Shown: positions 1 through 64,000 of the stretch, one piece after another
Numbering within the stretch: position 1 is the first letter of the stretch
How the letters are laid out: the number at the start of each line of letters is the position of its first letter
Assembly (NCBI GenBank): GCA_964443495.1
Contig: CAYUCS010000002.1
Coordinates: forward strand, 23,740 to 87,739
Source of the DNA: an uncultured Gammaproteobacteria bacterium
Lineage (GTDB): Bacteria > Patescibacteriota > Patescibacteriia > Patescibacteriales > GWE2-39-37
Direction: 5' to 3'
Length of the DNA: 64,000 nucleotides
The notes under the pieces: model-generated
What the model was told of the DNA's origin: nothing
The model's database searches: none
The model's input: only the letters and a program-made list of their open reading frames with translations
Translations under genes and position numbers: made by a program

Positions 1-86
1 ACAATGATCGGTAATTGCTTGACCAAGACGGTGGACGCGACTTGCCTGACGTTGTCGTACAACTCCTGTTCGTACCATTCGTTCAT
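1..86 (-). CDS. hypothetical protein, N-terminal fragment (gene runs off the left edge)
   Basis: ATG at 86..84 follows a purine-rich GAAAGGAAAAAAGAC stretch. It reads MNEWYEQELYDNVRQVASTVLVKQLPII with no stop before the window edge. It is shorter than the ORF-track cut-off. Confidence 0.35.
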   Translation of the reverse strand, partial: MNEWYEQELYDNVRQVASTVLVKQLPII

Positions 87-190
87 GTCTTTTTTCCTTT
101 CTGTAGTTTATTTGGTTATCAAAGGGCGTTTTGTCATTTTATTTATCTGGCCGCGTGCCTTATGCACCCGGGCAGAATGGATGAAATGAT

Positions 191-228
191 GGTGCGGGGG
201 GCAGGCTTGATGCCTTGCCCCGCGCACC
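191..228 (-). terminator. GC-rich hairpin just downstream of the nadE-fusion stop codon
   Basis: GGTGCGGGGGGCAGGC / GCCTTGCCCCGCGCACC is an inverted repeat with a short loop. There is no strong U-tract, so terminator function is uncertain. Confidence 0.35.
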
Positions 229-238
229 GATTACGACC

Positions 239-2722
239 CTACTCAAGGTAGAGATCGTGTGTATAGATATATTCCGCGATTTGCGGCGAAACCAGGTCGT
301 TGATCGCAAATCCATCCCTGATACTCTCACGGATGGCCGTACTTGAACCGAAGACGCCTTCGAGCTCGATCAGCATGTGGTGCGGCGGCAGATCCGCTTC
401 AGCGGCGCCATAGCCCTTGCGGGTCAGGACCGCCCAATTCAGATTGCCCCAGATCCATGGTCCGTGATTCCAAACCTGATGGATTTCCGACTTACCCTCG
501 GCGCCGCCAGCGATGATGTCCTCGCCGATGACATACCAGATTTCAGCATCCGGGTAACGCTGTTTGTAGCGGACGTCCAGAAGATAAGTCGGGGTGTAGG
601 TATCGGCATCCAGGTCATGGAGGTCCAGCTTGATGTTGCCTGCTTCAGGAAACGCGGCGACAGCCATACGACGGCGATGATCTATCGGAGTGCCGTTCAC
701 TGAAGGCTTGTCGGCGCGATTGCCGCAAGGCGCGATTACGACTTCATCGAAAATCTTGCCCAGCTCAGAGGCAATTGCCTGTTGATGAAGGCCCGGAGGA
801 TTGAAGCTTCCGCCGTATATGGCGACTTTCTTCTTAAGCACCCCCCTTCGCAGAAGCAGATCGCGCATCAGATAATACCGCGAAGTGAAATGGGCACTGA
901 CCATGGATTCGCGCAGATCATAGCCGAAATCGCGCTTGGCCATGATCGGCACAGGCATCGCCTGCACCCGCTTGCGGTATGCATCGTGATACATCCGCCA
1001 CTTGTCTTCCAAGTCAATCACAAAAGATTCCGGCGTCGGGAAAAGGCGCGAGAGATGGCCAGCCGGAAGCTTGAACTCCTGCTCCAGCATACCGCTCAGG
1101 TACCGCTCTAGGAACCATTCCGGATTCCTACGGAATTCAGTGAAGGCCCGTACCATCTCGTCGTGGTAGCCCCGGCGCTTGAGATTGCCGTAATCGAAAG
1201 GATCTTTCTGGTCTTTTTCGATTTCAGCAGTCGGCTGAACTTCATATACCTCTCGCGGGACGATTTGCCTGCAATAGGCTTCACGCTCCATGTAGTCGAG
1301 CAGCTGATAAACCTCTCTGGCGACGGAGCCTCCAGGGGCCGCATAATAGCCTGCAATGTCGGCATACTGCGTGCCATAACCGAAGGCGATTTCCACCTTG
1401 TTGCAATTGGCACTGAATAAGCCGCCGATCTTTTCGGTCTTGCCAGCCAGCACCTCCATCCTCGCCCTGGCCTGGATGTTGCCATAGGCCCGAGCGTCAT
1501 CCGGAGTGATGCCGGCCGACTCAGCGATCGCGTCGACGATCGGCTTGATCGGTACTACCTCGTAGTTCGTAAAGTAGTGCTCCCCAAGAAGGTTCCTGGC
1601 GATCTCGTCGGCTATTTCCATGTTCCTTGTCCCGCTATAGCCTTCCATCGGCAGATTGTAAAGGAAGACGTTCTCTGGACCGAGAATCAGGACGTACAGC
1701 AAAGCTGACAGCGCCGAGTCTTTGCCTCCGGAAAGTCCGATAATCATCTTGCGACGCGACGCTGGCATGGTCCAGAGGAACCGCTTGGTTACGTCGAACA
1801 ACGCATTGAACATCTGGGTAGTATCGTCTTCCTCTACGACCTCGATAGGTTGCATACCTGGCCCGACGACGAATTCCTTGGACCCGGAAAAGAAAGGCGG
1901 GATGACGAAGACCACGTTTCCGTCACGATCATAAACCGTCGAGCTACCGTCGTAAGCGATCAGATTCTTCCCGTTGTTCTGGACGCCAGTGTTATTGACG
2001 TAAACGAAAATGACTTTGCACTCGGCCAAAAGGGCCTTTACGACCGAATGGCGCTTGCGGTTTTTCTGCCAGCTCCAATTCGAGCATGACAGATTGAAGA
2101 TGATTTCGGCGCCGAGACGAGCCAGGATCTTGGTCGGGCTGTAAAAATAATCGCCATCCCACATGTCCTCGCAGCATATTGCGCCGAACTTGATCGTCTT
2201 TCCTGTGCGGGTCATGATCGAATAGACATCGAACATCTCCTCCATCGGGATGAACTGCTGCCTCCGCTCCATTTCCTCCTCTCGCCTTATGCGCTTATTG
2301 CGCATGTGGCGCCCGTCGTCGAAGATGCGGTAGTTCGGCTGTAGTGTCTTGTCGGTCTGGCCGATCCACTCCCCGTGCTGCGCGATGGCGGCAACGTTGC
2401 TCTTGAGCATCCGCCCGTCTTCGCCGGAGCGGCCAGGACAAGCCGTGAGCGTCCCGAAGATTACAGCTACATGCTTGTCGCGCGTGGCGAAACGGATGCG
2501 CTCATTGCACGTCATCACATCCATTACGAAAGCATCGTCCTCGTACATGTCGCCGATTACATAGCCGGACAGGCACTCTTCGGGGAAGATGATAAAATCA
2601 GCTTCCGACGCTTCAGCTTGCGCTATCTCTTTCACCATATACGCAAGGTTGATGTCCGGCCGTCCAGGGACAACATCCATCTGGCACAACCACAACTTGA
2701 TTTCTTCGATTTCCTTGATCAT
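239..2722 (-). CDS. nadE: three-domain fusion: carbon-nitrogen hydrolase (glutaminase) + NAD+ synthetase (NadE) + C-terminal NadD-like nicotinate/nicotinamide mononucleotide adenylyltransferase
   Basis: The N-terminal CN-hydrolase domain has FPE and GAICCEDMW (E-K-C triad context). The PP-loop GLSGGKDSALSA marks NAD synthetase. The C-terminal ~190 aa carry GGSFNPPGLHQQ and SSTAIRESI (ISSTxxR-like), as in NadD/NMNAT. I moved the start to the ATG at 2722 because AAGGAGG lies 5 nt upstream; the track ORF starts at 2770. Confidence 0.85.
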   Translation of the reverse strand: MIKEIEEIKLWLCQMDVVPGRPDINLAYMVKEIAQAEASEADFIIFPEECLSGYVIGDMYEDDAFVMDVMTCNERIRFATRDKHVAVIFGTLTACPGRSGEDGRMLKSNVAAIAQHGEWIGQTDKTLQPNYRIFDDGRHMRNKRIRREEEMERRQQFIPMEEMFDVYSIMTRTGKTIKFGAICCEDMWDGDYFYSPTKILARLGAEIIFNLSCSNWSWQKNRKRHSVVKALLAECKVIFVYVNNTGVQNNGKNLIAYDGSSTVYDRDGNVVFVIPPFFSGSKEFVVGPGMQPIEVVEEDDTTQMFNALFDVTKRFLWTMPASRRKMIIGLSGGKDSALSALLYVLILGPENVFLYNLPMEGYSGTRNMEIADEIARNLLGEHYFTNYEVVPIKPIVDAIAESAGITPDDARAYGNIQARARMEVLAGKTEKIGGLFSANCNKVEIAFGYGTQYADIAGYYAAPGGSVAREVYQLLDYMEREAYCRQIVPREVYEVQPTAEIEKDQKDPFDYGNLKRRGYHDEMVRAFTEFRRNPEWFLERYLSGMLEQEFKLPAGHLSRLFPTPESFVIDLEDKWRMYHDAYRKRVQAMPVPIMAKRDFGYDLRESMVSAHFTSRYYLMRDLLLRRGVLKKKVAIYGGSFNPPGLHQQAIASELGKIFDEVVIAPCGNRADKPSVNGTPIDHRRRMAVAAFPEAGNIKLDLHDLDADTYTPTYLLDVRYKQRYPDAEIWYVIGEDIIAGGAEGKSEIHQVWNHGPWIWGNLNWAVLTRKGYGAAEADLPPHHMLIELEGVFGSSTAIRESIRDGFAINDLVSPQIAEYIYTHDLYLE

Positions 2723-2866
2723 CGCACTCCTCCTTTTTCTCCCTTGGGTTAGGTTGCGTAATATATCCATTGTTTCAATGAACGGATTCGCCTAAGCCGC
2801 CGACGGCGGTCAGCAGCTTGGGTGAAGCGGGCAGGAACGGATTCCTGCCCTTGTTACGAATATCGA

Positions 2867-3793
2867 TTAAAGAGCTTCGAGGGTTTCGTCGAACAAGACG
2901 TCGATCGGGCGATTCTGCAGCATCTGCAGTTTCCTGAGCGCATCCTTGAAGATAGTGCCGTGATGCCCGATGCCGAACTCCGGAAATGGGTCTTCTGCCA
3001 GATTGACGATCGCCAGCTTTTCGGCGTCATCGCCGGCCCTGAACCAGCGCATAAGCATTCCTTTGCTGACCGCGAAGTCCACCTTGATCGGCAGCAGATA
3101 AGCCGTCGTCCAGTTGATGCGCTTGGCTTGGAGGTGCGGCCGCTCTTCTTCGGCCGAAGTTTCGTAAGTCCGCAGCAGTATCAGCTCCGTGTCAACTTCG
3201 GCGATTTCCGGTTGGTTCAAGATGACCATGACCGGCGTTCGAGGAACGAATGGGTAGTGGTAAAACTCCGTTTCCGTAGCCGCGTACGGCTCAATCTTGA
3301 GACTGACCTCCTCCTCGGCCTCCATCTGCAGCGTCGCCGCCGGCGTCTGGAAATAGTAGTTGACCACCTCTTCGTTGCCGCCTACCAGGGCGATTTTGCC
3401 TTTGCCCGGGTCCCATTTGCGATCGATCAGGACGAAGAAGCTGTTGCCGGTGCTGTCGATGACCACCGGAATGATATCGGCGGCCAGCGACGGCTTGGGG
3501 CGCTGCAGCCGGCCGATGAAGTCCAGCTTGATAATACTTGCTTCGCTGTGACGCTCGATGCTGATGGCGACCAGGTCGCCCTCGGAACCGAATCTTCCCC
3601 AGCCTTCGTAGCACTCCTGAACGAATGACAGCAGCACTGTTTCCAGGTCGTCATCCTTGAAGCAAAACTTTGTGCGATCCATGAAGAGGTCATCGGTGTC
3701 GAGTACGAGCTGAGGCTTCAGCTCGTTGACTCGCGCCAATTGCACATCGGTGACCTTGCCGCCGTTCCTGCCGAAAAACAATCTTCTGTTCAT
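2867..3793 (-). CDS. hypothetical protein with a degenerate Nudix-like fold/box
   Basis: The segment IPVVIDSTGNSFFVLIDRKWDPGKGKIALVGG...LQMEAEEEVSLKI resembles a Nudix beta-strand plus box. It keeps the E-x2-EE glutamates, but R->M and G->S, and the upstream E/G are not aligned. An AAAAGGAG SD precedes the ATG. Confidence 0.45.
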   Translation of the reverse strand: MNRRLFFGRNGGKVTDVQLARVNELKPQLVLDTDDLFMDRTKFCFKDDDLETVLLSFVQECYEGWGRFGSEGDLVAISIERHSEASIIKLDFIGRLQRPKPSLAADIIPVVIDSTGNSFFVLIDRKWDPGKGKIALVGGNEEVVNYYFQTPAATLQMEAEEEVSLKIEPYAATETEFYHYPFVPRTPVMVILNQPEIAEVDTELILLRTYETSAEEERPHLQAKRINWTTAYLLPIKVDFAVSKGMLMRWFRAGDDAEKLAIVNLAEDPFPEFGIGHHGTIFKDALRKLQMLQNRPIDVLFDETLEAL

Positions 3794-3818
3794 GTCGTCT
3801 CCTTTTAGTCGAAGCTGC

Positions 3819-4802
3819 CTAATCGTTGTTGAGTATCTTCCTGATCGTCCTGACGAACTCGCCGGAAACGTCGCAGACCTTGAAACGGGCCGACAAGCCG
3901 TTGCTCGACAGTTCGCAATCCTTCGCCTGTTGGGACATCGGATGTGTATTGGTCGTGACCACTTTGATGATGGGCGAACTTATCAGATCGACGATAATGC
4001 TGCCGCTATTGAGCGCGAAATGGCTCAACACCGCATAGACTGAGGCCGCGCCATGTTCCAGGTACGCCTCAGCTGCCTTGATTATGGTCCCGGCGCTCCT
4101 GGTCATGTCATCGTAAATGATGACGTTCTTGCCGCGAACGTCGCCGATAACTGCCAGAACTTCAGTCTTCTCGAACTCCCTGCCTTTGTCGATCAGGGCA
4201 AAACCCGTTTGGAAGAGCTTGGCGAACGTCGCCACCCATGCCGGCCGCCCAAGGTCCGCCGAGGCGAACATGAAATTGTCGAGCCCCAACTCGCTTATGG
4301 CCGTTGCCAGCTGTTTTTCGGCGTAAAGCTCGTAACGCAGGCAGTCGCCCTCGAAATAATGCACCAACCCGGAAACGTGAAGATCCATCATCAGGAAGAC
4401 ATTGCCCATCCCAGAATTAGGGATGCTTGAAAGCTGGCGGGCAACGACCTTGGCCATTACCACTTCGCCAGGATACTGGGCCCGCTCCATGGTTGAATAC
4501 CCCAGGAACGGGATAACGAAGATCCGACGGATGGTGCCGTAGCCTGCCAAGGCGCATCCGACGCGGTAAAGCTCGTTGATCTGCTCGTCCGTATGGGTGC
4601 TGCCCACGAAAATCGCTGTCTTGCCGATAAGGTCGTCGCGCCCGCCTATACCGATGCGGTAATACTGCTCGACGCCTCCGAAATTCTTCCTTTCGATACT
4701 GCCAGCTTCGAGGCCAAGGCCTTTTGCGATCAGTTCGGCGAAATATTGCGACTCTTTCGTCGAGAAAATAACGACATCCTTAAGCGTTGCGATGGTATCC
4801 AT
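3819..4802 (-). CDS. prs: ribose-phosphate pyrophosphokinase family protein (divergent Prs paralogue)
   Basis: It has the PRPP-binding loop VIIYDDMTRSAGT, an MDLH motif and overall Prs length (327 aa). The region equivalent to the canonical YARQDRK reads YSTMERA, and the flexible catalytic loop is divergent. Confidence 0.8.
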   Translation of the reverse strand: MDTIATLKDVVIFSTKESQYFAELIAKGLGLEAGSIERKNFGGVEQYYRIGIGGRDDLIGKTAIFVGSTHTDEQINELYRVGCALAGYGTIRRIFVIPFLGYSTMERAQYPGEVVMAKVVARQLSSIPNSGMGNVFLMMDLHVSGLVHYFEGDCLRYELYAEKQLATAISELGLDNFMFASADLGRPAWVATFAKLFQTGFALIDKGREFEKTEVLAVIGDVRGKNVIIYDDMTRSAGTIIKAAEAYLEHGAASVYAVLSHFALNSGSIIVDLISSPIIKVVTTNTHPMSQQAKDCELSSNGLSARFKVCDVSGEFVRTIRKILNND

Positions 4803-4832
4803 TATGCTCTCCTTCCGGTCGGTTATACTGCT

Positions 4833-5654
4833 TTAGCGCATCAACCCTTTCTTCTTGTGAAGTGCCGTGAAAAAATCACGGCGGTTCAGTACCGCGAACA
4901 GGACGCGCGTCTTGTGCTCGCGCACGATCACGCTTTCCCCGACTCCGATCTCGCCGACGCTTTGGCCGTCAGCGATCAGGCACATTCCGCCGGAAGTCTT
5001 GGTTCCGACGATTTCCACCTCGATCAACGAATCCTGTTTCATAACTACCGGCTTGGCGCCGAACTGGTCGGGGCAAAGCGGCGTAAGCAGGATGCATTCG
5101 AGTCCGGGCACGACGACCGGTCCGCCGGCGCTCATGTTGTAGCCCGTCGAACCTGTCGGCGCGCTGACGATCATGCCGTCAGCGCGAAGCCCGCGATAGA
5201 CGACATGGTTGTCGATCCGCACCCTGAAAGTCCCCATCGAGCTGGTATGCTTGAGTACGACGTCGTTGACGAACGGTCCATAGCTCTCCCCTCGGAAGAC
5301 GACTTCAAGGCCGACTCTTTCTTCGCGGACATATTTGCCCTTGATGATCAGCTCAAGCACCTTCTTCCAGTTGGCCAAATTGCCGATCGTGATGAAGCCG
5401 ACATCGCCGCCGACGTTGATCGGGATAGTGATTACGCCACAGACCGAAAAATCGGTCGATGTGCGTACTGCCATCCCGTCGCCGCCGAGAGCGACTGCGA
5501 ATTCCGCCATGTGGGCGGAACTTTCGTCCGCGATGACCAGCTGGCCTTTTTCTTCGAGCCAGCTAGTTATGCGCGCCTTCGTTTCCTGGGCGATCTTCTT
5601 GTCCGGATGCGCGACGATCACGAATCCTGACCTTTTGCTTCTTAAGCTTGTCAT
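4833..5654 (-). CDS. nadK: NAD kinase
   Basis: It has the ALGGDGM (GGDG) and PTGSTGYNMSAGGP motifs. I moved the start to the ATG at 5654, which is preceded by AAAGGAG; the track ORF starts at 5717. Confidence 0.85.
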   Translation of the reverse strand: MTSLRSKRSGFVIVAHPDKKIAQETKARITSWLEEKGQLVIADESSAHMAEFAVALGGDGMAVRTSTDFSVCGVITIPINVGGDVGFITIGNLANWKKVLELIIKGKYVREERVGLEVVFRGESYGPFVNDVVLKHTSSMGTFRVRIDNHVVYRGLRADGMIVSAPTGSTGYNMSAGGPVVVPGLECILLTPLCPDQFGAKPVVMKQDSLIEVEIVGTKTSGGMCLIADGQSVGEIGVGESVIVREHKTRVLFAVLNRRDFFTALHKKKGLMR

Positions 5655-5782
5655 GGCCCTTCTCCTTTCTGTAATCGATATTCTTATTTCAAAGATCGTC
5701 CTCCTTGCTGCAGTCATCTATCAGCCGATAAATGGCTCCAGTAAGGAGGCAGAGGGACGGGAGTGTCCCTCTGCCGGTGCCG

Positions 5783-7120
5783 TCACACGACGACGGCTCG
5801 TTCTTCAGTTCCTTCAACTCCGAAAATCCGTTTGAACAGCTCGACCCGTTCACGTGGCCCTGTCGCCTTGGCATGGTTATCAGACAGCTTGACCGCGCCG
5901 ACTCCATTGGCTTCGACAACCTTGCAGGCCATCGAGAATGGGCGGAACAGGTCTGAGCCCTCGGTTCTTGGCCAAGCACCGCGGCAGTCGTTGCCGGCCA
6001 GGGTACCCCAGCCGAACGACAAGGTGCCGACCTTTGATCCGTTACGACGAACGCAATCGACCATGTCCTGGGCGTCGAGGCCGTCGCTCGGCAATATCAG
6101 CTTGGTCTGCGGGTCAGCCTCCATCTTATTCCACCATCCGACCATCAATTCTGTCACCTGGTCAGGATGCATCGAGTCCGGCCTTGTTCCCTTGCACTGA
6201 TGGGCCATCCATTTGGGCGCGCCATCAAGAAACTGCTTGGTGCCGAACGTGTCGATCAGCATGATGCTCATGTCGCGCCCGAAGACATCGAACCATTCCT
6301 TGACGATCTCATACTGGGCTGACTTAATCTTGCCGACGTCGTCGCCAGCCAGGCAGGCTTTGACCATGGGCAATTCGTGGGCGTTGGTGCCGATCGGATT
6401 ACTGCTGCCATGCTTCATGGATAGCAGCACGCTTGAGCTGCCGACGCATTGTCCTGGCAGTTCGTCCATCATGACGTTCATGACGAACTGCTGCATGTAG
6501 CGGCTGTGCCGTCTCCTGGTGTCGAAGAGGGCGAAGTTCAGGCTCGGTTCCGTCTTGATCAGCTTGATCTTCTCGTGGAGACGGTTGATCATCTTCGAGT
6601 AGATCGTCATGATCTCGAACTCCGAAAGGCCGGCGTTCAGGATCATGTAGTAGTAATACAGTTCGGAAACGATGGCCATCGCCATGATTTCCCACCAGGT
6701 CACTTTCCACCACGGTCCGGTAAAAGTCAGCTCGTAACCGCCGTCGACCCTCTTGAGTTCGTAGCCGGGCAGACGCATCTTCCTGAGCTCGGCCAGGAAA
6801 TTTCCTGGAATGATGGCAGTCTTGTCATCGCTCAAGGTCATGCCGCCGACGAACGAGCACTCGGCCGGATTGATCGATAACCTCAGGCACTCGTCAAGCT
6901 GCTCGCGCAAGACGCTCTCCGGGATGACATCGGCCAGCCGGATGAACTTGTCTCGGATGATCAGCTTGAACGTGACGATAACGTCGCGATAAGCCAGGTT
7001 CTTCCAGATGAAGTAAGCCATCGGGAATTTGTAGAAGTCCGTATCGAGGAAGCTCTTGATGATCGCTTCCCCGTTGGCCAGGGCGAATATCTGCTTCAGT
7101 CCCATCAGTATCCTTCTCAT
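5783..7120 (-). CDS. pncB: nicotinate/nicotinamide phosphoribosyltransferase family protein (NAPRT/PncB-like)
   Basis: The N-terminal LDTDFYKFPMAYF motif (TD-x-YK) is typical of the NAPRT/NAMPT superfamily. The protein is 445 aa and AAGGAGG precedes the ATG. Substrate (nicotinate, nicotinamide or other) cannot be decided by eye. Confidence 0.75.
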   Translation of the reverse strand: MRRILMGLKQIFALANGEAIIKSFLDTDFYKFPMAYFIWKNLAYRDVIVTFKLIIRDKFIRLADVIPESVLREQLDECLRLSINPAECSFVGGMTLSDDKTAIIPGNFLAELRKMRLPGYELKRVDGGYELTFTGPWWKVTWWEIMAMAIVSELYYYYMILNAGLSEFEIMTIYSKMINRLHEKIKLIKTEPSLNFALFDTRRRHSRYMQQFVMNVMMDELPGQCVGSSSVLLSMKHGSSNPIGTNAHELPMVKACLAGDDVGKIKSAQYEIVKEWFDVFGRDMSIMLIDTFGTKQFLDGAPKWMAHQCKGTRPDSMHPDQVTELMVGWWNKMEADPQTKLILPSDGLDAQDMVDCVRRNGSKVGTLSFGWGTLAGNDCRGAWPRTEGSDLFRPFSMACKVVEANGVGAVKLSDNHAKATGPRERVELFKRIFGVEGTEERAVVV

Positions 7121-7133
7121 TGCCTTTCCTCCT

Positions 7134-8189
7134 TCAGTGAATGAATTTTTTGCAGAATCTGTCAGCTACGTCGAGAATCTTGTCTTTTTCCACCAGTCCA
7201 TCGATCAGTGGTTGCGGAAAGACGGCGGTGCCATTCTTGGCTCCAAGCAGAGCTCCGACGATCGAGGCATTGGTGTCCGTGTCGCCGCCGACGCGGATGG
7301 CGTTGACGACGGCCTGGAAGCTGTCGTGGTCCTTGAGGAAGCAGGCGTAAGCTAGGGGCAAAGAATTGTAGACATAGAAAGGCTTGTCGCCGTAATACTC
7401 TGCTAGGAACGCCAAATCCTTTTTGTAGTGCTTGCCGCACATCAGGTCAGCCATCCTTTCCGAAAGACTGGGCTCGCTTTCAATATCGAAATTGAGCGAT
7501 TCTCTTCTGGCACCAAGCTGCAAGCAGATCATTATTGCGCGTTTGAAGAATGCGGCAGTAAAATCTATGCTGTCCAGCGAATCAAAACAGAGCGACGCCA
7601 CGCCGAACTGCATTACTCCTTGTTCAATGCCCAAGCGCGTACGGTGTGTCATCTGCGCAAGATCGAATAATCCGTCAATGATCTGATTGGCCAAAGTGAG
7701 CGTTTTTACGTGCGGATTTGGTCCAAGACCATTATTGAACGGCAGTTTCCTTAAGGCGAACATCGCGGCCAAAGGCGAAATCTTCATCATCACGCCATTA
7801 CCACTGGTGGGCATTCCAGACTCACTCCAGGACACTCCCGACTTGATGCGTTCGATCGCTGTAAGCGTACCCTTGCCCCAACCCGATGCGCGGTCGTCCA
7901 TGGCCTCGACGTGGCGCCGTGCCATGTCGTCCATATCGATGCGGCCGCAGGCGATCAGCGATTCGGCTATTACCAATGAAAGCTGGGTGTCGTCGGTTAT
8001 GTCGCCGGCCTTGAGCTTGCCGTCGTGGAACTTGTGTCCCGGCGGTGGGTCCTGATAAACCGCGAAGGCCTCGTCCGGCATCGCTAGAAGCTCAGCCGGC
8101 GTAAAAATCTTCTCGAACGGCATCCCCAGAGCGTCGCCGATGGCGATGCCCAGGAACATTCCCTTGACTCTGTCTTTCAAATCGGTCAT
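7134..8189 (-). CDS. ADP-ribosylglycohydrolase family protein (DraG/ARH-like)
   Basis: GIAIGDALGMPFE lies near the N-terminus and GGDTDTNASIVGALLGA near the C-terminus, matching the metal-binding motifs of this family. The start ATG overlaps the upstream stop (ATGA). Confidence 0.8.
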   Translation of the reverse strand: MTDLKDRVKGMFLGIAIGDALGMPFEKIFTPAELLAMPDEAFAVYQDPPPGHKFHDGKLKAGDITDDTQLSLVIAESLIACGRIDMDDMARRHVEAMDDRASGWGKGTLTAIERIKSGVSWSESGMPTSGNGVMMKISPLAAMFALRKLPFNNGLGPNPHVKTLTLANQIIDGLFDLAQMTHRTRLGIEQGVMQFGVASLCFDSLDSIDFTAAFFKRAIMICLQLGARRESLNFDIESEPSLSERMADLMCGKHYKKDLAFLAEYYGDKPFYVYNSLPLAYACFLKDHDSFQAVVNAIRVGGDTDTNASIVGALLGAKNGTAVFPQPLIDGLVEKDKILDVADRFCKKFIH

Positions 8190-8473
8190 GGCCCCTCTCC
8201 TTCTGCAGTGGTTTCGATTTCTTCAAGCCTTAGCGCTTCATGGTCATTATCGGGCCAGATCAGGCGGTAGCCGTAAGGCCGCCACCACTGCTCGCCCATG
8301 GTTTTCATGTGCTTGATCCACTTTGAATGCCTTTCGTGGGCGTAATCGAACAGCAAGCCAGGATTCCAGACGAACGGAAATGGCAAAGGATTCTCTTTTG
8401 CCCACCTGGGGTACTCTTCGCGGCAATACCTCTCCCATTCGGCTGCTAGCCTTTTCAACTCACTCTCATCCAT
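8186..8473 (-). CDS. small Trp-rich hypothetical protein (95 aa), translationally coupled to the ADP-ribosylglycohydrolase
   Basis: The ORF has a GGGAGG SD and an ATGA overlap with the downstream gene. I see no recognisable motif. Confidence 0.5.
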   Translation of the reverse strand: MDESELKRLAAEWERYCREEYPRWAKENPLPFPFVWNPGLLFDYAHERHSKWIKHMKTMGEQWWRPYGYRLIWPDNDHEALRLEEIETTAEGEGP

Positions 8474-8607
8474 GATGCCTCCCTTTCGACGCTTTTCGTC
8501 TGTTGAAGTATGTTGATGTAAAGATCGTTTGCCTCAACCACGATGGTTCAGGCAAGAAAGCTGCGATCGATTCATTCCAGTCGCAATTTTCTGAAAATTG
8601 GGGTGAC

Positions 8608-8632
8608 GGGCGCTTGCTTGGTGCAAGCGCCC
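8608..8632 (-). terminator. strong hairpin 19 nt downstream of the pncA stop (possible internal terminator or processing site in the NAD cluster)
   Basis: GGGCGCTTGC-TTGGT-GCAAGCGCCC is a perfect 10-bp stem. On the minus strand the U-run begins only ~10 nt later, so strength is uncertain. Confidence 0.4.
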
Positions 8633-8650
8633 GCCGATGCGATAATCCGA

Positions 8651-9376
8651 CTACAGGATATCCGTAGACCTGATGACCTTGACTCCGCCTTCAGCAAAAG
8701 ACTTCCTGATGGCCTCCTGGCTGCCGTTGACATTGACTGGACGAGTCGTATCTTCGATGACGTAGGCTTCGAAGCCGAACTTGACGGCATCGAGTGCGCT
8801 CCAGCCGACACAGAAATCCTCGGCCAATCCGGTGAAGAAGCAGCGCTTGACACCTCTATCGTGCAGGACGGTGGCAAGCTCGGTAGCTTCACCGCCATTA
8901 TCGCGGAACGCACTATAGCTATCGGCTATGACGCTCTTGCCCTTATTGATGATGCAGACAAAGTCAGTCATCTCCAAATCCGGGTGCAGCCTGGCAGTCG
9001 GACTGTCAGCTAGGCCATGTTCAGGCCAGAGGCGCTGTTCGCCGACTACTGAAAGATACTGCAGCAGTTCATAGACATTGAACCCGGCCTTGCAGCTCAG
9101 ATATGAAGCGTTAGTCGCAATCCAGCTTTTGACATCAGCCTCTGTTACGACCGGGGTGTCAACGAAGACGTAAGAACTGTCAAACGACACGTGTCCCGCG
9201 GGGTGCCAGTCCAAACTGGCATAACTACGCATCCTGCCAAAAACTTCTATCAGCCTCTTGATTACTGGCACGATCAGGTGCCCGTTCTTGACTGCCAGCT
9301 CTCCGCACGGCATGAACGTCGGCTGGACATCGATCGCCAGCAAAGCGTCGCCGGCCACTATCTCTATCTTTTTCAT
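8651..9376 (-). CDS. pncA: nicotinamidase / pyrazinamidase (isochorismatase family)
   Basis: ALLAIDVQPTF (catalytic Asp region) and CFFTGLAEDFCVGWSALDA (catalytic Cys region) are present. A GAGGAGG SD precedes the start. Confidence 0.8.
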   Translation of the reverse strand: MKKIEIVAGDALLAIDVQPTFMPCGELAVKNGHLIVPVIKRLIEVFGRMRSYASLDWHPAGHVSFDSSYVFVDTPVVTEADVKSWIATNASYLSCKAGFNVYELLQYLSVVGEQRLWPEHGLADSPTARLHPDLEMTDFVCIINKGKSVIADSYSAFRDNGGEATELATVLHDRGVKRCFFTGLAEDFCVGWSALDAVKFGFEAYVIEDTTRPVNVNGSQEAIRKSFAEGGVKVIRSTDIL

Positions 9377-9400
9377 GTCATTTCCTCCTCTTGCAAGATA

Positions 9401-10492
9401 TTACAGGCAATAGCCTGCTTTTCTGACCATCTCGAGCTGCTGGAACGCCAGCCCCTGCGCTTTGACGAAATCCTCCGGATAAAAATCGACTTGCAGCAGT
9501 TCTCTCGACTCCTTGATGAGCGGCCGCAGTTCGCGCGGATGGACATCCAGGCGGAAGAGGAACGGCTGCGACGAGCCGCCTTGGTCGCCTGCCTTGCCCT
9601 TATCCGGGGTCGAGAAGATGCCGAGCGATTTCATCTCGCACAAGATATTCAGACCCTTGAGTATGGCGTGGGCCGGCTCCAGACTGCGGTTAAGCAGCTT
9701 GAATTCCAAGCCGGTCTCCCCGCTTAATTCTCTGAGCGTCGCATCAATCGGGCTTTCGAAACGCCAGATGCCTCCGCCTGGAATCGCCAAGCGGCTCGGA
9801 AAATTCCTTTTGTCCGGGCTGCGATAGCCGCACAGCAGCCAATTGGTGCCGCGATACCCTGTCGTTACGATCGCATCGACCGCTTGGCGACCAGGCACGA
9901 AACGCATTCCTTGATTGGCCAGTGCTTGCCTGATGCCGACGAAGCCGCCGACGTTGCCCATGAGCGCGACCGTACCCGGCGCGGCGATTTCCAAAAACAT
10001 CTTGTAATCGCCCCTGAGCACGGCGTTGCGCAGGTCAGTCGCACGGTAGCCATAGCGATACTCCTTGGGCAAATCGGTTTCGCAGTTGACCAGCTTCAGC
10101 CAGCTCGGAAGCATGCAGTGCTCTTTGAGGGGGCCGATGATGTCTTCCACGTTGCCGGTGCTGACCTGGTTGGCGCCATAGCGCTTGCAAAGCGTCAAAA
10201 TCTTGCCCCACCAGACCTGCCACAGGTTGTAATCCTGCAAGTGGACGATCTTGATGCGGCGCATATCGACGCCGGCCTGCATCAGGCTGTAAAGCAACAT
10301 CTTCTCGCGGTAAACCGCCAGTAACGGATGCCTCGGGGTACCGACTTCGTAGCAACTGCCGAGCACGATAACCACCCGGTCGTATTGGGCCAAAAGACCC
10401 AGAATTGCCAGGATGTGCCCCTTGTGTGGCGGGCTGAACCTACCGATAAATAAGATGGTTTCCAGTAAGCCCTGCTTCTTTCGTCTGACCAT
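9401..10492 (-). CDS. nadM: bifunctional NadM-type NMN adenylyltransferase / Nudix (ADP-ribose pyrophosphatase-like)
   Basis: The N-terminal GRFSPPHKGH matches the GRFQPxHxGH nucleotidyltransferase motif. The C-terminal Nudix box reads GGGIWRFESPIDATLRELSGETGL. I moved the start to the ATG at 10492, preceded by AAAGGAGG; the track uses a TTG at 10519. Confidence 0.8.
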   Translation of the reverse strand: MVRRKKQGLLETILFIGRFSPPHKGHILAILGLLAQYDRVVIVLGSCYEVGTPRHPLLAVYREKMLLYSLMQAGVDMRRIKIVHLQDYNLWQVWWGKILTLCKRYGANQVSTGNVEDIIGPLKEHCMLPSWLKLVNCETDLPKEYRYGYRATDLRNAVLRGDYKMFLEIAAPGTVALMGNVGGFVGIRQALANQGMRFVPGRQAVDAIVTTGYRGTNWLLCGYRSPDKRNFPSRLAIPGGGIWRFESPIDATLRELSGETGLEFKLLNRSLEPAHAILKGLNILCEMKSLGIFSTPDKGKAGDQGGSSQPFLFRLDVHPRELRPLIKESRELLQVDFYPEDFVKAQGLAFQQLEMVRKAGYCL

Positions 10493-10703
10493 GCTGGCCT
10501 CCTTTCGAATTTTAGCCAAAGTTAGGTAATTTTATAATCGAATTATTCACGATAAAAAGAACGCCTTTTTTATGCAAAAAGATTTCAAACCATAGCATTT
10601 TTAACCGTTTATGTCAATCATCGAATCAGCACCACCAATCTTCTATTTCTTGACTAATTTTTAATAAATTTACCCAATCCAGAATGCTTGTTTGCCCCTG
10701 ATT

Positions 10704-10722
10704 TATTGTAATTACTACACTA
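10704..10722. promoter_or_regulatory. candidate NrtR operator upstream of the nadM-pncA operon
   Basis: TATTGTAATTACTACACTA contains a GT-N7-AC core. By hand count it matches the palindrome at 11440-11458 at 13 of 19 positions. On the minus strand it overlaps a TACAAT -10-like hexamer. Confidence 0.4.
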
Positions 10723-10755
10723 ACTCTCATTAAAAAAATACGCCTCCCTTGCCTG

Positions 10756-11430
10756 CTACAAAATAGCTATATTTTTCAATTTCTTCTCGATGAATGCATA
10801 CAGTTCGGCCGGGCGATTCTTCTTGCCCAAGTCCAGCTTGCCGGTTTTCCTAAGCATGCCCAAAGACAAAACCTTCTTGCGGAAATTACGCTTGTCGAGA
10901 TGGCGGCCGAGTATTACTTCATAAGCGCCCTGGAGCTCGCTCAAGGTGAACGAATCAGGCAACAGGCTATAAACGATGTTGGTATATTCAAGCTTCCCTC
11001 TCAGGCGCTCGATGGCGGACTTGACCATGTCCTTGTGGTCATAGGCCAGCTTAGGCAACTCGCTCACGCCGAACCAACGGATCTGCCCATGCTCGGCCGA
11101 AGTCGCCAGCTTGAGGCCGTCGCCCGAAATCAAGGCGAAGTAAGCCACGGATACGACTCTGCCGAAAGGATCGCGCCCGACCTCGCCGAAAGTGTACAGC
11201 TGTTCGAGATAGACATCTTTCAAACCCGTCTTCTCGAACAAGACGCGCTCGGCGGCCTGGTCGACCGACTCCTTGCCCTGGATCAAACCACCCGGAGCAG
11301 CCCAGCAGTCGACGAACGGAGCCTTGTTCATCTTGATCAGAAGCACCTTCAATTCGTTCTCCTCGACGGTAAAGATGATGATGTCGGTAGCGATGACTGC
11401 GTGCTTGTAAATCTGGACCGGTTTTGCCAT
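10756..11430 (-). CDS. nrtR: NrtR-family regulator (Nudix-related transcriptional regulator of NAD metabolism)
   Basis: The N-terminal Nudix domain has a degenerate box (GGLIQGKESVDQAAERVLFEKTGL, with REUXEE reading RVLFEK). The C-terminal segment FTLSELQGAYEVILGRHLDKRNFRKKVLSLGML is typical of the NrtR winged helix. It sits directly upstream of NAD salvage genes. Confidence 0.75.
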   Translation of the reverse strand: MAKPVQIYKHAVIATDIIIFTVEENELKVLLIKMNKAPFVDCWAAPGGLIQGKESVDQAAERVLFEKTGLKDVYLEQLYTFGEVGRDPFGRVVSVAYFALISGDGLKLATSAEHGQIRWFGVSELPKLAYDHKDMVKSAIERLRGKLEYTNIVYSLLPDSFTLSELQGAYEVILGRHLDKRNFRKKVLSLGMLRKTGKLDLGKKNRPAELYAFIEKKLKNIAIL

Positions 11431-11439
11431 ATACTTGCT

Positions 11440-11458
11440 TAGTGTTTATATAACACTA
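11440..11458. promoter_or_regulatory. perfect palindrome, candidate NrtR autoregulatory operator
   Basis: TAGTGTT-TATAT-AACACTA is a 7-bp perfect inverted repeat containing GT-N7-AC. It abuts and overlaps the -10 hexamer of the nrtR promoter. Confidence 0.55.
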
Positions 11459-11486
11459 ATATACACCTCTGCCAGCCGGGTGTCAA
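11458..11486 (-). promoter_or_regulatory. sigma70-like promoter of nrtR
   Basis: On the minus strand it reads TTGACA (11486..11481), a 17-nt spacer, then TATATT (11463..11458). Confidence 0.6.
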
Positions 11487-11493
11487 GAGGTAC

Positions 11494-11518
11494 AAAAAAG
11501 CGCCCGCAGGCGCCTTTT
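11494..11518. terminator. bidirectional intrinsic terminator after ddl
   Basis: AAAAAAGCGCC-CGCA-GGCGCCTTTT is a hairpin flanked by an A-run and a T-run. Confidence 0.6.
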
Positions 11519-11532
11519 ATATAAAGGATATA

Positions 11533-12519
11533 TCAATAAGCCAACTCGATGATGCGTGACAGCAGCTCACCGTAGCTCATCCCCCGCTCCATCATCAGCA
11601 TAGGATACATGGAAAACCGGGTGAAGCCGGGCAAAGTGTTGATCTCATTGAAAAAGATGCTGCCTTGGCCGGAAATGAAAAAATCGAGGCGCGAAAAGCC
11701 GCGGCAATCGCAGAGCTGGTAGATTTTCTCTGCCAGACCGGTGATTTCCTGCTCCTGTTCGAGCGTCAGCTCGGCCGGGACCCTGGTCTCAGTCTGGCCG
11801 TTCTTGTACTTCTCGTCGTAATCGTAGAATTCCTTGGCCAGGACCAGCTCGCCGGGCCGTGAAACGACCAGACGGCCGTTGCCCAGGATGCCGACCTCGA
11901 CCTCACGCGGCTTGACCAGGCCTTCTTCTACCACTATCTTGCGGTCATGCTTGGCTGCCTCGGCTATCGCCCCATCAAGCTGATCTGCGGCATCGACTTT
12001 GGTTACGCCGACTGACGAACCGGAGTTGGCCGGCTTGACGAACAGCGGCAAGGTGAACTCTCCCTTGATCCTCGATTTTTCCGCTTCGATCTCATCAGCG
12101 CTCAAGACGTCCAGGTCGATGACCATGAAACGAACCTGAGGGATGTGGTGGCCGGCCAAAAAGCGCTTGCAGACGGCCTTGTCCATGCACAGCGCCGACG
12201 AAAGCACGCGGCAGCCGGCATACGGCAGGCCGTAGCGCTCGAAGATGCCTTGCAGGATACCATCCTCGCCGAAACGGCCATGCGTCATCGGCAGAGCGAT
12301 GTCGAAAGCGTTTTTGAACTCCTCTTCGTTCAAGCGTGCTCTGGGAGCTGCGATCTCTTCGAAATTTTCAACGTGGTAAAAGCGGCCGTCCGTGTGCCAA
12401 TAAACCAAGATCAATTCGTATTTCTCCTGGTCGATATTGGCCGCCACGTTCTTGGCTGAAACCACCGAGACTTCGGCCTCGTTGCCTAGGCCGCCGAAAA
12501 ACAAGCCGACTTTTTTCAT
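11533..12519 (-). CDS. ddl: D-alanine--D-alanine ligase
   Basis: The protein is 328 aa. It has the N-terminal FGGLGNEAEVSVVSA, ATP-grasp features (FVKPANSGSSVG) and the C-terminal EINTLPGFT. Confidence 0.9.
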   Translation of the reverse strand: MKKVGLFFGGLGNEAEVSVVSAKNVAANIDQEKYELILVYWHTDGRFYHVENFEEIAAPRARLNEEEFKNAFDIALPMTHGRFGEDGILQGIFERYGLPYAGCRVLSSALCMDKAVCKRFLAGHHIPQVRFMVIDLDVLSADEIEAEKSRIKGEFTLPLFVKPANSGSSVGVTKVDAADQLDGAIAEAAKHDRKIVVEEGLVKPREVEVGILGNGRLVVSRPGELVLAKEFYDYDEKYKNGQTETRVPAELTLEQEQEITGLAEKIYQLCDCRGFSRLDFFISGQGSIFFNEINTLPGFTRFSMYPMLMMERGMSYGELLSRIIELAY

Positions 12520-12562
12520 AGATTTTATCTAACTTTAAAAAAATTTGAGAGTGCTTGTTATA

Positions 12563-12591
12563 AATATATAAAAACCGAGGCCTGCCGTCAA
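12563..12591 (-). promoter_or_regulatory. sigma70-like promoter of ddl
   Basis: On the minus strand it reads TTGACG (12591..12586), a 17-nt spacer, then TATATT (12568..12563). Confidence 0.55.
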
Positions 12592-12652
12592 ATATTAATA
12601 TTTTATTTTTAGCTAATATTAAATAAAACATAATAATTGCTACTCAAAAGAC

Positions 12653-12681
12653 TTGACAACATTTAAATACTATGTTATATT
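12653..12681 (+). promoter_or_regulatory. orphan consensus promoter on the plus strand
   Basis: It reads TTGACA (12653..12658), a 17-nt spacer, then TATATT (12676..12681). No plus-strand CDS follows. Confidence 0.55.
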
Positions 12682-12687
12682 AAGTTG

Positions 12688-12830
12688 TTAGATAAAAAAT
12701 CTGACAAACAAAAAAGCCTCACCAAGAGGCACCAACCAAAAAACAAAAGAAAAAAACCAGAAAGGCCCCAACAAATGGAGCCACCAAACAAAACCCCAGG
12801 GACTAACGCAAGTTAGCCCCTTTTCCTTTT
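12688..12830 (+). ncRNA. candidate small RNA (~140 nt, A/C-rich) between the orphan promoter and a terminator
   Basis: The predicted transcript runs from the promoter above to the hairpin GGGACTAAC-GCAA-GTTAGCCCC plus T-run (12799..12830). The body is almost G/U-free and made of runs such as ACAAACAAAAAAG and AACCAAAAAACAAAAGAAAAAAACC. Only a 13-codon ORF without an SD is present. Confidence 0.3.
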
Positions 12831-12843
12831 CTGAAGCTATTTT

Positions 12844-13185
12844 TTAAGCTGCCAGGATGTCAGCGAGCTTGTCCTTGAGCTTATCTTCCAGCTCCGACGA
12901 GATGGCGATCGCTTTATCATAATTGCCTGACCGTGCCGCCCTTCTGGCAGCCACGAAGGCCTTGAAATCGTCTTTGGTAATAATGTCGCCGATGCCGTTA
13001 CGTTTGCCGACATTCTCTTTCCAAGCCTCATAATCATCATTCTCGAAAGAGGTAAGGATGGCCTCCTGCCTGGCTTGGGCCGGATTGTCGATTTCTGCCT
13101 GCTTGGCTGGCGCGGCGAAGGCGCCAGCGGTGAATAACAAAGTGAGAAAGGCGATGCTCATCGCCGCTTGCTTATATTTTTGCAT
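12844..13185 (-). CDS. small secreted hypothetical protein
   Basis: It has an N-terminal signal-peptide-like segment, MSIAFLTLLFTAGAFAAPA. I see no other motif. Confidence 0.55.
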   Translation of the reverse strand: MQKYKQAAMSIAFLTLLFTAGAFAAPAKQAEIDNPAQARQEAILTSFENDDYEAWKENVGKRNGIGDIITKDDFKAFVAARRAARSGNYDKAIAISSELEDKLKDKLADILAA

Positions 13186-13261
13186 ATCGTTCTTATTTTA
13201 TCCCTTATTTCGCGGGTACCTTACATGATACAACAAATCACGAAAAATATCACGGGGGGGG

Positions 13262-13486
13262 CTAAAAGCCGAAATAAATCGACAGCCCGAGCAGCCCGTG
13301 GAAGAACGCGGCGATGAGAGTGAGCACGGCGAACCGCTTGTGCCAGATCAAGGGGATGCGGGTGATGCCCCTGGCGTTGAAAAACGTGATGGAAGCGGTC
13401 GCTAAGAGCAGCACGAAACTGGCAAGGCCGCCATACATTATCAGCGGCTTGCCGAAAAGCAGCGTGTAGGCAACTTGGCTGAGCAT
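13262..13486 (-). CDS. small membrane protein (two predicted TM helices)
   Basis: Two hydrophobic stretches are present, and it lies 4 nt downstream of the cupredoxin gene. Confidence 0.5.
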   Translation of the reverse strand: MLSQVAYTLLFGKPLIMYGGLASFVLLLATASITFFNARGITRIPLIWHKRFAVLTLIAAFFHGLLGLSIYFGF

Positions 13487-13490
13487 AGGA

Positions 13491-14231
13491 TTATTTTACT
13501 ATGACGGTACCCGTCATGTATGGGTGGAGCGAGCATCGATAGCTGAACGTCCCGCGCTTCGTGAACTTGTACGTGTAGGTCTGCCCGGCGTAGCGCGTGC
13601 CAGAGCCGAAATCCGGCAACGAAGTGCCGATCTGCGCGATCTGGTGCACGGCTGGATCCTGATTGGTCCAGATGATCGAGTCGCCAAGATTGATGGTGAT
13701 GGTATTCGGGCTGAATTTGAAATTGTACGCCACGACATCATAATTTTTTGCCGATATGACTTCCTTCGGTTCGGGATACCTAGCATCGACCGCGATCTTG
13801 CCGAGGTTAGCGTTGCTGATGCCCAGGCCGAGTTCGCGCATGATCCTGAAGGCGTCGGCCGGACGGCCGAGATAATAACGCTTCAGAGTCGCCGGATTGA
13901 CATACCAGGCTTCGCCGTGGCCCTCCACTTGGATAAGGATGCGCCCAGCCAGCTTGCGGACATAGGTGATATTCTTCTGTTGCTGGCCGATGACAGGAAT
14001 CTTCTCCAGATTGGCATTGCTGATGCCCAGGCCGAGTTCGCGCATGATGTTGAACGCGTCGGCCGGACGTCCCAAGAATGCCCGCCTTCCGTTTTCCGGC
14101 AAGACATACCAGGCCTGGCCCTTGCTTTCGACTTGCAGCAAGATGCGCCCTTTGAGGTCGGTTGCGGCCGAAACCGGAGCGAATGGCAAGATAATCGCTG
14201 CCGCCACTAAGATGATGAGTGTTTTTTTCAT
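13491..14231 (-). CDS. secreted protein with two tandem ~63-aa repeats and a C-terminal cupredoxin (plastocyanin-like) domain
   Basis: It has a signal peptide. The segments GRILLQVESKGQAWYV...RPADAFNIMRELGLGISNANLEKIPV and GRILIQVEGHGEAWYV...RPADAFRIMRELGLGISNANLGKIAV form an internal duplication. The C-terminal H...CSLHPYMTG is a type-1 copper ligand pattern (H, C, H, M). Confidence 0.7.
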   Translation of the reverse strand: MKKTLIILVAAAIILPFAPVSAATDLKGRILLQVESKGQAWYVLPENGRRAFLGRPADAFNIMRELGLGISNANLEKIPVIGQQQKNITYVRKLAGRILIQVEGHGEAWYVNPATLKRYYLGRPADAFRIMRELGLGISNANLGKIAVDARYPEPKEVISAKNYDVVAYNFKFSPNTITINLGDSIIWTNQDPAVHQIAQIGTSLPDFGSGTRYAGQTYTYKFTKRGTFSYRCSLHPYMTGTVIVK

Positions 14232-14349
14232 ACGCTTTACGCTTAGAATATATGCTTAACTTAACGCTAAAATATTAAGCTTTCATTAAACGAGCGGCCC
14301 AATACGCGATAAATGCTCCCTTCCAGGAGCATTTATCTATGAGATTCGA

Positions 14350-15837
14350 TTATTCGGTTTTGTCGTTTTCCGGACGCATCAGCGGAAACAGCACTACGTC
14401 GCGGAGATTGTCCTGCTCAGTCAGCAAGGCGACGATGCGCTCGATGCCCATACCCCAACCGGACATCGGCGGCATGCCGTATTCCATGGCTTCGACATAA
14501 TCGTTGTCCTTGGCCATCGCCTCCTCGTCGCCGCCCTCCCTGAGCTGCTGCTGGCTATCGAAACGGGCGGCCTGGTCGATCGGATCGACCAATTCGCTGT
14601 AGGCATTGACGATTTCCCAGCCATTGACGACCAATTGGAAACGGTCGGTGATCATCGGATTGGCATCGTTGCGTCGAGCCAAAGGCGAGAGGTCGAGCGG
14701 ATGGTTGATGACGAATGTCGGGTTGACGATCTTGACGCGCGACACCTTCTTGTACAGGTTGTCGATCATATTGCCGCGGCCGAGCTTGTCGATATCGTCG
14801 AAGGTCAGGCCTTTTTTCTTGATCTCGGCGCGCAAGGCATCGGCGGTCGAGAATTCGTCTATATCGATGCCCGAATCGCGCTTGATCAGGTCGCGCATCG
14901 TGATCGTCTCCCAAGAGGGCGACAAATCGACGAGCTTCTTCTCGCCGTCGCGATTGACGATCTCCACCTCGAGCGTGCCCTTGAGCTTCTTGACTACCGT
15001 GGTCAGCATCTTCTCGGTGAAGCGCATATTATCCTTGTAATCCCAGTACGAGGCGTAGTGCTCGAGCAAGGTGAAATCCTGGAGATGGCTCGGATCCATG
15101 CCCTCGTTGCGGAACGAACGGGCCACTTCGAACACCTTGTCGAAGCCGCCGACGATCGCCTCTTTCAGGTATATTTCCGGCGCGATGCGCAGGAAGACGT
15201 CGGTATCCAGGGCGTTGTGATGGGTGATGAACGGCTTGGCCATGGCCCCGGAGGCCGCATTGCACAAGACCGGCGTATCGACCTCGACGAAACCGTTCTC
15301 GTTATAGAATTTGCGCAACTCCCAGATGAAATCGCTCCTGAACTTGAAGCGGTCCATGGTCTCCTGGTTGGAAATCAGGTCGAGATAGCGTTTGCGGTAT
15401 TTGGTCTCCTGATCCTTGATGCCGTGCCATTTCTCAGGCATCGGACGCAAAGCCTTGCTCAGGAAAGTATATTTAGTCACGAAGACCGAGATTTCGCCCT
15501 TTTGCGTCTTGCCGACTTCGCCTTCCAGGCCGACAAAATCGCCCATGTCGACGGTCTTCGAAAAAGCCTTGTAATCATCAGGCGCGATATCACCAGAACG
15601 CAGCACGAACTGGACCTTGCCGTAATAATCCTTGATGTGGCCGAAAGTGATCTTGCCCATGTCGCGCAGGAGCATCACCCGGCCGGCAACCGCCACCTTG
15701 GTGCCAAGTTCAAGACCGGCAGCCTCTAGGCAAGTATGGGTACGCTCGAACTTGTCGGCATAAGGTATGATGTCCTTGCTCTTGAGCAATTCCAGTTTTT
15801 TGACACGGTCTAACCGCTCGCGTTGCAGATCTTCCAT
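14350..15837 (-). CDS. lysS: lysine--tRNA ligase (class II)
   Basis: It has an N-terminal OB-fold region, the class II motifs FRNEG and GWGMGIERIV, and is 495 aa. Confidence 0.95.
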   Translation of the reverse strand: MEDLQRERLDRVKKLELLKSKDIIPYADKFERTHTCLEAAGLELGTKVAVAGRVMLLRDMGKITFGHIKDYYGKVQFVLRSGDIAPDDYKAFSKTVDMGDFVGLEGEVGKTQKGEISVFVTKYTFLSKALRPMPEKWHGIKDQETKYRKRYLDLISNQETMDRFKFRSDFIWELRKFYNENGFVEVDTPVLCNAASGAMAKPFITHHNALDTDVFLRIAPEIYLKEAIVGGFDKVFEVARSFRNEGMDPSHLQDFTLLEHYASYWDYKDNMRFTEKMLTTVVKKLKGTLEVEIVNRDGEKKLVDLSPSWETITMRDLIKRDSGIDIDEFSTADALRAEIKKKGLTFDDIDKLGRGNMIDNLYKKVSRVKIVNPTFVINHPLDLSPLARRNDANPMITDRFQLVVNGWEIVNAYSELVDPIDQAARFDSQQQLREGGDEEAMAKDNDYVEAMEYGMPPMSGWGMGIERIVALLTEQDNLRDVVLFPLMRPENDKTE

Positions 15838-15926
15838 AAATTTGATATAGTTTTGCCTTTATTATTCTTGTTTGGCTGTAATATTAGACAATATAGCTCG
15901 AAATTGCCAAAAAGTAAAGCCGGGAG

Positions 15927-15947
15927 CGTCGCTCCCGGCCCGTTGTC
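15927..15947 (-). terminator. intrinsic terminator after the CHRD-domain gene
   Basis: GCCGGGAGCG-TCG-CTCCCGGC is a hairpin. On the minus strand it is followed by TTTACTTTTT. Confidence 0.55.
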
Positions 15948-15961
15948 AGCCGATACTGCCA

Positions 15962-16867
15962 TTACGGTATGATCTGACCCCTGATTTCGCCATTCGGAAA
16001 ATTGGCCGAATGGACGTTCACGTAGGTCTGGCCGGACAGGATCTTATCTTCCAGTGCTTGATCGTAGGTCCAGGTTCCGGTCTTGCTGCTGCCAGACGGC
16101 AATGCGAACAAGATGGCTGCATTGGCTCCAGGGTTGGCCGGACCATGGATATGGGCTCCGGTTTCCTGGCTCGACAGGTTCATGACCTCGATATCGAACT
16201 TCAAAGTGTTGTTTTTGGTGTTCAAGACGAATTTGCCTGTGCCCCTGGCTGTGGATGTGGTTGCAGGCACCTCATTGCGGCCCAACAAGACCGTCCGGAA
16301 GCTGATTTCGCTGATACTGGAGGGCAAATCAGCCTGAGCGACCACTATCGTGCCGGGATTCGGGTTCGTGTCATTGGCGGATTCTTCCGTAACCATAACT
16401 TTGTCGTATGTGCCGAAATTCACCATCGTTTGGCGGAAGGCCAAATCGGCTTGCCTGTTGCCCAATAGGGTGAACATGCCAAGGCTTAATTTGTAGCCGG
16501 TTTCATTGTCAACCAGCCATCCTTCAAGCACGCGACCTGAAGCCACCGAAACATTGCTAAGCCTGAACCGAAGCGACACGTCCTGGCCGCGATCGGCTTT
16601 AAGCTGCGATTCGATGCGGACCCGGCCGACATCCTGCGTATTGGCGGAGTTCCTCAAGATGATGTCTTCGGAAAAATTCCGGCGCATCATCATGTCGCCG
16701 CGACGCTCCATCCGTTCTTTCATCAGATCGATCCGTTCACGGAGCAAGTCTCCTCGGCGGCCGCTGTCCCTGGAATCTGCAAAACTGGCGGTACCGTACA
16801 AAGCCAATGATAAGATCAAGGCTCCTGCCGTTAAATATATCGATTTTGAGCGTTTCATATTTCTCAC
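15962..16867 (-). CDS. secreted CHRD-domain protein
   Basis: It has a signal peptide. The C-terminal part, with AHIHGPANPGANA and VNVHSANFPNGEIRGQI, matches the CHRD domain pattern. Confidence 0.7.
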   Translation of the reverse strand: MRNMKRSKSIYLTAGALILSLALYGTASFADSRDSGRRGDLLRERIDLMKERMERRGDMMMRRNFSEDIILRNSANTQDVGRVRIESQLKADRGQDVSLRFRLSNVSVASGRVLEGWLVDNETGYKLSLGMFTLLGNRQADLAFRQTMVNFGTYDKVMVTEESANDTNPNPGTIVVAQADLPSSISEISFRTVLLGRNEVPATTSTARGTGKFVLNTKNNTLKFDIEVMNLSSQETGAHIHGPANPGANAAILFALPSGSSKTGTWTYDQALEDKILSGQTYVNVHSANFPNGEIRGQIIP

Positions 16868-16950
16868 CCCCCTTCATTCTGAATTTACCGCATGGGGTTA
16901 CTCTATTATATAAGATACAATGGCAAAGCTTCTTTGTTACCGGCCCGGAC

Positions 16951-16986
16951 AACAAGAACGACGGCCTTCGGGCCGTCGTTCTTGTT
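16951..16986. terminator. 16-bp perfect hairpin downstream of the helicase gene
   Basis: AACAAGAACGACGGCC-TTCG-GGCCGTCGTTCTTGTT. There is no clear U-tract on either strand. Confidence 0.45.
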
Positions 16987-17012
16987 ATTGTCGCGGTTTG
17001 CAGGCAGGAGGG

Positions 17013-18719
17013 CTAGCGCCTCCCTTTCGGGCGGCCGGGCCTCCTGCCATCTTGGCGGCCGCGCTTCTTATCCGAAAAATTACGTCCTGGCCGATCAACC
17101 GGAACGCTGTCGGCGATCCTGGCCTCCAATTTGCGGCCGTTGTAATGGGACGATTTGAAACTTCGGGCGATATCCTTTTCCCTATTCTTATCGATACCGA
17201 AAATGGTAAAAGTCTCGAACATCCTGATCTTGCCGATTTCCGCGCCTTTCAGCTCCTTCTGGGCGTTGATCAGGCCGAACAAGGTCTTCACCTCGAGGCG
17301 GTCTTTCTTGCCGATATTGATGCGGACATTGACGAAGTTCTCTTCGGGCTGGCGGTCGCTGCGCTCGCGCAAGCCGCCGGCCTGTTTGCCGGCAGTCACC
17401 GCCTCCATATCCTTGGTGTCTTTATATAGGTTCAAAAAATGATTGAATTCCGCCGAAACGAAACGTGCCAGCAGGTCGTGGCGCGATAGGCCCTTGAGCC
17501 GCTCTTCGACGGCCGGCAGGAAAGGCGCGATCTCTTTCTCGCTCACCTCGGCGTTGACCATCTTGTCGACCAGGCTCAGAAGCTGCTTCTCGCAGATTTC
17601 CTGGCCGGTCGGCACGCGCTTCAATTCGAAGGTTTTGCCGGTCTTGTACTCCAAGTCGCGGACCTTGCGCAGTTCGCGCATGGTCAGGATCGAGAGTGAG
17701 ACGCCGCTTTTCTGCGCGCGGCCGGTGCGGCCGCTGCGATGGACATAGACTTCGCTCACGTCCGGCAAGCTATAATTGATGACATGGGTCAAGTCGTTGA
17801 CGTCGATGCCGCGCGCCGCCACGTCGGTAGCGACCAAGAGTTGGATCTTGCGCTGGCGGAAACGCTCCATGATCTGCGTGCGCAGATTCTGGGAGATGTC
17901 ACCGTGCAGGGCCTCGGTCGAATAACGGTCTTCCTTGAGCTTGTCAGCGATTTCCTGGGTCTCGTTGCGGGTGCGGCAAAAGAGGATGCCATAGATATCC
18001 GGCTCGGAATCGACGACGCGGCGCAAGGCTTCATATTTCTGGCCCGGTTTTACGAGATAATATTGATGGACGACCTTGTCGGCGCCGATATTCTTCTTGC
18101 TGACGCTGATCTCTTTCGGCTCGTTCATGTACTGCTTGGCCATGCCGTAAATCGTGGCCGACATCGTCGCCGAAAACAGCAGCGTCCGCTTGGTTGCCGA
18201 AGTCTCGGCCAAGATGGCGTCGAGATCATCCTTGAAACCGAGGTCGAGCATCTCATCGGCCTCGTCGAGGACGACGAAACGGATGGTATGGAGATTCAAA
18301 ATTCTGCGGCGGATCAGGTCATGGACACGACCAGGCGTTCCTACGACGATATTGGCGCCGGCACGGAGCTCTTGGATCTGCAAATCGATCCGGGCGCCGC
18401 CGTAAACGGTGGCCACGGATACGCCGGAGGAGTGTTTGGCGAAAGTCGAAATCTCGCGGCTGATCTGCAAGCACAGTTCGCGGGTCGGACACAGGATGAT
18501 GGCCTGCAGATCCCTGCCCTTATTCAGCTTGTTCAAAATCGGCAGACCGAAAGCGGCGGTCTTGCCGGTGCCGGTCTGGGCCAGACCGATCAGGTCCTGC
18601 TCATTTTCCAGCACGAAAGGAATGGCCTGCTCCTGGATAGGAGTGGCCTCGACATAGCCGATTTCCTTGAGGCTCTTCAATATTTGGGCGTTCAAGCCCA
18701 GTTCTTCGAATGTTTTCAT
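17013..18719 (-). CDS. DEAD-box ATP-dependent RNA helicase with C-terminal RNA-binding extension and Arg/Gly-rich tail
   Basis: It has the Q-motif region and the motifs AQTGTGKTAAF, DEADEM, SAT and HRSGRTGRA. The C-terminal tail reads GRQDGRRPGRPKGRR. Confidence 0.9.
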   Translation of the reverse strand: MKTFEELGLNAQILKSLKEIGYVEATPIQEQAIPFVLENEQDLIGLAQTGTGKTAAFGLPILNKLNKGRDLQAIILCPTRELCLQISREISTFAKHSSGVSVATVYGGARIDLQIQELRAGANIVVGTPGRVHDLIRRRILNLHTIRFVVLDEADEMLDLGFKDDLDAILAETSATKRTLLFSATMSATIYGMAKQYMNEPKEISVSKKNIGADKVVHQYYLVKPGQKYEALRRVVDSEPDIYGILFCRTRNETQEIADKLKEDRYSTEALHGDISQNLRTQIMERFRQRKIQLLVATDVAARGIDVNDLTHVINYSLPDVSEVYVHRSGRTGRAQKSGVSLSILTMRELRKVRDLEYKTGKTFELKRVPTGQEICEKQLLSLVDKMVNAEVSEKEIAPFLPAVEERLKGLSRHDLLARFVSAEFNHFLNLYKDTKDMEAVTAGKQAGGLRERSDRQPEENFVNVRINIGKKDRLEVKTLFGLINAQKELKGAEIGKIRMFETFTIFGIDKNREKDIARSFKSSHYNGRKLEARIADSVPVDRPGRNFSDKKRGRQDGRRPGRPKGRR

Positions 18720-18845
18720 AAATCGATAGCTTTTGGCTAATATTATTTAATTAGCCCTCAAACCCGATATAAATTCAATATATACCTAATCAAAAAGCTA
18801 CCGGCAAAATATAACACCTTTTTATTATTTTGTAAAGGCCTTGGC

Positions 18846-20612
18846 TCAATCCATAAAATAAAGCGGCACCCCCAATTTCTTGATTTCGCCCAAGCGATAA
18901 TCAAGCATCTTTGATCCGACAAAAATCGCAGTTACCGAATCGTGCTTTGCCAACTCATCGATATTGTTCTGCAAGAACCCCTTGCGGCTGACGATGGATA
19001 ATTCCAATGGCTCTAAACCGAGTTCGGCCGCTCTTTTGGCATGCTTCAAAAACTCTTTCCTGGCCGTGTCCTTAACCTCCTTTTCGGCAGCCTCGGAGTA
19101 TTTATTTTCAAGGCACAAAAGAACCTGTACGCGACTGACCCCATGCTTTCGCGACCATTCGATGACTTTCGGCAAGCGCTTGATGAAGGTGTGGCCCCGC
19201 GAAGCCAGAATGACTGCCGGGCTTGCCAAAACCTTGATCTTTTTGTCATCACCGACCACTTCGGCGACCTTCAATCTTTTGGCCGCCCACGGCGTCAGCA
19301 AAGGCTCGACGATCAAAGTAAGCAGGATCGCCCACATCCCGACCTCGACCAAGCCCTCTGTCCCCTTTACGCCCAAGCCGACAACGGTCACCATCAGGAC
19401 GGCCGGTATCGCTCCGGTTTCGCGCACGAAAGAAATGAAAAGCATATCCCTGATACCGGTCTTGTCCTTGGCAAAAAGATTCACCGGGATGAGCGAAATG
19501 AAAACCGCTATCGGCCTGATTACGCCCATGAACAGCACTGCCATGGCCACCCCCAACGGAGCATATGACATTAGCGAGCCGAGATCGACCAGCGAGCCGA
19601 GCAGGATGAATATTACGGGCTTAAAAAAGCCCTCCACCAAGCTATTGAAAAAATGTTCCGTCTCCTGCATGTGCTCTGCCAAGTGGAAAATCAAGCCGGC
19701 AATGAACGCGGCCAGATAACCGCTGCCGCCGAACATCAAAGCCAGTACAAAAATCACGATCGGGACGAACAGGAAAAAGGCGGAATCGGCATCGAATTCC
19801 TGCTCATACCTCTTCTTGAAGCGTGACAGCCCCTCGAGCAGAACATAGCCGAACAAGCCGAAAACAGCCCCGAAAAACAGCTGCTTCAGAAGTATCAAGC
19901 CGCTCTGGGCATTGAATATCCCGCCGTACCAAGAAACGATGCTCGAGAAATTCGTTCCTGCCGAAACATAAGCCAGGAAGACGACTGTCAGCAAAGTGCC
20001 GACCACGTCAGTGACCGCGCTTTCAGAAATGACGATATCCTTGGTCGAAGGATTCTTAAAACGCAGCTGCTTAAGCACCGGTATGATGGCGGCCGGATCG
20101 GTCGAGGCCAGGATTGCGCCAAGCAACACGGCCGTGACCATGGATACGTGGCCCAGCAGCTGGCCGCCGATCAGCCAGACAAGCAAGGAGAAAAGGAAGG
20201 CGGTAACCAGCAGCCCGACAAATGACAACGAGAATATCTTTACGATATTCTTCTTGAAATTATGAAACGGCGTTTCAAGGCCGCCGGAAAAAAGGATCAA
20301 GGTCGCGCCCAGGCCGACCAGTATGCTCAAAGCTGTCTCGTTCTCGGTAATCGGCAAAAGCAAAGGTTTGGCTGCAAGCCCGAAGAAGATCGCCAAGACG
20401 AACGAAGGCAGCTTGATCAGGTGCGAGATATAGAACACGGCAAAAGACAAAGCGAACAGTACGGCAATCAGAAGAAATATTAGGAGCAGCTCGTGCTCGT
20501 GATTGATTTCCACATAGTGCAACAACTGCCTGCCCAGAAAAGCGTGCGAAAAAACGGCCACGGCCGATAGTGAAAGGATAGAAATCAAATATTTCCTGAT
20601 GATTGGATACAT
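18846..20612 (-). CDS. cation:proton antiporter (CPA1/NhaP-like) with a cytoplasmic C-terminal domain
   Basis: About 11-12 hydrophobic helices span ~420 aa, and the family-typical ATDPAA segment is present. A soluble tail of ~150 aa follows. Confidence 0.75.
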   Translation of the reverse strand: MYPIIRKYLISILSLSAVAVFSHAFLGRQLLHYVEINHEHELLLIFLLIAVLFALSFAVFYISHLIKLPSFVLAIFFGLAAKPLLLPITENETALSILVGLGATLILFSGGLETPFHNFKKNIVKIFSLSFVGLLVTAFLFSLLVWLIGGQLLGHVSMVTAVLLGAILASTDPAAIIPVLKQLRFKNPSTKDIVISESAVTDVVGTLLTVVFLAYVSAGTNFSSIVSWYGGIFNAQSGLILLKQLFFGAVFGLFGYVLLEGLSRFKKRYEQEFDADSAFFLFVPIVIFVLALMFGGSGYLAAFIAGLIFHLAEHMQETEHFFNSLVEGFFKPVIFILLGSLVDLGSLMSYAPLGVAMAVLFMGVIRPIAVFISLIPVNLFAKDKTGIRDMLFISFVRETGAIPAVLMVTVVGLGVKGTEGLVEVGMWAILLTLIVEPLLTPWAAKRLKVAEVVGDDKKIKVLASPAVILASRGHTFIKRLPKVIEWSRKHGVSRVQVLLCLENKYSEAAEKEVKDTARKEFLKHAKRAAELGLEPLELSIVSRKGFLQNNIDELAKHDSVTAIFVGSKMLDYRLGEIKKLGVPLYFMD

Positions 20613-20725
20613 AATGATGGCTTAAGAATCGATAAAATTTAATTATACAACAAAAATAGAGGCGGACAAAGCCCTGCCTCTTGCTATTTCATGAATAAAT
20701 TGAGCTGCGATATCGTCGCGCGAAT

Positions 20726-21832
20726 TCAGGAATCAAGGTCAGCCACCTCCAGATTCCTGGTGTGCCAGTTCAGGATCGCTGTCTTCCGTATCATCAGCTT
20801 GTGCATGTCGGGGTGCGCTTTCTGGATGACCTCGGAGGCGTACTGGCTCAAAAAATGGGACTTGAGCTCTGCCCTGGCCCGATCCACGCCGATTTCGGAG
20901 TACGGCGCCGACGCCAAAAGCAAAAAACCGTCTCTCGGGATCATTCCCTTGTCCATATTCGATTTGATGATGCTGACGGCATTGACGATCGGGCTGCTCA
21001 TGTCCGGGCTGTACGGACCGATGATCAGGGCGATGTTGGGCACGTGCAGGAAATCGAAGCCGCGGCCGATGCAGATGATCCACTCCCGATGCACCGAGTC
21101 GAGTTCGAGATTGCGGTGCGAATTCCTGATGTCCTTGATGTGCTCGATATTGCCCTGCGCCAGCGGGACCAAATCGCGCAAGACCTGGTCTGGCATATCC
21201 GGATACATCGTGCGCAATTTGTTGGCCCAGAATTCCTTCGAAGTCTCGCCGGCTTGCGCCAAGTCGAAAGCCTCGCCGTTTTCCCCGTGCAGGATCATGG
21301 CGTCTTCGTCGGTCTCGAAACCGCAGATTACCGGATAGACCGTCTGATGGTCATGGCCGAAGACGTATTCGATCTGCTTCTTCACCTCGAAGACGTGCTT
21401 GACGGCCGCTTCGCGATCGTAATTGAAGCCGGCGCAGCCGCGATGCTGGTCGCTCTTCGAATAATGATAAGTGATCATGATCAGCACTCGCTTCGAATCG
21501 TCGATGGCGTTGCTGACCGTATTGTAAAGCACCTCGCCTAAATAGGGCCAGCCCAGATCGAACATGCCGCCGATGTTGCGGAACGGCTTGATGATGCCCA
21601 ATGGCGTTTTGGTAGCGTAAGGCAGATGGATGCGCCCGTCCATGCATTTCAGGGCCATGATCATGGTCGGATGCTTGGCCGAATACCGCTTCCTGGCCAG
21701 ATAGGCCTCGGGCGTGCAGTAAGTCTCGGAATGGCGCTTGCTCAAATCAACCAGCCAATCGATCCGTTCCTGGATCGGCATGTGGTATATGTCCGCCTCC
21801 CGGGCGTTGATATACTTGTTGATTTCCTTCAT
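20726..21832 (-). CDS. hypothetical protein (weak beta-carbonic-anhydrase-like Cys/His motifs)
   Basis: It is a 368-aa ORF on the coding strand of its neighbours. CMDGR and HRGCAGF resemble the C-x-D-x-R and H-x-x-C-G zinc motifs of beta-carbonic anhydrases. This is only a motif-level resemblance. Confidence 0.5.
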   Translation of the reverse strand: MKEINKYINAREADIYHMPIQERIDWLVDLSKRHSETYCTPEAYLARKRYSAKHPTMIMALKCMDGRIHLPYATKTPLGIIKPFRNIGGMFDLGWPYLGEVLYNTVSNAIDDSKRVLIMITYHYSKSDQHRGCAGFNYDREAAVKHVFEVKKQIEYVFGHDHQTVYPVICGFETDEDAMILHGENGEAFDLAQAGETSKEFWANKLRTMYPDMPDQVLRDLVPLAQGNIEHIKDIRNSHRNLELDSVHREWIICIGRGFDFLHVPNIALIIGPYSPDMSSPIVNAVSIIKSNMDKGMIPRDGFLLLASAPYSEIGVDRARAELKSHFLSQYASEVIQKAHPDMHKLMIRKTAILNWHTRNLEVADLDS

Positions 21833-21946
21833 ATGCTTGAGTATCCTTTATTCCACTATATCCCTTGGGCTGGCAAAGTCAACTGCGATAGATGATAAAA
21901 AAAGGAGAAGGTTGGACCCTCTCCGTAAGAACCGATCTATCGCGGT

Positions 21947-22606
21947 TCAACCGATGTTTTCGACCGACACATGGATCGAATCGCCGTAATTGGAAAGGAC
22001 GACGTTCATCAGGCAGTCACCCTTCTCGACAGTGACGGAAAAATCGGTCATCTCGTACATCTGGAAATCCTTGCCCTTGAAATACTCGGCGGCGGCCGTA
22101 AGGAGATGCTCCGTGGCAATGCGCTCCTGCGTACTCATCACGAAACGCTCTTCGTAAACTCCGAAAATCGAAGTGAGCAGCACCGACTGCATTTCTTGCA
22201 GGCTATTCGGCGTAAGCAGCCGGGACACGGGCAGGCTGGTCGAGACATTGAACCTGTCACGCAGGAAAGATTCCAGGTTCGAAGTCTTTTCGGGCACGAT
22301 TCCTTCGCAGTACTCAGCGATCTCCGCAGCCTCCTCATCGGTCAGATGAGGAAACATGTAAACGAACTGGACGACTTCCAGTATCTCCATGGCGAACTCA
22401 TCCCTGATTTCCACCCGGTGGTCGCTGAGAGACATTTTCATGTTCGATATGGCAAGCTGGGCAGCTGACATGCTCTCGGCCAGATAACTCTGGCTTTTTC
22501 TGATCTTGAGCATCGCCATTACCAAAAAAGCGATGATCCGGCGCATCTTGTCGTACTGATACTTTTCCACGATCCTCTCCAGGCATTGAATGAACTTCGC
22601 TCCCAT
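21947..22606 (-). CDS. hypothetical protein
   Basis: It is a 219-aa ORF with an AGGAGGGGAGGG SD-like stretch upstream. I recognise no motif. Confidence 0.5.
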   Translation of the reverse strand: MGAKFIQCLERIVEKYQYDKMRRIIAFLVMAMLKIRKSQSYLAESMSAAQLAISNMKMSLSDHRVEIRDEFAMEILEVVQFVYMFPHLTDEEAAEIAEYCEGIVPEKTSNLESFLRDRFNVSTSLPVSRLLTPNSLQEMQSVLLTSIFGVYEERFVMSTQERIATEHLLTAAAEYFKGKDFQMYEMTDFSVTVEKGDCLMNVVLSNYGDSIHVSVENIG

Positions 22607-22737
22607 AGCACCCTCCCCTCCTAAGCCGGTATATTTGGCAACGTATTCACAGGATAATTAATTTGACGCCCGAATGCAAGTGCGGCTGCAGGAAAGATGA
22701 TCGTAAAAAAACAGGCCGGTTTTCCGGCCTGTTTTGC

Positions 22738-23259
22738 TTATTTCTTGTTTTTGTACGCCTGGTGGGTCAGTTCGATGAACTCTTCTGCGGCTTGGAGCGA
22801 CTCGTAGCCGCTGACCTCGACCTGCTTGTTCTCGAGCTTCTTGTACTCCTCGAAGAAGTGGGTGATCTCATCGAGCAAATGAGGGGCCAAGTCAGACAAC
22901 TCCATCTTGTGGTGATAGTGCGGATTGTTGGCCTGTACGGCGACCAGCTTGTCGTCCTGTTCCCCGCCGTCGGTCATGCGCAGGATGCCCAGGGGGCGCA
23001 CCTCGACTACGCAGCCGGGCAAGGTCGGGCTGTCGGTGACGATCAGGACATCCAGATGGTCGCCATCCGGGGCCAGAGTCTCGGGGATGAAGCCGTAATC
23101 GACAGGATAAAACAGCGGCGAATGCAGAACGCGGTCGAGCTTGATGAAGCCTGTCTCAGGATCGACTTCGTATTTGTTGTGGCCGCCTTTAGGAATTTCC
23201 ACTACTGCGGTCAGGATTTTGGGGTATTCTTTGCCGATACCGAGCGAATCATAGTTCAT
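22738..23259 (-). CDS. ppa: inorganic pyrophosphatase (family I)
   Basis: YPVDYGFIPETLAPDGDHLDVLIV is the signature region. The protein is 173 aa. Confidence 0.9.
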   Translation of the reverse strand: MNYDSLGIGKEYPKILTAVVEIPKGGHNKYEVDPETGFIKLDRVLHSPLFYPVDYGFIPETLAPDGDHLDVLIVTDSPTLPGCVVEVRPLGILRMTDGGEQDDKLVAVQANNPHYHHKMELSDLAPHLLDEITHFFEEYKKLENKQVEVSGYESLQAAEEFIELTHQAYKNKK

Positions 23260-23317
23260 TTTTTTCTGGAATTATTTTTTAGCACGAAACTGACTATACC
23301 ATGCTACGGCAATCCGG

Positions 23318-23725
23318 TCAATCATCGGTACGGAGTCCGCTCAAGCGCTTATGCATTGCCTCCAGCTCCTTCACGGACGCCTCCCTGGCTCTCGTCGGGC
23401 TCAGCTCGTTGCACTCGTTTATCGGAACCAGGTGTATATGGACATGCGGGATACTCAGCCCTTCGATAGCCAAACCGACTATTCTTGCTGACGTAGCCTT
23501 CCGCAGCTTGTGTGACAAATCTTTCGCAACATCGAATATTTCCGTATATGCGTCGTTCGGGAGATCGAAGACCTGCTCAAAGTGCTTTTTAGGGATCAGA
23601 AGGATGTGCCCTGGATTTATCGGCGCGATATCAAGAAAGGCAAGAAAATTCTCATCTTCCCAGACCTTATAGCAGGGCTCCTCGCCATTTATAATCTTGC
23701 AAAACAAACAATCATTTTTTGTCAT
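23318..23725 (-). CDS. HIT-family (histidine triad) nucleotide hydrolase/transferase
   Basis: It has the histidine triad HVHIHLVP and an N-terminal CLFCKI zinc-like motif. Confidence 0.85.
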   Translation of the reverse strand: MTKNDCLFCKIINGEEPCYKVWEDENFLAFLDIAPINPGHILLIPKKHFEQVFDLPNDAYTEIFDVAKDLSHKLRKATSARIVGLAIEGLSIPHVHIHLVPINECNELSPTRAREASVKELEAMHKRLSGLRTDD

Positions 23726-23745
23726 ATGCGGACTTATTTCAAATA

Positions 23746-24999
23746 TTAATTTCTACCGACGTAAGGTGCCGTCTTCCTGTTTGCTTCAAGGAATGATACG
23801 ATTATTTCCGCGGATTTTTCCGGCTTGTCACCATTCAGCTCAGCTGCGACATTCCCGATGCTGCGCTTGAATCCGGCGTAATCCCGATCTATCTGCGCGA
23901 TCAAGGAGCTGAGCGCAGCCGTTGATCTCTCGTCGATGACGGTGCGAAAATCGGCACGTGCAATGTCACCTGAGGCATCGCAATAAGTAAGTGAGCAGCC
24001 CTGCTGGCGGGCCGTCTCAGAAAAAGTGAACTGGTCGATATTGTTAGGCACGGTAATCGATGGCACCTCAGCCTCAAGGCAATGCATTAACGTACCGTGA
24101 CCGCCCGAATGTATCACCATCTTCGCTTTTTTGGAAACGGCCAGACCGGGCAAATACTTGGCAATGTAAACACGGGAATCGCCCGCAAGCGGCTTGTCTA
24201 TCCAGTGCCGTTGTACTTGCGGCCCCAGGCTGACAACCGCGGCATAGCCTGCTGACAATACTGACGCGATGGCGGCGTTATAATAGCCGGCATCACCGAC
24301 CGAGCCGCCGAAAGAAATATATATAAACAGCGGGTTCTCCCTGACGAAATCATCCAGTCCTTGCGAGTGCCCCGCTTCCATATCAGCGGCAAGCGACCCT
24401 ATGTGCACGCACTTTGCCGCCAACGCATCTTCTGCTCGCACAGGGTCGATAAGACTGACACTTGGAATGAATATTTTGTCTGCCTTATCAAAAAGCTCGT
24501 CATACGATTCGGGAAATCCGATACCTAACGATTTTGCGGTTTTTTTCAGTCTCGGGAAAATGACATCCCGAGGATAGATGTATCCGAAATAGTTGTCCAT
24601 CCTGGAAGCCTTGGCGTCCGGGCCGACACCATAAGCCCCGCCGTAGCATGGCAGCAATGTCGCGTTGGTCAAGAAGACATAAGGTATCCCAAGCGCTTGG
24701 TTAATGAAGCATCCGGAAAACATCGGATCATTTACCACATAGTCGGGGGCGAATTTCTCAGCGGCCCTTATTTCGTACCGACGCAGTTCGACATAGAATT
24801 CAGGATCGCTCAAGGATTTGGCCGACTCAAAACCTCCTTCAAACAACTCAAAGCCATTGCGCACGATCAGGTCGGCAACCTTCCGATCAGCCGCGAATGC
24901 GGTTTTGTGTCCACGTTTTTCCGCGGCGCGAGCGACCGCCATGCACCGCATGGTATGGGCGAGGGCGTTCTCGGACAATGGCACGAATAGGATTCTCAT
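23746..24999 (-). CDS. GT1-family glycosyltransferase (MGT/UDP-glycosyltransferase-like)
   Basis: It has the N-terminal MRILFVPLSENALAHTMRCMAVA and the C-terminal HSGGHGTLMHCLEAEVPSITVPNNIDQF donor-binding motif. Confidence 0.75.
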   Translation of the reverse strand: MRILFVPLSENALAHTMRCMAVARAAEKRGHKTAFAADRKVADLIVRNGFELFEGGFESAKSLSDPEFYVELRRYEIRAAEKFAPDYVVNDPMFSGCFINQALGIPYVFLTNATLLPCYGGAYGVGPDAKASRMDNYFGYIYPRDVIFPRLKKTAKSLGIGFPESYDELFDKADKIFIPSVSLIDPVRAEDALAAKCVHIGSLAADMEAGHSQGLDDFVRENPLFIYISFGGSVGDAGYYNAAIASVLSAGYAAVVSLGPQVQRHWIDKPLAGDSRVYIAKYLPGLAVSKKAKMVIHSGGHGTLMHCLEAEVPSITVPNNIDQFTFSETARQQGCSLTYCDASGDIARADFRTVIDERSTAALSSLIAQIDRDYAGFKRSIGNVAAELNGDKPEKSAEIIVSFLEANRKTAPYVGRN

Positions 25000-25866
25000 T
25001 TAAATAATTTCACTGATAATTTCAGACAGGCGCGCTTTGACCCATTTCCCCTGATCCTGATCCATGAATCCGTCAACGAACAGCATGGCCCCGCAATAAG
25101 CGGCATAGGCGCTTACCTCCGGCATCGATGCCGAAACGAAAGACGAGCCTGGATCGTAACCTCGCCGCAATCCTTCCCAATCAGTCATCAGTCCTCCCCA
25201 CAAATAGACGTAACCCAGCTCGAGCAGCGGGTCGCCAGCTTGCGCGCCCTCCCAATCCAAGACCCCGGAAAGCTTCCCGTTTTTGAACAAGAGATTCTTG
25301 AGGACATAGTCACCGTGAAGAAGCGACGCGCGAACCCGGCTGGTCCCAGCGAGATTTGCCAATGCTGCGCACATGCGGCCGAACTCCTGCTTCGAAAGAA
25401 CCTGCGGAACTAGCGCGCAATATGCCTCCTTGGAATCAACAAGCTCGCTGACGGTTGCGGCGGCGGCACTAGGAGAAAAACGAGCCGGAGACCCTGACGA
25501 AACTTGCGGGCACTCAATCGCATGTATTTCACGCAAAACCCGGCCAGCTTCAAGCCAAACGGCTTGCCCGGCATCACCGAAGACTTTGACGGGTTCGCCG
25601 CCGACAGCCTCATACATCGCCAAGAAGGCGCCGCCCCCGATCGCTTCGTGCGCGATTAAGCGCGGGAAGCCGAATGATGCCTTAGCGGCTGAAAGAATGG
25701 CCTCCAGTTGCCGATAATGGCTCGCCTCCCGCCTCGTCGTCTTTGCGATCAGGCGTTCGTCAAGCAAGCAGACAAGATTGTTCTGGCTGTTAAGCCATGT
25801 GGCCTGGCGGGCCGGCAGCCCCGTCTTGCGTTCATAAAACTCCAAGATGTCGGTTTTATTGACCAT
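25000..25866 (-). CDS. aminoglycoside-phosphotransferase-like small-molecule kinase (APH/ChoK fold)
   Basis: It has the Brenner motif LLHGDYVLKNLLF followed by LDWEGAQAGDP. Its stop abuts the downstream gene's start. Confidence 0.75.
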   Translation of the reverse strand: MVNKTDILEFYERKTGLPARQATWLNSQNNLVCLLDERLIAKTTRREASHYRQLEAILSAAKASFGFPRLIAHEAIGGGAFLAMYEAVGGEPVKVFGDAGQAVWLEAGRVLREIHAIECPQVSSGSPARFSPSAAAATVSELVDSKEAYCALVPQVLSKQEFGRMCAALANLAGTSRVRASLLHGDYVLKNLLFKNGKLSGVLDWEGAQAGDPLLELGYVYLWGGLMTDWEGLRRGYDPGSSFVSASMPEVSAYAAYCGAMLFVDGFMDQDQGKWVKARLSEIISEII

Positions 25867-26557
25867 GCTTTTCTGCCAAGACTATGATATTTTTTCTGAA
25901 AATTCCTGGAAAAGGCCGCTCTAAAAAATCAAAAAATCGCTCGAACCGGTTCTTGTAAGCCGAGTGGGCCGTCCATCGGCGGGCGATGAATCCTGCATCA
26001 GACAAGGCAGCCTCCAATACTTTGTGAGTGAATAGCGACTTGTGCTGGAAATTATACGGCCTTTCCGGGTACTTATCCCTAAATTCGCAAAAATCAGGCA
26101 ATCTTCCAGCTAGCAGCTCTAGCCGGTACTGCAGATAAGCTATGTTCGGGGTCGCTACGATAATTACGCCCCCCGGCTTAAGCACTCGGCGAATTTCCCG
26201 AAGAGCCACTATCGGATCGACCAGATGTTCGATGACCTCGGAAAAGACTACGGTATCGAAAGTCGAATCCGCAAAAGGCAGTTGCTCGTGCTCGATATCG
26301 CAATGGAAGGCGTCGATGCCCCTGTTTCTGGCCGACTCGACCGCTGATTCCAAAAAATCTACGCCCGACACAATATTGTCTTTAATCTGAAGGAAATAAG
26401 AGAGATAGCCTGTCATGCAACCGACATCGAGCACGCGCTTTCCTTGCCCGACAATCTTTTCAATCTGGCTGATTTTGTCGTCCTTGATGAACTCCTGGTT
26501 GCTATTCTTGAAATTGCGGTCAAAATACCGATTGTATTCGATTTTGAGATTATTCAT
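25856..26557 (-). CDS. class I SAM-dependent methyltransferase
   Basis: It has motif I, VLDVGCMTGYLS, and the post-I acidic residue (GVDF). It overlaps the kinase gene by 11 nt. Confidence 0.8.
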   Translation of the reverse strand: MNNLKIEYNRYFDRNFKNSNQEFIKDDKISQIEKIVGQGKRVLDVGCMTGYLSYFLQIKDNIVSGVDFLESAVESARNRGIDAFHCDIEHEQLPFADSTFDTVVFSEVIEHLVDPIVALREIRRVLKPGGVIIVATPNIAYLQYRLELLAGRLPDFCEFRDKYPERPYNFQHKSLFTHKVLEAALSDAGFIARRWTAHSAYKNRFERFFDFLERPFPGIFRKNIIVLAEKHGQ

Positions 26558-26574
26558 ATTTAGCTTGATTTTGA

Positions 26575-26603
26575 AAATTAACCCGATTGCCTCGCCGTGT
26601 CAA
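26575..26603 (-). promoter_or_regulatory. putative promoter of the methyltransferase-kinase-GT-HIT operon
   Basis: On the minus strand it reads TTGACA (26603..26598), a 17-nt spacer, then TAATTT (26580..26575). Confidence 0.45.
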
Positions 26604-26696
26604 GGCCCGCAAATGCGGAAATGTTTGAATAAAATTCGCCGATATACTATATTTATCTTAACGATAATACCATCAGGGTAGCATTTATGCCTTGAT

Positions 26697-26725
26697 TTGA
26701 CAAAATAACGGAAGGTTGATATATT
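26697..26725 (+). promoter_or_regulatory. sigma70-like promoter of trpS
   Basis: It reads TTGACA (26697..26702), a 17-nt spacer, then TATATT (26720..26725). Confidence 0.6.
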
Positions 26726-26784
26726 ACAATAATTTGTTCACTTAAATGAAAAACCCAAAAATAACATCCAAGGAGGATAACAAG

Positions 26785-27771
26785 GTGAAAAGACTAATTA
26801 CGGGAATCAGGCCCACGGCAAACTTAACCGTTGCCAACCTGATCGGAGCCGCGGTTCCGTTACTCGATCTGCAAAAGAGCGATAACGAAATCCTGGTCTT
26901 CGTGGCCACGATGCACGGCCTGACCGACCACGAGCCCAATGAAATTATGGGCAGCGTCGATGAGGTCGTAAAAGACTACCTGGCACTCGGCCTTGATCCT
27001 GAACGGGTGACTATTTTTGACCAAAGGGCGGTACGCCGCCAAGTAGCGCTGCTGAAGCTTTATCTCGAGCGCCACATCACCGTAGCCCGAGCTTGCAGGG
27101 TGCCGACGCTCAAGGAAAAATTGCGCGAAGGACAGACGCCCGAGCAGGCCAACGTGCTACTGATGGGTTACCCCATCATGATGGCAGCCGATATCCTGCT
27201 TCAGGACGCGGAAATCGTTCCGGTCGGCAAAGACCAATATTCGCACATGGAAGTAGCTCGCGAGCTTACTGACGCCTTCAACGCAAAATACGGAAAGAAA
27301 CACCGCGTGTTCATCAGGCCGGAAACGCTTAACCGCGAAGAACCAGTAAACATCCTTGCGCTGGTCGGCGACACCAAGATGTCGAAATCAAAACCGGAAA
27401 GCGCTATTTTCCTGACAGATTCGCCTGCGGCAATCAAGAAAAAGATCATGAGAGCGGAAACCGCCCTCGAAGGCGAGATGTCGGAAAAGCTGGACAGCCT
27501 GGTCAAGATGGCCATCTCCCTCGCACCTCAACGCGAAGCTGAGGTCAAGTCCTTGATTGACAGCCACATGGCAGGAGAAAAGATGATGGGAAGTTTCAAG
27601 AAAATCCTCGTGGAGATTCTTACAGACTTCACCTCGACTTTCCAGGAAAAACGCTCAACGGTCAGCGATGGCCTCGTGCAAGACATCCTTGCCGCCGGCG
27701 CGCTGAAAGCCCAGAGCAACGCAGACAAAGTCCTGCTGCGTGTCGAGAAATCGCTTGGACTGATTCAGTAG
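26785..27771 (+). CDS. trpS: tryptophan--tRNA ligase
   Basis: TGIRPTANLTVANLIGA matches the TIGN-type HIGH region. It also has VPVGKDQYSHMEVARE and KMSKS. I start at the GTG at 26785 because AAGGAGG lies 8 nt upstream. The track ATG at 26746 has no SD and is only ~14 nt from the predicted TSS. Confidence 0.85.
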   Translation: MKRLITGIRPTANLTVANLIGAAVPLLDLQKSDNEILVFVATMHGLTDHEPNEIMGSVDEVVKDYLALGLDPERVTIFDQRAVRRQVALLKLYLERHITVARACRVPTLKEKLREGQTPEQANVLLMGYPIMMAADILLQDAEIVPVGKDQYSHMEVARELTDAFNAKYGKKHRVFIRPETLNREEPVNILALVGDTKMSKSKPESAIFLTDSPAAIKKKIMRAETALEGEMSEKLDSLVKMAISLAPQREAEVKSLIDSHMAGEKMMGSFKKILVEILTDFTSTFQEKRSTVSDGLVQDILAAGALKAQSNADKVLLRVEKSLGLIQ

Positions 27772-27780
27772 CCGTAAGGC

Positions 27781-27809
27781 GGGCCATTCGCAAGGATGGC
27801 CCTTTTTTT
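27781..27809 (+). terminator. intrinsic terminator-like hairpin immediately after trpS
   Basis: GGGCCAT-TCGCAAGG-ATGGCCC is followed by T7. Confidence 0.6.
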
Positions 27810-27817
27810 ATAAAAAC

Positions 27818-28915
27818 ATGCCGGAAAAAAAAGAAAAAGCAGCCAAAAATAGGTTTGAAAAACTGATTCGCGACGTCATAAGCGGGGACGACATAGACAC
27901 CGGCCTGCTTTCTGCCGTTTTCAAGGAACTTCTGGAACATTCCCTTGGCGAATCGAACGAAACCTCGCTAGGGGCGCTATTCGCGTCTTTGCAAACGCGA
28001 GGCGTTAAGGACGAGGAAATCGTGGCGCTGTTCAACGTCGTCCAGGACTATGACCGTATTCCGGCAGCATGCTCTTATGACCCCTGCTCGCTCTACGGCA
28101 TCGTGGGCAGCGGCAAGGACGAGTTCAAAACCTACAACGTGAGCACATGCGCGGCATTCGTGGCTGCCACGATGGGAATAAAAGTCGTAAAGAATGGCTC
28201 CCGGTCGGATACGAGCATGGCTGGAACCACGGACCTGCTCGAAGCGCTGGGCTATCCGGTCGATGCCGCCAACCATAATCACGACAGCTCCATCAAGGCT
28301 GCCAATATCGCGTTCAGCGATGCCCTGCCGCATTTCCCCTTGATGTCGAGGGAGTACGTCGGCAAGATCCTATTTTTAAACCCCTTGAGCTACGTCCTTT
28401 CCATCGCCAGCGGCATCGAATTCAAAAACATAGTATTCGGCGTTTCATTCGACGAAACGGAAAGGGTGTGCAAGCTTCTCCGCATGATCGGAATGAGGTC
28501 AGCCCTGGTCGTGGCCGGGAAAACGGACGACGGCAGGCACTTTGATGAGATATCGACCGTCGGACCGACCAAGATTTCCGAGCTGCGCAACGGTCAGATC
28601 AGGACATATGAAGTTTCCCCGGAAGAGCTTGGCCTGCGGAAGTCGTCACCTATCAGCATCGCGCAGCCGTCAAGCCTTGATGAGGCCAAAAAACTTTTTC
28701 TCGAAGTCATCACAGGGCGGGCCAAGCATGAGACTTCAAGCATAGTCGCTGCCAACGCCGGCGCGTTGTACTTTCTTGAACATGGTCCGGACGCGTCCGA
28801 CCTCAGGAGCAGCATCGCGAAAGCCCAGGGGGTCATAGATTCCGGCTCCACTTTCGAAACATTTAAAAAATTCATGGACTCAGCCGGCCGCGCCAGTACC
28901 GGCGACAAAGGATAA
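27818..28915 (+). CDS. glycosyl transferase family 3 protein, divergent anthranilate phosphoribosyltransferase (TrpD)-like
   Basis: GIVGSGKDEFKTYNVSTCAAF compares with the canonical GTGGDxxxTFNIST. VKNGSRSDTSMAGTTDLLEALG compares with the canonical KHGNR...GSADxLEALG. Both fold-defining motifs are present but substituted. Confidence 0.7.
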   Translation: MPEKKEKAAKNRFEKLIRDVISGDDIDTGLLSAVFKELLEHSLGESNETSLGALFASLQTRGVKDEEIVALFNVVQDYDRIPAACSYDPCSLYGIVGSGKDEFKTYNVSTCAAFVAATMGIKVVKNGSRSDTSMAGTTDLLEALGYPVDAANHNHDSSIKAANIAFSDALPHFPLMSREYVGKILFLNPLSYVLSIASGIEFKNIVFGVSFDETERVCKLLRMIGMRSALVVAGKTDDGRHFDEISTVGPTKISELRNGQIRTYEVSPEELGLRKSSPISIAQPSSLDEAKKLFLEVITGRAKHETSSIVAANAGALYFLEHGPDASDLRSSIAKAQGVIDSGSTFETFKKFMDSAGRASTGDKG

Positions 28916-28916
28916 A

Positions 28917-30167
28917 ATGACTGACCGAAAAACAACAACCGATGAGGTGGATAAGCTGAACGGGGTCTATTCCCACATGCTCAAGCATAGCCCCTTTTAC
29001 CGCGATTTCTACAAACGCTCTCCCAGCAGCCTTTCAAGCCTTGAAGACTTCCAATCCCTGCCGTTCATCAGCAAGAAGGTTTTGCAAGATGTAAAATTTA
29101 CCGACCGCTTATGCGTGGACATGAGACAGGTACGCGAAATCCATTATTCATCAGGCACGACCGCCAATCCGATAATCGCCGCCTACACCAGCCAAGACCT
29201 TCGAAACAGCCGGGAGCACTTGTCCGAAACCTGGAAGATGCAAGGAGTGGAACATGGAACAAGGTTTGCCATGCTGGCATCATACGGCCTTTTTTCGGCC
29301 GGACTGATAAACCACTATGCCATACAGCATGCGGGCGGCTTCACGATTCCGATCAGCAGCGCTAATTTGGAAAAAATCATCAAGGTGACCAAAGAACTTA
29401 ACCCTGAAATGGGCGCCGCCGTCTCATCTTTTTACATGTTTTTTATCGAACGTCTTCGGCTGGCTGGTGTGGACCCGCGAGAAATCGGATTCAAACGCCT
29501 TATTGCCGGCGGCGAATACCTATCAGAGTCCCAGCGCAAATACATCGAAAAGGAATTCGATGCCTTGCTTCTTTTCCAGTACGGCCTCGCGGAAATAGAC
29601 ACTGGCATTGCTGGCGAGTGCTCGTGCCAGAACGGGCTGCATCTTCTAAACGACTACACCTACGCTGAAATCATAGACCCTGAAACAGAAAAGCTCCTTT
29701 CTCCGGGAGACGAAGGAGAGCTTGTCCTCTCGCACATGTCGCGCGAGGCGACGCCGCTTCTGCGTTATCGCACGGGCGATATCACCAGGATACTGCCTGG
29801 CGCCTGTCCGTGCGGGCGAACCGCGCTCCGAATAGCGCCCATCAAAAGAAGGGTTGGTGACAGCCTCACCTACAAAGGATCTAATATCGACTTGGACGAA
29901 TTTGAATCGATTCTTGAGAAAACAGAAGCCATGAAACCCTTCCACCCGCACATCTGGCAATTGCGGCTCGAGGCATCCGGGGCAAAACGCAGCCTTGAAC
30001 TGAAAGTATTCCCATTAGGCAACGAGGTCGCGGACCTAACGCTGTTAAGCAGCCAGATCAGGCTGTCCGCAGGCGCGAATATCGCCGTTTCTGTTTTTAC
30101 GCAAGATGAGTTTTCTAAAATATCCGAAGGAAAGCTGAAAAAATTCATCGTAATCAACCAAGTATGA
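28917..30167 (+). CDS. PaaK-like adenylate-forming enzyme (phenylacetate-CoA ligase / F390 synthetase family)
   Basis: It has the IHYSSGTTANPI AMP-binding motif and YRTGD. The protein is 416 aa and starts 1 nt after the upstream stop. Confidence 0.75.
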   Translation: MTDRKTTTDEVDKLNGVYSHMLKHSPFYRDFYKRSPSSLSSLEDFQSLPFISKKVLQDVKFTDRLCVDMRQVREIHYSSGTTANPIIAAYTSQDLRNSREHLSETWKMQGVEHGTRFAMLASYGLFSAGLINHYAIQHAGGFTIPISSANLEKIIKVTKELNPEMGAAVSSFYMFFIERLRLAGVDPREIGFKRLIAGGEYLSESQRKYIEKEFDALLLFQYGLAEIDTGIAGECSCQNGLHLLNDYTYAEIIDPETEKLLSPGDEGELVLSHMSREATPLLRYRTGDITRILPGACPCGRTALRIAPIKRRVGDSLTYKGSNIDLDEFESILEKTEAMKPFHPHIWQLRLEASGAKRSLELKVFPLGNEVADLTLLSSQIRLSAGANIAVSVFTQDEFSKISEGKLKKFIVINQV

Positions 30168-31507
30168 CCATGGATGTAAAAACTATTGTCGCCGGCGAAT
30201 ACGTTCCCGACGGCACCCCTAAAGAAGTGGTGTCGCCTTTCGGAATGGAAAAAATCGGCATGATTGAAATGCTGGATGACCTCGCTGCGGAGCAGCGATC
30301 GGAAATCGCCGGAATGCCCGTCGCGACAAGCTACGAAAAAACGCTCGAGAGCCTGGCGGGACTGGCCGGCATCATAGAAAAGAAATCCGAAGAACTCTCC
30401 GCCTTGGCAGCCAAAGAAACCGGCAGCCCCATCGAATACCACAAAAACGACCTCGAGTGCGCCGTTGAGCTATTGAAGAACCTGGGGCGGATCCATGAAC
30501 TGGAGCAAAAATCATTCCGGTACGATCCCAAGGGGCGATGCTTGATCATTCCTCCGGCCAACCAACCCATCATCACGACCATCTTTACGGTCGCTACCGC
30601 CCTGCTCTATGGCAACAAGGTCACCTTCCGGCCTTCTTCTCGCACGCCCATGGCCGCCAATGAAATTATCCGCGCCTTTTACTCCTGCGGCATCCCGCCC
30701 GAGTCCCTGGCGCTGCTCGCTTCGTCAAACAGGCTGACTGAAGAACTTATCCGTTCCAAAGCCTTCGATGCCGTCATTTCTTTCGCGAGCAATGCCGTCA
30801 ACGCCAAAATAGCCATCTTCTGCGCAGAATCCGATACGGAGCTTCATGCCGAAAACGAGGGCTATGACTGGGCTTATGTCGACAGCAGCCTGCCATTCGA
30901 AACGGAACGGGCGGCTGACTTGCTGATCGAAAGCATGATCAAGCACAACGGCCAAATGTGCGATTCCATCAGAGGCATCGCCGTCCACCGGGATATTTAC
31001 GACGACCTCAAGCACAAGCTCGTCGCCAAGCTGTCACGCATCACCGCAGGCAATCCGCTTGATTCAGAAAACCGTCTAGGCTCGCTCCTTAGGGGAACCG
31101 GCGACCTGGCCGATGCATATGCTTCAAAAATCCACTCGTCCAGCACCCTCCTGCTGGACAAGGCTCCGTTGCAGCTGTTCGAAATTACCGGACTTTCAGA
31201 CGAAATCTGCTCACAAGCTCCTTTTGCGCCGATTATCTGGCTCTATCGCAGCGAACATCCGGAACATATCATTGAGAAGTGGAACGATGCCAACCCTTAC
31301 GGGCTCGGCTTTTCGATCTATTCCAGCAACAAGGAAGTGCAATCTCTTTTCGCAGGAAAAATACGCGCCGGAAGGATTAATATAAACGGCGGACACGCCG
31401 ATGTCGGCGTCTTCGACCCGTGGGGCGGCGTGCGGCGGAGCGGCTTCGGCGGCCCGCAATATTGGTTTGAACTATTCACCAATCGTAAATTCATAAGCCA
31501 TGGATAA
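30164..31507 (+). CDS. aldehyde dehydrogenase family protein
   Basis: It has ALDH fold motifs, including the catalytic Cys context NGQMCDSIRG and an ENEG-type general-base region. An ATGA overlap couples it to the upstream gene. Confidence 0.8.
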   Translation: MTMDVKTIVAGEYVPDGTPKEVVSPFGMEKIGMIEMLDDLAAEQRSEIAGMPVATSYEKTLESLAGLAGIIEKKSEELSALAAKETGSPIEYHKNDLECAVELLKNLGRIHELEQKSFRYDPKGRCLIIPPANQPIITTIFTVATALLYGNKVTFRPSSRTPMAANEIIRAFYSCGIPPESLALLASSNRLTEELIRSKAFDAVISFASNAVNAKIAIFCAESDTELHAENEGYDWAYVDSSLPFETERAADLLIESMIKHNGQMCDSIRGIAVHRDIYDDLKHKLVAKLSRITAGNPLDSENRLGSLLRGTGDLADAYASKIHSSSTLLLDKAPLQLFEITGLSDEICSQAPFAPIIWLYRSEHPEHIIEKWNDANPYGLGFSIYSSNKEVQSLFAGKIRAGRININGGHADVGVFDPWGGVRRSGFGGPQYWFELFTNRKFISHG

Positions 31508-32171
31508 TATCAAGATAGTGATACTTAGCGGGGCTTCGGCCGACGGGAAAACATCGGTCAGCAGGGGCAGCTCCAGCAAAGAGTTCGGCCAAGCCTTGAG
31601 CGAACGCATGTCTGAGCCGGTCAAACGCTGGCGCAACTGGTGCGATATCGTCATTGTCGGGCGCGCTACTGTCACCTGCGACAATCCGTCGCTGGTATCA
31701 GGCCTGAGGCCAGGCTCGGTTCGCGGGCTTATCGACCGTTTTCTTCAGCTCGATTACCATTCTCAGCGGAACATCCTGGATGACCGCACGCCTACGATCG
31801 TTTTTACGGCCCAGGAACCGACCGATGAATTGAAAGCGATGGCAGGCGTTGAATTCGTCGTCTTGAAGGATGATAATTTTTTTTCCGATCTGAAACAGGC
31901 CTTGTCGGACAAGGGGCTGGGCAAGGTCCTTTTTGAGTCGGGCGGGACATTGACTCCGCTCTTGCTGGAAGCTGGCATTGCCGACGAGATGGTTTTCGCC
32001 CACTTCCCTTTCATTGTTGGCGGAACCGCCCCGACCTTGTGCGATGGCCCAGGAATAAGCGGCATAGAACAGCGCCTCCGATTGGATTTGCTTGGCCTGG
32101 AAGAAATTGATGGCATGATTACGGCGCACTACCGGGTAAACTACGGCCAAGCGCCTGAAATTGACATGTAG
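31500..32171 (+). CDS. RibD C-terminal-domain (dihydrofolate-reductase-like) reductase
   Basis: VILSGASADGKTS, VIVGRATV and FESGGTLTPLLLEAGIADEMVF are typical of the RibD_C / pyrimidine reductase family. It overlaps the upstream gene by 8 nt. Confidence 0.7.
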   Translation: MDNIKIVILSGASADGKTSVSRGSSSKEFGQALSERMSEPVKRWRNWCDIVIVGRATVTCDNPSLVSGLRPGSVRGLIDRFLQLDYHSQRNILDDRTPTIVFTAQEPTDELKAMAGVEFVVLKDDNFFSDLKQALSDKGLGKVLFESGGTLTPLLLEAGIADEMVFAHFPFIVGGTAPTLCDGPGISGIEQRLRLDLLGLEEIDGMITAHYRVNYGQAPEIDM

Positions 32172-32239
32172 CGAATCTTGCTATATTATTGAAAACCGCT
32201 CATTCACATCTGACAAAATAACGACCAAGGAGGCAGGCG

Positions 32240-33223
32240 ATGAAAAATGACTCGCAGAAGGCCAATGCGCAAGGGTGTCCGCCGAAGTCGATCGGAGGAA
32301 ATCGGATTGTCGGCACGACCTATCACGAGATTGAAAGAATGACGCGGCCGATAAGCTGCCGGTCGATCATAAACGGATGTTATTTCCTGGAGCGCGGCAT
32401 AATGGCCTCCTTTATCAATTCTGACAACGGCCAAATCGCGCGCATCATGTCCGGACAGGAAAAAGTCGCAGTCGTGACAGGATTCGGCTTGACCGGAATG
32501 CCGCATCTGGGAACCAAGATAATCCGCGACGAGCTGGCATTCATGCTGAGCCTCGGGAACAAGGTTTACATCTGCGTCAGTTCGGCTGACGCTGTCGTTC
32601 GTGCCAAGTCGGCAATCGATGCCGAGCAAAGCGAATCGGCTTTGGCCGAATTCTTTTCCTCGCTTCAACTCCACCCAGGCTGCCGCTTCATGCGAAACGA
32701 TGAAATCATGCAAGTCGTCGAAAAGTCGCCTTGGAACGAAAAAGAGGCCGGGGCTATTTTTGAACGGATCTACGAAACGAGCTACGATAGCCCGAAAGGA
32801 AAAGCTCTTGCCTGCATGGCGAAATCTATCATAGGGATTTACTGTGGCCAGGCACCATCTACCCGATGCCTGGTACCGCTAGGCATAGATGAATTCGACA
32901 ATGCCAGCTTCGTCACGGCAACAGCGCAAGCCATCGGGCTACGTCCGCCCATCTTCACCTTTAACCGTATCGTGCCCGGGTACGGCACAATAAAGATGGG
33001 CAAAAGCATCCCCCGGCAAAGCCTGGTCATGTCCGGATCACCCGCCGAAGAATACGCCAAGATGGCGCCCTACATCGGTGATCGTGACCACGAAATCCAC
33101 GAACCATGCGCCCTTTGCAGCGCAATATTCTTTTCTGGACACGCGATAGACATTACAGATCGCCACGCCAGACGGAACGCCCACGACAACCCGGAAACAA
33201 TCATAAAGGAAATACTAGGTTAG
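32240..33223 (+). CDS. truncated class-I aminoacyl-tRNA-synthetase-like protein (TrpRS/TyrRS-like catalytic core, no anticodon-binding domain)
   Basis: VAVVTGFGLTGMPHLGT has a HIGH-like PHLG, LGIDEFDNASF resembles the class Ic GxDQ region, and KMGKS is KMSKS-like. AAGGAGG lies 6 nt upstream of the ATG at 32240. The protein is too short to hold a C-terminal tRNA-binding domain. Confidence 0.55.
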   Translation: MKNDSQKANAQGCPPKSIGGNRIVGTTYHEIERMTRPISCRSIINGCYFLERGIMASFINSDNGQIARIMSGQEKVAVVTGFGLTGMPHLGTKIIRDELAFMLSLGNKVYICVSSADAVVRAKSAIDAEQSESALAEFFSSLQLHPGCRFMRNDEIMQVVEKSPWNEKEAGAIFERIYETSYDSPKGKALACMAKSIIGIYCGQAPSTRCLVPLGIDEFDNASFVTATAQAIGLRPPIFTFNRIVPGYGTIKMGKSIPRQSLVMSGSPAEEYAKMAPYIGDRDHEIHEPCALCSAIFFSGHAIDITDRHARRNAHDNPETIIKEILG

Positions 33224-33289
33224 GTATTTTACCAAACGGGCCACCCTCCAAAGGTGGCCCTATTTTTATACGTTAACCATGGCGAGAAA

Positions 33290-35068
33290 TCATGCTTGCG
33301 ACAGGCTTTCCAGTTCTATTTCCAGCTCGATCAGTTTGATTTCGTCGTCATCGATCGCTTCTTTCAGCTCTTTCATCCTGATGTTGCGCTCGCGGTCGAA
33401 GCGATAATTGTCGGCTTCATACTCCTTGAGCAGCTTCTGCTCGGTCGCCTTGTTGAACTCAAGATTCTTTTGGATCTTGTCCTGCTCCCTCTTGATTTCT
33501 TTACGCTTTTCCTGTTTCAGCCTGCGCGCTTCCTTTTCTTCTTCCCTAGAAACCTTCGGCGCAGATTCCTGGGCGGCGCCGAGTCCGGCCTTGGTATAAA
33601 GGCTCAACAAATAATCTTCGTAATCGAGGCCGCTCAGCTTCACCCGGCCCTCGCCGACTTCAACGATCTTCTCCGCCACGCTTCGGATGAACTCGCGATT
33701 GTGGCTGATGAACAGGATGGTAGCCTTGCTCTTGGCCAGCGCTTGGCTCAACGTCTCGACCGTCTCGAAATCCAAGTGGTTGGTCGGCTCGTCCAGCAAA
33801 AGGACGTTGCATTCGCGCAGCAGCATACCGGCAAGGCACAGCCTGGCCTTCTCACCACCTGACAACACGGCGATGCTCTTCTTGATGTCGTCGCCGTAAA
33901 AAAGGAAATTGCCCGCTATCCGATAGACATCCTCGATGCTCGTATTCAGGCCGGCCTGCCGCTGCAGATACGCGCCGACCTGCTCCTTGGGGTCTAGCTT
34001 GCTCGTCACGTTCTGGTCATAATACGCGATCTTGGTGTGGGCCGGCCAAGAGAATTTGCCGGACAGCGCCGGCAAGTCGCCGCTCAGAGTCTTCAAAAAA
34101 GTCGTCTTGCCCTGGCCGTTGTCGCCCAAGACGGCCACATGGTCGCCGCGACGGATATCCAGCGGCGCAACCTCGGCCACCCGTTTGCCCGGATAGCCGA
34201 TGGCCAAGTCCTGCATCTGGATGGCTATCCCCTTCTTGTTCTCCACCTCCGGGATGATGATCCGCGCCGTCTTCAGCGATTGCCGGATCGCCACCTCCGA
34301 CAGGCGATCCATCTGCTTGATCTTCGACTGCGCTTGGGCGGCCTTCGAGGCCTTGTACCTGAACCGGTCGATGAACTCTTGCAGATGCTTCTTCTGCTGC
34401 TTGATTTTCTTGTTGTATTTCTCGTCCGTCTTCTCCTTCAGATCCTTGTAAGCCAAATACTCGTCCAAAGAGCACGGAAACCAATATAGCTTACCCTGAT
34501 CGACTTCCAGCGTCTTGTCACAGGTCGAACGCAAGAACTCCCGATCATGGGAAATGACCATATACGACCCGTGATAGGTCTTGAGAAAGGCCTCGAGCAG
34601 CAACAGGGTGCTCAGGTCGAGATGGTTGGTCGGCTCGTCCAAGAGGAGCAGATTGGGGTCGCGCAGCAGCATCGCCGCCAATTTGACGCGCATCCGGTAG
34701 CCGCCCGAGAGGTCGCTAACCCTGCTCTCGAGCAAGGCGTTCTTCAGCTGGAACACTCCCGCCATCTTGGCGCACTCCCAGCTCTCCTTGCTGCTATCAC
34801 GCTCCAGGAAACCGATGACCGTGTCACCGTCCTGGAATCGCTCCTCCTGTTCCAGGTAGCCGATCCGCGTGGTATCGAAGACGGCAATCTCCCCGCTATC
34901 GATTCCCTCTTCGCCCAAAATCATCCTGAACAGCGTCGTCTTGCCCGCGCCATTGCGCCCGATAACCCCGATCCGCTGCTTTTTGGCCACATAAATAGAA
35001 GCCTCATCGAAAATGACATGAGGCCCGAAGGATTTCGAAATCTTATTGATGTTTACCAATCCTGACAT
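33290..35068 (-). CDS. ABC-F family ATPase (two ABC cassettes, no TM domain) with C-terminal coiled-coil
   Basis: It has two Walker A motifs (GRNGAGKTT, GDNGQGKTT), two LSGG signatures (LSGGYRM, LSGGEKA) and two Walker B motifs (LLLLDEPTNHLD twice). Confidence 0.9.
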   Translation of the reverse strand: MSGLVNINKISKSFGPHVIFDEASIYVAKKQRIGVIGRNGAGKTTLFRMILGEEGIDSGEIAVFDTTRIGYLEQEERFQDGDTVIGFLERDSSKESWECAKMAGVFQLKNALLESRVSDLSGGYRMRVKLAAMLLRDPNLLLLDEPTNHLDLSTLLLLEAFLKTYHGSYMVISHDREFLRSTCDKTLEVDQGKLYWFPCSLDEYLAYKDLKEKTDEKYNKKIKQQKKHLQEFIDRFRYKASKAAQAQSKIKQMDRLSEVAIRQSLKTARIIIPEVENKKGIAIQMQDLAIGYPGKRVAEVAPLDIRRGDHVAVLGDNGQGKTTFLKTLSGDLPALSGKFSWPAHTKIAYYDQNVTSKLDPKEQVGAYLQRQAGLNTSIEDVYRIAGNFLFYGDDIKKSIAVLSGGEKARLCLAGMLLRECNVLLLDEPTNHLDFETVETLSQALAKSKATILFISHNREFIRSVAEKIVEVGEGRVKLSGLDYEDYLLSLYTKAGLGAAQESAPKVSREEEKEARRLKQEKRKEIKREQDKIQKNLEFNKATEQKLLKEYEADNYRFDRERNIRMKELKEAIDDDEIKLIELEIELESLSQA

Positions 35069-35181
35069 GATATTCTGGTTTTATCCATATTTGATTCAAT
35101 GCCCGTGAAGGCATGATTGACTTTATCACATCTTTAGTTCATTATACAAGAAATAATTTGATCATTCCAAGGAGGTGTACC

Positions 35182-35694
35182 ATGCAGTTTTGGCGAGCCG
35201 TAAACCTTACTCCAGGAAAACTAAAAACCTTGATCAGGCAACTCGAATGGGCGGACCATTACGAAATCTGCCGAGTCGAGTACAAGGAACCGAAGGGCCA
35301 ACCGAAGACGATGGTCTTCCAGTCCTGCGACAACTTCGTCAAGGAATACGTCCTATCACACGGAATCGAAGTCGAGCAAGGCGCCGAAAAGATGACCTTC
35401 CTGACCCTGCCGGTCATCGAGCCAGTCATCGAAGAGGGCGAGACCAACGACTTCAAGGTTGTCAACCTGACTGAAGAGAGCGCCAAACTTGCTGTCGGCC
35501 TGATTGCCTGGCACCTGCTCAAGACCGGATCCGGTCCCGTCGCCGTCTACTCGGAAAAGTATGCCGAGCCGGACAAGGGCGTAAACACGCGCCTGTTCCA
35601 CCAAAAAGACGTCGCACTGCTCGAAGAGCTGCTAGCCGCCGGCCTCCAGGTCGGCTACCAAGACTTCGACTGGACACCCTACCAACCCGCATAA
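35182..35694 (+). CDS. hypothetical protein
   Basis: The ATG at 35182 is preceded by AAGGAGG. The track ORF starts earlier at 35113. No motif was recognised. The hairpin GCCCCGA-ACCA-TCGGGGC plus a T-run follows. Confidence 0.5.
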   Translation: MQFWRAVNLTPGKLKTLIRQLEWADHYEICRVEYKEPKGQPKTMVFQSCDNFVKEYVLSHGIEVEQGAEKMTFLTLPVIEPVIEEGETNDFKVVNLTEESAKLAVGLIAWHLLKTGSGPVAVYSEKYAEPDKGVNTRLFHQKDVALLEELLAAGLQVGYQDFDWTPYQPA

Positions 35695-35985
35695 CGAACA
35701 AGGCCCCGAACCATCGGGGCTATTTTAATATTTAAAAACCCCGCTCCTGATACGCAGAAGCGGGGGGGCGACTCAAACGAGTCTTTGACTGATTACGCGG
35801 TCAAACGCGCCACGCACAGGTCGATAGTGCGAAGCAATATTTCTTCGACCTGCTTGCCTCCGGTAAAGACATTGGGCCGATCGAGCGGCGGCCAAACCGC
35901 TCAGCCGTCCAAGTCATGATGACCGTCGGGCCTATCCAGGGATACCGTTTTCCCATTCATGCAGAACTCGCTTGTCCTCTCTCTG

Positions 35986-37605
35986 TTATTCCACTGACAG
36001 GAATGTCGAACCGCCGTGATGGGCAATGAATTCGAACAAGGGACGGCTTTTCGCATTGGTGGCGACGAGACTGCGGATTGAGAAGACGCGTAATGCGTCC
36101 GTCAATGACAAGGTCCCCTCGGCCGAATCTTTGCGACCGGTAAAAGGGTAGTTGTCCGGACCGCGCTGGCATTGGCAATTGATGTTGATGCGACAGACCT
36201 GATTGGCCAGCTGATCGATCATGTAGCTGAGCGACTGCGGGTTCTGACCGAAGACGCTCGCCTGCTGTCCGTACTTGGAGTTACGGACGTATTCGAGCGT
36301 TTCTTCGATGTCATCGAAAACCACGATCGGAACTACGGGACCGAACTGCTCTTCGTCGTAAAGCCTCATACCGGCCTTGACCGGGTAGACGACGGCTGGC
36401 ACCATCAAGGATTCGATGAACTCGCCGCCGTGACGATTGATTACCGCCGCTCCCTGAGCCTTGGCATCTTCGATCAATTCGGTCATTGAAGCGGTCTTGT
36501 GCTCCTCGGGCAAGGGCGTGATGCTCACGCTGACGTCCCAAGGCGGGCCGATCTTCAACTGCTCCACGGCTGCCGCAAACTTGGCGCAAAAATTGTCCGC
36601 GATCGACCGGTGCACGAAGATGATCTTCAGGGCTGTACAGCGCTGGCCGTTGTAGCTCAGGCTGCCAGCCAGGCATTCGCTTACCGCGGTGTCCAGATTG
36701 GCCGCCGGCAAGATAATTGCCGGATTCTTGGCTTCGAGCCCCAGGATGCTGCGCAAACGATGCGGATTGGGCGAGGATTTCTTCAGGAGATCCGCCACCC
36801 GGCTCGTGCCGATGAAGGCCAAGCAGTCGATTTTGCCCGATGCGAGCAATGGATTGATGATGGTCTGGCCGTCGCCGTAGACCGTGTTGATGACGCCGCG
36901 CGGAAATACCTCCTTGAAGATCCTGAGCAGCGGGTTGTGCAGCAGCACGCCGATCTTCGGCGGCTTCATGATGACCGTGTTGCCCATGATGAGGGCCGGA
37001 ATCAGCGTCGTGAAGGTTTCGTTCAGCGGATAGTTGAACGGGCCCATACACAGGACGACACCGAGCGGCACTCGCCTAATCTGGGCTGTTACGCCCTCGG
37101 TCTCGACGAAATCGTCAGAGGCGAACTCCAGTTCATAAGCCGCTGCGACCGTGTCACGGATATACTTGACCGTACGGTCGAATTCCTTGATAGAATCAGC
37201 CAGCGACTTGCCGATCTCCCACATCAGGAGGTCGACAACCTCTTCACGGACCTTTTCCATCTCATCAGCCAGTACCGTAAGATACGAGCAGCGCCCCCTG
37301 AGCGAGAGCATCGGCCAGAAGCCGCGTCCCTGGTCGTAAGCAGCAGTTGCAGCTGCCAAGACTTCGAGTGATTCGTTTCCTGTCAGCTGCGGATAATGCC
37401 CCAGAATGACCGGCTCCAAGCCGCCTGCAACCTGCCGATACATGGGTGAATTTACCGTTTGCATCGGGCCGTCCCACTTCTTCAACTCGCCGTCAACCAG
37501 GTAACAATCCTGTTTCACCAATGGTGAGGCAACCCGCGACGCGCGTGCGAACACATCCTCCAGCACTTCCCTTGCACCCCTGTCCGAAGCTTCCGAATTA
37601 GCCAT
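35986..37605 (-). CDS. gapN: non-phosphorylating glyceraldehyde-3-phosphate dehydrogenase-like aldehyde dehydrogenase (GapN-like)
   Basis: GPFNYPLNETFTTLIPALIMGNTVIMKPP, LEAKNPAII and NGQRCTALKIIFV resemble GapN-type ALDH motifs. At 539 aa it is longer than typical GapN. Confidence 0.65.
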   Translation of the reverse strand: MANSEASDRGAREVLEDVFARASRVASPLVKQDCYLVDGELKKWDGPMQTVNSPMYRQVAGGLEPVILGHYPQLTGNESLEVLAAATAAYDQGRGFWPMLSLRGRCSYLTVLADEMEKVREEVVDLLMWEIGKSLADSIKEFDRTVKYIRDTVAAAYELEFASDDFVETEGVTAQIRRVPLGVVLCMGPFNYPLNETFTTLIPALIMGNTVIMKPPKIGVLLHNPLLRIFKEVFPRGVINTVYGDGQTIINPLLASGKIDCLAFIGTSRVADLLKKSSPNPHRLRSILGLEAKNPAIILPAANLDTAVSECLAGSLSYNGQRCTALKIIFVHRSIADNFCAKFAAAVEQLKIGPPWDVSVSITPLPEEHKTASMTELIEDAKAQGAAVINRHGGEFIESLMVPAVVYPVKAGMRLYDEEQFGPVVPIVVFDDIEETLEYVRNSKYGQQASVFGQNPQSLSYMIDQLANQVCRININCQCQRGPDNYPFTGRKDSAEGTLSLTDALRVFSIRSLVATNAKSRPLFEFIAHHGGSTFLSVE

Positions 37606-37887
37606 TGCGGCCTCCTTTATTTGGCATCGATATTCGACGCCGGTTGTGGAATTTTACTTCCTAAATTTGTCGAATGAACAGTTCGAAACCATAACATTTT
37701 TCACCACTTATGTCAATATTGTCTCCCTTTTCTTAATAAAAGAAAGCCCGGCTATCTGCCAGGCTTTTTCATTTGCAACCCTGATACCATGATCAAGATT
37801 AAATTCTAGAAAAAAAGAGCTTGAGGGCGCTAAACGCAGTTTCATTGAGCAATCTCAAATAGTCAGCCCTGCTTGGGTGCTCAAAAA

Positions 37888-38478
37888 TCAAGTTTCCATG
37901 CCGCTCGCCATAACAAAACCGGCGATGCGCTTAGAAAAAATCTCGCCCGGATAACCGAAGTCCTGAAGGCCGGACACGAATGCTTCTGCATCTTCCTGAT
38001 CAGTTGATACGATCATGATAAAAGGCGGCTTGTGCAGACCTGGAAGCCCATCATCACCTATAATGTGCTTTTCCACGTCAAAGGTGGTAATTGCCAAGAG
38101 GCCAATCCCTGGGTCCATTTTTCCTTTCAGCTTTTCAACGATTTCATCGACACGCCCCTCTTTGGCGTGGACCGCGACATATCCGGCCCACTGTCTGAAA
38201 CCGTCAATCTTGCCAACAGTCAGGCAATCTGATGACACAACATGGGTTGCGACACCTGTTCTCTGAAGCATGATCCTGGCATAGAAATCGCCTTCGTCCA
38301 TGCTGTCGCCGTCATAGCCATAGAGAATGATCGCTTCCCCGTCGATCTCCGCCTCTTTCGCGAGAGTGGTTGTAGTAACCTCGTCGGTCATTCCCAAGCG
38401 CTCCGCCAAAGCCCTTACGTTGTCAACGCAAATCCTCGCCCTGATTAGGTCCCTGTCAACAATTGTCACGTTCAGCAT
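37888..38478 (-). CDS. hypothetical protein
   Basis: It is a 196-aa ORF with an AAAGGAGAAAG SD. No motif was recognised. Confidence 0.5.
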   Translation of the reverse strand: MLNVTIVDRDLIRARICVDNVRALAERLGMTDEVTTTTLAKEAEIDGEAIILYGYDGDSMDEGDFYARIMLQRTGVATHVVSSDCLTVGKIDGFRQWAGYVAVHAKEGRVDEIVEKLKGKMDPGIGLLAITTFDVEKHIIGDDGLPGLHKPPFIMIVSTDQEDAEAFVSGLQDFGYPGEIFSKRIAGFVMASGMET

Positions 38479-38524
38479 AGCCGCTTTCTCCTTTCGGTGC
38501 GTTCATTTTTTTGACAATCTTGGC

Positions 38525-39013
38525 CTACTCACAATCCCTAGCAAAACAGCTCCAGCCAACTTTCGGATATACGCCGCTGAAGCTCACAATTACTGTGCCT
38601 TGCGTAAAGGAAATGAAATTCCACTCCTTACCTGATTCTGTGGGCCATTCGGTCGATATACCAAGCGCATGATCATGGTCAAGGTCCGGAAAAAGCCCGA
38701 CTACGGCGGCAAGCTCGAAAGGCATAACTTCCCGGCACTCCCGCTTCTTATTCTCCTTGTCCTTGTCGATTCCCTTAGCAGAATACTCGAAGAAAATCTC
38801 GACTTTTTTTCCGCCAGTTACTGGCATGCTTTTGACCCTGTCGGCGCGGCCAAATACTTTTCTCCCGGTTGCATCGAGCATCTCCTGGGCCGTGCGGCCA
38901 TAGACCGGTTCGACAACCACACGATAAATCGTATCCGCATTCTCCTTTAACAACATCCCGATTTCCGACAAATCAACAACTTTCTTCTCGGTTTTGTACA
39001 TGTCACCCCCCAT
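38525..39013 (-). CDS. hypothetical protein
   Basis: It is a 162-aa ORF. An alternative start at the second ATG (MYKTEKK) follows a G-rich stretch. No motif was recognised. Confidence 0.5.
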   Translation of the reverse strand: MGGDMYKTEKKVVDLSEIGMLLKENADTIYRVVVEPVYGRTAQEMLDATGRKVFGRADRVKSMPVTGGKKVEIFFEYSAKGIDKDKENKKRECREVMPFELAAVVGLFPDLDHDHALGISTEWPTESGKEWNFISFTQGTVIVSFSGVYPKVGWSCFARDCE

Positions 39014-39291
39014 TTGCTTTTGTGATTGACTTCAGAAATGGCTTATTTCAGAATATTGAAACGCTCAACTATCAAAGAACCTGCTTGAGACGGTTTAGTC
39101 CTAGCGATTGGTTATAATGACATAACATGGCAACAATGTCTAGTCAGACCGGCTTGGCGCCCTCAGGCTATTCACTATTTCCTGAACATCATCCGTGATT
39201 TATAAAGAATACTTCGAGCGTCTTTCTCGAGAAGCTTTGAAATAAAAAAACAAGGCTGATTTAGCCTTGTTTTTTTATTTTACTAACTCGT

Positions 39292-39717
39292 CTATAAATC
39301 TTCGCCCATCTCCCTCTCCAAATTGGCATTTTCTTCACTTCTTACGCCAGCCCTGTAGGCCGATGATTGCAGGGATTCGAGAATCAAAACCTTGTACAGC
39401 GGTCCCTTGTCAAGCAAGGCCATAAGATTGTTTTTTTGATCACCCAATTTGTTTGAGTCGTCAATATCTAAAATTCTTTTCGTGCTTTCTTTGACTACGG
39501 ACTCGATAAACCTAGCCAAATCTTTCAAGGCTTCTTGAGTTCCACCATTGATATAATCGATGGCAGACTCGCCCTCCTTGATGTCCAAAAGCGCTCGCTC
39601 CTGGTCCTCGACACTAATTTCCGGATCAGCCGGATTGCGCTCTTTCTCTCTCGCCTTATTAATCTTGTCAAATGCCAGTTGCTTTTCTGGGCTAAATTCT
39701 GGGGCTCTGAAATTCAT
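39292..39717 (-). CDS. hypothetical acidic protein
   Basis: It is a 141-aa ORF in a locally AT-richer stretch. No motif was recognised. Confidence 0.45.
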   Translation of the reverse strand: MNFRAPEFSPEKQLAFDKINKAREKERNPADPEISVEDQERALLDIKEGESAIDYINGGTQEALKDLARFIESVVKESTKRILDIDDSNKLGDQKNNLMALLDKGPLYKVLILESLQSSAYRAGVRSEENANLEREMGEDL

Positions 39718-39781
39718 AATATTATTTATAATTACATTACTAAAATTATATTACTTTAAAACCAATACATCAATGATTAAG

Positions 39782-40993
39782 CTAGCGCCATACCGCCTCA
39801 ACCTCCCTTGGCGACCTGACGCTCATTCCTTGAAGAATCAGAACCGGTAGAAGAATCAGTCCGATTGCGATACCGAAGTACATATAGCCGAATGACAATC
39901 CATTTTGACTGACGAGCCGCGAAAGCACGAGCGGCAGCCACAGCGTGCTGACCAAAGTGAAAAACGTCATCACGGAAATAAGCGTCGCTTTATAGCCGGA
40001 TGCGTTGAACTCATCGAACAGCTGAGCTTCGAAAATTATATTGCGCGTCCGGTCGTATGCCGGAAACAACGCGAAGGCCAGCACTATCGCAACCGCATTA
40101 TGAATAAGGCCGACCAAAATCAATAGCAGCACCAGATATGCTGCGTCGAAAAAATAAAACGCGCTCGGCGAAAGCTTCCGCAGATGATGGATCTTGGTTC
40201 CGCCATAAGCGGCAAGAAGGCTCCCGATCGCCAGCAAGAAGCCGAACCACTCGACCGGAATCCCGTTTTCCCTGAACATGATCTCCCTATACATCGATGA
40301 CTGGTCGAAGCCGGATGAGACGATCCCGAAAATCAGGAAGACGAAAAACATTCTCAGAAGCGGCATCTCCTTGGACGCCTTGAGCAACCTTTTCAAAGAA
40401 CCCCTCTTGCCAGCTTTTTGGACTTCGACGTGGACCCTTGGAACCCTCATTGAATAGACCAGCAAGAAAGTCGCGAACAGGCAAAAAAAGCCGACTATGA
40501 AAGGCATTCTCGGATCCAGCTTATACGTCAGCGGGACGAGCCCGACCAGAAAGACATTGCCGATCAGGCCGAAGCTTTGAGCCTTTCCCATTATGCTGCT
40601 GTACTCACGGTCCCGTCCGAGCTCTTTCAACGTCTCGTGCATGAACGCTTGCATCGTTCCGGAGGCAAAGGCCATGCCTCCGAAATACCCGGCAGAGCCG
40701 ATCAGTCCGCCGACAAATCCCGGAAAAAATACGTACGGCAAAACCGACACCGCGCTGATGAATGAACCGACCAGCAAAGCGAATTTGTGGCCGAACCTAT
40801 CCGCGAAGTACCCGGATGGAATTTCCAGGATGAGCTGCACGATGCCTGTCACGCTCGCGATGATGCCAAGCTCTTTCAAATTTACGCCGCCGCGATCGAC
40901 AAGATAAATCGCGATCAAAGGCAAATAGACCCTCTTGGTGAAGATCTTATAATAATTGTATTTTATGATATTTTTTTCCAACTGCTCAGTCAT
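39782..40993 (-). CDS. MFS transporter
   Basis: It has about 12 hydrophobic helices and a GYFADRFGHK motif (MFS loop 2-3, D-R-x-G-R/H-K-like). Confidence 0.75.
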   Translation of the reverse strand: MTEQLEKNIIKYNYYKIFTKRVYLPLIAIYLVDRGGVNLKELGIIASVTGIVQLILEIPSGYFADRFGHKFALLVGSFISAVSVLPYVFFPGFVGGLIGSAGYFGGMAFASGTMQAFMHETLKELGRDREYSSIMGKAQSFGLIGNVFLVGLVPLTYKLDPRMPFIVGFFCLFATFLLVYSMRVPRVHVEVQKAGKRGSLKRLLKASKEMPLLRMFFVFLIFGIVSSGFDQSSMYREIMFRENGIPVEWFGFLLAIGSLLAAYGGTKIHHLRKLSPSAFYFFDAAYLVLLLILVGLIHNAVAIVLAFALFPAYDRTRNIIFEAQLFDEFNASGYKATLISVMTFFTLVSTLWLPLVLSRLVSQNGLSFGYMYFGIAIGLILLPVLILQGMSVRSPREVEAVWR

Positions 40994-41114
40994 ATCTGCT
41001 TTTTTGGTTTTTGAATTGCATACATAATATATGCTTACAACAATATTATATCACAAGTTCTGTATTCCTGATTTATTAAAATAAAGGGGCTGCGAAGCAA
41101 CCCCTTGGGAATCA

Positions 41115-41558
41115 TCAAACAACAACCACTCGATAATCAGCCACGACCCGCTCTCTCAGCAGAGAAACTATTCTCGCCTTAAGGTCGGCATTGCCAGCAT
41201 AAACCTGAATCAGGGGCAATTCAGCACCTCTGTGGGCTATCCGAACCTTGTCGGATATACCGAGCTCGCTTTCGCGAATTACCCGGCGCACCTCGGCTCC
41301 GAGACCATTCGTGTGATAAATCGTGATTTCAGGTTCGGCACACTGCATTGTTACTTTTCTCGCGGCATCAATGGCGTACCCCGAAAGTGAGTTTACCTGA
41401 AGGAAGCCGCCCCCTTTTGGCGCATTGTTCCTGAAGTGAGCCAGCAATAAGGCCTGTGCTGCAACTTCACCAATTTTGAGTGCCGCTTCTTCGTATGCTT
41501 TTTCGCCCGATTTCTCGAATAGCTCCACCACCTCGTTTATCTGTTCGATTCCTGGCAT
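41115..41558 (-). CDS. hypothetical protein
   Basis: It is a 147-aa ORF with a GAAGGGAGGA SD. No motif was recognised. Confidence 0.5.
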   Translation of the reverse strand: MPGIEQINEVVELFEKSGEKAYEEAALKIGEVAAQALLLAHFRNNAPKGGGFLQVNSLSGYAIDAARKVTMQCAEPEITIYHTNGLGAEVRRVIRESELGISDKVRIAHRGAELPLIQVYAGNADLKARIVSLLRERVVADYRVVVV

Positions 41559-41703
41559 ACTCTTTATCCTCCCTTCGAGTGATTTGTTGTTGAAAATAAA
41601 AAGTGCAATTATAAATTAAAGCACATTTTTTACTTTTTGTCCAGTGCACTACGTGTTCCTTTAGCTAAAAATAGCCTAAATTAGGGCAATTTTCATATTG
41701 TAT

Positions 41704-41927
41704 AGGGAGAAGAAGTTACGAAATCACTCGCTCGCCGTCGCGAGCTAGTTTTTTGTCCTGGGTGGCGCTGAATACTACCTGTTCGGTCACATTCGTCGGC
41801 GTCGACTAAACTTCCTGCCGAAAGAAGTTCTGCAGAAAGTTTGCCCCCCCCCTGCTGCCCGTTCGATTTCTTCATATCGCCTATATCAATAAAAACAACG
41901 CACCAGATTGCTGGTGCGTTGTTTTTA
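41704..41927 (+). repeat. left (decayed) copy of the ~220-bp structured element plus terminator that also precedes tRNA-Trp
   Basis: By hand alignment it matches 45943-46164, roughly 80-85 percent identical over the central ~130 nt and weaker over the first ~50 nt. It includes its own terminator hairpin AACAACGCACCAG-ATTG-CTGGTGCGTTGTT plus a T-run. A C9 tract sits where the right copy has TCAC. Confidence 0.7.
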
Positions 41928-41930
41928 TTG

Positions 41931-41953
41931 CACACCCCAACGAAGCGTGCCAT
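41931..41953 (-). pseudogene. possible decayed remnant of the 3' part of tRNA-Trp
   Basis: CACACCCCAACGAAGCGTGCCAT aligns loosely to CACGGGGTGAAGGAATCGAACCCTCGCCAT of the intact tRNA-Trp. It occupies the same position relative to the repeat unit. Confidence 0.3.
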
Positions 41954-42037
41954 GACTTTTTTTAAGAAAATACTGAGTATATTTATATCCCGGTTTTAAA
42001 AAATTAATGACTGTGTCGTCGATATGACTATATACAA

Positions 42038-44281
42038 TTATGAATTAACATCAATTGGAACAGAAACTCTCGACTCAATCTCTATCATGCTCTCTATTTC
42101 CTCGTGCAAATCAATGGTGTCATCTTCAAACATATCTTCTATTGTTAAAACGATTGAATATTTTTGCCTATAGTCTCCGGCGATAGTAAAATCCTCGTCT
42201 TTCAATTCACACACAACGTCAATATACCAAAATTTTCCGGCATGGTTGGTTGTTGAGAACTCTTTAGTTGGATAATTTTTTACATTTGATTTTTGGTGCG
42301 CCCCTCCATACGTTTCTCGAGTACTCAAACCGCCCTGAGCTTTTCGATCATCCCTTAATAGCTGCGCCGATATATTGATTGGATTATAAAGCCTTGGGTT
42401 GCTTGGATTTGTTATTGGATTATAAACAAGAGTTTTACGGATGCGTAAGCGTTTTAAATGACTACCTGATATACATGATGGAATTGGAAATTTAATCGTT
42501 TTTGTTGTTCCTATCTTAATTTCATCTTCTATAACAATAGTAGTGGAGTTGCTCAAGGAATTTACAGCCCTTTCCATGTTTGGCATTCCAAATCCAACCA
42601 AAGAACTCTTCATCGTAAGATCGCCAATCTCAGAAGCATCAATGTTATCAGAAAAATGCACTAATAAAGCCTTTAATGTATTGCAGCTATAATTCGGGTA
42701 TTGGCCACTTAACTTCGCCAGCTCGTGAGTGATTAAAGGCGTTGAAAAACTTGTGCCATATGATTTTATTATTTCATTATTAACATCCGACGCTGTTGTT
42801 ATGCCATTATATTCAGGAGTAAAATCTTTTTTAAAATTTGAATCATAATGAACAAAATCTGGCTTTATAAAAGGAGAGTCATCAACATTGCCTCTGGTGT
42901 GTGGGGCTGGATGTTTTATTCTAGTAATCGAGTCAACGCTCTCCTGATAAGTCACAGAACCAACTGAAATATTATTAATACTATCAGCAGGTGGCAAAAT
43001 TCTAGAAAATTTAAAGGCAAAATGGGATGGATATCCAACCCTTTTACATGCTTCAACAAATTCATCTTCCCAAAACTGAAACAAGTTACCAACAGAAACA
43101 ACAAATATACAGTTATATTTATTCGCCAACTCATCAAGTAAGGCGGTTAGATTATGAATCGTTTTTACTCCTCCAAAATATGTAGTGTAGTTGTTTATTG
43201 ATAAATTTATTATCAATTGCTGATATTCAGCAGCTAGCCGTGGAACAATGTCTGCAATTCTTTCATCTAACTTAAAGGGGTTATCCTCTAAAACATTTGC
43301 TGATATAACGTGATTTTCTTGTTGAATTTCTTGATTATTGTTAAGCTGCATGCCTGCTATAACTAAACTTGCAACAGCGGTGCCATGCCACATATCACCA
43401 CTATTAGATCCAATACAATCCTTAACAGCCCTATCAAGCAATACATGCTCTTTATTTACCGGTCCATCAAAAATAATTACTGGCCTATTCTCGTTTTGAG
43501 GGGGATTAACTTTTAAATGAGATATGTCGTCTCTCATGGCCGAAAGCATTAATTCATACTTTGGAGCCTGATTAATACGGATGATTTCGTCATATTTTTT
43601 GACTATTTCTTTTACATCTTGAAAATTAACTTTTAGACGGCAATAATGAAGCCTTTCCGTATTTATTTTAGATATAAGTTTATCTTCTAACTCGCCTTCA
43701 ATGCTCGACAACTTTTGATCAAGATCATTTTTTTTGCCAGCGAATGACACATCAACAAAGAAATCCTGGCTAGGATTATTTTTAAACTTCTTCTTTAAAT
43801 CTTTTTCAATTATTTCATTAAGAGTTAATGGTTGAATAGACTTTACTTTATTGAAATAGGATTTAAGCGCATCGTTATTGGCATAATTTAAAACATCGTT
43901 TTTGAATTTTTCAAAATCCGAATTTCTCTGATTCCTAAGCTTGTCATTGCTAATGCTGCCGATAATAAGCTCGTTTTTATTACGATCAATATCTTTTTTG
44001 TAAACACTTACACGATATTTAGCGAGAAATTTTCTATCAAGTGGGCCATTAAATTTCACCAACACCTCACTCCTGGTTTTTTCAGGCTCAACATGCACAG
44101 ATTTTAACTTCTTCTCGAAATAAGAACTTACATGATTAATCCCGACAGACAAATGATTTTTTTGACGAGCAAAATTTATATCTTTTGAATATTGAGGGAA
44201 GCCATGCTTAGCAGCAACATAAGAACTCTCACCTGAAATCAGTGACTTTGGCAGCACTATGTGACTATATTTCTTGGCCAT
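42038..44281 (-). CDS. S8-family subtilisin-like serine protease with ~270-aa N-terminal domain of unknown function (IetS-like)
   Basis: The catalytic triad contexts are Asp in VIIFDGPV, His in MWHGTAVASLVIAG and Ser in SYGTSFSTPLITH. The gene starts 1 nt after the AAA+ gene stop and has AT-rich codon usage unlike the flanking genes. Confidence 0.8.
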   Translation of the reverse strand: MAKKYSHIVLPKSLISGESSYVAAKHGFPQYSKDINFARQKNHLSVGINHVSSYFEKKLKSVHVEPEKTRSEVLVKFNGPLDRKFLAKYRVSVYKKDIDRNKNELIIGSISNDKLRNQRNSDFEKFKNDVLNYANNDALKSYFNKVKSIQPLTLNEIIEKDLKKKFKNNPSQDFFVDVSFAGKKNDLDQKLSSIEGELEDKLISKINTERLHYCRLKVNFQDVKEIVKKYDEIIRINQAPKYELMLSAMRDDISHLKVNPPQNENRPVIIFDGPVNKEHVLLDRAVKDCIGSNSGDMWHGTAVASLVIAGMQLNNNQEIQQENHVISANVLEDNPFKLDERIADIVPRLAAEYQQLIINLSINNYTTYFGGVKTIHNLTALLDELANKYNCIFVVSVGNLFQFWEDEFVEACKRVGYPSHFAFKFSRILPPADSINNISVGSVTYQESVDSITRIKHPAPHTRGNVDDSPFIKPDFVHYDSNFKKDFTPEYNGITTASDVNNEIIKSYGTSFSTPLITHELAKLSGQYPNYSCNTLKALLVHFSDNIDASEIGDLTMKSSLVGFGMPNMERAVNSLSNSTTIVIEDEIKIGTTKTIKFPIPSCISGSHLKRLRIRKTLVYNPITNPSNPRLYNPINISAQLLRDDRKAQGGLSTRETYGGAHQKSNVKNYPTKEFSTTNHAGKFWYIDVVCELKDEDFTIAGDYRQKYSIVLTIEDMFEDDTIDLHEEIESMIEIESRVSVPIDVNS

Positions 44282-44282
44282 A

Positions 44283-45374
44283 TTATTCTGATAATACGTA
44301 GTTCTTATAAGAATTCCTATGGATATTTAACAAATTTGATATGCCTGATTTTGAATACCCATTACTTTCTAGCATTTTACACAATTTGCTTAATAGGTTA
44401 ATATTTTCCTTTTTCAGGTCTTTTGGCCGAGCCATGTAGTCCTCCATAAACACAACTTCTATAAAATTTGCCAGGTCAAGCTTTTGAATATGTTCAAACA
44501 TCATATTCATTTTCACTTTCTTGAAAAAGACATCAATATCATCAATCGTGTTTATTTGCAAAAAATCAAAAATCTTTACCAAAAAAGTAATATCTTTCTT
44601 AGATAAAGAATTATTAACCCCTAAAAGCTTATACTCCAAAAACGATTGCTTTTCTTGTGTATTTAACGCACCAACATAGACTTTGTAGGAGAACCTTCTA
44701 AGTATGGCTGGATCAATTGTATCAATAAGATTTGTAGCAACGATTATTATCCTTCCATTTGCTTGAAAATCGAGAGTTTGAATAAGCGAATTCACGATTC
44801 TTTTTAATTCTCCCACGTCATTACCTTCTTCTCTGGATTTTGCCAATGCATCAAATTCGTCAATAAAAATAATACTATCTGATGTTGACTCAAATAAATC
44901 AGATATATTTCTCATTGTTTCACCAAGCTTCGAAGAAATTACATCTGTGATTTTTACATAATTGATTGGCTTACCAAGCCTACTGGAAATATAGAACCCT
45001 AGTGTAGTTTTTCCACTACCTGGTGGTCCATACAATAAAATTTTATTTAACAGTTCAGTTTCGCTATCGCCTTGTTTTTGCTGATGCTGATAATACGCTA
45101 TAAATTTATCTACCCTAACTTTCACTGAATCCATCATCCATTCAAAATTATTCAGAACATCGTCAGCTTTTGAGCGTGAAATACGAGCGCCGCTTTGGGC
45201 ATAATTAGATTTTGATCTATCAATCAACTCGAGAAGTTTTTTATACGTTGAATGCCTATTATTATTTATCTCATTAGCCGCTAAATCCTCAACCAGCTCA
45301 ATAAGCATTTTTTTATCACCTCTGAGTCCATGTTCAATAATCTTATACAATAGTTGTTGGTTTAAATTTGGCAT
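44283..45374 (-). CDS. classical-clade AAA+ ATPase (IetA-like)
   Basis: It has Walker A LLYGPPGSGKTT, Walker B IIFIDEFDAL, sensor-1 VATN and the Arg-finger region DPAILRRF. It has a single AAA module with a ~100-aa N-terminal and ~90-aa C-terminal extension. Confidence 0.8.
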   Translation of the reverse strand: MPNLNQQLLYKIIEHGLRGDKKMLIELVEDLAANEINNNRHSTYKKLLELIDRSKSNYAQSGARISRSKADDVLNNFEWMMDSVKVRVDKFIAYYQHQQKQGDSETELLNKILLYGPPGSGKTTLGFYISSRLGKPINYVKITDVISSKLGETMRNISDLFESTSDSIIFIDEFDALAKSREEGNDVGELKRIVNSLIQTLDFQANGRIIIVATNLIDTIDPAILRRFSYKVYVGALNTQEKQSFLEYKLLGVNNSLSKKDITFLVKIFDFLQINTIDDIDVFFKKVKMNMMFEHIQKLDLANFIEVVFMEDYMARPKDLKKENINLLSKLCKMLESNGYSKSGISNLLNIHRNSYKNYVLSE

Positions 45375-45401
45375 GGGAAAATTATATGAATAAATGTGGG
45401 T

Positions 45402-45441
45402 TGCACAATTTTATTATAACATTATATTTTTGTGCAGTAAA
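45402..45441 (-). promoter_or_regulatory. putative promoter of the AAA+/S8 operon, bracketed by a 7-bp inverted repeat (candidate operator)
   Basis: On the minus strand it reads TTTACT (45441..45436), a 17-nt spacer, then TATAAT (45418..45413). TGCACAA (45402..45408) and TTGTGCA (45430..45436) flank the -10. Confidence 0.45.
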
Positions 45442-45629
45442 CAATATTTTTTATTTAAAATTAGTCTAAAAAAAATAATAATACAAATTACAAATGAGGA
45501 TCTGTGGACAATATCAATTTCAACCAACACTTATAACAGCCTTTTGACCAGACGTTATATGGTATTACAAGAAGATGCCCAAGGTGAGCGAGGAGCTTCA
45601 AGAAAGAAGGCCGGACTACAAAACTAATT

Positions 45630-45941
45630 TCCAAATTAAGGCACAAGCTTAAAGAAACTAGGAAGCGAGCAGGCCCTTAGCTGTAATTGTCGGAGCGAGC
45701 TCTCGGATTCGCTTCAGGCGCTTGCCTGACATTTGAAGTGGGAGAGATTAAAAGTAAGCGTGAAATATTTAGAACTATCAGCTCGGAGTTCGTTTTAACC
45801 AATAAACAATCAGGCCCCACGCCAAATTATTGGATCCAGATCATTGCAGATGGAAATAAGGAAATGACAAACTCAGAACTAACTGATTTAGATCAAAATA
45901 ACAGAATAACAGCTGATATTTCAGTCACCCTTCCAGCCTAG
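45630..45941 (+). pseudogene. disrupted XRE-family helix-turn-helix gene remnant
   Basis: The frame reads SKLRHKLKETRKRAGP*L*LSERALGFASGACLTFEVGEIKSKREIFRTISSEF. This resembles the XRE HTH pattern (LRxLRxxxGLSxxxLAxxxGxSxxxISxxExG) but carries two in-frame stops at 45678 and 45684. Confidence 0.3.
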
Positions 45942-45942
45942 C

Positions 45943-46164
45943 GCGGGGTGAAGGAACTTCGCCTCAACTGCGCTTCCGCTCCGTCTTCGTTGCCCTGGGC
46001 AGCGCTGAATGTTCCCTATTCGGTCACATTCATCGGCGTTCGGCTAAACTTTCTGCCGACAGAAATTCGGCAGAAAGTTTGCCTCACTGCTGCCCGTTCG
46101 ATTCCTTCACGTCTCCTATATCAAAAAGCAAGGCGCACCAGATTACTGGTGCGCCTTGCTTTTT
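45943..46164 (+). ncRNA. candidate structured RNA (right, well-preserved copy of the repeat unit), convergent with tRNA-Trp
   Basis: P1 pairs 45948-45956 GTGAAGGAA with 46102-46110 TTCCTTCAC. P2 pairs 45997-46003 GGGCAGC with 46089-46095 GCTGCCC. The P3 hairpin pairs 46006-46012 with 46026-46032. The P4 hairpin (17 bp, one bulge) pairs 46042-46059 with 46067-46083. It ends in the shared terminator. The 5' end is the reverse complement of the tRNA-Trp acceptor/T-stem 3' strand. Confidence 0.35.
46128..46164. terminator. bidirectional intrinsic terminator shared by tRNA-Trp and the candidate RNA
   Basis: GCAAGGCGCACCAG-ATTA-CTGGTGCGCCTTGC is a 14-bp perfect stem flanked by A5 and T5 runs. Confidence 0.7.
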
Positions 46165-46237
46165 GGCACGGGGTGAAGGAATCGAACCCTCGCCATAGGT
46201 TTTGGAGACCCACGTACTACCATTATACTAACCCCGC
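46164..46237 (-). tRNA. tRNA-Trp (anticodon CCA), CCA end encoded
   Basis: I folded the cloverleaf by hand. The acceptor is GCGGGGU/ACCCCGU, the anticodon stem-loop is UGGGU-CUCCAAA-ACCUA, the T-arm is GAGGG-UUCGAUU-CCUUC, and the 3' end is GCCA. Confidence 0.9.
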
Positions 46238-46282
46238 AAAATCAGAGCTCAAAAATGATTTTGAGCTCTGAGCAAAATGCTT

Positions 46283-46438
46283 TTATTTGGTTTCCTTGTG
46301 GCCGGTGTGCTTGCCGCAGTGCTTGCAGAACTTGTTCATTTCCAAGCGCGTCTTCAAAGTCTTCTTGTTCTTGCGCGAGAAATAATTGATCGTCTTGCAT
46401 TCGGTGCACTCCAGCTTGATCATGTTATCTTGGCTCAT
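46283..46438 (-). CDS. rpmG: 50S ribosomal protein L33
   Basis: The translation is [51 protein letters not shown] (51 aa). It has the CxxC...CxxC zinc ribbon and the L33 C-terminal HKETK. It is shorter than the ORF-track cut-off. Confidence 0.85.
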
Positions 46439-46521
46439 ATGCTTTGTTTCGATTAATATGCAGTCCGCTTGGTTGCCGGCATTTCAGCCGAAGGTAGGCG
46501 CAAGCAAGTGAAGACTGTTTC

Positions 46522-46543
46522 GGTGGGCCGAGCATGATTCGAA
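46522..46543 (-). repeat. duplicated 3' fragment of tRNA-Tyr (T-loop to acceptor) in the rpmG upstream region
   Basis: GTGGGCCGAGCATGATTCGAA (46523-46543) is identical, 21 of 21, to 46629-46649 at the 3' end of the intact tRNA-Tyr ~85 nt away. It is followed by a GGGGTTAAACCCC hairpin. Confidence 0.6.
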
Positions 46544-46629
46544 GGGGTTAAACCCCACGCCGAAAGGCATTTTCTCCTACATACTCAGCTCATCAAAAAG
46601 AATAATTGCAAATGCAATTTTCCTTTTTG

Positions 46630-46712
46630 TGGGCCGAGCATGATTCGAACATGCGAAGGCGAAAGCCAGCAGATTTACAGTCTGCCCCAGTTGACCGCTT
46701 TGGTATCGACCC
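46630..46712 (-). tRNA. tRNA-Tyr (anticodon GUA), long variable arm, CCA not encoded
   Basis: In my hand fold the acceptor is GGGUCGA/UCGGCCC, the anticodon arm is GCAGA-CUGUAAA-UCUGC, the variable arm is UGGCUUUCGCCUUC, and the T-arm is GCAUG-UUCGAAU-CAUGC. Confidence 0.85.
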
Positions 46713-46728
46713 CCAGTTTAAAAAACTG

Positions 46729-46800
<72 letters not shown>

Positions 46801-46875
46801 TTAATGCTTAAAACAAAAATAACAACCCCGTATTTTATCTTATATTTTCCGTTGGGGTTATTATCTAGCTTTTGG

Positions 46876-47748
46876 CTAAATTTCGTCAATTTGTCGCTTA
46901 AATTCGCTTAATTTCTGGTTCTCTGGGTTGACCTTGAGGAACCGGTCATAAGCTTCCAGCGCCAAGACTTTATCCTTTATTATTATACTGATTCTTAGCG
47001 TAGTGTCAAGATAACGGGGATTATTGGGTTCGAGCTTCAGGGCCTGCTTCATGTTGTCGCAGGCGCTGAACATGTCGCCGGTCTCTTCATAGACCAAAGC
47101 CAGATGGTAATAGGTCTGGGCGCGCTGGTTGTTGATTTCGATTGAGCGCAGGTAGTCGTCCTTGGCCAGCTCCAGGTTGCCCGAAGCCTGGGCCACCAGG
47201 GCCAGGTCCTCGTAGGCTTCTTCGTCGTCGGCCTTCAATTTCAGGATATGCTCGAAAGTCTGCTTGGCTTCTTCCAGATCCTTGCGCTCGACATACAGAT
47301 GACCCAAGGCCTTGAAGGCTTTGATGTTCTTTGAATCCAGGCCGATGATTTCGATCAGCTTCTTCTCTGCCGCGTTGTAATCCTCTTGGCGGCGCAGCTC
47401 TTCCGATTCTTCGTACAGGGCGAGGATGCGTTTCTCCATATCCTCTGGCGTCGAGGGCTGTTCGGTACGATATTTCTCCTTGAGGTCGTGCAGCTTGGCG
47501 TAGAGCGATTTCATGACTTCTGAAAGCCAGCCGAAAACCGGCCGGGTGACGCGCGCGACCTTGGCATACCACTTCAAGACATTGCGCTTCAAGCGGTTGC
47601 TCAAAATCCGCTCCTTGAAGCGGGCCTCTTTTTCTGCCGGAATGTTCTCAACGTCAAGACTGGCCAGGGCGGGAAATTTCCTGATGGCGATCACCGCCAT
47701 CACGCCGAAACTGACCAGCATCAGGACTAACGGGATAATATCGTACAT
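46876..47748 (-). CDS. membrane-anchored tetratricopeptide-repeat (TPR) protein
   Basis: It has an N-terminal TM helix (IIPLVLMLVSFGVMAVIAI). Several 34-aa TPR-like repeats follow, with patterns such as AxxxYxxALxxxP and YYHLALVYEETGD. Confidence 0.75.
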   Translation of the reverse strand: MYDIIPLVLMLVSFGVMAVIAIRKFPALASLDVENIPAEKEARFKERILSNRLKRNVLKWYAKVARVTRPVFGWLSEVMKSLYAKLHDLKEKYRTEQPSTPEDMEKRILALYEESEELRRQEDYNAAEKKLIEIIGLDSKNIKAFKALGHLYVERKDLEEAKQTFEHILKLKADDEEAYEDLALVAQASGNLELAKDDYLRSIEINNQRAQTYYHLALVYEETGDMFSACDNMKQALKLEPNNPRYLDTTLRISIIIKDKVLALEAYDRFLKVNPENQKLSEFKRQIDEI

Positions 47749-47755
47749 AGTTTAT

Positions 47756-48622
47756 TTATTTCTTCGGTTTGGGAATGCAGAAGGCGCTGCCGAAAACTTT
47801 CATCTTGCCGGACACCACCGCTTCGACCGCGGCGATCGTCGGTGAAAGCAAATTGCGCGGGTCGGTCTCGTCAGGATGCTCTTTGCAGTTCTTGATCAGG
47901 GTCTCGCAAAAAGCCACTTTGATGTCCGTACCGATGTTTATGATATCGACTCCGGCCTTGATGGAATCCTTCATCTCCTTTTCATCGTTGCCGGAACCCC
48001 CATGAAGGACAAACGGTATCTTAACTTTTTCCTTGATTTTACGCAAGAGCTCCAAATCGATGGCTTCGTTGGTATAGGCTCCGTGGGCGGTGCCGATGGC
48101 AGCCGCGATGGAATCGATGCCTGTCTCCTCGACGAAGCGGATCACGTCCTCGAGCTTGGCTTTGGGAATATCGATCTCGCCGCCGACGCTGCCGTGGCCG
48201 CCGACCATGGCGCCGACCTCGCCCTGCACCCAGACGCCCTTGCTGTGGCCGAATTCGACCACCTGCTTGGTCAAGGCGATGTTCTCGTCAATGGGCAATT
48301 CCGAGGCGTCGATCTGCACCGAGCTGAAGCCGGCGTTGATGCACTCGACGATGGAGGCGAAGCTCTTGCCATGGTCGAGATGCAAAGCGATCGGCACGTC
48401 CGGGGCGATGTTCTTGGCCACGGTGGACACGATATGCGTGACCGGCTTCAAGCCCAGATATTTGATGGTGCTCTCGGAAACCTGGATGATAGCTGGCGAG
48501 CAAGTGTTTTGGGCGGCGTGGGCGACGCCCAGGGCCGTCTCGACGTTATGGATATTGAACGCGCCGACGGCGTAGCCTTTCTTGCGCGCGTCTTCGACGA
48601 TATTCTTGATGTGGACTAGCAT
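47756..48622 (-). CDS. fba: class II fructose-bisphosphate aldolase
   Basis: It has PIALHLDHG, HGGSG and GAFNIHN. The protein is 288 aa. Confidence 0.9.
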   Translation of the reverse strand: MLVHIKNIVEDARKKGYAVGAFNIHNVETALGVAHAAQNTCSPAIIQVSESTIKYLGLKPVTHIVSTVAKNIAPDVPIALHLDHGKSFASIVECINAGFSSVQIDASELPIDENIALTKQVVEFGHSKGVWVQGEVGAMVGGHGSVGGEIDIPKAKLEDVIRFVEETGIDSIAAAIGTAHGAYTNEAIDLELLRKIKEKVKIPFVLHGGSGNDEKEMKDSIKAGVDIINIGTDIKVAFCETLIKNCKEHPDETDPRNLLSPTIAAVEAVVSGKMKVFGSAFCIPKPKK

Positions 48623-48643
48623 GGGTTGTACTTTGATGAATAG

Positions 48644-49435
48644 TTAAGCGCAGCAAGTCAGCATGGCTTTGGCCACCTTGTGGAATTCCTTGGCGTCCAA
48701 GCTGGCGCCGCCGACCAAGAGGCCGTCGATGTTCTCGAGATTGACGAAATCCTTGACGTTCTTGCTCGAGATGCTGCCGCCGTAGATAATCTGGAAGTTG
48801 TTGCTGGAAATCTGCGGGCCGAACATATCGTTCAAGGTCAGCTTGATGATCTTGTGGGCATAGACCGCCTCCTCCGGCTCAATGGTAATGCCGGAGCCGA
48901 TCGCCCAGATCGGTTCATAGGCGATGATAATGCGCTGATTCTCGAGCAGATTGATGCCGCCGAGCGACTGCTGCAGCTGATGGACCAGCACGAAGTCGCG
49001 GCGATCGGTCTTGCGCTCATCTTCGCTCTCGCCGATGCAGACGATCGGGGTCAGGCCGTCGGTATTGATCACGGCCTTGAGTTTCTGGTGGATCATCTCG
49101 TAGTTCTCCAGCATGTACTTGCGGCGCTCGGAGTGGCCGATGATGACATATTCGCAGCCGGCCTCAAGCAGCATGCTGGCCGAAATCTCGCCGGTATAGG
49201 CGCCCCTGTCCTCCCAGAAGATATCCTGAGCGCCGACGGCTACAGGCGTGTCCTTGAGGACTTCTTTCACTTCTTTGATCGAGAGGAAATTCGGGCAGAC
49301 GCCGACACGCCCCTTTTTGACGTCCGTAAACAAGGTTTTCATCTCTTCGGCCAAAGCCACGCTCTCCTTGAGCCCGAGCTTCATCTTCCAGTTGGCAACG
49401 ACGACTTTAGGGCGCTGCTTATTATCTTTTTCCAT
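48644..49435 (-). CDS. tpiA: triose-phosphate isomerase
   Basis: It has VVANWKM, IIGHSERR, AYEPIWAIGSG and GGASL. Confidence 0.9.
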   Translation of the reverse strand: MEKDNKQRPKVVVANWKMKLGLKESVALAEEMKTLFTDVKKGRVGVCPNFLSIKEVKEVLKDTPVAVGAQDIFWEDRGAYTGEISASMLLEAGCEYVIIGHSERRKYMLENYEMIHQKLKAVINTDGLTPIVCIGESEDERKTDRRDFVLVHQLQQSLGGINLLENQRIIIAYEPIWAIGSGITIEPEEAVYAHKIIKLTLNDMFGPQISSNNFQIIYGGSISSKNVKDFVNLENIDGLLVGGASLDAKEFHKVAKAMLTCCA

Positions 49436-49488
49436 GATATCGCGTTAAAAAATTAATCGTACAATATATATTATAGCACGCCTAGCCG

Positions 49489-50517
49489 CTATTGCCAGCG
49501 ATAATTGCGGTAGGTCCAATCGGCCAGGCGGTAGGCTTCGTGGAAACGGGAGGAGTCGCTCGGGCTGCCCAGAATGACCGAGATGACCGGATTTCGGCTA
49601 GAATTAGCGAACATTCCAACAAAGCAATATCCTGCCTTGATGATGTGTCCGGTCTTGCCGCCAAGCAATGTTATGCCCTGTTCCAGCTCCCCGTCGAGCA
49701 GCTGGTCGGTGCTTTGCGCCACCACTTCCTTGCCAGCCAAAGTCTTGGTGCGGTAAGTGTCGGTCAGGGTCGCGTCTTTGATTTCCTTCTGCGCCAAGGC
49801 GGTCTTGGCGATCAAAGCGACCTCTTGGGCATTCGAAACGTTCTGATCGGACAAGCCGACCACGTCGGCGAACGAGCTCTGGGTCAAGCCCAGGTCGCGC
49901 ATCTTCTCGTTCATCTTGGCGACGAACTCCTCGGTCGTCAGGCCGGTCGAATTGGCCAGGGCGACGGTTTCGCTATTGCCCGAAGCGACAAGGCTCAGGT
50001 AGAAAAGATCGCGGACTTTGACCTGGTCGCCGTTGAACAGGTAGATCTTGCCGCCCTCGCGGCGATCGCTAGGCTTCATCTGATAGACCTTGTCCCAGCC
50101 GGGGTTGTGGTCGAGGAAGACCATGGCCGTTACCAGCTTGGTAATGCTGGCGATCGGCCAGACGGCCTTCTCGTTCTTGGCGAAGAGCACCATCTCGTTG
50201 ACGCCGTCAAGGACGATGCTCGATGAAGCGTTGACCGACGGAGCTGACGAGCTGGCATCGCGCCGGACAGGCATGCGCAAGCCGGCGACTGGCAAGCCGT
50301 TGTTGGTCAGGCGCAGCATCTGCTGATGGCCGATCAAGGCAAGAGCGGTCCGGCCGACGATCAGCTCAGTCGACCAGTGCACGGCCTTGTCGATCTTCTC
50401 CTTCCCGATCCACGGCAAAATCGGTTCCTGCGGCAAGTGCCAATAGGAAACGTTGAAAGAGACATTTAAGAAAAATATGGAGGAGATCACTCCCCCTAGA
50501 AGACTGGCTAAAAACAT
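49489..50517 (-). CDS. D-alanyl-D-alanine carboxypeptidase (S11 serine peptidase, PBP5/DacB-like)
   Basis: It has an N-terminal TM/signal segment and the motifs SITKLVT (SxxK), SGN and KTG (GGKTGH). Confidence 0.8.
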   Translation of the reverse strand: MFLASLLGGVISSIFFLNVSFNVSYWHLPQEPILPWIGKEKIDKAVHWSTELIVGRTALALIGHQQMLRLTNNGLPVAGLRMPVRRDASSSAPSVNASSSIVLDGVNEMVLFAKNEKAVWPIASITKLVTAMVFLDHNPGWDKVYQMKPSDRREGGKIYLFNGDQVKVRDLFYLSLVASGNSETVALANSTGLTTEEFVAKMNEKMRDLGLTQSSFADVVGLSDQNVSNAQEVALIAKTALAQKEIKDATLTDTYRTKTLAGKEVVAQSTDQLLDGELEQGITLLGGKTGHIIKAGYCFVGMFANSSRNPVISVILGSPSDSSRFHEAYRLADWTYRNYRWQ

Positions 50518-50532
50518 AATCGAACGTCTTGT

Positions 50533-51084
50533 TTATACTGCAACCTCCGGCTGCTCCAGCATGCGGTCTATCGTGTCATCCTTATGCAAACGTTCATAAT
50601 CGGGCAACTCCTTAACGTCGTTCAAGCCCAAGAAACGGATAAAATCGAAGGTGACGGAAAAATAGGCATCATCTTTGGTCTTGTCGTGCTTGCTCTCGAT
50701 CAAACCGCGCAAAAGCAGGTTACGCAGGATCAGGCTACAATTGATGCCGCGGATGCGGTCGATGTCGAGCTTGGAAATCGGCCCGCGGTAAGCGATGATA
50801 GTCAGCGTCTCGAGGCTCGGCCGCGACAGCTCGCCGGTCGTCTCGTCCTTGATGAAGTCCTGGATCAGCTTGGCATTCTCCGGGGCACTGACCATCTGCA
50901 AGCTGTTGCCGTTGCGGATGATCTGCATGCCGCTGCCCGATTGCTTGTACTGCTCGATCATCTCTTCCCCGGCTTTCTCCACGTCCTTGGCCGGCACGCC
51001 GGTCAGATCGGAGATGGTCTTCAAGGTCATGGCCTTGGCGGAGATAAACAGGAGCGACTCGATTTGTGATTTTAAGTTATTCAT
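50533..51084 (-). CDS. scpB: segregation and condensation protein B
   Basis: It has the ScpB winged-helix pattern (IESLLFIS, LETLTIIAYRGPISKLDIDRIRG) and lies directly downstream of scpA. Confidence 0.85.
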   Translation of the reverse strand: MNNLKSQIESLLFISAKAMTLKTISDLTGVPAKDVEKAGEEMIEQYKQSGSGMQIIRNGNSLQMVSAPENAKLIQDFIKDETTGELSRPSLETLTIIAYRGPISKLDIDRIRGINCSLILRNLLLRGLIESKHDKTKDDAYFSVTFDFIRFLGLNDVKELPDYERLHKDDTIDRMLEQPEVAV

Positions 51085-51102
51085 AATGATTTCAATTTTA
51101 TA

Positions 51103-51807
51103 TTAAAGCCTGCTTATCTCGATCTCGCCGAACATCTCGTCCTGGGTGGCGTCCACTTGGCGCATGCGCACCAACTCGAGCATGGCAAGGAAGCTGACGA
51201 TGATTTCAGTCTTGTTCTCGGCCTGCTCGATCAGCTGGTTGAAGCCGACCTTCATGCGTTCGAGCAGGCGCTGCTCGATCAGCAATATCTTCTCCTCGAT
51301 ATTGATCTTGCGTTCGAGCGTCCTTTCCTCCAGGGCGGTCTCGGCCGGCTTGATGCGGGTCAGGAGCTCGTCGAAGACGGTGGCAATCAGGCTCTTGGTC
51401 AGGTTTTTCGGCGGCGAGAACTGGTTATCGACATACATCGCCGCTTTGCGATTGAACGGGCGGGCGAACATGAAGTGCTTCTTGCCGATCATGGCGGCAA
51501 TTACCTTGGTCGCCTCCAGGAACTCCTGATACATCTTGAGCTGGTCTTCGAGTTCCTTGATTTCCTCCTCTTCTTCCGGATACAGGTATGGCAGCAGGGC
51601 TTTCGACTTGATCAGCAGGAGTCTGGCTGCGACCACCAAAAAATCGGCCATCTCCTCGGGGTTGGCCTCGGACATCGCCTTGATGTAGAACATATATTGG
51701 TCCGCCACCTTAGCCAAGCTGACCTGGGTGATGTCGAGCTCCTCCTTCTCGATCAACTGGTAGAGGAGCGATAACGGACCTTCGAATTTGTCGAGCTTAA
51801 TTATCAT
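51103..51807 (-). CDS. scpA: segregation and condensation protein A
   Basis: FEGPLSLLYQLIEKEELDITQVSLAKVADQY is the ScpA N-terminal signature. I chose the ATG at 51807; the track starts at a TTG at 51819. Confidence 0.85.
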   Translation of the reverse strand: MIIKLDKFEGPLSLLYQLIEKEELDITQVSLAKVADQYMFYIKAMSEANPEEMADFLVVAARLLLIKSKALLPYLYPEEEEEIKELEDQLKMYQEFLEATKVIAAMIGKKHFMFARPFNRKAAMYVDNQFSPPKNLTKSLIATVFDELLTRIKPAETALEERTLERKINIEEKILLIEQRLLERMKVGFNQLIEQAENKTEIIVSFLAMLELVRMRQVDATQDEMFGEIEISRL

Positions 51808-51810
51808 TGC

Positions 51811-51920
51811 AATTTTCAATGATCAATTTACAATTTCCAATCAATGTATCAATGCAACAATTTTCAAACTTAATTGAAAAATTGAAAATTCATTGAAAAT
51901 TGATAATTGTAAATTGAAAA
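51811..51920. repeat. array of ATTGAAAAT/ATTTTCAAT 9-mers in inverted halves (scpA upstream region)
   Basis: The plus strand carries ATTGAAAA at 51873, 51881, 51892 and 51913, plus degenerate ATTGATAA and ATTGTAAA. The reverse-complement form AATTTTCAA occurs at 51811 and 51859, and CAATTTCCAA at 51831. Confidence 0.5.
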
Positions 51921-52559
51921 TTATTTTTTCTTTACAGGTTTCTTCGCTGCAACCTTTTTAACAGTCGGCTTGGCCTTCGGCTTCGCTGCAACCTTCTTTA
52001 TCTTCTTGACCACGCGCTTCACGCCGAACTTCGCTACCATCGCCTGCTCGCCCTTGATGAAATCCTTGACCGCCGCTTCGATCGAATGGTTGGCGTTGCC
52101 GGCGGAGAAGATCGCCTTCTTGGCCTTGGCCAGATTCTCGTCGATGATAACCGGCAAGTTATGTAAGCCGCCGAACGCGGTCAGCGCCTGATTCTTGGTC
52201 TTAGTGACCTGCGCCACTATCTCTTCGCCCGGGATCTTGATTACCTTGATGGCTTTCTTGGTCTGCTTGCCGATGGCGGCCTGCAGTTTCTTGATATCCA
52301 AATTCTGATCAGCCGGCAAGATGACGACGAAGTAATCCTGATCCGCTTTGACCAGCAGCGACTTGGCGATTTCCGAAAGCTTGCGCTTCAGGGTCTGAGC
52401 GGCATCAAAAGCCGTATAGACCGTCTTGTGGGCGATGACCTCATGCGGCACGCCAGCCTTTTCAAGATAGGCGATGACCTTGGGTGAGATCGGCAAGACT
52501 TTAGCGGCTTTTTTTGGCTTTTTTTCGCTATTTTTTTTGGCTGCTGGTTTCTTGACCAT
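51921..52559 (-). CDS. YbaK/ProX-type aminoacyl-tRNA deacylase domain flanked by Lys/Ala-rich tails
   Basis: The central part is YbaK-like (VIAHKTVYTAFDAAQ...SLLVKAD...FVVILPADQNLDIKKL). The N-terminus reads MVKKPAAKKNSEKKPKKAAK and the C-terminus reads KKIKKVAAKPKAKPTVKKVAAKKPVKKK. Confidence 0.7.
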   Translation of the reverse strand: MVKKPAAKKNSEKKPKKAAKVLPISPKVIAYLEKAGVPHEVIAHKTVYTAFDAAQTLKRKLSEIAKSLLVKADQDYFVVILPADQNLDIKKLQAAIGKQTKKAIKVIKIPGEEIVAQVTKTKNQALTAFGGLHNLPVIIDENLAKAKKAIFSAGNANHSIEAAVKDFIKGEQAMVAKFGVKRVVKKIKKVAAKPKAKPTVKKVAAKKPVKKK

Positions 52560-52694
52560 ACGATTATAATCGAACGAAGTTCGATTCTTAATGAATAATA
52601 GCCTTAATTACCCTTATTATAACCGACTTTGCGGCTTCTGGCAAAATAAAAAAAGGGGATGCAAGAGCATCCCCGGACAGCACCATTCGCATGA

Positions 52695-53486
52695 TTACTG
52701 TATGAAAGGTTCGATTTTTTCCCAACTGTTCTTGGGTTTCCAGACGACGTTCCCGGCAGCGATATCGGCGGCCACACAAGGATCGTCTTGACGATATTGC
52801 ATGGTGGGTGAGTGGTCATAGGACAAGACCGGCAACGAGACATAATCATCTTCGTAACGGTCCAATTCCGACCGGTTCTTCAGACAAGCGATGGCAATCG
52901 GAATTGCCCTGGCCTCAAGGATGAGCTTGATGGTCTTGCCCGTGGTTGAGTAATTATTGACCACGTCTTCGGTAATGATGACGCGGTCGCCCGGTTCGAG
53001 AGCATGCCGGTCAAGGACCAGGATGCTCTGCTCGCGCTGAGTCTCGGTTTCCGCCTCGATCACTTTCTTCTCGGCGTAGATGGCGCGGGCATAACAGTCG
53101 GCGCGAGCGAGAGCCTGCGCGAAGGTGATGCCGCCCATAGGCATGCCGAGAAAAACCGGAAAGTTGTGATAATCGTCGACACCTGTCAGCAACAAACGAC
53201 GCAACTTCTCAGCGTAATGATCCAGAAGGAAAGGCCACTGCTCAAGTTTGGCGCAGTTGAAAAAGATTTCGCCGACCCAATGAGCCTGGGTGCCGTCGCC
53301 GACGTCGTATTTGCCAGCGTAACCGACCAATGGTCCGAGACGCTTGCCATCAGCATCTTTGGGCGTCTGGTAGAAACCTCCGCAAAACTTGAGCGTTTTA
53401 TCGAGGCTGTCCCCGACTTCAGGACGGACCCTTCTCTTGAGTGACTGGATGTCCTGCTTGCCATCTGCTGTTCCACGAGCTGCCAT
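52695..53486 (-). CDS. type I phosphoribosyltransferase (PyrE-like, unusually long)
   Basis: It has the PRPP-binding motif RVIITEDVVNNYSTTGKT and lies downstream of pyrF in the same operon. At 263 aa it is longer than the ~180-215 aa of canonical OPRTase. Confidence 0.65.
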   Translation of the reverse strand: MAARGTADGKQDIQSLKRRVRPEVGDSLDKTLKFCGGFYQTPKDADGKRLGPLVGYAGKYDVGDGTQAHWVGEIFFNCAKLEQWPFLLDHYAEKLRRLLLTGVDDYHNFPVFLGMPMGGITFAQALARADCYARAIYAEKKVIEAETETQREQSILVLDRHALEPGDRVIITEDVVNNYSTTGKTIKLILEARAIPIAIACLKNRSELDRYEDDYVSLPVLSYDHSPTMQYRQDDPCVAADIAAGNVVWKPKNSWEKIEPFIQ

Positions 53487-53539
53487 GTGCTCCTCCTTGC
53501 CGTTGTTGTGTCATCACGACCGCATGAGTCGTTTCATTT

Positions 53540-54292
53540 TCAGGCTGCCAGCCTCAGAACTTCCACGACCTCGTCAACTATCGCTTCTACGGCTGCTACG
53601 GGATCGGGCGCTTCAGTAATCGGACGTCCGATGACCAGGTAGTCGGCCCCGGCGGCGATGGCGGCGCCGGGCGTGGCGATGCGCTTCTGGTCGTTGGCAT
53701 TGGCATCAGCCGGACGGATGCCCGGGGTGACGATCAGGAAGTTCGGGCCGCAAACATCGCGGATCAGGCTGATTTCCTGAGGCGAGCAGACGATGCCGTC
53801 GATTCCCGATACTTTAGCCAGAGTGGCCAAGCCGGAAACCATATTGCAGATCGGGTGTTCGATACCGACGGCCTTGAGCGTTTCCTGGGTCGAAGACGTC
53901 AGGATGGTGACGGCCAGGATTTTGGGCCGCTTGCCAGGCATGTCACGGTATTCCGCGTCCAGCGCCGATACGGCTTGACTCATCATCTCCGGCCCGCCCA
54001 GCGCGTGCAGATTGAACATCTTGACGCCGAGCCTGGCCGCTTCGAGGCCAGCCATGGCCACCGTGTTCGGAATGTCGTGGTACTTGAGGTCAAGGAAGAC
54101 CTCGCCGCCCACATCCCTGATTACGCGGACCGAATCCGGACCGCTCGAGGTGAAAAGCTGCTTGCCGACCTTGAACATGCCGACATACGGTGCCAACGGC
54201 CTTGCCAGGCGCTGTGCCGTGAAGATATCCGGCACATCCATGGCTACGATAATCTTCTGCTTTGCCATCCTTCTCAATTCTGCTTCGTTCAT
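53540..54292 (-). CDS. pyrF: orotidine-5'-phosphate decarboxylase
   Basis: It has IIVAMDV, FLDLKYHDIPNT (DxKxxD), LIVTPGIR and DYLVIGRPI. Confidence 0.9.
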   Translation of the reverse strand: MNEAELRRMAKQKIIVAMDVPDIFTAQRLARPLAPYVGMFKVGKQLFTSSGPDSVRVIRDVGGEVFLDLKYHDIPNTVAMAGLEAARLGVKMFNLHALGGPEMMSQAVSALDAEYRDMPGKRPKILAVTILTSSTQETLKAVGIEHPICNMVSGLATLAKVSGIDGIVCSPQEISLIRDVCGPNFLIVTPGIRPADANANDQKRIATPGAAIAAGADYLVIGRPITEAPDPVAAVEAIVDEVVEVLRLAA

Positions 54293-54306
54293 GTCGCCTC
54301 CTCTTT

Positions 54307-55116
54307 TCAGCTTTGTTGGATTGATACTGCCTCTCTTGCTGCGAGCGCTTCGATGATTTCGCTGATGATCTGGTCGGCGGCCCGCGTAGGGTCGCCGATG
54401 GCTGACGGCGGACTGCTGATGGGCTTGCCGATGATGACGAAGTCGGCGCCGGCCGCGATGGCCTCGCCGGGTGTGATGAACTTGCTGCGATTCTTGACCT
54501 CGACCCAGGCGGGACGCACGTCGCGAGTGGCGATCAATGCCCCGGGCAGATGGGCGCGGACACCGGCGGTTTCGTGCGAGGAGCAGATAACGCCATCGAT
54601 ACCGAGATCCTTGAGTCTGGCGACTTGGCGGTTCAACACGGTGTTATCTATCTTCCGCCGCTCTTCGTGGTCGATCGAAGAACGAGGCGTTGCCGCGAAT
54701 AGCAAGCTTCGCCCCTTGTTCTCGATTGCCGCATTGATAGACTTCAGCCCTTGGGCGGCTTGAACGCTGAGCATGCTTACCCCTATGTCGGACAGCATCT
54801 TGACGGTCGGGCCGATGGAATTGGCGATGCCGACTAGCCGGCTGTCCCACAAGATGCGCCCCTCCGCCGCGTTGAAGATCGATCTGATTTTCATCAAATT
54901 CTCAAAAGCGACATTCTCGGACGGACAAAGCAAGCTGGCCAGTATGGCGCTGTTCATTTCCGGTCCGAACTTGATGTACCCGACACGGCCCGAAAGCATC
55001 GATGCCAGGCATTTGGCTCGGAAAAGGTCAGGAGTGTTCATGGCAAAAATGATGTGATCCTTGGGTTCTAAAAACAGCTCCGCTTTGGTTTTCCTCGGGT
55101 CCCCTTCCTTCTTCAT
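54307..55116 (-). CDS. OMP-decarboxylase-fold paralogue with substituted catalytic residues
   Basis: It aligns to the adjacent PyrF (IIFAMNT vs IIVAMDV, GIDGVICS in both, ADFVIIGKPI vs ADYLVIGRPI). The DxKxxD motif reads LWDSRLVGIANS, and AMD reads AMN. Confidence 0.6.
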   Translation of the reverse strand: MKKEGDPRKTKAELFLEPKDHIIFAMNTPDLFRAKCLASMLSGRVGYIKFGPEMNSAILASLLCPSENVAFENLMKIRSIFNAAEGRILWDSRLVGIANSIGPTVKMLSDIGVSMLSVQAAQGLKSINAAIENKGRSLLFAATPRSSIDHEERRKIDNTVLNRQVARLKDLGIDGVICSSHETAGVRAHLPGALIATRDVRPAWVEVKNRSKFITPGEAIAAGADFVIIGKPISSPPSAIGDPTRAADQIISEIIEALAAREAVSIQQS

Positions 55117-55299
55117 TCCAGCCTCCTTTTCGATGTAGTGGATTTTCAGCTTTTAGCTGCGTTTGCGATAAAAAGGACGATAAAAAGCCGAGGGCTTTTC
55201 GTGCAGTCAGGAATTTATGTTCCTCGACCAAAAAAACAAAAATCCGAGGATAATACCTGGATTTTTGCTTATTTTAACGGCTTTTTAGCGTTTTGTCAA

Positions 55300-56268
55300 C
55301 TATTTGACCGGAACGGTCTCGGAAACCGGCTTGGTAGCGGCTGGCACAGGAATCTTGCCGTCCGGAAAGGCCGACAAACGCTGTGTCAGGCACTGGTTGC
55401 CTGCCTCATGGGGCCAGCGAGTGGTATAGTACTGGTTGACATTATCGTCCTTGTTGCTGCGCCTGAAGGTCGCACAGAGCTCATACAGCTTGTCCTTGCC
55501 GGGCTTGTAAACTATCTTCTCGCCGGTCACAGGATCGGTCAGCTGCTTGTCGTCAGTAATGCGTTTTTCCTTGACCAGAGTGTCGAGGTCAGCTGGCAGC
55601 TTGGCGTTCTCCATATAATAGGAGTTGATGGCGCTGTCGATGACATCGAAACGGCTTAGCAGCAGCTCATCAGTGCGGCGATCGCGCGCCTCGCGCGGCG
55701 AACCGGCATAAATAAGGGCTAAAACCAAGGCGATGGCCACGACAGCGATGCTTGAATAGCCATACCACATGATTGTCTTGTCATCAGCCTCAACCTTCTC
55801 CCGACGGATATCGTACCAATAATACCCGCCGATCATGCCCGCGATCAGCAATGAAGCTAAGGCCTTGAGTCCGAACTTGGCCGTCAGGTCGCCGTTCATA
55901 TAGCTTGCAATGGTGCCGATCAGCCAGCCGATCATGACCACGGAAACGATGAACAAAATCAGATATGTCAGCCAGCGCCTGATGGCAGCCTGGAGTTCAA
56001 GCTTGCCCGACACTAGGCTTCGGTTGATATATCGCGCCGTCAGGAAATAAATCGGACTGGCAATGACCAAGGATGCGACCGCGAATTTAAGCGCCTCTTG
56101 CTGGAAAGCTTCGGTGTGGATCGGGTCGGTAATGAATTTATTGATTATCTGAAAGATGACCGTGCCGACAGCCGTACTGACAAAGACTAGCGAGACTAAC
56201 GATAACAGGTACAGGAAGGCGAATTTTGCCGCGTTATTGGCTTCTCGAGCCATGGTTGGCTGTTCCAT
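55300..56268 (-). CDS. integral membrane protein (four to five N-terminal TM helices plus soluble C-terminal domain)
   Basis: The hydrophobic N-terminal half has repeated helices. The architecture is reminiscent of DUF5671-type proteins, but I cannot verify that. A terminator hairpin lies at ~55235-55265. Confidence 0.6.
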   Translation of the reverse strand: MEQPTMAREANNAAKFAFLYLLSLVSLVFVSTAVGTVIFQIINKFITDPIHTEAFQQEALKFAVASLVIASPIYFLTARYINRSLVSGKLELQAAIRRWLTYLILFIVSVVMIGWLIGTIASYMNGDLTAKFGLKALASLLIAGMIGGYYWYDIRREKVEADDKTIMWYGYSSIAVVAIALVLALIYAGSPREARDRRTDELLLSRFDVIDSAINSYYMENAKLPADLDTLVKEKRITDDKQLTDPVTGEKIVYKPGKDKLYELCATFRRSNKDDNVNQYYTTRWPHEAGNQCLTQRLSAFPDGKIPVPAATKPVSETVPVK

Positions 56269-56474
56269 AAGTTTATTGCCGTTCAGGCCTGTAAGGCTGA
56301 ATTTGGCTTATTTATTAACCTATATTAATAATGTACCACTTTGGCTAACTTTTGCAACATTTTATTAAGATTATATGAAAATCACCAGCCTGGCAGGCTT
56401 AAGTCTTGACAAATTTAATAAACTATGGTATATTTGTTTGTTTCAATGAACTTTACATGAAAGGAGAAAAGGAT

Positions 56475-56792
56475 ATGAAAATCCTGCTCACCGCCATTCT
56501 CGTCGCAATACTCACGACCCTCCCCACCGCCACCGCAACATCATCCATTCTCCCCAACCCCGAACCCCAGCTTCTCGAAAGGCTTGATTTTCAAAAAGAA
56601 CTCGAGGTGGAGTTATCCATCTTAAAGAAAATCAAGCTCACGAAGGAGCAAAAGGAAAAGCTTATCAAGCTCGATCTCGAGCTTGAACAAAAAAGACCGC
56701 CAGCGCAAGCTAGCGGTCCCTTTTTTGTTTTTGGGGCTATTCCCCTTTGTCGTAGATCTTATCTGCCAATTTCGGCGGGATGTTCAATTTGA
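56475..56792 (+). CDS. possible small secreted protein (uncertain)
   Basis: AAAGGAGAAAAGG precedes the ATG at 56475, and a signal-like MKILLTAILVAILTTLPTATA follows. However, the ORF reads through the terminator at 56689-56730 and into the aspS 3' end, so its real extent is doubtful. Confidence 0.3.
   Translation: MKILLTAILVAILTTLPTATATSSILPNPEPQLLERLDFQKELEVELSILKKIKLTKEQKEKLIKLDLELEQKRPPAQASGPFFVFGAIPLCRRSYLPISAGCSI
56689..56730. terminator. bidirectional intrinsic terminator after aspS
   Basis: The sequence is A-run, GACCGC-CAGCGCAAGCTA-GCGGTC, then a T-run. Confidence 0.6.
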
Positions 56793-58551
56793 TATGCAGG
56801 TCCTTCAATTGCCTTTCGGTCACGTCGGACGGCGAGTCCATCATGGCGTCGCGCGCTTGGCCGTCCTTCGGGAAGGCGTAGATGTCGCGGATGGAGTCGA
56901 GATCGAACAGCACCATCATCAGGCGGTCGATGCCCGGAGCGATGCCGCCATGAGGCGGAGCACCGTATTCGAAGGCGCGGATCATGCCGCCGAAGCGCTT
57001 GTCCACGTCGTCCTTGGTATAACCGGCCAGCTCGAACGCTTTGTACATGATGTCCGGACGATGGTTGCGGATGGCGCCGGACGAGATTTCGTAGCCGTTG
57101 CAAACCAAGTCGTACTGGTAGGCCAGGATCTCGAGCGGGTTCTGCTCGAGCAAGGCCTGCATGCCGCCCTGCGGCATTGAGAACGGGTTGTGGCCGAAGT
57201 CGACGCGGCCGTCTTCGATATCGGAATAATCATACATCGGGAAATCTTTGACCCAGCACCAGGCGGCCTTGGTGTTGTCCTTCAAGCCCAGGCGGCCGCC
57301 GCAATCGCTGCGGACCGCGCCGAGCGCGGCGCAGACGGTCTTCCAGGTATCGGCGCCGAAGAAGACGATATCGCCCTGCTTGGCGCCAACTTCTTCCATC
57401 AGCTGCTTGACGAGCTCGTCGCCCAGGAACTTGATGATCGGCGAGGTCAGGCCTTCATCTTCTTTCCAAGTGATATAGGCCAAGCCCTTGGCGCCCTTGC
57501 TTCTGGCAACCTCGGTCAGCTCATCGATTTCTTTGCGCGAGAACTTGGCGCCGCCGTCGATCTTCAAGGCATGGACTACGCCACCGGTGGCGACGGCATC
57601 GGCAAAGACCGAGAAGCCGCAGCCGGCAACGGTGCGGCTGACTGGCTTGATCTCGAAATCGAAGCGCAAGTCAGGCTTGTCGATGCCGTATTTGGTCATG
57701 ACTTCGTGCCAGGTGTAGCGCGGAAACGGCTTCTGGATTACTTCCTTGTTGCCGAACTTCTCGGTCAGCTCGATCATCAGCGGTTCGACAGTGTTCCAGA
57801 TGTCTTCCTGCTCGACGAAACTCATCTCCAAATCGATCTGGTAGAAGTCGCCCGGATGGCGGTCGTTGCGCGGATCCTCGTCGCGGAAGCACGGCGCGAT
57901 CTGAAAATAGCGGTCGAAGCCGCCGACCATCAAGAGCTGCTTGAACTGCTGCGGCGCCTGCGGCAAAGCGTAAAATTTGCCCGGGTACAAGCGCGACGGC
58001 ACCAGGTAGTCGCGAGCGCCCTCAGGCGAGGAGTTGGCCAAGATCGGCGTCTGCACCTCGACGAAGTTGAGCTGCTTGAAATAATCACGCACATGGCGGA
58101 TGACTTCGTTCCTTTTCATCAGGATCTCCTGCAAGCGCGGTCGGCGCAAATCAAGGAAACGATACTTCAGGCGCATCGATTCCTTGACGTCCTTCGCTTT
58201 CTCATCGTCGAGCTCGAACGGCAGCGGCTTGGACTCGGACAAGACTTCGAGCGAGCTGACCTCGATCTCGATCGTGCCGGTCGCGAGCCTCTCATTGACC
58301 ATCTCGTCCGGACGGGCAGCAACCTTGCCTTTGACATGGATAACCCATTCGCTGCGCAGGCGGTCAGCCGCCTTGTAGGCTTCGGCGCCGAACTTCTCAT
58401 CGAAAGTCAGCTGCGTGAGACCGTAACGGTCGCGCAGATCGATGAAGATGATGCCGCCGTGGTCACGGCGCTTGGCGACCCAGCCGGAGAGCTCGACCTC
58501 TTGCCCGGCCTGCGCCTTCGTCAGTTCACCGCAAGTGTGTGTTCTTAACAT
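56737..58551 (-). CDS. aspS: aspartate--tRNA ligase (bacterial type with insertion domain)
   Basis: It has an N-terminal OB fold (GWVAKRRDHGGIIFIDLRD) and the motifs FRDEDPRNDRHP and GIAPGIDRLMMVL. The protein is 604 aa. Confidence 0.95.
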   Translation of the reverse strand: MLRTHTCGELTKAQAGQEVELSGWVAKRRDHGGIIFIDLRDRYGLTQLTFDEKFGAEAYKAADRLRSEWVIHVKGKVAARPDEMVNERLATGTIEIEVSSLEVLSESKPLPFELDDEKAKDVKESMRLKYRFLDLRRPRLQEILMKRNEVIRHVRDYFKQLNFVEVQTPILANSSPEGARDYLVPSRLYPGKFYALPQAPQQFKQLLMVGGFDRYFQIAPCFRDEDPRNDRHPGDFYQIDLEMSFVEQEDIWNTVEPLMIELTEKFGNKEVIQKPFPRYTWHEVMTKYGIDKPDLRFDFEIKPVSRTVAGCGFSVFADAVATGGVVHALKIDGGAKFSRKEIDELTEVARSKGAKGLAYITWKEDEGLTSPIIKFLGDELVKQLMEEVGAKQGDIVFFGADTWKTVCAALGAVRSDCGGRLGLKDNTKAAWCWVKDFPMYDYSDIEDGRVDFGHNPFSMPQGGMQALLEQNPLEILAYQYDLVCNGYEISSGAIRNHRPDIMYKAFELAGYTKDDVDKRFGGMIRAFEYGAPPHGGIAPGIDRLMMVLFDLDSIRDIYAFPKDGQARDAMMDSPSDVTERQLKDLHIKLNIPPKLADKIYDKGE

Positions 58552-58842
58552 AGTTTTAGATTATTAATATTTCCAAATAAAAAACCTCGTCTCTAAATAC
58601 GGCTGATGCCATATCTAAGGACGAGGATTCTCGTGGTGCCACCTTAGTTCCCCGACACTGGTCGGGACTCTCATTGAGCTCGTGACGTGAGCGGACGGCG
58701 GGTTCTATTCATCTCGGACCAAGGCCAAAATGCAGCTTGGTCGGGACTTTCTTCCCGCGCCTTCCCCGGTGTTGGCCGGAGTTTTATCCCTCCGTAGCCT
58801 TTGGCGTAGGGGGACTGACGGCTTTGGATTGATTTTAAGGAT
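58552..58842 (-). promoter_or_regulatory. T-box riboswitch leader of aspS
   Basis: On the minus strand the T-box sequence AACUAAGGUGGCACCACGAG lies at 58631-58650. It is followed by the terminator CCUCGUC...GACGAGG plus U6 (58579-58627). A GGAAGG bulge and hairpin further 5' are consistent with the distal part of Stem I. Confidence 0.75.
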
Positions 58843-58848
58843 AAGAAA

Positions 58849-58877
58849 AATATACTACATTTGCTAAAATTAGTCAA
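58849..58877 (-). promoter_or_regulatory. sigma70-like promoter of the aspS T-box leader
   Basis: On the minus strand it reads TTGACT (58877..58872), a 17-nt spacer, then TATATT (58854..58849). Confidence 0.6.
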
Positions 58878-58880
58878 CAG

Positions 58881-58909
58881 TTGACGTTTTGGCCGAAATG
58901 CGCTATATT
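58881..58909 (+). promoter_or_regulatory. divergent sigma70-like promoter of the second T-box leader
   Basis: It reads TTGACG (58881..58886), a 17-nt spacer, then TATATT (58904..58909). It lies 3 nt from the -35 of the opposing promoter. Confidence 0.6.
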
Positions 58910-58915
58910 TAGCCT

Positions 58916-59223
58916 ATCATTTACAACCGCAAAGTCCACAAATCGGATCCCTTGGCTAGCCAAGGGGTTGGGTCCGATTTCTCCGCCCTACCTACCGGCA
59001 GGCAGGCCCAGGCGGAAGGACGATTCCTGCGTTAGTGGGAATCCGGCAGCCCCCGTAACCATGGGCTAATCGATGTCGCTGCGGCGGAGTCGATGAGCAG
59101 GAATCAATTGCTGGCACATTCCGTGGCAGTTTTTTATTTCCTGGAAGAAAGGTGGCACCGCGAAGAAGACTCTTCGTCCTTTCGTACGATTTTTTGTCGT
59201 ACGAAGGGATGGGGAGTTTTTTT
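58916..59223 (+). promoter_or_regulatory. second T-box riboswitch leader (controls an unknown gene)
   Basis: The Stem I distal hairpin is GAUUCC-UGCGUUAGUG-GGAAUC, preceded by GGAAGGAC. The T-box sequence GAAAGGUGGCACCGCGAAG lies at 59147-59165. The terminator pairs 59169-59188 with 59197-59216 (20 pairs, four of them G-U) and is followed by U7. Confidence 0.7.
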
Positions 59224-59250
59224 ATCGCTCATTACACAAAGGAGAGACTT

Positions 59251-60054
59251 ATGCCATTCAATCGCAAAGACTATCGCGCATTTCCCGAAACAGGAATCCA
59301 TTTTTCACGAGGTGACCAACGCAAGCTCAAAAGGATCGCAAGCCAAGTAACCCTGGTTTCGACAGTATGTCCTGACTACCCGCACGACGGCAGCAAATAC
59401 ACTTTCAAGGGCGAACTCGGCACCGGCATCAGCTTGACCGCCGACTCGCACATCAGGCATGTGCCTGACCTGATCAAAGGACTGGACGTTCTGGGAATCA
59501 AGGCACGCTGGCTCGTGCTCGTGGCAGACCTGCCGGAATTGACCGAGAAGCAAGCCGAATTCTACCGGCGCGTAGCCGCTTCCAAAGAAGACTACATCGA
59601 TCGCTGCGAAGCTTCGGCCGCTGCTATTGCCGACAAGCTCGGCGGCATGGCCGAAGCCAGGACGTTTTCCAGCTGGTACGCCGAGCATAGCTTTTCCTAT
59701 CTCGACATCCAGGAAACGGTAGCCGGACGCATCATTGACGAAGCGCAACGCGACCGCGCATTCGGCGGAAAATTCGCCGCCTTCTGCGCCATGCGCCAAA
59801 ATCTGGCTACCAAGTTCCGCGGCCGCCCGTTGTCAGCTGCTGAACTGGCCGAAGCCGCCGCTCATGGCATGAGTCTCTACGTAACCCACGGCAGCCTATT
59901 GCGCAAAATCTTCGCCGACCAGAACTTAGTGGTCATCAACCACTTCACGCCCAACCTGCAGAATTTCTTTCTCTCGAAATTCGTGCCCGGATGCGAGCAT
60001 CTGGAAAACACGGCTAAATTCCCCCTAGGCGTAATCGACGATTCGTGGTATTGA
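59251..60054 (+). CDS. hypothetical protein under T-box control (267 aa)
   Basis: The ATG at 59251 is preceded by AAAGGAGAG. The track ORF starts inside the leader at 59152. No motif was recognised (it contains VSTVCPDYPHDG). Confidence 0.6.
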   Translation: MPFNRKDYRAFPETGIHFSRGDQRKLKRIASQVTLVSTVCPDYPHDGSKYTFKGELGTGISLTADSHIRHVPDLIKGLDVLGIKARWLVLVADLPELTEKQAEFYRRVAASKEDYIDRCEASAAAIADKLGGMAEARTFSSWYAEHSFSYLDIQETVAGRIIDEAQRDRAFGGKFAAFCAMRQNLATKFRGRPLSAAELAEAAAHGMSLYVTHGSLLRKIFADQNLVVINHFTPNLQNFFLSKFVPGCEHLENTAKFPLGVIDDSWY

Positions 60055-60102
60055 TTTTAAGGAGGCGCTGCCAACAGCGGCAGCGCCTCCTCCCTTCAAA
60101 TT

Positions 60103-60708
60103 ATGGCTATACTTATGAAAACCGGGCCTTATGACCCGCAAATATCTGGACAAACCAAATACGCTAGCGTAGCTGCTTTGACGCGCCAGGAATACGATCC
60201 GCCGCTTGATGAAACGCGTATGCCTGATTGCCTCAACGAAACCGACACCGCCGCGCTTCGCCGCGTTGCCGCAATCTGCTGCTCCGACCTTTTACGCACC
60301 AAACAGACCGCCGATTTCATTGTGCAAGCCGGGCTAACGGGCCATGGCGCCGCAATCGATTATTTGCCGGAGCTGCGCGAGATACGTTTCGACGTCGCCG
60401 CCGTCTGCACCGAACAGGATTATGATAACCGAGGCAGCGACGCCGTGCGGCAGGGTTTCATCGACGGCTTCATCAACGACTCACTGCTTGAATCAAGAAA
60501 TGAAATAAAGCAGCGCTGCGACGGACTGCTCGAGCTGATGCGGAACGAAACGAAAGAAACGCTTTACATTTCACACACTTTCTTTATTAAAATATTCCTG
60601 GCCTACCTGGAAGAACCGACGATCTTCGAACAGCCATCGCTCATCACCCGCTTCATCGATCCGCGCCAACGGATCATGAAATTCTGCGAAATCACTTCCT
60701 TGCCATAA
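60103..60708 (+). CDS. histidine-phosphatase-superfamily-like protein with RHG->RQE substitution
   Basis: CSDLLRTKQTADFIV matches the SxLxRAxQTA motif and ISHTFFIKIF matches the second-His region. At the position of the nucleophile motif RHG the sequence reads LTRQEY. Confidence 0.5.
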   Translation: MAILMKTGPYDPQISGQTKYASVAALTRQEYDPPLDETRMPDCLNETDTAALRRVAAICCSDLLRTKQTADFIVQAGLTGHGAAIDYLPELREIRFDVAAVCTEQDYDNRGSDAVRQGFIDGFINDSLLESRNEIKQRCDGLLELMRNETKETLYISHTFFIKIFLAYLEEPTIFEQPSLITRFIDPRQRIMKFCEITSLP

Positions 60709-60806
60709 AAAGCTAAGGGCTTTTTGTATGGTCGGGAAATCAAATTCCTTGACCATAAACAAAGGCCGCATGTCACCATGCGGCCTGATTTACTGCCTTC
60801 CGAGCA

Positions 60807-60959
60807 CTATGCTTTTTTGGCGGACTTCACCCCCTTCATTTGCCGCCAGTGCCTCACCGGATTGAAATAGTTCTTGAAGCACTCGACAAACGTCTCCCTT
60901 GTGAAGCTGCGCCTCATGCCTTCAATAAGCCCATCCAGAACTTCTTTGAGCATATTCAT
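60807..60959 (-). CDS. small hypothetical protein (50 aa), translationally coupled
   Basis: The ATG at 60959 overlaps the upstream TGA (ATGA) and follows GGGGG. The track ORF extends further 5' into the upstream gene. Confidence 0.35.
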   Translation of the reverse strand: MNMLKEVLDGLIEGMRRSFTRETFVECFKNYFNPVRHWRQMKGVKSAKKA

Positions 60960-61534
60960 GATACCCCCTGAGCCAGGCACAGCGGATGCCATTTCGAGGG
61001 ATGATCGACCGGCGTCCAGCCCGTAGCCCGGCATTGTTCGATTACAGCAGTCGGATGAATCTGGGCGCCGAAGCCATGATTAAGCTTCGCCATGTACTTA
61101 TCCAACTCGCCTTCCCAGACGTGACGCGGTACGACGATACCTCTTTCAGGGTCGGACTGCTTGATCCGGACGATGACCGAACCGGGCGAAAGCCGGCCAG
61201 TGATGCGGCGATTGGCCCTTTCCCAGTCGGCGGCAAAGCCCCAGTACTTGGCCATGGGGCCTTTGTCGGTCCACATGATCAGATACACGAGTTCCTCATT
61301 GCGTTCAGGCGGACGGAAATCAAGCCTGTACGGCAACCTTTTGGCGAGATCCAGTTCCAGCTTGCCGAGATGGCGCTCGATCGGGCCGGCAAAATGCTTC
61401 TGGCGGAAGAAAACCTCCCGCTTGTTCTTTTTCCCTGGACTATCCTCGATGATGTAGCCGAAACCCTCCTCGGAAAAGAATTTGACCTGGCCTCTGTTCA
61501 ATTGGGACAGCGGCGATGAAACTCTGCGAGTCAT
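60956..61534 (-). CDS. cold-shock-domain-like protein with C-terminal extension
   Basis: The N-terminal GQVKFFSEEGFGYII matches the CSD RNP1-like pattern GxVKWFNxxKGFGFI. The remaining ~130 aa are unknown. Confidence 0.55.
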   Translation of the reverse strand: MTRRVSSPLSQLNRGQVKFFSEEGFGYIIEDSPGKKNKREVFFRQKHFAGPIERHLGKLELDLAKRLPYRLDFRPPERNEELVYLIMWTDKGPMAKYWGFAADWERANRRITGRLSPGSVIVRIKQSDPERGIVVPRHVWEGELDKYMAKLNHGFGAQIHPTAVIEQCRATGWTPVDHPSKWHPLCLAQGVS

Positions 61535-61578
61535 AGGTCATACCTCCCTCTTCATGGAATTTCTAGAGCGCTTGGGCC

Positions 61579-61833
61579 CTAGATCAAATCGGAACTGCGT
61601 CTTTCGCGCGGGCCACCTGTACGTTTTCTGTCCGGAATTTCCGACCGCGGCTGGGAAACGTAGGCGACGCCTCCGCCACGGCCGCTGACTTTCGACCCAG
61701 GCTGCTCATCCGCTTTGCTCACTGCCTCCTCATACGTCGGAATGTCGAGAAAATTGCTCCCGTCAGCCATAAAAACGCTGAACGGACCCCTCACTTCAGG
61801 GTCTTTATTTGACCAACCGTCAGATATGCTCAT
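61579..61833 (-). CDS. hypothetical protein
   Basis: It is an 84-aa ORF with an AGAAAGGAGG SD. Its C-terminal half is disordered-looking. Confidence 0.4.
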   Translation of the reverse strand: MSISDGWSNKDPEVRGPFSVFMADGSNFLDIPTYEEAVSKADEQPGSKVSGRGGGVAYVSQPRSEIPDRKRTGGPRERRSSDLI

Positions 61834-61856
61834 CCTGCCAAACCTCCTTTCTGGAA

Positions 61857-62570
61857 TCAGTGATGCTGCTCGGTTAAGATTGTTACAATGTGCGATATTT
61901 CTAAAGCTAATTCCGAACTTATCTTCAAGTTGCGGAATCGGCTGATTTCCAATTCATTGGCTAATCTTAGCAATTTAACAGAATTTTCGGAAATTGTCAA
62001 GCCTTTTGCCTGGCCAGCGCACCGCTGGCAGACAATGCCGTTTTTGCGTCGATCCAAGACCATGCCGGCGGCCGCAGGCTTTGACCCGCAAAAGACGCAA
62101 TTGCGCAGATCCGGTTCGTAACCGGTACGCGAAAGCAGACGGAAAATCGAAAGATCCGCCCAAAGACTGACGTCAGCCGGGTCGCCGATCCCATCGATCA
62201 AAGCCAGGATATCGCGCAACTCGACGAAAAGTTGTGCCTCGGGCTGCCCTTCTTTGATTGCCAGATTGAAAAAACGGCAGACACGGCTGGCCGCCTCGAT
62301 CTTGTCCAGATCGGATTTCAAGCCAGGCAAGCAATCGCTCGACAAAGCGCTGCCGATATAATCATGGGATTTGCCGCAAACGACCATGCAATCGATAAAA
62401 CAAAACGGCTCGACATGAGCCGCTATCTTTGAGCGGAATTTCCTGGCCCCTCGGGCGACCAGCGATTGCTTCCCCTTCTCCGGGCTGTACACCGTGACCA
62501 AGAGGTCGTGCTCCCGCAATGGTTGTCGCATCAGGACGATCGCCTTGATGCGGTATGTCTCTTCGGTCAT
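61857..62570 (-). CDS. recO: DNA repair protein RecO
   Basis: It has an N-terminal OB-fold pattern (KAIVLMRQPLREHDLLVTVYSPEKGK) and the C-terminal zinc motif CVFCGS...CQRC. Confidence 0.85.
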   Translation of the reverse strand: MTEETYRIKAIVLMRQPLREHDLLVTVYSPEKGKQSLVARGARKFRSKIAAHVEPFCFIDCMVVCGKSHDYIGSALSSDCLPGLKSDLDKIEAASRVCRFFNLAIKEGQPEAQLFVELRDILALIDGIGDPADVSLWADLSIFRLLSRTGYEPDLRNCVFCGSKPAAAGMVLDRRKNGIVCQRCAGQAKGLTISENSVKLLRLANELEISRFRNLKISSELALEISHIVTILTEQHH

Positions 62571-62800
62571 CGTTGTCCAGAATCGTTGATATATTTAATC
62601 CTGCCGAAACATTCGAGCTCCTCCTTGCCCATATAGGCCCAGCCGCGGCAAACGATAGTCTGGCACTTGCCAGGACGATCGACATAATCGATGCAAGCCG
62701 AGAGCTTCGTGCCGACTAGCAGGCAGTATAATGCCGCCGCAACGAGCAACGCTAAAGTTATTGATAACCCATATTTTACCGGCCTAGTCATGCTTGTCAA
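62567..62800 (-). CDS. small membrane protein
   Basis: It has one TM helix (YGLSITLALLVAAALYCLLV) and four Cys in the C-terminal part. It overlaps both neighbours. Confidence 0.45.
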   Translation of the reverse strand: MTSMTRPVKYGLSITLALLVAAALYCLLVGTKLSACIDYVDRPGKCQTIVCRGWAYMGKEELECFGRIKYINDSGQR

Positions 62801-63164
62801 AAAAACTTTGCAAGATCAGCATGGCTGCGATCGCATCGCGCGGAGCCTTGTCCTTCTTGCCGCCAATAAGCGCGTCGCCGGCCTTGCTGGAAAGACGCTC
62901 ATCCACCCGCTCGATCGGCAAGCCGGACAAATCGGACAGATCGGAAATGAATTCCTCGACCTTGTCATGCATATGCCCTTTTTCCTTGTTCATCGTCAAT
63001 GGCACACCGACCACCAAATGATCGACGTCTTCCTCCTTGATTGCCGCAACAACATCGGCAAGCGAGCCGACGACTTTGAACGGAGTCGCGATTTTTGTCA
63101 GATTATCGCCTAAAGCCAAACCGATTCTTTTCGTGCCGTAGTCGATGCCGAGATAGCGTTTCAT
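62784..63164 (-). CDS. ruvX: putative pre-16S rRNA nuclease / Holliday-junction-resolvase-like protein YqgF
   Basis: It has YLGIDYGTKRIGLALGD at the N-terminus and DERLSS. The protein is 126 aa. Confidence 0.85.
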   Translation of the reverse strand: MKRYLGIDYGTKRIGLALGDNLTKIATPFKVVGSLADVVAAIKEEDVDHLVVGVPLTMNKEKGHMHDKVEEFISDLSDLSGLPIERVDERLSSKAGDALIGGKKDKAPRDAIAAMLILQSFFDKHD

Positions 63165-63180
63165 ATTATTTATCCCTTGA

Positions 63181-63957
63181 TTATCTTGTCAAAACAAGGT
63201 GCCCCGTCTTCGTCACCGCCACCGTATGCTCAAAATGGGCCGACAAGCTTTCATCAGCAGTATCGATGCTCATACCGTCAGGACCAGTCACGACTTCGTG
63301 GCGGCCAGCATTGACCATGGGCTCGATCGCAATCACCATGCCCGGCTTCAATAATATTTTCTTATTCGCTTCAATCGGAAAATTCGGTATCTGCGGCTCC
63401 TCGTGGACTGCCTTGCCGACGCCATGGCCGACCAAGTCGCGCACGACCGAAAAGCCGTGCGACACGACATAATCCTCGACCGTGCGCCCGATATCGTAAA
63501 TGCTGGCACCCGGCTTGACCTTTTTGATCGCCAATTCGAGCGATTGCCTAGTGGTATCGATCAGCTTCTGCGCCTGAGCGCTGATCTTGCCGACACCGAA
63601 AGTCACAGCCATGTCAGTGAAATAGCCGTTGCGTGCAGGATACTCCATCCCGATGTCGATACTGACGATATCGCCGTCAAAAATCGTGCGCGGAGGCAAC
63701 GCCGGGGCGTGGACGACCTGATGATTGATGGAGATGCACAAAGCGGTAGGATATGGACGCCCTTGCGGAACCGGGCAATAGCCCTTGAAAGAAGGGCGTC
63801 CGCCGGCCTGCTCGATCAGATCGCAGGCCATCTTTTCCAGCTCAGCCGTGGTCATGCCCGGCAATGCCGCCTTGGTAACTTTCTTCAAAATGCCCGACAG
63901 GATCTTGCCACCCTCGCCGATCTTGGCGATCTCCGCCTCGGTTTTCATGATAATCAT
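63181..63957 (-). CDS. map: type I methionine aminopeptidase
   Basis: The pita-bread fold motifs are DIVSIDIG, HGVGKAVHE, IAIEPM and HFEHTV. The start may be the ATG at 63957 (ATGA overlap with the upstream stop) or the one at 63948. Confidence 0.9.
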   Translation of the reverse strand: MIIMKTEAEIAKIGEGGKILSGILKKVTKAALPGMTTAELEKMACDLIEQAGGRPSFKGYCPVPQGRPYPTALCISINHQVVHAPALPPRTIFDGDIVSIDIGMEYPARNGYFTDMAVTFGVGKISAQAQKLIDTTRQSLELAIKKVKPGASIYDIGRTVEDYVVSHGFSVVRDLVGHGVGKAVHEEPQIPNFPIEANKKILLKPGMVIAIEPMVNAGRHEVVTGPDGMSIDTADESLSAHFEHTVAVTKTGHLVLTR

Positions 63958-64000
63958 ATATGTTTCTTCAATTTGCGCATCAGCTCGGCATCGACTTTCT
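63954..64000 (-). CDS. C-terminal fragment of an upstream gene (identity not determinable; adenylate kinase would be the usual neighbour of map)
   Basis: The frame reads ...KVDAELMRKLKKHI then a stop (TGA at 63956..63954). Only 15 codons are visible. Confidence 0.35.
   Translation of the reverse strand, partial: KVDAELMRKLKKHI

What the first reader, a model, noticed from the sequence alone, without database searches (positions are those of the whole stretch)
239..11486. Ten-gene NAD salvage / ADP-ribose recycling cluster headed by an NrtR-like regulator
In minus-strand order the genes are: nrtR, nadM-Nudix, pncA, a 95-aa unknown, an ADP-ribosylglycohydrolase, a NAPRT-family enzyme, nadK, a divergent prs, a degenerate Nudix-like protein, and a glutaminase-NadE-NMNAT fusion. 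Established knowledge of NrtR regulons links the ADP-ribose-sensing repressor with nadM-Nudix, a dedicated prs and a nicotinamide or nicotinate phosphoribosyltransferase. Together these convert ADP-ribose and nicotinamide back to NAD. This cluster packs that logic with three further functions in about 11 kb: NAD kinase, de-ADP-ribosylation, and amidation plus a second adenylyltransferase. That gives essentially every step from Nam/Na, ADPR and protein-ADPR to NAD and NADP. For a reduced genome this suggests heavy reliance on scavenging. It may also suggest a capacity to restore NAD after NADase attack. A hairpin at 8608-8632 may split the cluster into two transcription units.
Basis: partly seen in the sequence, partly recalled or inferred. 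Interest (0 to 1): 0.6.

Follow-up and report, generated by a model that had tools for sequence, protein, structure and literature searches.

The report
NrtR-headed NAD salvage gene cluster
A small-genome (CPR, Falkowbacteria-like) bacterium keeps nearly all enzymes for rebuilding NAD and NADP from nicotinamide and ADP-ribose in one regulated gene row. It is a known kind of regulon in an unusually complete form, with a few uncharacterised parts.

Summary
They are an NrtR-family regulator, NadM-Nudix, PncA, a 95-aa orphan, an ADP-ribosylglycohydrolase, a PncB-type NAPRT, NadK, a divergent Prs, a divergent Nudix protein and a glutaminase-NadE-NadD-like fusion.

I found two NrtR-type operators (21-bp palindromes with a GT-N7-AC core). 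One abuts the -10 of the nrtR promoter. Both are conserved in five related loci.

The cluster is chromosomal and syntenic in Falkowbacteria-like CPR genomes. It is not phage NARP1: the NAPRT is PncB-like and the Prs is nearer to cellular PRPS than to Adps.

- The "degenerate Nudix" keeps its catalytic glutamates. It belongs to a small uncharacterised family that sat next to the Prs gene in all eight loci with context.
- The Prs belongs to a widespread PRPS branch that is often linked to NAD genes.
- The NadD-like domain has a non-canonical motif, and here it carries His to Gln at a family-conserved His.
- ADP-ribose sensing by this NrtR is inferred, not shown.
- The hairpin is one of four post-gene hairpins. 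It heads a conserved, covarying three-hairpin RNA element with no Rfam match.
- An eleventh gene (udk-like) runs off the window.

Verdict: a new variant of a known kind.

The parts
11458..11486 (-). Promoter-like site upstream of nrtR (TTGACA, 17 nt spacer, TATATT)
   Evidence: 11 of 12 consensus matches. It is preceded by a GC hairpin plus T-run after the ddl stop codon (sequence).
11439..11459 (.). NrtR box 1: 21-bp palindrome TTAGTGTTATATAAACACTAA with a GT-N7-AC core, abutting the -10 hexamer
   Evidence: unique in the 64 kb window, 0 expected by chance. It is identical in L001, L010 and L011 and variant-but-palindromic in L008. The core matches the NrtR consensus described in PMC2330246.
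10756..11430 (-). nrtR: NrtR-family Nudix-wHTH transcription factor, 224 aa
   Evidence: PF21906 4.7e-24 and PF00293 5.4e-15. NF050029 3e-49, below the equivalog cut-off. BtAraR 169 bits, SoNrtR 119 bits. The Nudix box is degenerate (R-V..E-K).
10703..10723 (.). NrtR box 2: TTAGTGTAGTAATTACAATAA, 13 of 14 flank matches, GT-N7-AC core
   Evidence: It is conserved at the same place, just after the nrtR stop codon, in L001, L010, L011 and L008. It lies about 90 bp upstream of the -35 of the nadM promoter-like site.
10589..10617 (-). Promoter-like site upstream of nadM (TTGACA, 17 nt spacer, TATGGT, with TG extension)
   Evidence: 10 of 12 matches. The sequence is conserved in L001.
9401..10492 (-). 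nadM-Nudix: NMN/NaMN adenylyltransferase fused to an ADPR-pyrophosphatase-type Nudix domain, 363 aa from the ATG with an SD
   Evidence: Francisella NadM-Nudix 2qjt, 6.7e-11. The GRFSPPHKGH motif is intact. The Nudix box is GGIWRFESPIDATLRELSGETGL, so the first Glu of the 'EE' pair is Gly here and Gln in L001. Start refined.
8651..9376 (-). pncA: nicotinamidase, 241 aa
   Evidence: PF00857. NF008623 1e-39, below cut-off. Motifs DVQPTF, DWHPAGHVSF and DFCV are present.
8526..8635 (-). Conserved three-hairpin RNA element. P2 and P3 (8526-8593) have conserved sequence.
   Evidence: 94.8% of cells paired against at most 45.5% in slid controls, and 16 of 36 pairs change on both sides; covariance model hits of 75-84 bits in training loci and an independent 52-bit hit in L008. 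No Rfam match at E<=10. G-U pairs and strand-specific model scores fix the gene-sense strand.
8186..8473 (-). orf95: 95-aa Trp-rich ORFan. It has a strong SD, and its stop codon overlaps the ARH start by 4 nt.
   Evidence: No family in Pfam, NCBIfam, PHROGs or PADLOC. Only itself among 5.8 billion proteins. Absent from all related loci.
7134..8189 (-). ADP-ribosylglycohydrolase (ARH/DraG family), 351 aa
   Evidence: PF03747 7.9e-47. MJ1187, Tri1, DraG and ARH3. Metal-site motifs GDALG, TDDT and GGDTDT are present.
5783..7120 (-). pncB: nicotinate phosphoribosyltransferase, 445-aa type
   Evidence: A. tumefaciens NAPRT 1ybe, 308 bits. NF003704 306 bits, below the 379 cut-off. FDTRRR motif present. 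No similarity to a phage Namat-type protein.
4833..5654 (-). nadK: NAD kinase, 273 aa from the ATG with an SD
   Evidence: NF002561 5.6e-41. GGDG, NDVV and TGSTGY motifs present. Start refined.
3819..4802 (-). prs-like: member of a divergent branch of the PRPP synthase family with the 'FLGYSTMERA / DDMTRSAGT' motifs, 327 aa
   Evidence: K206/R208 of the catalytic loop, the DD pair, DLH and the C-terminal helix are kept, but the canonical RQD(R/K) is STMERA. There are 202 relatives among GTDB species representatives, often next to NAPRT, NrtR or PncA.
2867..3793 (-). orf308: uncharacterised Nudix-fold protein with N- and C-terminal extensions
   Evidence: AF2 pLDDT 94.7; nearest folds are the NrtR Nudix domain with ADPR (3gz8), NUDT9 and TRPM2 NUDT9-H, and NadM-Nudix; 26 of 90 relatives hit PF00293. 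E158 and E162 are invariant. Family size is 134 representatives at 50% identity. It lies next to prs in all eight loci with context (window, L001, L003, L004, L005, L008, L010, L011).
239..2722 (-). Three-domain fusion: nitrilase-type glutaminase, NAD synthetase (NadE) and a NadD-like adenylyltransferase, 827 aa from the ATG with an SD
   Evidence: FPE, CEDMW and SGGKDS are intact and SSTAIR is kept. The adenylyltransferase motif is GGSFNPPGLHQQ against the family's ..G-x-H-H... The Gln codon CAA is at 782-784. The architecture occurs in more than 100 protein clusters. NadE and NadD are separate adjacent genes in L008.
1..86 (-). First 28 codons of an eleventh gene, a uridine-kinase-like P-loop kinase that runs off the window
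   Evidence: the translation is identical to L002:3869-4495. PF00485; udk NF004018 98 bits, below cut-off. It is conserved after the fusion in L001, L002, L004, L005, L010 and L011.

Best explanation
This is a chromosomal, housekeeping NAD(P) salvage and recycling supercluster of a CPR (Falkowbacteria-like) bacterium. At least its upstream end is controlled by an NrtR-family repressor.

The proposed flow, inferred from family membership and not assayed, is:
1. PncA deamidates nicotinamide to nicotinate.
2. PncB joins nicotinate to PRPP to give NaMN.
3. NaMN is adenylylated to NaAD, either by the NadD-like domain of the fusion or by NadM if that domain is impaired.
4. The NadE domain amidates NaAD to NAD, using ammonia from its glutaminase domain.
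5. NadK makes NADP.

The PRPP comes from ADP-ribose. The glycohydrolase frees ADP-ribose from modified targets. A Nudix enzyme (the NadM C-terminal domain and/or the 308-aa protein) splits it to AMP and ribose-5-phosphate. The adjacent Prs-like enzyme pyrophosphorylates ribose-5-phosphate to PRPP. NadM also re-adenylylates NMN.

NrtR binds two palindromic boxes. One overlaps its own promoter's start region and the other lies just after nrtR. NrtR is released by a ribose-containing NAD breakdown product, most likely ADP-ribose.

GC-rich hairpins after pncA, pncB, orf308 and the fusion divide the long transcript region into segments.
For: - **Family assignments:**
- **Catalytic motifs intact:** PncA, PncB, NadK, ARH, NadM-AT, glutaminase, NadE and the orf308 Nudix helix.
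- **NrtR boxes:** both have the family's GT-N7-AC core. Box 1 touches the -10 hexamer. Both boxes are conserved in L001, L010, L011 and in the more distant L008. The motif definition and the known nrtR/prs/nadM/pncA/pncB/nadE/nadD regulons are in PMC2330246.
- **Operon-like layout:** same strand, gaps of -4 to 30 bp inside blocks, and an SD before every gene but nrtR.
- **Synteny:** seven other contigs share the order and are flanked by ddl and by pyruvate kinase and adenylosuccinate synthase genes.
- **orf308:** the fold is nearest to ADPR-binding Nudix domains, and the gene is always adjacent to prs.
- **prs:** the gene belongs to a PRPS branch that sits within 9 kb of NAPRT in 34 of 80 loci and of NrtR in 22 of 80.
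Against: - No activity was measured.
- Several models score below their curated equivalog cut-offs (NrtR, PncA, PncB, Prs).
- The NadM Nudix box lacks one Glu.
- The NadD-like domain has a non-canonical motif and a His to Gln change at a family-conserved His.
- The NrtR lacks the equivalents of SoNrtR R41 and R98, and it scores higher against the arabinose sensor AraR.
- No NrtR box was found before the ARH, nadK or fusion blocks, so NrtR control of genes 4-10 depends on read-through past the hairpins.
- The Prs-like protein lacks the canonical RQD motif. The TIGR01251 score does not separate PRPS from phage Adps, so its acceptor substrate is not fixed by sequence.
Confidence: 0.75

Rival explanations
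1. Only nrtR-nadM-pncA is an NrtR-controlled unit. The hairpin after pncA terminates transcription. The downstream blocks (orf95-ARH-pncB, nadK-prs-orf308, the fusion, udk) are then separately expressed and controlled by something else, possibly the conserved P2-P3 RNA leader.
For: - Both NrtR boxes lie at the nrtR end and none lies further down.
- P1 is a textbook terminator (stem plus UCUUUUU) in L008 and is followed by a U-run in L005.
- The P2-P3 element is conserved ahead of whichever gene follows it: ARH, NAPRT or the LSDAT genes.
- Four post-gene hairpins segment the cluster.
Against: - No sigma-70-like promoter was found on the minus strand downstream of P1.
- In the window and its closest relatives, 7-8 nt separate the stem from the short U-run, which makes a poor intrinsic terminator.
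- P2-P3 covary as RNA, so they are transcribed. That needs read-through or a promoter that was not detected.
Confidence: 0.35
2. The cluster is a conflict or repair system rather than housekeeping metabolism. In this reading an orphan ADP-ribosylglycohydrolase under a Nudix-HTH regulator removes foreign (phage or toxin) ADP-ribosylation, and the NAD genes refill the pool after NADase attack. It would be analogous to the ARG-centred systems proposed in PMC9503650 and to the phage NARP pathways.
For: - An ARH gene has no ART or sirtuin partner in the cluster and sits under an NrtR-like regulator, which is the pattern described in PMC9503650.
- The middle of the cluster is mosaic. Two non-orthologous NAPRT types, two NadK types, two PncA types and extra LSDAT/SLOG genes appear between close relatives.
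- The window does carry a defence island elsewhere (IetAS).
Against: - No PADLOC hit for ARH, orf308 or orf95.
- The flanking synteny with ddl, an aminoacyl-tRNA synthetase, pyruvate kinase and purA is stable.
- GC content is like the rest of the genome.
- There are no phosphatases, chaperones or nucleases of the ARG-centred systems.
- All other members are ordinary NAD enzymes.
Confidence: 0.1
3. A NARP1-like shortcut operates. The Prs-like enzyme would pyrophosphorylate ADP-ribose itself to ADPR-PP. Either the PncB-like enzyme would then condense ADPR-PP with nicotinate to give NaAD directly (NadE finishing to NAD), or orf308 would cleave ADPR-PP to PRPP plus AMP.
For: - The Prs-like protein is about as far from canonical PRPS as a phage Adps is: 140 against 135 bits on TIGR01251.
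- It has lost the canonical RQD motif.
- It is always adjacent to an ADPR-type Nudix protein.
- A Nudix enzyme (NudC) converts ADPR-PP to PRPP in vitro (bioRxiv 10.1101/2024.02.11.579819).
- That paper notes that some bacteria may use NARP1 for housekeeping.
Against: - The Prs-like protein is nearer to cellular PRPS (E 1e-25, full length) than to Adps-type phage proteins (23% identity, E 2e-8 pairwise and E 0.1-2 against the database).
- It keeps the C-terminal helix module that Adps homologues lack (PMC13586617; alignment).
- Its PP loop is SAGT, like PRPS T-x-G-T, and not the Adps G-G-x-T / A-A-S type.
- The partner is PncB-type with no similarity to Namat, whereas 97% of Adps genes have a Namat neighbour.
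Confidence: 0.06

Closest known systems
NrtR regulons of NAD metabolism (Rodionov et al. 2008, PMC2330246). [quoted passage not shown]
   Same: A Nudix-wHTH regulator heads the cluster. The operators are 21-bp palindromes with a GT-N7-AC core at the regulator's own promoter. The target genes come from the same set: nadM, pncA, pncB, prs, nadE, nadD and draG-like.
   Different: All of these, plus nadK, an extra Nudix family and an ORFan, sit in one row of about 11 kb. None of the regulons listed in that paper combines more than about five of them. The host is a CPR bacterium. The ADPR-phosphate-contacting arginines of SoNrtR are not conserved.
Phage NAD reconstitution pathway 1, Adps plus Namat (Osterman et al., bioRxiv 10.1101/2024.02.11.579819; PMC13586617; PMC12774641)
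   Same: A PRPS-fold enzyme is paired with a NAPRT-superfamily enzyme, and the overall aim is to rebuild NAD from ADP-ribose and nicotinamide.
   Different: The Prs-like protein is not in the Adps group by similarity, C-terminal module or PP loop. The transferase is PncB-type, not NadV/Namat-type. The route is deamidated (PncA, NadE). The locus is cellular and syntenic.
Bifunctional NadM-Nudix (Francisella and Synechocystis; PDB 2qjt, 2qjo)
   Same: The two-domain architecture and an intact adenylyltransferase motif.
   Different: Only 45 bits to 2qjt. The Nudix box has Gly or Gln in place of the first Glu of the 'EE' pair.
Glutamine-dependent NAD synthetase (NadE with a nitrilase-type domain; PMC3376133)
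   Same: The first two domains and their catalytic motifs.
   Different: It carries a third, NadD-like domain with G-x-H-H instead of H-x-G-H. This three-domain form is common in CPR and Acidobacteriota sequences, but I found no description of it in the searched literature.
ARG-centred systems with Nudix-HTH regulators proposed to counter viral ADP-ribosylation (PMC9503650)
   Same: A glycohydrolase without a cognate transferase, under an NrtR-like factor.
   Different: There are no coupled phosphatases, chaperones or nucleases. The glycohydrolase is embedded in NAD biosynthesis genes.

Membership tests
NrtR family of transcription factors | N-terminal Nudix-like domain plus a C-terminal winged-helix DNA-binding domain | tested here: met
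   PF00293 5.4e-15 and PF21906 4.7e-24. Full-length alignment to SoNrtR 3gz5 and BtAraR 5bs6.
NrtR family of transcription factors | Degenerate, non-catalytic Nudix signature | tested here: met
   The box reads GLIQGKESVDQAAERVLFEKTGL. The Glu of 'RE' is Val and the second Glu of 'EE' is Lys.
NrtR family of transcription factors | Palindromic operator of about 21 bp with a GT-N7-AC core near regulated promoters (PMC2330246) | tested here: met
   Two sites, at 11439-11459 and 10703-10723. Box 1 abuts the -10 hexamer. Both are conserved in five loci.
NrtR family of transcription factors | ADP-ribose as the effector that releases DNA binding | tested here: inconclusive
   The ribose-contacting Arg and His (BtAraR R86 and H131 equivalents) are kept. 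The SoNrtR R41 and R98 equivalents are Met and Phe (residue roles from PMC4666351). A binding assay cannot be run here.
Class I-type PRPP synthase (Prs) | Two PRT-type domains, a DD plus 5-phosphate loop, a catalytic Lys/Arg flexible loop and a DLH motif | tested here: met
   Pribosyltran_N and Pribosyl_synth. DDMTRSAGT, DKGR and DLH present. TIGR01251 140 bits against a cut-off of 113.
Class I-type PRPP synthase (Prs) | Canonical regulatory-flexible-loop motif (Y-A-R-Q-D-R/K) and scores at the level of the curated equivalog models | tested here: not met
   The motif is YSTMERA. All equivalog models are far below their cut-offs, for example NF002320 at 138 against 297.
Phage Adps (ADPR pyrophosphokinase, NARP1) | Loss of the C-terminal alpha11-alpha12 module, a remodelled PP loop and a Namat gene next door | tested here: not met
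   The C-terminal segment is present. The PP loop is SAGT, not GG-x-T or AAS. The neighbour is PncB-type.
Nicotinate phosphoribosyltransferase (PncB) | NAPRTase N-terminal and catalytic domains with close similarity to characterised or solved PncB proteins | tested here: met
   PF17767 and PF04095. 1ybe at 308 bits over 19-445. It is below the NCBIfam cut-offs (306 against 379, and 201 against 270), so the subfamily placement is by best match.
Nudix hydrolases (for orf308) | Nudix fold and the Glu residues of the REUXEE helix | tested here: met
   AF2 pLDDT 94.7. Foldseek probability 1.0 to many Nudix structures. The helix reads MEAEEEVSL, with E158 and E162 invariant in 90 sequences. The Arg of 'RE' and the G-x5-E spacing are not canonical.
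Nudix hydrolases (for orf308) | ADP-ribose as substrate | not testable with these tools
   This rests only on inference. The nearest folds are ADPR-binding Nudix domains (3gz8, NUDT9/TRPM2, 2qjt), and the gene is adjacent to prs.
NadD (NaMN adenylyltransferase), for the C-terminal domain of the fusion | (H/T)-x-G-H motif and ISST-x-x-R motif | tested here: inconclusive
   SSTAIR is present. The first motif is P-G-L-H-Q here and G-x-H-H in relatives. The last His, conserved in all but a few relatives, is Gln in this genome.
Known NAD-related riboswitches and other Rfam families (for the three-hairpin element) | A covariance-model match | tested here: not met
   No relevant hit even at E<=10.

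The most novel reading that the evidence does not exclude
The 110-nt three-hairpin element after pncA could be a new cis-regulatory RNA that gates expression of the ADP-ribose-recycling half of the cluster. It could be a riboswitch or a protein-binding leader that senses a NAD-pathway metabolite. In the same reading, the orf308 Nudix family plus the 'YSTMERA' Prs branch would form a dedicated ADP-ribose-to-PRPP module that has not been described.
Probability: 0.25. Interest if true: 0.65.

Novelty: new variant of a known kind. Interest (0 to 1): 0.42.

Why it matters
CPR bacteria are thought to depend on scavenged cofactors. A single regulated locus that covers nicotinamide and ADP-ribose through to NAD and NADP gives a concrete, testable picture of how one lineage keeps its NAD pool.

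The locus also flags four things worth an assay:
- a Prs branch that travels with NAD genes in several phyla;
- a small Nudix family tied to that Prs branch;
- a widespread three-domain NadE-NadD fusion with an altered active-site motif;
- a covarying RNA element with no known family.

None of these overturns current understanding.

Tried and rejected
- **Phage origin or NARP1.** Rejected. The window holds aminoacyl-tRNA synthetases, ddl and tRNAs. The NAPRT is PncB-like. The Prs is nearer to PRPS than to Adps.
- **TIGR01251 score as a discriminator of PRPS from Adps.** Useless, because a phage Adps-type protein also passes the cut-off.
- **AF2 of orf308 with six sequences.** Failed, with pLDDT 45.7. 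A 90-sequence alignment fixed it.
- **The search for related loci with orf308 alignments in genome contigs.** A3 had no usable pattern. A2 gave no relative.
- **Exact look-up of the Prs protein.** Returned nothing.
- **orf95.** No homologue anywhere, so its reality rests only on the SD and the start/stop overlap.
- **Rfam at permissive thresholds on the two long leaders.** Nothing relevant.
- **Metagenome pattern scan for the RNA element.** 26 loci matched but only one was a true copy.
- **Literature searches.** Nothing on a described NadE-NadD fusion or on CPR NAD clusters.
- **Source organism.** Cluster look-up did not return its name.

Full report
**What is there**

The span 239-11486 holds ten minus-strand ORFs.
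- an NrtR-family factor (NrtR_WHD 4.7e-24 plus NUDIX);
- NadM-Nudix;
- a nicotinamidase-type isochorismatase;
- an ADP-ribosylglycohydrolase (7.9e-47);
- a NAPRT;
- NAD kinase;
- a ribose-phosphate diphosphokinase family member (TIGR01251 140 bits, cut-off 113);
- an 843-codon ORF with CN_hydrolase, NAD_synthase and NadD-like parts.

The 95-aa ORF and the 308-aa ORF have no significant family hit on their own.

Every gene except nrtR has an AGGAGG-like site 6-9 nt before its start. This check moves three starts: nadM to 10492, nadK to 5654 and the fusion to 2722. Inside blocks the gaps are -4 to 30 bp. Longer gaps follow nrtR (263 bp), pncA (177), pncB (128), orf308 (144) and the fusion (152).

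The first 28 codons of an eleventh gene, a uridine-kinase-like P-loop kinase, occupy 86-1 and run off the window.

**Host and conservation**

The rest of the window encodes aminoacyl-tRNA synthetases, ddl, a DEAD-box helicase and three tRNAs. It is therefore a cellular genome.

Close relatives of the 308-aa protein come from Candidatus Falkowbacteria and unnamed metagenome contigs. Seven other contigs show the same order. They run from ddl through nrtR, nadM, pncA, ARH, NAPRT, nadK-like, prs, the orf308 family and NadE(-NadD), then udk-like, a protein-kinase-like gene, pyruvate kinase and adenylosuccinate synthase.

The middle of the cluster is mosaic:
- The window has a 445-aa PncB (77-79% identical in L003-L005). 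Its closest relative L010, together with L001, L011 and L008, has an unrelated 518-aa NAPRT with the NAPRTase_C domain.
- NadK and PncA also come in two types.
- L003 adds two SLOG/LSDAT genes and a paralogue of orf308.

**Regulation**

A strong promoter-like site (TTGACA-17-TATATT) lies upstream of nrtR, after a hairpin plus T-run that ends ddl. Touching its -10 hexamer is a 21-bp palindrome, TTAGTGTTATATAAACACTAA. It is unique in the window, with none expected by chance.

A second site, TTAGTGTAGTAATTACAATAA, follows the nrtR stop codon. Both sites have the GT-N7-AC core that Rodionov et al. give as the shared feature of NrtR operators (PMC2330246). Both are kept at the same positions in L001, L010, L011 and, with spacer changes, in the more distant L008. 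No further box occurs in the cluster.

A second promoter-like site lies about 90 bp downstream of box 2, ahead of nadM.

The regulator aligns over its full length with SoNrtR (119 bits) and better with the arabinose sensor BtAraR (169 bits). The residues that hold the ribose or pentose are kept. The equivalents of SoNrtR R41 and R98, which contact the ADP-ribose phosphates (PMC4666351), are Met and Phe. So NrtR-family membership is shown, but ADP-ribose as the effector is inference from context.

**The enzymes**

- *PncB.* It matches the A. tumefaciens NAPRT structure at 308 bits and shows no similarity to a phage Namat-type protein. The route is therefore the deamidated Preiss-Handler one, which fits PncA and NadE.
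- *PncA, PncB, NadK, ARH, the NadM adenylyltransferase, the glutaminase and the NadE P-loop.* All carry their usual motifs.
- *NadM Nudix box.* It lacks the first Glu of the 'EE' pair. That position is Gly here and Gln in L001.
- *The fusion.* The three-domain form is common. More than 100 clusters at 42-90% identity cover the full length. They come from CPR groups and Acidobacteriota and are annotated only as NAD synthase. In L008 the two parts are adjacent separate genes.
- *The fusion's adenylyltransferase motif.* Family-wide it is GGSFNP-x-(G/A/C/S)-x-H-H rather than P-x-H-x-G-H. In this genome the last His, conserved in all but a few relatives, is Gln (CAA at 782-784). The independent Logan assembly L002 has the same residue. 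NaMN adenylylation may therefore fall partly to NadM. Literature searches found no description of this fusion.

**The Prs-like protein**

It aligns over its full length with human and bacterial PRPS at E about 1e-25. Against Adps-type phage proteins that sit next to NadV-like genes, it aligns only weakly: 23% identity, E 2e-8 pairwise, and E 0.1-2 against the phage database.

It keeps the catalytic-loop Lys/Arg, the DD pair, an S-A-G-T phosphate loop and the C-terminal helix. Adps homologues are reported to lack that helix module (PMC13586617).

It replaces the canonical YARQDRK with YSTMERA. This variant defines a broad branch with 202 relatives among GTDB species representatives, in CPR, Myxococcota, Bacteroidota and Planctomycetota. 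Within 9 kb of these relatives lie NAPRT in 34 of 80 loci, NrtR in 22 of 80, PncA in 13 of 80 and NadV in 4 of 80.

This looks like the 'prs' of published NrtR regulons, but I did not test that equivalence. The TIGR01251 score cannot separate PRPS from Adps, because a phage Adps-type protein scores 135 bits. The acceptor substrate therefore stays an inference.

**orf308**

A six-sequence alignment gave a useless model. A profile search of 1.84 billion representatives found a small family of 134. With 90 sequences, AlphaFold reached pLDDT 94.7.

The core is a Nudix fold. Its nearest solved neighbours are the SoNrtR Nudix domain with ADP-ribose, NUDT9 and the TRPM2 NUDT9-H domain, and Francisella NadM-Nudix. 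In addition, 26 of 90 members hit PF00293.

E158 and E162 are invariant, and the helix reads M-E-A-E-E-E. It is therefore probably an active hydrolase, not a degenerate one. It lies next to the Prs-like gene in all eight loci with context (window, L001, L003, L004, L005, L008, L010, L011), and L003 and L004 carry a second paralogue.

**The hairpin**

It is the first of three hairpins in a conserved element (8526-8635).

P1 varies freely in sequence but always pairs, and it is followed by a C/U-rich run. In L008 it is a textbook terminator. P2 and P3 keep both sequence and pairing.

On seven copies, 94.8% of cells pair, against at most 45.5% when the partners are slid. Sixteen of 36 pairs change on both sides, and no shuffle out of 500 reaches the observed values.

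A covariance model of P2-P3 found an independent copy in L008 at 52 bits, again between pncA and the next gene. L003 has two copies, one before the SLOG genes and one before ARH.

G-U pairs and the much lower reverse-strand scores place the RNA on the gene strand. Rfam gives nothing at E<=10.

Similar stable GC-rich hairpins without a U-tract also follow pncB, orf308 and the fusion (z -4.4 to -6.2). Several of the long intergenic regions are as conserved as the coding DNA, or more so. Whether these hairpins terminate, attenuate or stabilise transcripts cannot be decided from sequence.

**Assessment**

The locus is an unusually complete, NrtR-headed NAD(P) salvage and ADP-ribose recycling cluster in a CPR bacterium. 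It is a new variant of a known regulon type.

It is not NARP1, and nothing found points to a defence role. There is no PADLOC hit for ARH, orf308 or orf95, the housekeeping synteny is stable, and the GC content is typical.

The parts that deserve experiments are the YSTMERA Prs branch, the orf308 Nudix family, the altered NadD-like domain and the P1-P3 RNA element.

Noticed in passing
window 42038-45374 (minus strand), next to tRNA-Trp at 46164-46237: A low-GC island (34-35% against about 53%) encodes an AAA ATPase and a subtilase. They match the IetA (1e-62) and IetS (2e-60) models of the IetAS anti-phage system. This looks like a horizontally acquired defence island beside a tRNA gene.
   Followed up: partly
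window 8526-8635; L001:5226-5355; L010:4137-4266; L038:3013-3141; L003:1656-1775 and 3453-3536; L005:685-801; L008:4310-4421: A conserved three-hairpin RNA element lies downstream of pncA and ahead of ARH, NAPRT or SLOG genes. It shows strong covariation and has no Rfam family, so it is a candidate new cis-regulatory RNA.
   Followed up: partly
window 782-784 (codon 663 of the 843-codon ORF): The NadD-like domain has Gln (CAA) at the position where the relatives examined have the second His of a G-x-H-H motif. The independent assembly L002 has the same residue.
   Followed up: yes
window 8186-8473: The Trp-rich 95-aa ORF is absent from every related locus and from a 5.8-billion-protein database, yet it has a strong SD and a 4-nt stop/start overlap with ARH. 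It appears to be an insertion between the RNA leader and ARH.
   Followed up: partly
window 5783-7120 compared with L001:6467-8023, L010:5387-6936 and L011:5214-6770: Two unrelated NAPRT types occupy the same slot in close relatives. One is 445 aa and resembles PDB 1ybe. The other is 518 aa, has the NAPRTase_C domain and scores 512 bits on TIGR01513. NadK and PncA also switch type between relatives. This is in-place replacement of functionally equivalent genes.
   Followed up: partly
L003:1807-3391: One related cluster carries two SLOG (LSDAT_prok) genes between pncA and ARH, plus a 307-aa gene with no family. These are extra nucleotide-binding modules inside a NAD cluster.
   Followed up: no
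window 1-86 and L002:3869-5479; also L001, L004, L005, L010, L011: A udk-like kinase and a protein-kinase-like gene always follow the fusion. A role for the kinase in nicotinamide riboside or nucleoside salvage is possible but untested.
   Followed up: partly
window ~5749-5776, ~2830-2851, ~190-226: Stable GC-rich hairpins lie directly after the stop codons of pncB, orf308 and the fusion. None has a U-tract. The fusion-udk spacer is 97% identical to L010, more than the coding DNA at 84-86%.
   Followed up: partly

What the first reader, a model, noticed from the sequence alone, without database searches (positions are those of the whole stretch)
27818..33223. Tightly coupled cassette: TrpD-like PRTase, PaaK-like ligase, ALDH, RibD_C reductase and a truncated class-I aaRS paralogue next to trpS
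Five genes between 27818 and 32171 are joined by a 1-nt gap or by overlapping start/stop codons, followed 68 nt later by a sixth. The TrpD-like protein has both fold motifs, but they are substituted: GSGKD for GTGGD, and KNGSR for KHGNR. This argues for a substrate other than anthranilate, or for altered chemistry. A RibD_C-type reductase normally reduces an N-ribosylamine to an N-ribitylamine. That is exactly the type of product a TrpD-like enzyme would make from PRPP and an aryl amine. An aldehyde dehydrogenase plus an aryl-acid adenylating enzyme could prepare or activate an aromatic acid. The last gene keeps HIGH-like (PHLG) and KMSKS-like (KMGKS) motifs but lacks an anticodon-binding domain. 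Stand-alone aaRS catalytic cores like this are used as amino-acid ligases in secondary or cofactor metabolism. The position next to trpS hints at indole or aryl-amine chemistry. I do not know of a described pathway with this gene set.
Basis: partly seen in the sequence, partly recalled or inferred. Interest (0 to 1): 0.65.

Follow-up and report, generated by a model that had tools for sequence, protein, structure and literature searches.

The report
Tryptophan-linked orphan pathway gene cluster
A real, conserved but uncharacterised nine-gene cluster in an ultra-small (CPR) bacterium couples a modified TrpD-type sugar-phosphate transferase and a riboflavin-type reductase to tryptophan-tRNA-synthetase genes, pointing to an undescribed tryptophan-linked pathway that recurs across CPR bacteria and DPANN-like archaea.

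Summary
The cassette is real. Its domains, junctions and motif substitutions are as reported, but it has four tightly coupled genes plus a fifth, not five plus a sixth. The conserved unit is larger: nine genes (glycosyltransferase, APH-like kinase, methyltransferase, trpS, TrpD-like, PaaK-like ligase, ALDH, RibD_C, TrpRS-like). All nine recur in two other loci, one of them rearranged. The host is probably a Patescibacteria (CPR) bacterium. Across 20 distinct loci the invariant core is TrpD-like plus RibD_C. Seventeen also carry a TrpRS-family gene; one carries two tRNA-Trp genes instead. One protein fuses RibD_C to the TrpRS-like enzyme. The TrpD-like subfamily keeps the PRPP/Mg ligands but loses the anthranilate-carboxylate ligands. 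The reductases keep the catalytic Asp and Glu but have a hydrophobic residue at the pyrimidine-specificity position. The TrpRS-like protein folds as an archaeal-type TrpRS with its ATP motifs and a shortened C-terminal domain. The window's trpS is an ordinary lineage-typical TrpRS. My best reading is a tryptophan-linked N-ribityl-amine conjugate pathway; the product is unknown. I found no published description. Related TrpRS paralogues were reported in 2017 without this context.

The parts
23746..24999 (-). GT1-family (macrolide/natural-product type) glycosyltransferase, 417 aa
   Evidence: Pfam EryCIII-like_C and Glyco_tran_28_C, weak hits. PDB CalG1 and OleD. Orthologues lie in the same cluster in L007 (48% identity) and L009 (35%).
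25000..25866 (-). APH-family small-molecule kinase, 288 aa
   Evidence: Pfam APH, 72.6 bits. Weak PDB match to hygromycin B kinase. Conserved in the L007 and L009 clusters.
25856..26557 (-). SAM-dependent methyltransferase, 233 aa
   Evidence: Pfam Methyltransf_11/23/31. 58% identical to the L007 orthologue and 53% to the L009 orthologue.
26697..26725 (+). Promoter-like site TTGACA-17-TATATT (11/12 matches, with extended TG) upstream of trpS
   Evidence: Consensus scan and direct reading of the sequence. Consensus match only; function was not tested.
26785..27771 (+). trpS: full-length bacterial (CPR-type) tryptophanyl-tRNA synthetase, 328 aa from the GTG start
   Evidence: TIGR00233 scores 228.5 bits, above its 176.75 cut-off. 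A continuum of CPR TrpRS homologues runs from 80% down to 45% identity. The T(V/I)AN variant of the HIGH motif is general in CPR TrpRS. The gene is linked to the cassette in L007, L009, L014 and L027.
27781..27812 (+). Intrinsic-terminator-like hairpin (GGGCCATTC...GGATGGCCC followed by T7) between trpS and the TrpD-like gene
   Evidence: Scan. Folding energy -22 kcal/mol, and a homologous hairpin plus T-run occurs at the same place in L007, which is 29% G+C.
27818..28915 (+). TrpD-family phosphoribosyltransferase of a distinct subfamily (GSGKD / KNGSRS), 365 aa
   Evidence: Pfam Glycos_transf_3, 124 bits. TIGR01245 scores 180.2, below its 199.05 cut-off. PDB AnPRT, E 4e-35. Subfamily gap and signature residues.
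28917..30167 (+). PaaK / F390-synthetase-family adenylating ligase, 416 aa
   Evidence: TIGR02155 scores 231.7, far below its 646 cut-off. PDB B. thetaiotaomicron PaaK 4R1L, E 2e-56, and AjiA1. Present in the window, L007, L009, L011, L014, L019, L025 and L028.
30164..31507 (+). Aldehyde dehydrogenase superfamily enzyme, 447 aa, with the catalytic Cys (NGQMC) and Glu (AENEG) present
   Evidence: Pfam Aldedh, 175 bits, plus LuxC at E 1.7e-7. No NCBIfam equivalog cut-off is reached. Catalytic motifs were read directly from the translation.
31500..32171 (+). RibD_C-family NADPH reductase, 223 aa
   Evidence: Pfam RibD_C, 85 bits. PDB archaeal DAROPP reductase 6P8C and RibG 2B3Z. The catalytic Asp and Glu are invariant, and the specificity position is L/I/M/F, in all cluster orthologues.
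32161..32189 (+). Promoter-like site TTGACA-17-TATTAT (11/12 matches) just upstream of the aaRS-like gene
   Evidence: Consensus scan. Consensus match only.
32240..33223 (+). TrpRS-derived paralogue (archaeal/eukaryotic-type fold) with a shortened C-terminal domain, 327 aa
   Evidence: Only 3 proteins match among 5.8 billion, and about a dozen true family representatives among 1.84 billion. AF2 model pLDDT 87.7. The top Foldseek hits are all archaeal or eukaryotic TrpRS, with 3A04 at E 5e-14 and TM 0.70. TGFGLTGxxHLG, GIDE and KMGKS are invariant.
33238..33270 (+). Terminator-like hairpin closing the cassette, shared with the convergent ABC-F gene
   Evidence: Scan and fold.

Best explanation
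This is an accessory metabolic gene cluster of a Patescibacteria (CPR) bacterium. It encodes an undescribed pathway linked to tryptophan.

**Proposed steps**
1. *Inferred from family chemistry plus conserved residues.* The TrpD-like enzyme transfers the 5-phosphoribosyl group of PRPP onto an amine that is not anthranilate, probably a less polar aromatic amine.
2. *Inferred.* The RibD_C reductase reduces the ring-opened (Schiff-base) N-ribosylamine with NADPH to an N-(5-phosphoribityl)amine, as riboflavin reductases do.
3. *Inferred.* The TrpRS-derived enzyme uses ATP to adenylate tryptophan or a close alpha-amino-acid analogue. It then transfers it onto a hydroxyl or amine of that ribityl intermediate, working like GluQRS or MshC.
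4. *Weakly inferred.* The ALDH oxidises an aldehyde to an aryl-acetic-type acid, and the PaaK-like ligase activates it for a second acylation.
5. *Weakly inferred.* The glycosyltransferase, APH-like kinase and methyltransferase decorate or mask the product.

**What is shown**
- Gene content, order and junctions.
- Conservation of the unit across many loci.
- Subfamily signatures of the TrpD-like and RibD_C proteins.
- The fold of the aaRS-like protein.
- The fusion of RibD_C with the aaRS-like protein.
- The window's trpS is the lineage-typical TrpRS, kept beside the cassette; its role (supply, co-regulation or partner) is unresolved.

The product and every substrate are unknown.
For: **The nine-gene unit is conserved.** All nine genes recur in L007 in the same order, although L007 is 29% G+C against 52% in the window. 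They recur again in L009 with trpS inverted and MT-APH-GT moved to the other end.

**The core recurs widely.** Of 20 distinct loci carrying the TrpD-like gene, 18 have RibD_C and 17 have a class-Ic aaRS gene adjacent. L023 instead has two tandem tRNA-Trp genes at the head of the operon. L014 has a tRNA-Trp gene inside the cluster.

**A fusion links two of the enzymes.** P0142 joins RibD_C to the aaRS-like protein.

**TrpD-like subfamily.**
- Conserved: D243/E244, S109 and the 5'-phosphate loop, which correspond to the PRPP/Mg ligands.
- Changed: the Asn of KHGNR is replaced by Ser.
- Changed: the helix-alpha8 Arg position is variable.
- Both changed positions are the anthranilate-carboxylate ligands described in PMC9835598.

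**RibD_C.** The catalytic Asp (DNPSL) and Glu (ExGG) are invariant. The pyrimidine-specificity position is Lys, Thr or Asn in riboflavin enzymes (PMC3631187) but L/I/M/F here.

**aaRS-like protein.** It has a TrpRS fold, invariant ATP motifs and a conserved acidic residue (D117) at the position of the alpha-amine-binding Glu.

**Variant clusters swap in other enzymes that handle tryptophan or amino-aldehydes.** These include PrnB, a PLP decarboxylase, a HemL-like aminomutase and an M20 deacylase.

**Other readings excluded.** The proteins match no known defence system, the module was not found in viral contigs, and no other trp genes occur among about 40 window ORFs.
Against: - No substrate or product has been identified, so steps 3-5 rest on analogy alone.
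- An intrinsic terminator separates trpS from the cassette.
- Close TrpS homologues (60-77% identical) in related genomes have no cassette next to them. In the window, trpS could therefore be a neighbour rather than a component.
- The PrnB-type variants lack any aaRS gene, so aminoacylation is not universal.
- Minimal operons lack the ALDH and the ligase.
- A phosphorylated ribityl conjugate is an odd end product for organisms with such small genomes.
Confidence: 0.4

Rival explanations
1. The cluster makes a toxic antimetabolite that targets TrpRS or tryptophan metabolism. The in-cluster TrpRS is the self-immunity copy. The glycosyltransferase, kinase or nucleotidyltransferase mask the toxin inside the producer.
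For: - aaRS immunity genes inside biosynthetic clusters are an established pattern, for example mupirocin/IleRS, indolmycin/TrpRS and albomycin/SerRS (PMC5388404 and PMC9437257).
- L020 carries two bacterial TrpRS genes 4 kb apart. The in-operon copy belongs to its own clade and is only 45-48% identical to the other copy.
- The GT, APH and NTP_transf_2 proteins belong to the enzyme families used for antibiotic self-protection.
- An ABC-F ribosomal-protection-like gene lies next door.
Against: - The window's TrpS is not divergent. It is 74-80% identical to TrpS of relatives without the cassette and shares their T(V/I)AN motif.
- Cluster-linked TrpS genes of different lineages are each closest to ordinary CPR TrpRS, not to one another.
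- The ABC-F gene is not conserved with the cluster.
- The RibD_C-aaRS-like fusion argues that the TrpRS paralogue is a pathway enzyme.
Confidence: 0.2
2. The pathway depends on tRNA-Trp. In one version the shortened TrpRS-like enzyme, possibly borrowing the anticodon-binding domain of a full-length TrpRS partner across a dimer, loads the cassette's product onto tRNA-Trp. In another, the TrpD-like and RibD_C enzymes modify tryptophan while it is esterified to tRNA-Trp, where its alpha-amine is a better nucleophile.
For: - tRNA-Trp genes lie inside or at the head of the operon in L014 and L023.
- A full-length TrpRS of the host's own type accompanies the shortened paralogue in nearly every locus.
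- Mukai et al. 2017 reported extra TrpRS-A/tRNA-Trp pairs and TrpRS-A-like and ORF1 paralogues of unknown function in CPR and DPANN, and suggested heterodimers.
- A HemL-like enzyme in L032 recalls the Glu-tRNA to glutamate-semialdehyde route.
Against: - There is no direct evidence of tRNA binding.
- The window pairs a bacterial-type TrpS with an archaeal-type-derived paralogue, whose dimer interfaces probably differ.
- The window's nearest tRNA-Trp gene is 13 kb away, in an ordinary tRNA cluster.
- The isoelectric points of the paralogues vary from 5 to 10.
Confidence: 0.12
3. The TrpD-like/RibD_C pair is a salvage route to a ribitylaminopyrimidine, a precursor of flavin or deazaflavin type, made from a free aminopyrimidine and PRPP. 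Its position beside trpS is incidental.
For: - N-(5-phosphoribosyl)aminopyrimidines are the natural substrates of RibD_C reductases.
- A TrpD-type enzyme could in principle make one from PRPP and an exocyclic aromatic amine.
- PRPP synthetase is encoded in the window.
Against: - The pyrimidine-specificity position is hydrophobic in every cluster reductase.
- No other rib or F420 genes lie nearby.
- This reading does not explain the recurrent TrpRS and tRNA-Trp linkage, the fusion with the TrpRS-like protein, or the ALDH, ligase and tailoring genes.
Confidence: 0.08
4. These are ordinary housekeeping genes: a genuine TrpD from tryptophan biosynthesis and unrelated neighbours that are adjacent by chance.
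For: The TrpD-like protein scores 180 bits against TIGR01245, only slightly below the 199 cut-off.
Against: - The subfamily is separated from canonical TrpD by a bit-score gap and has altered motifs.
- No trpE, G, F, C, A or B genes are found in the window.
- Synteny is conserved across about 20 loci from very different genomes.
Confidence: 0.02

Closest known systems
Anthranilate phosphoribosyltransferase TrpD (class IV PRT; Pfam PF00591/PF02885; TIGR01245)
   Same: - Same two-domain fold along the full length (PDB AnPRT, E 4e-35).
- The PRPP/Mg ligands are conserved: the D-E pair, the Ser of NxS and the phosphate loop.
- It probably performs the same chemistry, transferring the ribose-5-phosphate of PRPP onto an amine nitrogen.
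   Different: - GSGKD replaces GTGGD, and KNGSRS replaces KHGNR.
- Both anthranilate-carboxylate ligands are lost.
- The helix-alpha8 region is remodelled (FCDAxxYFPRMxxEYVGKF).
- Its TIGR01245 score is below the equivalog cut-off.
- It never occurs with other trp genes. It always occurs with RibD_C and usually with TrpRS-family genes.
Riboflavin-pathway pyrimidine reductases (RibD C-terminal domain / RibG / Rib7 / archaeal ArfC-type)
   Same: DHFR-like fold, conserved NADPH-site Thr, and catalytic Asp and Glu. It probably performs the same Schiff-base reduction of an N-ribosylamine to an N-ribitylamine.
   Different: - The specificity position is L/I/M/F instead of Lys, Thr or Asn.
- All NCBIfam scores are far below their cut-offs.
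- No rib genes lie nearby.
- In some organisms it is fused to a TrpRS-like protein or to an AP_endonuc_2 (sugar isomerase-like) domain.
aaRS paralogues that act as ATP-dependent amino-acid ligases on non-tRNA or non-canonical acceptors (GluQRS/YadB, MshC, amino acid:carrier-protein ligases)
   Same: A class I catalytic core with intact HIGH- and KMSKS-type motifs and a reduced or missing anticodon-binding domain. It is encoded within a metabolic gene cluster.
   Different: It derives from archaeal-type TrpRS rather than from GluRS, CysRS or SerRS. Its acceptor is unknown, and it is always accompanied by a full-length TrpRS. The resemblance is drawn from general knowledge and was not tested here.
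[quoted passage not shown] 2017, Life 7:8, PMC5370408)
   Same: The same organisms and the same theme: extra archaeal-type TrpRS paralogues with indels, clustered with TrpRS and tRNA-Trp genes, function declared unclear. L013 shows a comparable set of three or four class-Ic genes.
   Different: The text of that paper does not mention phosphoribosyl, TrpD, RibD or aldehyde. Whether the window protein equals their 'TrpRS-A-like' could not be checked, because no sequences are held.
aaRS self-immunity genes in antibiotic clusters (indolmycin-resistant TrpRS, mupirocin MupM/IleRS, albomycin SerRS)
   Same: A full-length aaRS gene embedded in a cluster of biosynthetic and tailoring genes. L020 has a true second TrpRS copy.
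   Different: The window's TrpS is not divergent from the housekeeping TrpRS of related genomes. Whether the genome holds a second copy is unknown.

Membership tests
TrpD (anthranilate phosphoribosyltransferase) | Glycosyl-transferase family 3 two-domain fold | tested here: met
   PF00591 scores 124 bits. PDB AnPRT chains match at E 4e-35 over residues 17-349.
TrpD (anthranilate phosphoribosyltransferase) | Score above the TIGR01245 equivalog cut-off | tested here: not met
   180.2 bits against a cut-off of 199.05. There is a bit-score gap between the subfamily (200 or more) and canonical TrpD (136 or less).
TrpD (anthranilate phosphoribosyltransferase) | GTGGD loop, and the Asn of KHGNR plus the helix-alpha8 Arg that hold the anthranilate carboxylate (PMC9835598) | tested here: not met
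   The loop reads GSGKD and the second motif KNGSR, so Asn is replaced by Ser. The Arg position is variable across the subfamily.
TrpD (anthranilate phosphoribosyltransferase) | PRPP/Mg2+ ligands (D-E pair, Ser of the NxS motif) | tested here: met
   D243, E244 and S109 are invariant in the subfamily.
TrpD (anthranilate phosphoribosyltransferase) | Genomic context with other trp biosynthesis genes | tested here: not met
   No trp genes occur among about 40 window ORFs scanned or in the related loci.
Riboflavin-pathway reductase (RibD_C / Rib7) | Fold and the catalytic Asp and Glu | tested here: met
   PF01872 scores 85 bits. The Asp of DNPSL and the Glu of ExGG are invariant in 20 cluster orthologues.
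Riboflavin-pathway reductase (RibD_C / Rib7) | Pyrimidine-recognising residue (Lys in bacteria, Thr in fungi, Asn in archaea; PMC3631187), and NCBIfam cut-offs | tested here: not met
   The position is Leu in the window and L/I/M/F in the DGK-motif orthologues (14 sequences read); the gut-type orthologues (L020, L022-L024, L027) lack that motif. TIGR00227 scores 86.6 against a cut-off of 150; TIGR01508 scores 75.3 against 186.
Phenylacetate-CoA ligase PaaK | Equivalog-level similarity (TIGR02155 / NF041878) | tested here: not met
   About 232 bits against cut-offs of 646 and 700. Membership holds only at the family and fold level (PDB 4R1L, E 2e-56).
Tryptophanyl-tRNA synthetase (for the 327-aa paralogue) | Class Ic Rossmann core with HIGH- and KMSKS-type motifs | tested here: met
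   PHLG and KMGKS are invariant in the family. The top 39 Foldseek hits are archaeal or eukaryotic TrpRS.
Tryptophanyl-tRNA synthetase (for the 327-aa paralogue) | Full C-terminal anticodon-binding domain and equivalog-level score | tested here: not met
   The tail is 71 aa, against 115-130 aa in true TrpRS. TIGR00233 scores 15 bits against a cut-off of 176.75, and the best archaeal TrpRS model scores 51 against 451.
Tryptophanyl-tRNA synthetase (for the 327-aa paralogue) | Charges tRNA-Trp with tryptophan | not testable with these tools
   This needs ATP-PPi exchange and aminoacylation assays.
Tryptophanyl-tRNA synthetase (for trpS 26785-27771) | Equivalog score, catalytic motifs and Trp-pocket motif | tested here: met
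   TIGR00233 scores 228.5, above 176.75. KMSKS, GKDQ and YPIMMAADIL are present. T(V/I)AN is the CPR-wide form of the HIGH motif.
aaRS self-immunity gene of an antibiotic cluster | A second, divergent copy beside a sensitive housekeeping copy in the same genome | tested here: inconclusive
   The window TrpS is not divergent from non-cluster relatives. The rest of the genome cannot be searched. L020 does have two copies.
Cyclodipeptide synthase (class-Ic-like, uses aa-tRNA) | Loss of the ATP-binding HIGH and KMSKS motifs | tested here: not met
   Both motifs are retained and invariant. Pfam and NCBIfam report only tRNA-synt_1b and TrpRS/TyrRS models for this protein.
Known anti-phage defence systems (PADLOC) | Match of cluster proteins to defence-system models | tested here: not met
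   Only a generic methyltransferase hit was found, and none for the core enzymes. The module is absent from viral contigs.

The most novel reading that the evidence does not exclude
The module is a natural add-on to tRNA-Trp aminoacylation. The TrpD-like, RibD_C and accessory enzymes would build, or modify on the tRNA, a tryptophan-related non-canonical amino acid. The shortened TrpRS paralogue would then load it onto tRNA-Trp, using the anticodon-binding domain of the neighbouring full-length TrpRS in trans. The outcome would be either a new tRNA-dependent biosynthetic route or a conditional change in what UGG codons insert in CPR and DPANN organisms.
Probability: 0.08. Interest if true: 0.95.

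Novelty: new variant of a known kind. Interest (0 to 1): 0.66.

Why it matters
CPR bacteria and DPANN archaea have tiny genomes with almost no biosynthesis, so a conserved five- to nine-gene pathway is a large investment and is probably important for their symbiotic lifestyle.

The module gives the first metabolic context for the orphan TrpRS paralogues (TrpRS-A-like, ORF1) whose function has been open since 2017. It also defines a new specificity class in two textbook enzyme families, TrpD and RibD.

The finding yields directly testable enzymology: PRPP, an amine and NADPH for the first two enzymes, and ATP-PPi exchange for the paralogue.

If the product turns out to be a TrpRS-directed antimetabolite, or if the paralogue acts on tRNA-Trp, the result would bear on antibiotic discovery or on natural variation of the genetic code.

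Tried and rejected
- **Regulatory RNA upstream of trpS or the cassette.** A search for a T-box or any other known RNA element found nothing in Rfam, either at gathering thresholds or at E up to 1.
- **Defence system.** PADLOC gave no hits for the core proteins.
- **Viral or mobile origin.** Neither the TrpD-like nor the aaRS-like alignment matched any IMG/VR contig.
- **Cluster-specific TrpS adaptation.** I first took the T-V-A-N variant of the HIGH motif to be cluster-specific. It is common to CPR TrpRS in general, so I dropped the idea.
- **Tryptophan depletion as a sign of Trp-starvation control.** TrpS and the TrpD-like protein contain no Trp, but the other cluster proteins are not depleted. 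The evidence is too weak to use.
- **Isoelectric point as a proxy for tRNA binding.** Values for the paralogue family range from 5 to 10, which is uninformative.
- **Literature.** Eight searches found no description of a cluster combining a TrpD-like gene, RibD and TrpRS. Only Mukai et al. 2017 is related.
- **Unavailable resources.** The AFDB fold library was not on the machine. The Mukai paper has no held supplements, so its TrpRS-A-like sequences could not be compared.
- **Rest of the genome.** The search for a second TrpRS or other trp genes elsewhere in the window organism's genome could not be run.

Full report
**1. The observation**

The ORF map confirms the following on the + strand:
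- TrpD-like, 27818-28915
- PaaK-like ligase, 28917-30167, after a 1-nt gap
- ALDH, 30164-31507, overlapping by 4 nt
- RibD_C, 31500-32171, overlapping by 8 nt
- a TrpRS-like gene, 32240-33223, after 68 nt

Pfam and NCBIfam confirm each family, but none of the five reaches an equivalog cut-off. The scores are TrpD 180.2 against 199.05, PaaK about 232 against 646, RibD_C 86.6 against 150, and TrpRS models 51 or less against 451. The quoted motifs (GSGKD, KNGSR, PHLG, KMGKS) are all present.

trpS lies immediately upstream. Its likely start is the GTG at 26785, behind an AAGGAGG Shine-Dalgarno sequence, which matches the 328-aa gene called elsewhere.

**2. The true unit and its host**

The TrpRS-like protein has only two relatives among 5.8 billion clustered proteins. 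The locus of one of them, L007, is 29% G+C against 52% in the window. Yet it carries the same nine genes in the same order: GT, APH-like kinase and methyltransferase on one strand, then trpS, TrpD-like, ligase, ALDH, RibD_C and TrpRS-like on the other. The flanking genes differ.

A third locus, L009, has all nine genes rearranged. trpS is divergent, and MT-APH-GT follow the TrpRS-like gene. Protein identities to the window range from 24% to 77%. The conserved unit therefore spans 23746-33223. The ABC-F gene downstream is not part of it.

The window's TrpS and AspRS group with proteins labelled Candidatus Falkowbacteria and other Patescibacteria. The host is probably a CPR bacterium.

**3. The wider family**

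The TrpD-like protein belongs to a sharply delimited subfamily. About 45 cluster representatives score 200-455 bits, then canonical TrpD follows at 136 bits or less. I mapped the contexts of distant members and of 18 metagenomic loci found with a subfamily profile. Together these give 20 distinct loci.

| Feature beside the TrpD-like gene | Loci (of 20) |
|---|---|
| RibD_C | 18 |
| A class-Ic aaRS gene (bacterial TrpS, archaeal-type TrpRS, or the shortened paralogue; often two to four of them) | 17 |
| No aaRS gene: PrnB-type clusters (L011, L019) | 2 |
| No aaRS gene: operon headed by two tandem bacterial-type tRNA-Trp genes (L023) | 1 |

Further details:
- L014 has a tRNA-Trp gene inside the cluster.
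- L020 has two bacterial TrpRS genes 4 kb apart. The in-operon copy belongs to a separate clade.
- One protein, P0142, is a RibD_C-TrpRS-like fusion.
- Accessory genes vary between loci: ALDH, PaaK-like ligase, a PLP decarboxylase resembling histidine decarboxylase, a HemL-like aminomutase, an M20 deacylase, a Pol-beta-type nucleotidyltransferase, GT1 or GT2 glycosyltransferases, a methyltransferase and an ADH.
- The module was not found in viral contigs and matches no known defence system.

**4. What the individual proteins say**

*TrpD-like.*
- The Mg/PRPP ligands (D243/E244, S109) and the phosphate loop are conserved.
- The Asn of KHGNR is Ser throughout the subfamily.
- The helix-alpha8 Arg position is variable.
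- Those two changed residues hold the anthranilate carboxylate in TrpD (PMC9835598).
- The surrounding region is replaced by an aromatic-rich signature, FCDAxxYFPRMxxEYVGKFLFxNPLSY.

*RibD_C.*
- The catalytic Asp and Glu of riboflavin reductases are invariant.
- The position that reads the pyrimidine C2 substituent is Lys, Thr or Asn in riboflavin enzymes (PMC3631187). Here it is L/I/M/F in the orthologues that keep the DGK motif.

Together these features indicate PRPP-dependent N-ribosylation of a non-anthranilate, less polar amine, followed by Schiff-base reduction to an N-ribitylamine.

*TrpRS-like protein.*
- The model is confident (pLDDT 87.7, pTM 0.86).
- Its best structural matches are all archaeal or eukaryotic TrpRS (3A04, E 5e-14, TM 0.70).
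- TGFGLTGxxHLG, GIDE and KMGKS are invariant.
- An Asp sits where TrpRS has the alpha-amine-binding Glu (the residue's role in TrpRS is from my own knowledge).
- The tail after KMGKS is 71-79 aa across the family, against 115-130 aa in true TrpRS.
- The family is tiny: about a dozen 296-323-aa representatives among 1.84 billion.

*Ligase and ALDH.* The ligase is closest to aryl-acetate-type PaaK enzymes and to AjiA1. The ALDH keeps both the catalytic Cys and Glu (read directly from the sequence).

**5. Status of trpS**

The window's TrpS is an ordinary CPR TrpRS:
- It sits in a continuum of homologues from 80% to 45% identity.
- Its T-V-A-N variant of the HIGH motif is general in CPR.
- Homologues at 77%, 74%, 68%, 64% and 60% identity lie in unrelated neighbourhoods.
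- Cluster-linked TrpS genes of other lineages are each closest to other CPR TrpRS, not to each other.

A strong terminator-like hairpin separates trpS from the TrpD-like gene, and it is conserved in L007. The cassette is therefore a patchily distributed accessory. It is repeatedly found beside the TrpRS or tRNA-Trp locus in several independent arrangements. This argues for functional or regulatory coupling, but it does not show that the window's trpS is an immunity copy.

**6. Mechanism and rivals**

The model I favour (confidence about 0.4) is a tryptophan-linked conjugate pathway:
1. PRPP plus an amine gives an N-ribosylamine (TrpD-like).
2. This is reduced to an N-ribitylamine-5-phosphate (RibD_C).
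3. The TrpRS-derived ligase adenylates Trp, or an analogue, and transfers it to that intermediate.
4. The ALDH and ligase supply and activate an aryl-acid.
5. The GT, kinase and methyltransferase tailor the product.

Only the genomic facts and residue patterns are shown. All substrates are inferred.

Rival readings are listed in their own section, with the evidence for and against each:
- a TrpRS-directed antimetabolite with immunity (0.2)
- a tRNA-Trp-dependent route (0.12)
- a ribitylaminopyrimidine salvage route (0.08)
- chance or canonical TrpD (0.02)

**7. Comparison with the known, and novelty**

Each enzyme fails the membership test for its nearest characterised family, although it plausibly works like that family. 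Mukai et al. [quoted passage not shown] The text of that paper contains no mention of phosphoribosyl, TrpD, RibD or aldehyde. Eight literature searches found no description of this module. I rate it a new variant of a known kind: an orphan metabolic cluster that includes an aaRS paralogue. Interest is 0.66.

Noticed in passing
window 239-11430 (- strand): A compact NAD-salvage regulon. It comprises an NAD synthase/nitrilase fusion, PRPP synthetase (3819-4802), NAD kinase, nicotinate phosphoribosyltransferase, ADP-ribosylglycohydrolase, an isochorismatase-type (PncA-like) hydrolase and an NrtR Nudix-type regulator. The PRPP synthetase shows that the organism can make the PRPP the cassette would need.
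   Followed up: partly
window 42038-45374 (- strand), next to tRNA-Trp 46164-46237: A low-G+C island (34-35% against about 52% elsewhere). It encodes a 747-aa S8 subtilase-family protein and a 363-aa AAA ATPase, immediately downstream of a tRNA-Thr/Tyr/Trp cluster. It looks like a horizontally acquired two-gene module inserted at a tRNA locus.
   Followed up: partly
window 27781-27812; L007 about 5500-5535: The terminator hairpin between trpS and the TrpD-like gene is conserved in sequence (GGCCATTC...GAATGGC plus a T-run) between genomes of 52% and 29% G+C. No promoter is evident before the next gene. This suggests regulated read-through.
   Followed up: partly
P0142 (526 aa; found in the representative search): A natural fusion of an N-terminal RibD_C reductase with a C-terminal TrpRS-like paralogue. 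Its genomic context could not be looked up.
   Followed up: partly
L023 7855-8003; L014 16018-16089: Two tandem, slightly different bacterial-type tRNA-Trp(CCA, G73) genes lie directly upstream of an M20-nucleotidyltransferase-TrpD-like-RibD_C operon. A single tRNA-Trp gene lies inside another cluster.
   Followed up: yes
L020 2028-3020 and 7117-8094 (also L022, L024; one of these contigs is labelled human gut metagenome, 25-27% G+C): A minimal operon: nucleotidyltransferase, TrpD-like, RibD_C, TrpRS, and a PLP decarboxylase resembling histidine decarboxylase. Its TrpRS is a paralogue only 45-48% identical to a second TrpRS 4 kb upstream.
   Followed up: partly
L011 14266-17621; L019 9993-12132: A variant of the cluster without any aaRS gene. 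Instead it carries a PrnB-like (tryptophan-rearranging, IDO/TDO-related) protein, a 337-aa protein with no Pfam match and a GT1 glycosyltransferase. Chorismate mutase, prephenate dehydratase, prephenate dehydrogenase and aminotransferase genes lie upstream.
   Followed up: partly
window 33290-35068 (- strand): An ABC-F protein passes the NCBIfam 'ribosomal protection-like' equivalog cut-off (394 bits against 380). It is convergent with the cassette but is not conserved next to it in L007 or L009.
   Followed up: partly
window 26785-28915 and orthologues: TrpS and the TrpD-like protein contain no tryptophan residues in the window, in L007 and in most orthologues. The window background is 0.85% Trp, and the other cluster proteins have 1-6 Trp each. 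Mukai et al. noted the same for TrpRS-A1, ORF1 and the bacterial TrpRS.
   Followed up: partly
window 35986-37605 and 39782-40993 (- strand): A second, much more canonical aldehyde dehydrogenase (Pfam Aldedh, 318 bits) and an MFS transporter lie a few kb downstream of the cassette. No link to the cassette was established.
   Followed up: no
L013 8613-10004; L032 5252-6481: In an archaeal-looking locus the RibD_C domain is fused to an N-terminal AP_endonuc_2 (xylose-isomerase-like TIM barrel) domain. In L032 a HemL-like glutamate-semialdehyde aminomutase homologue (307 bits) follows RibD_C. Both hint at sugar-isomerisation or amino-aldehyde chemistry in variant pathways.
   Followed up: no
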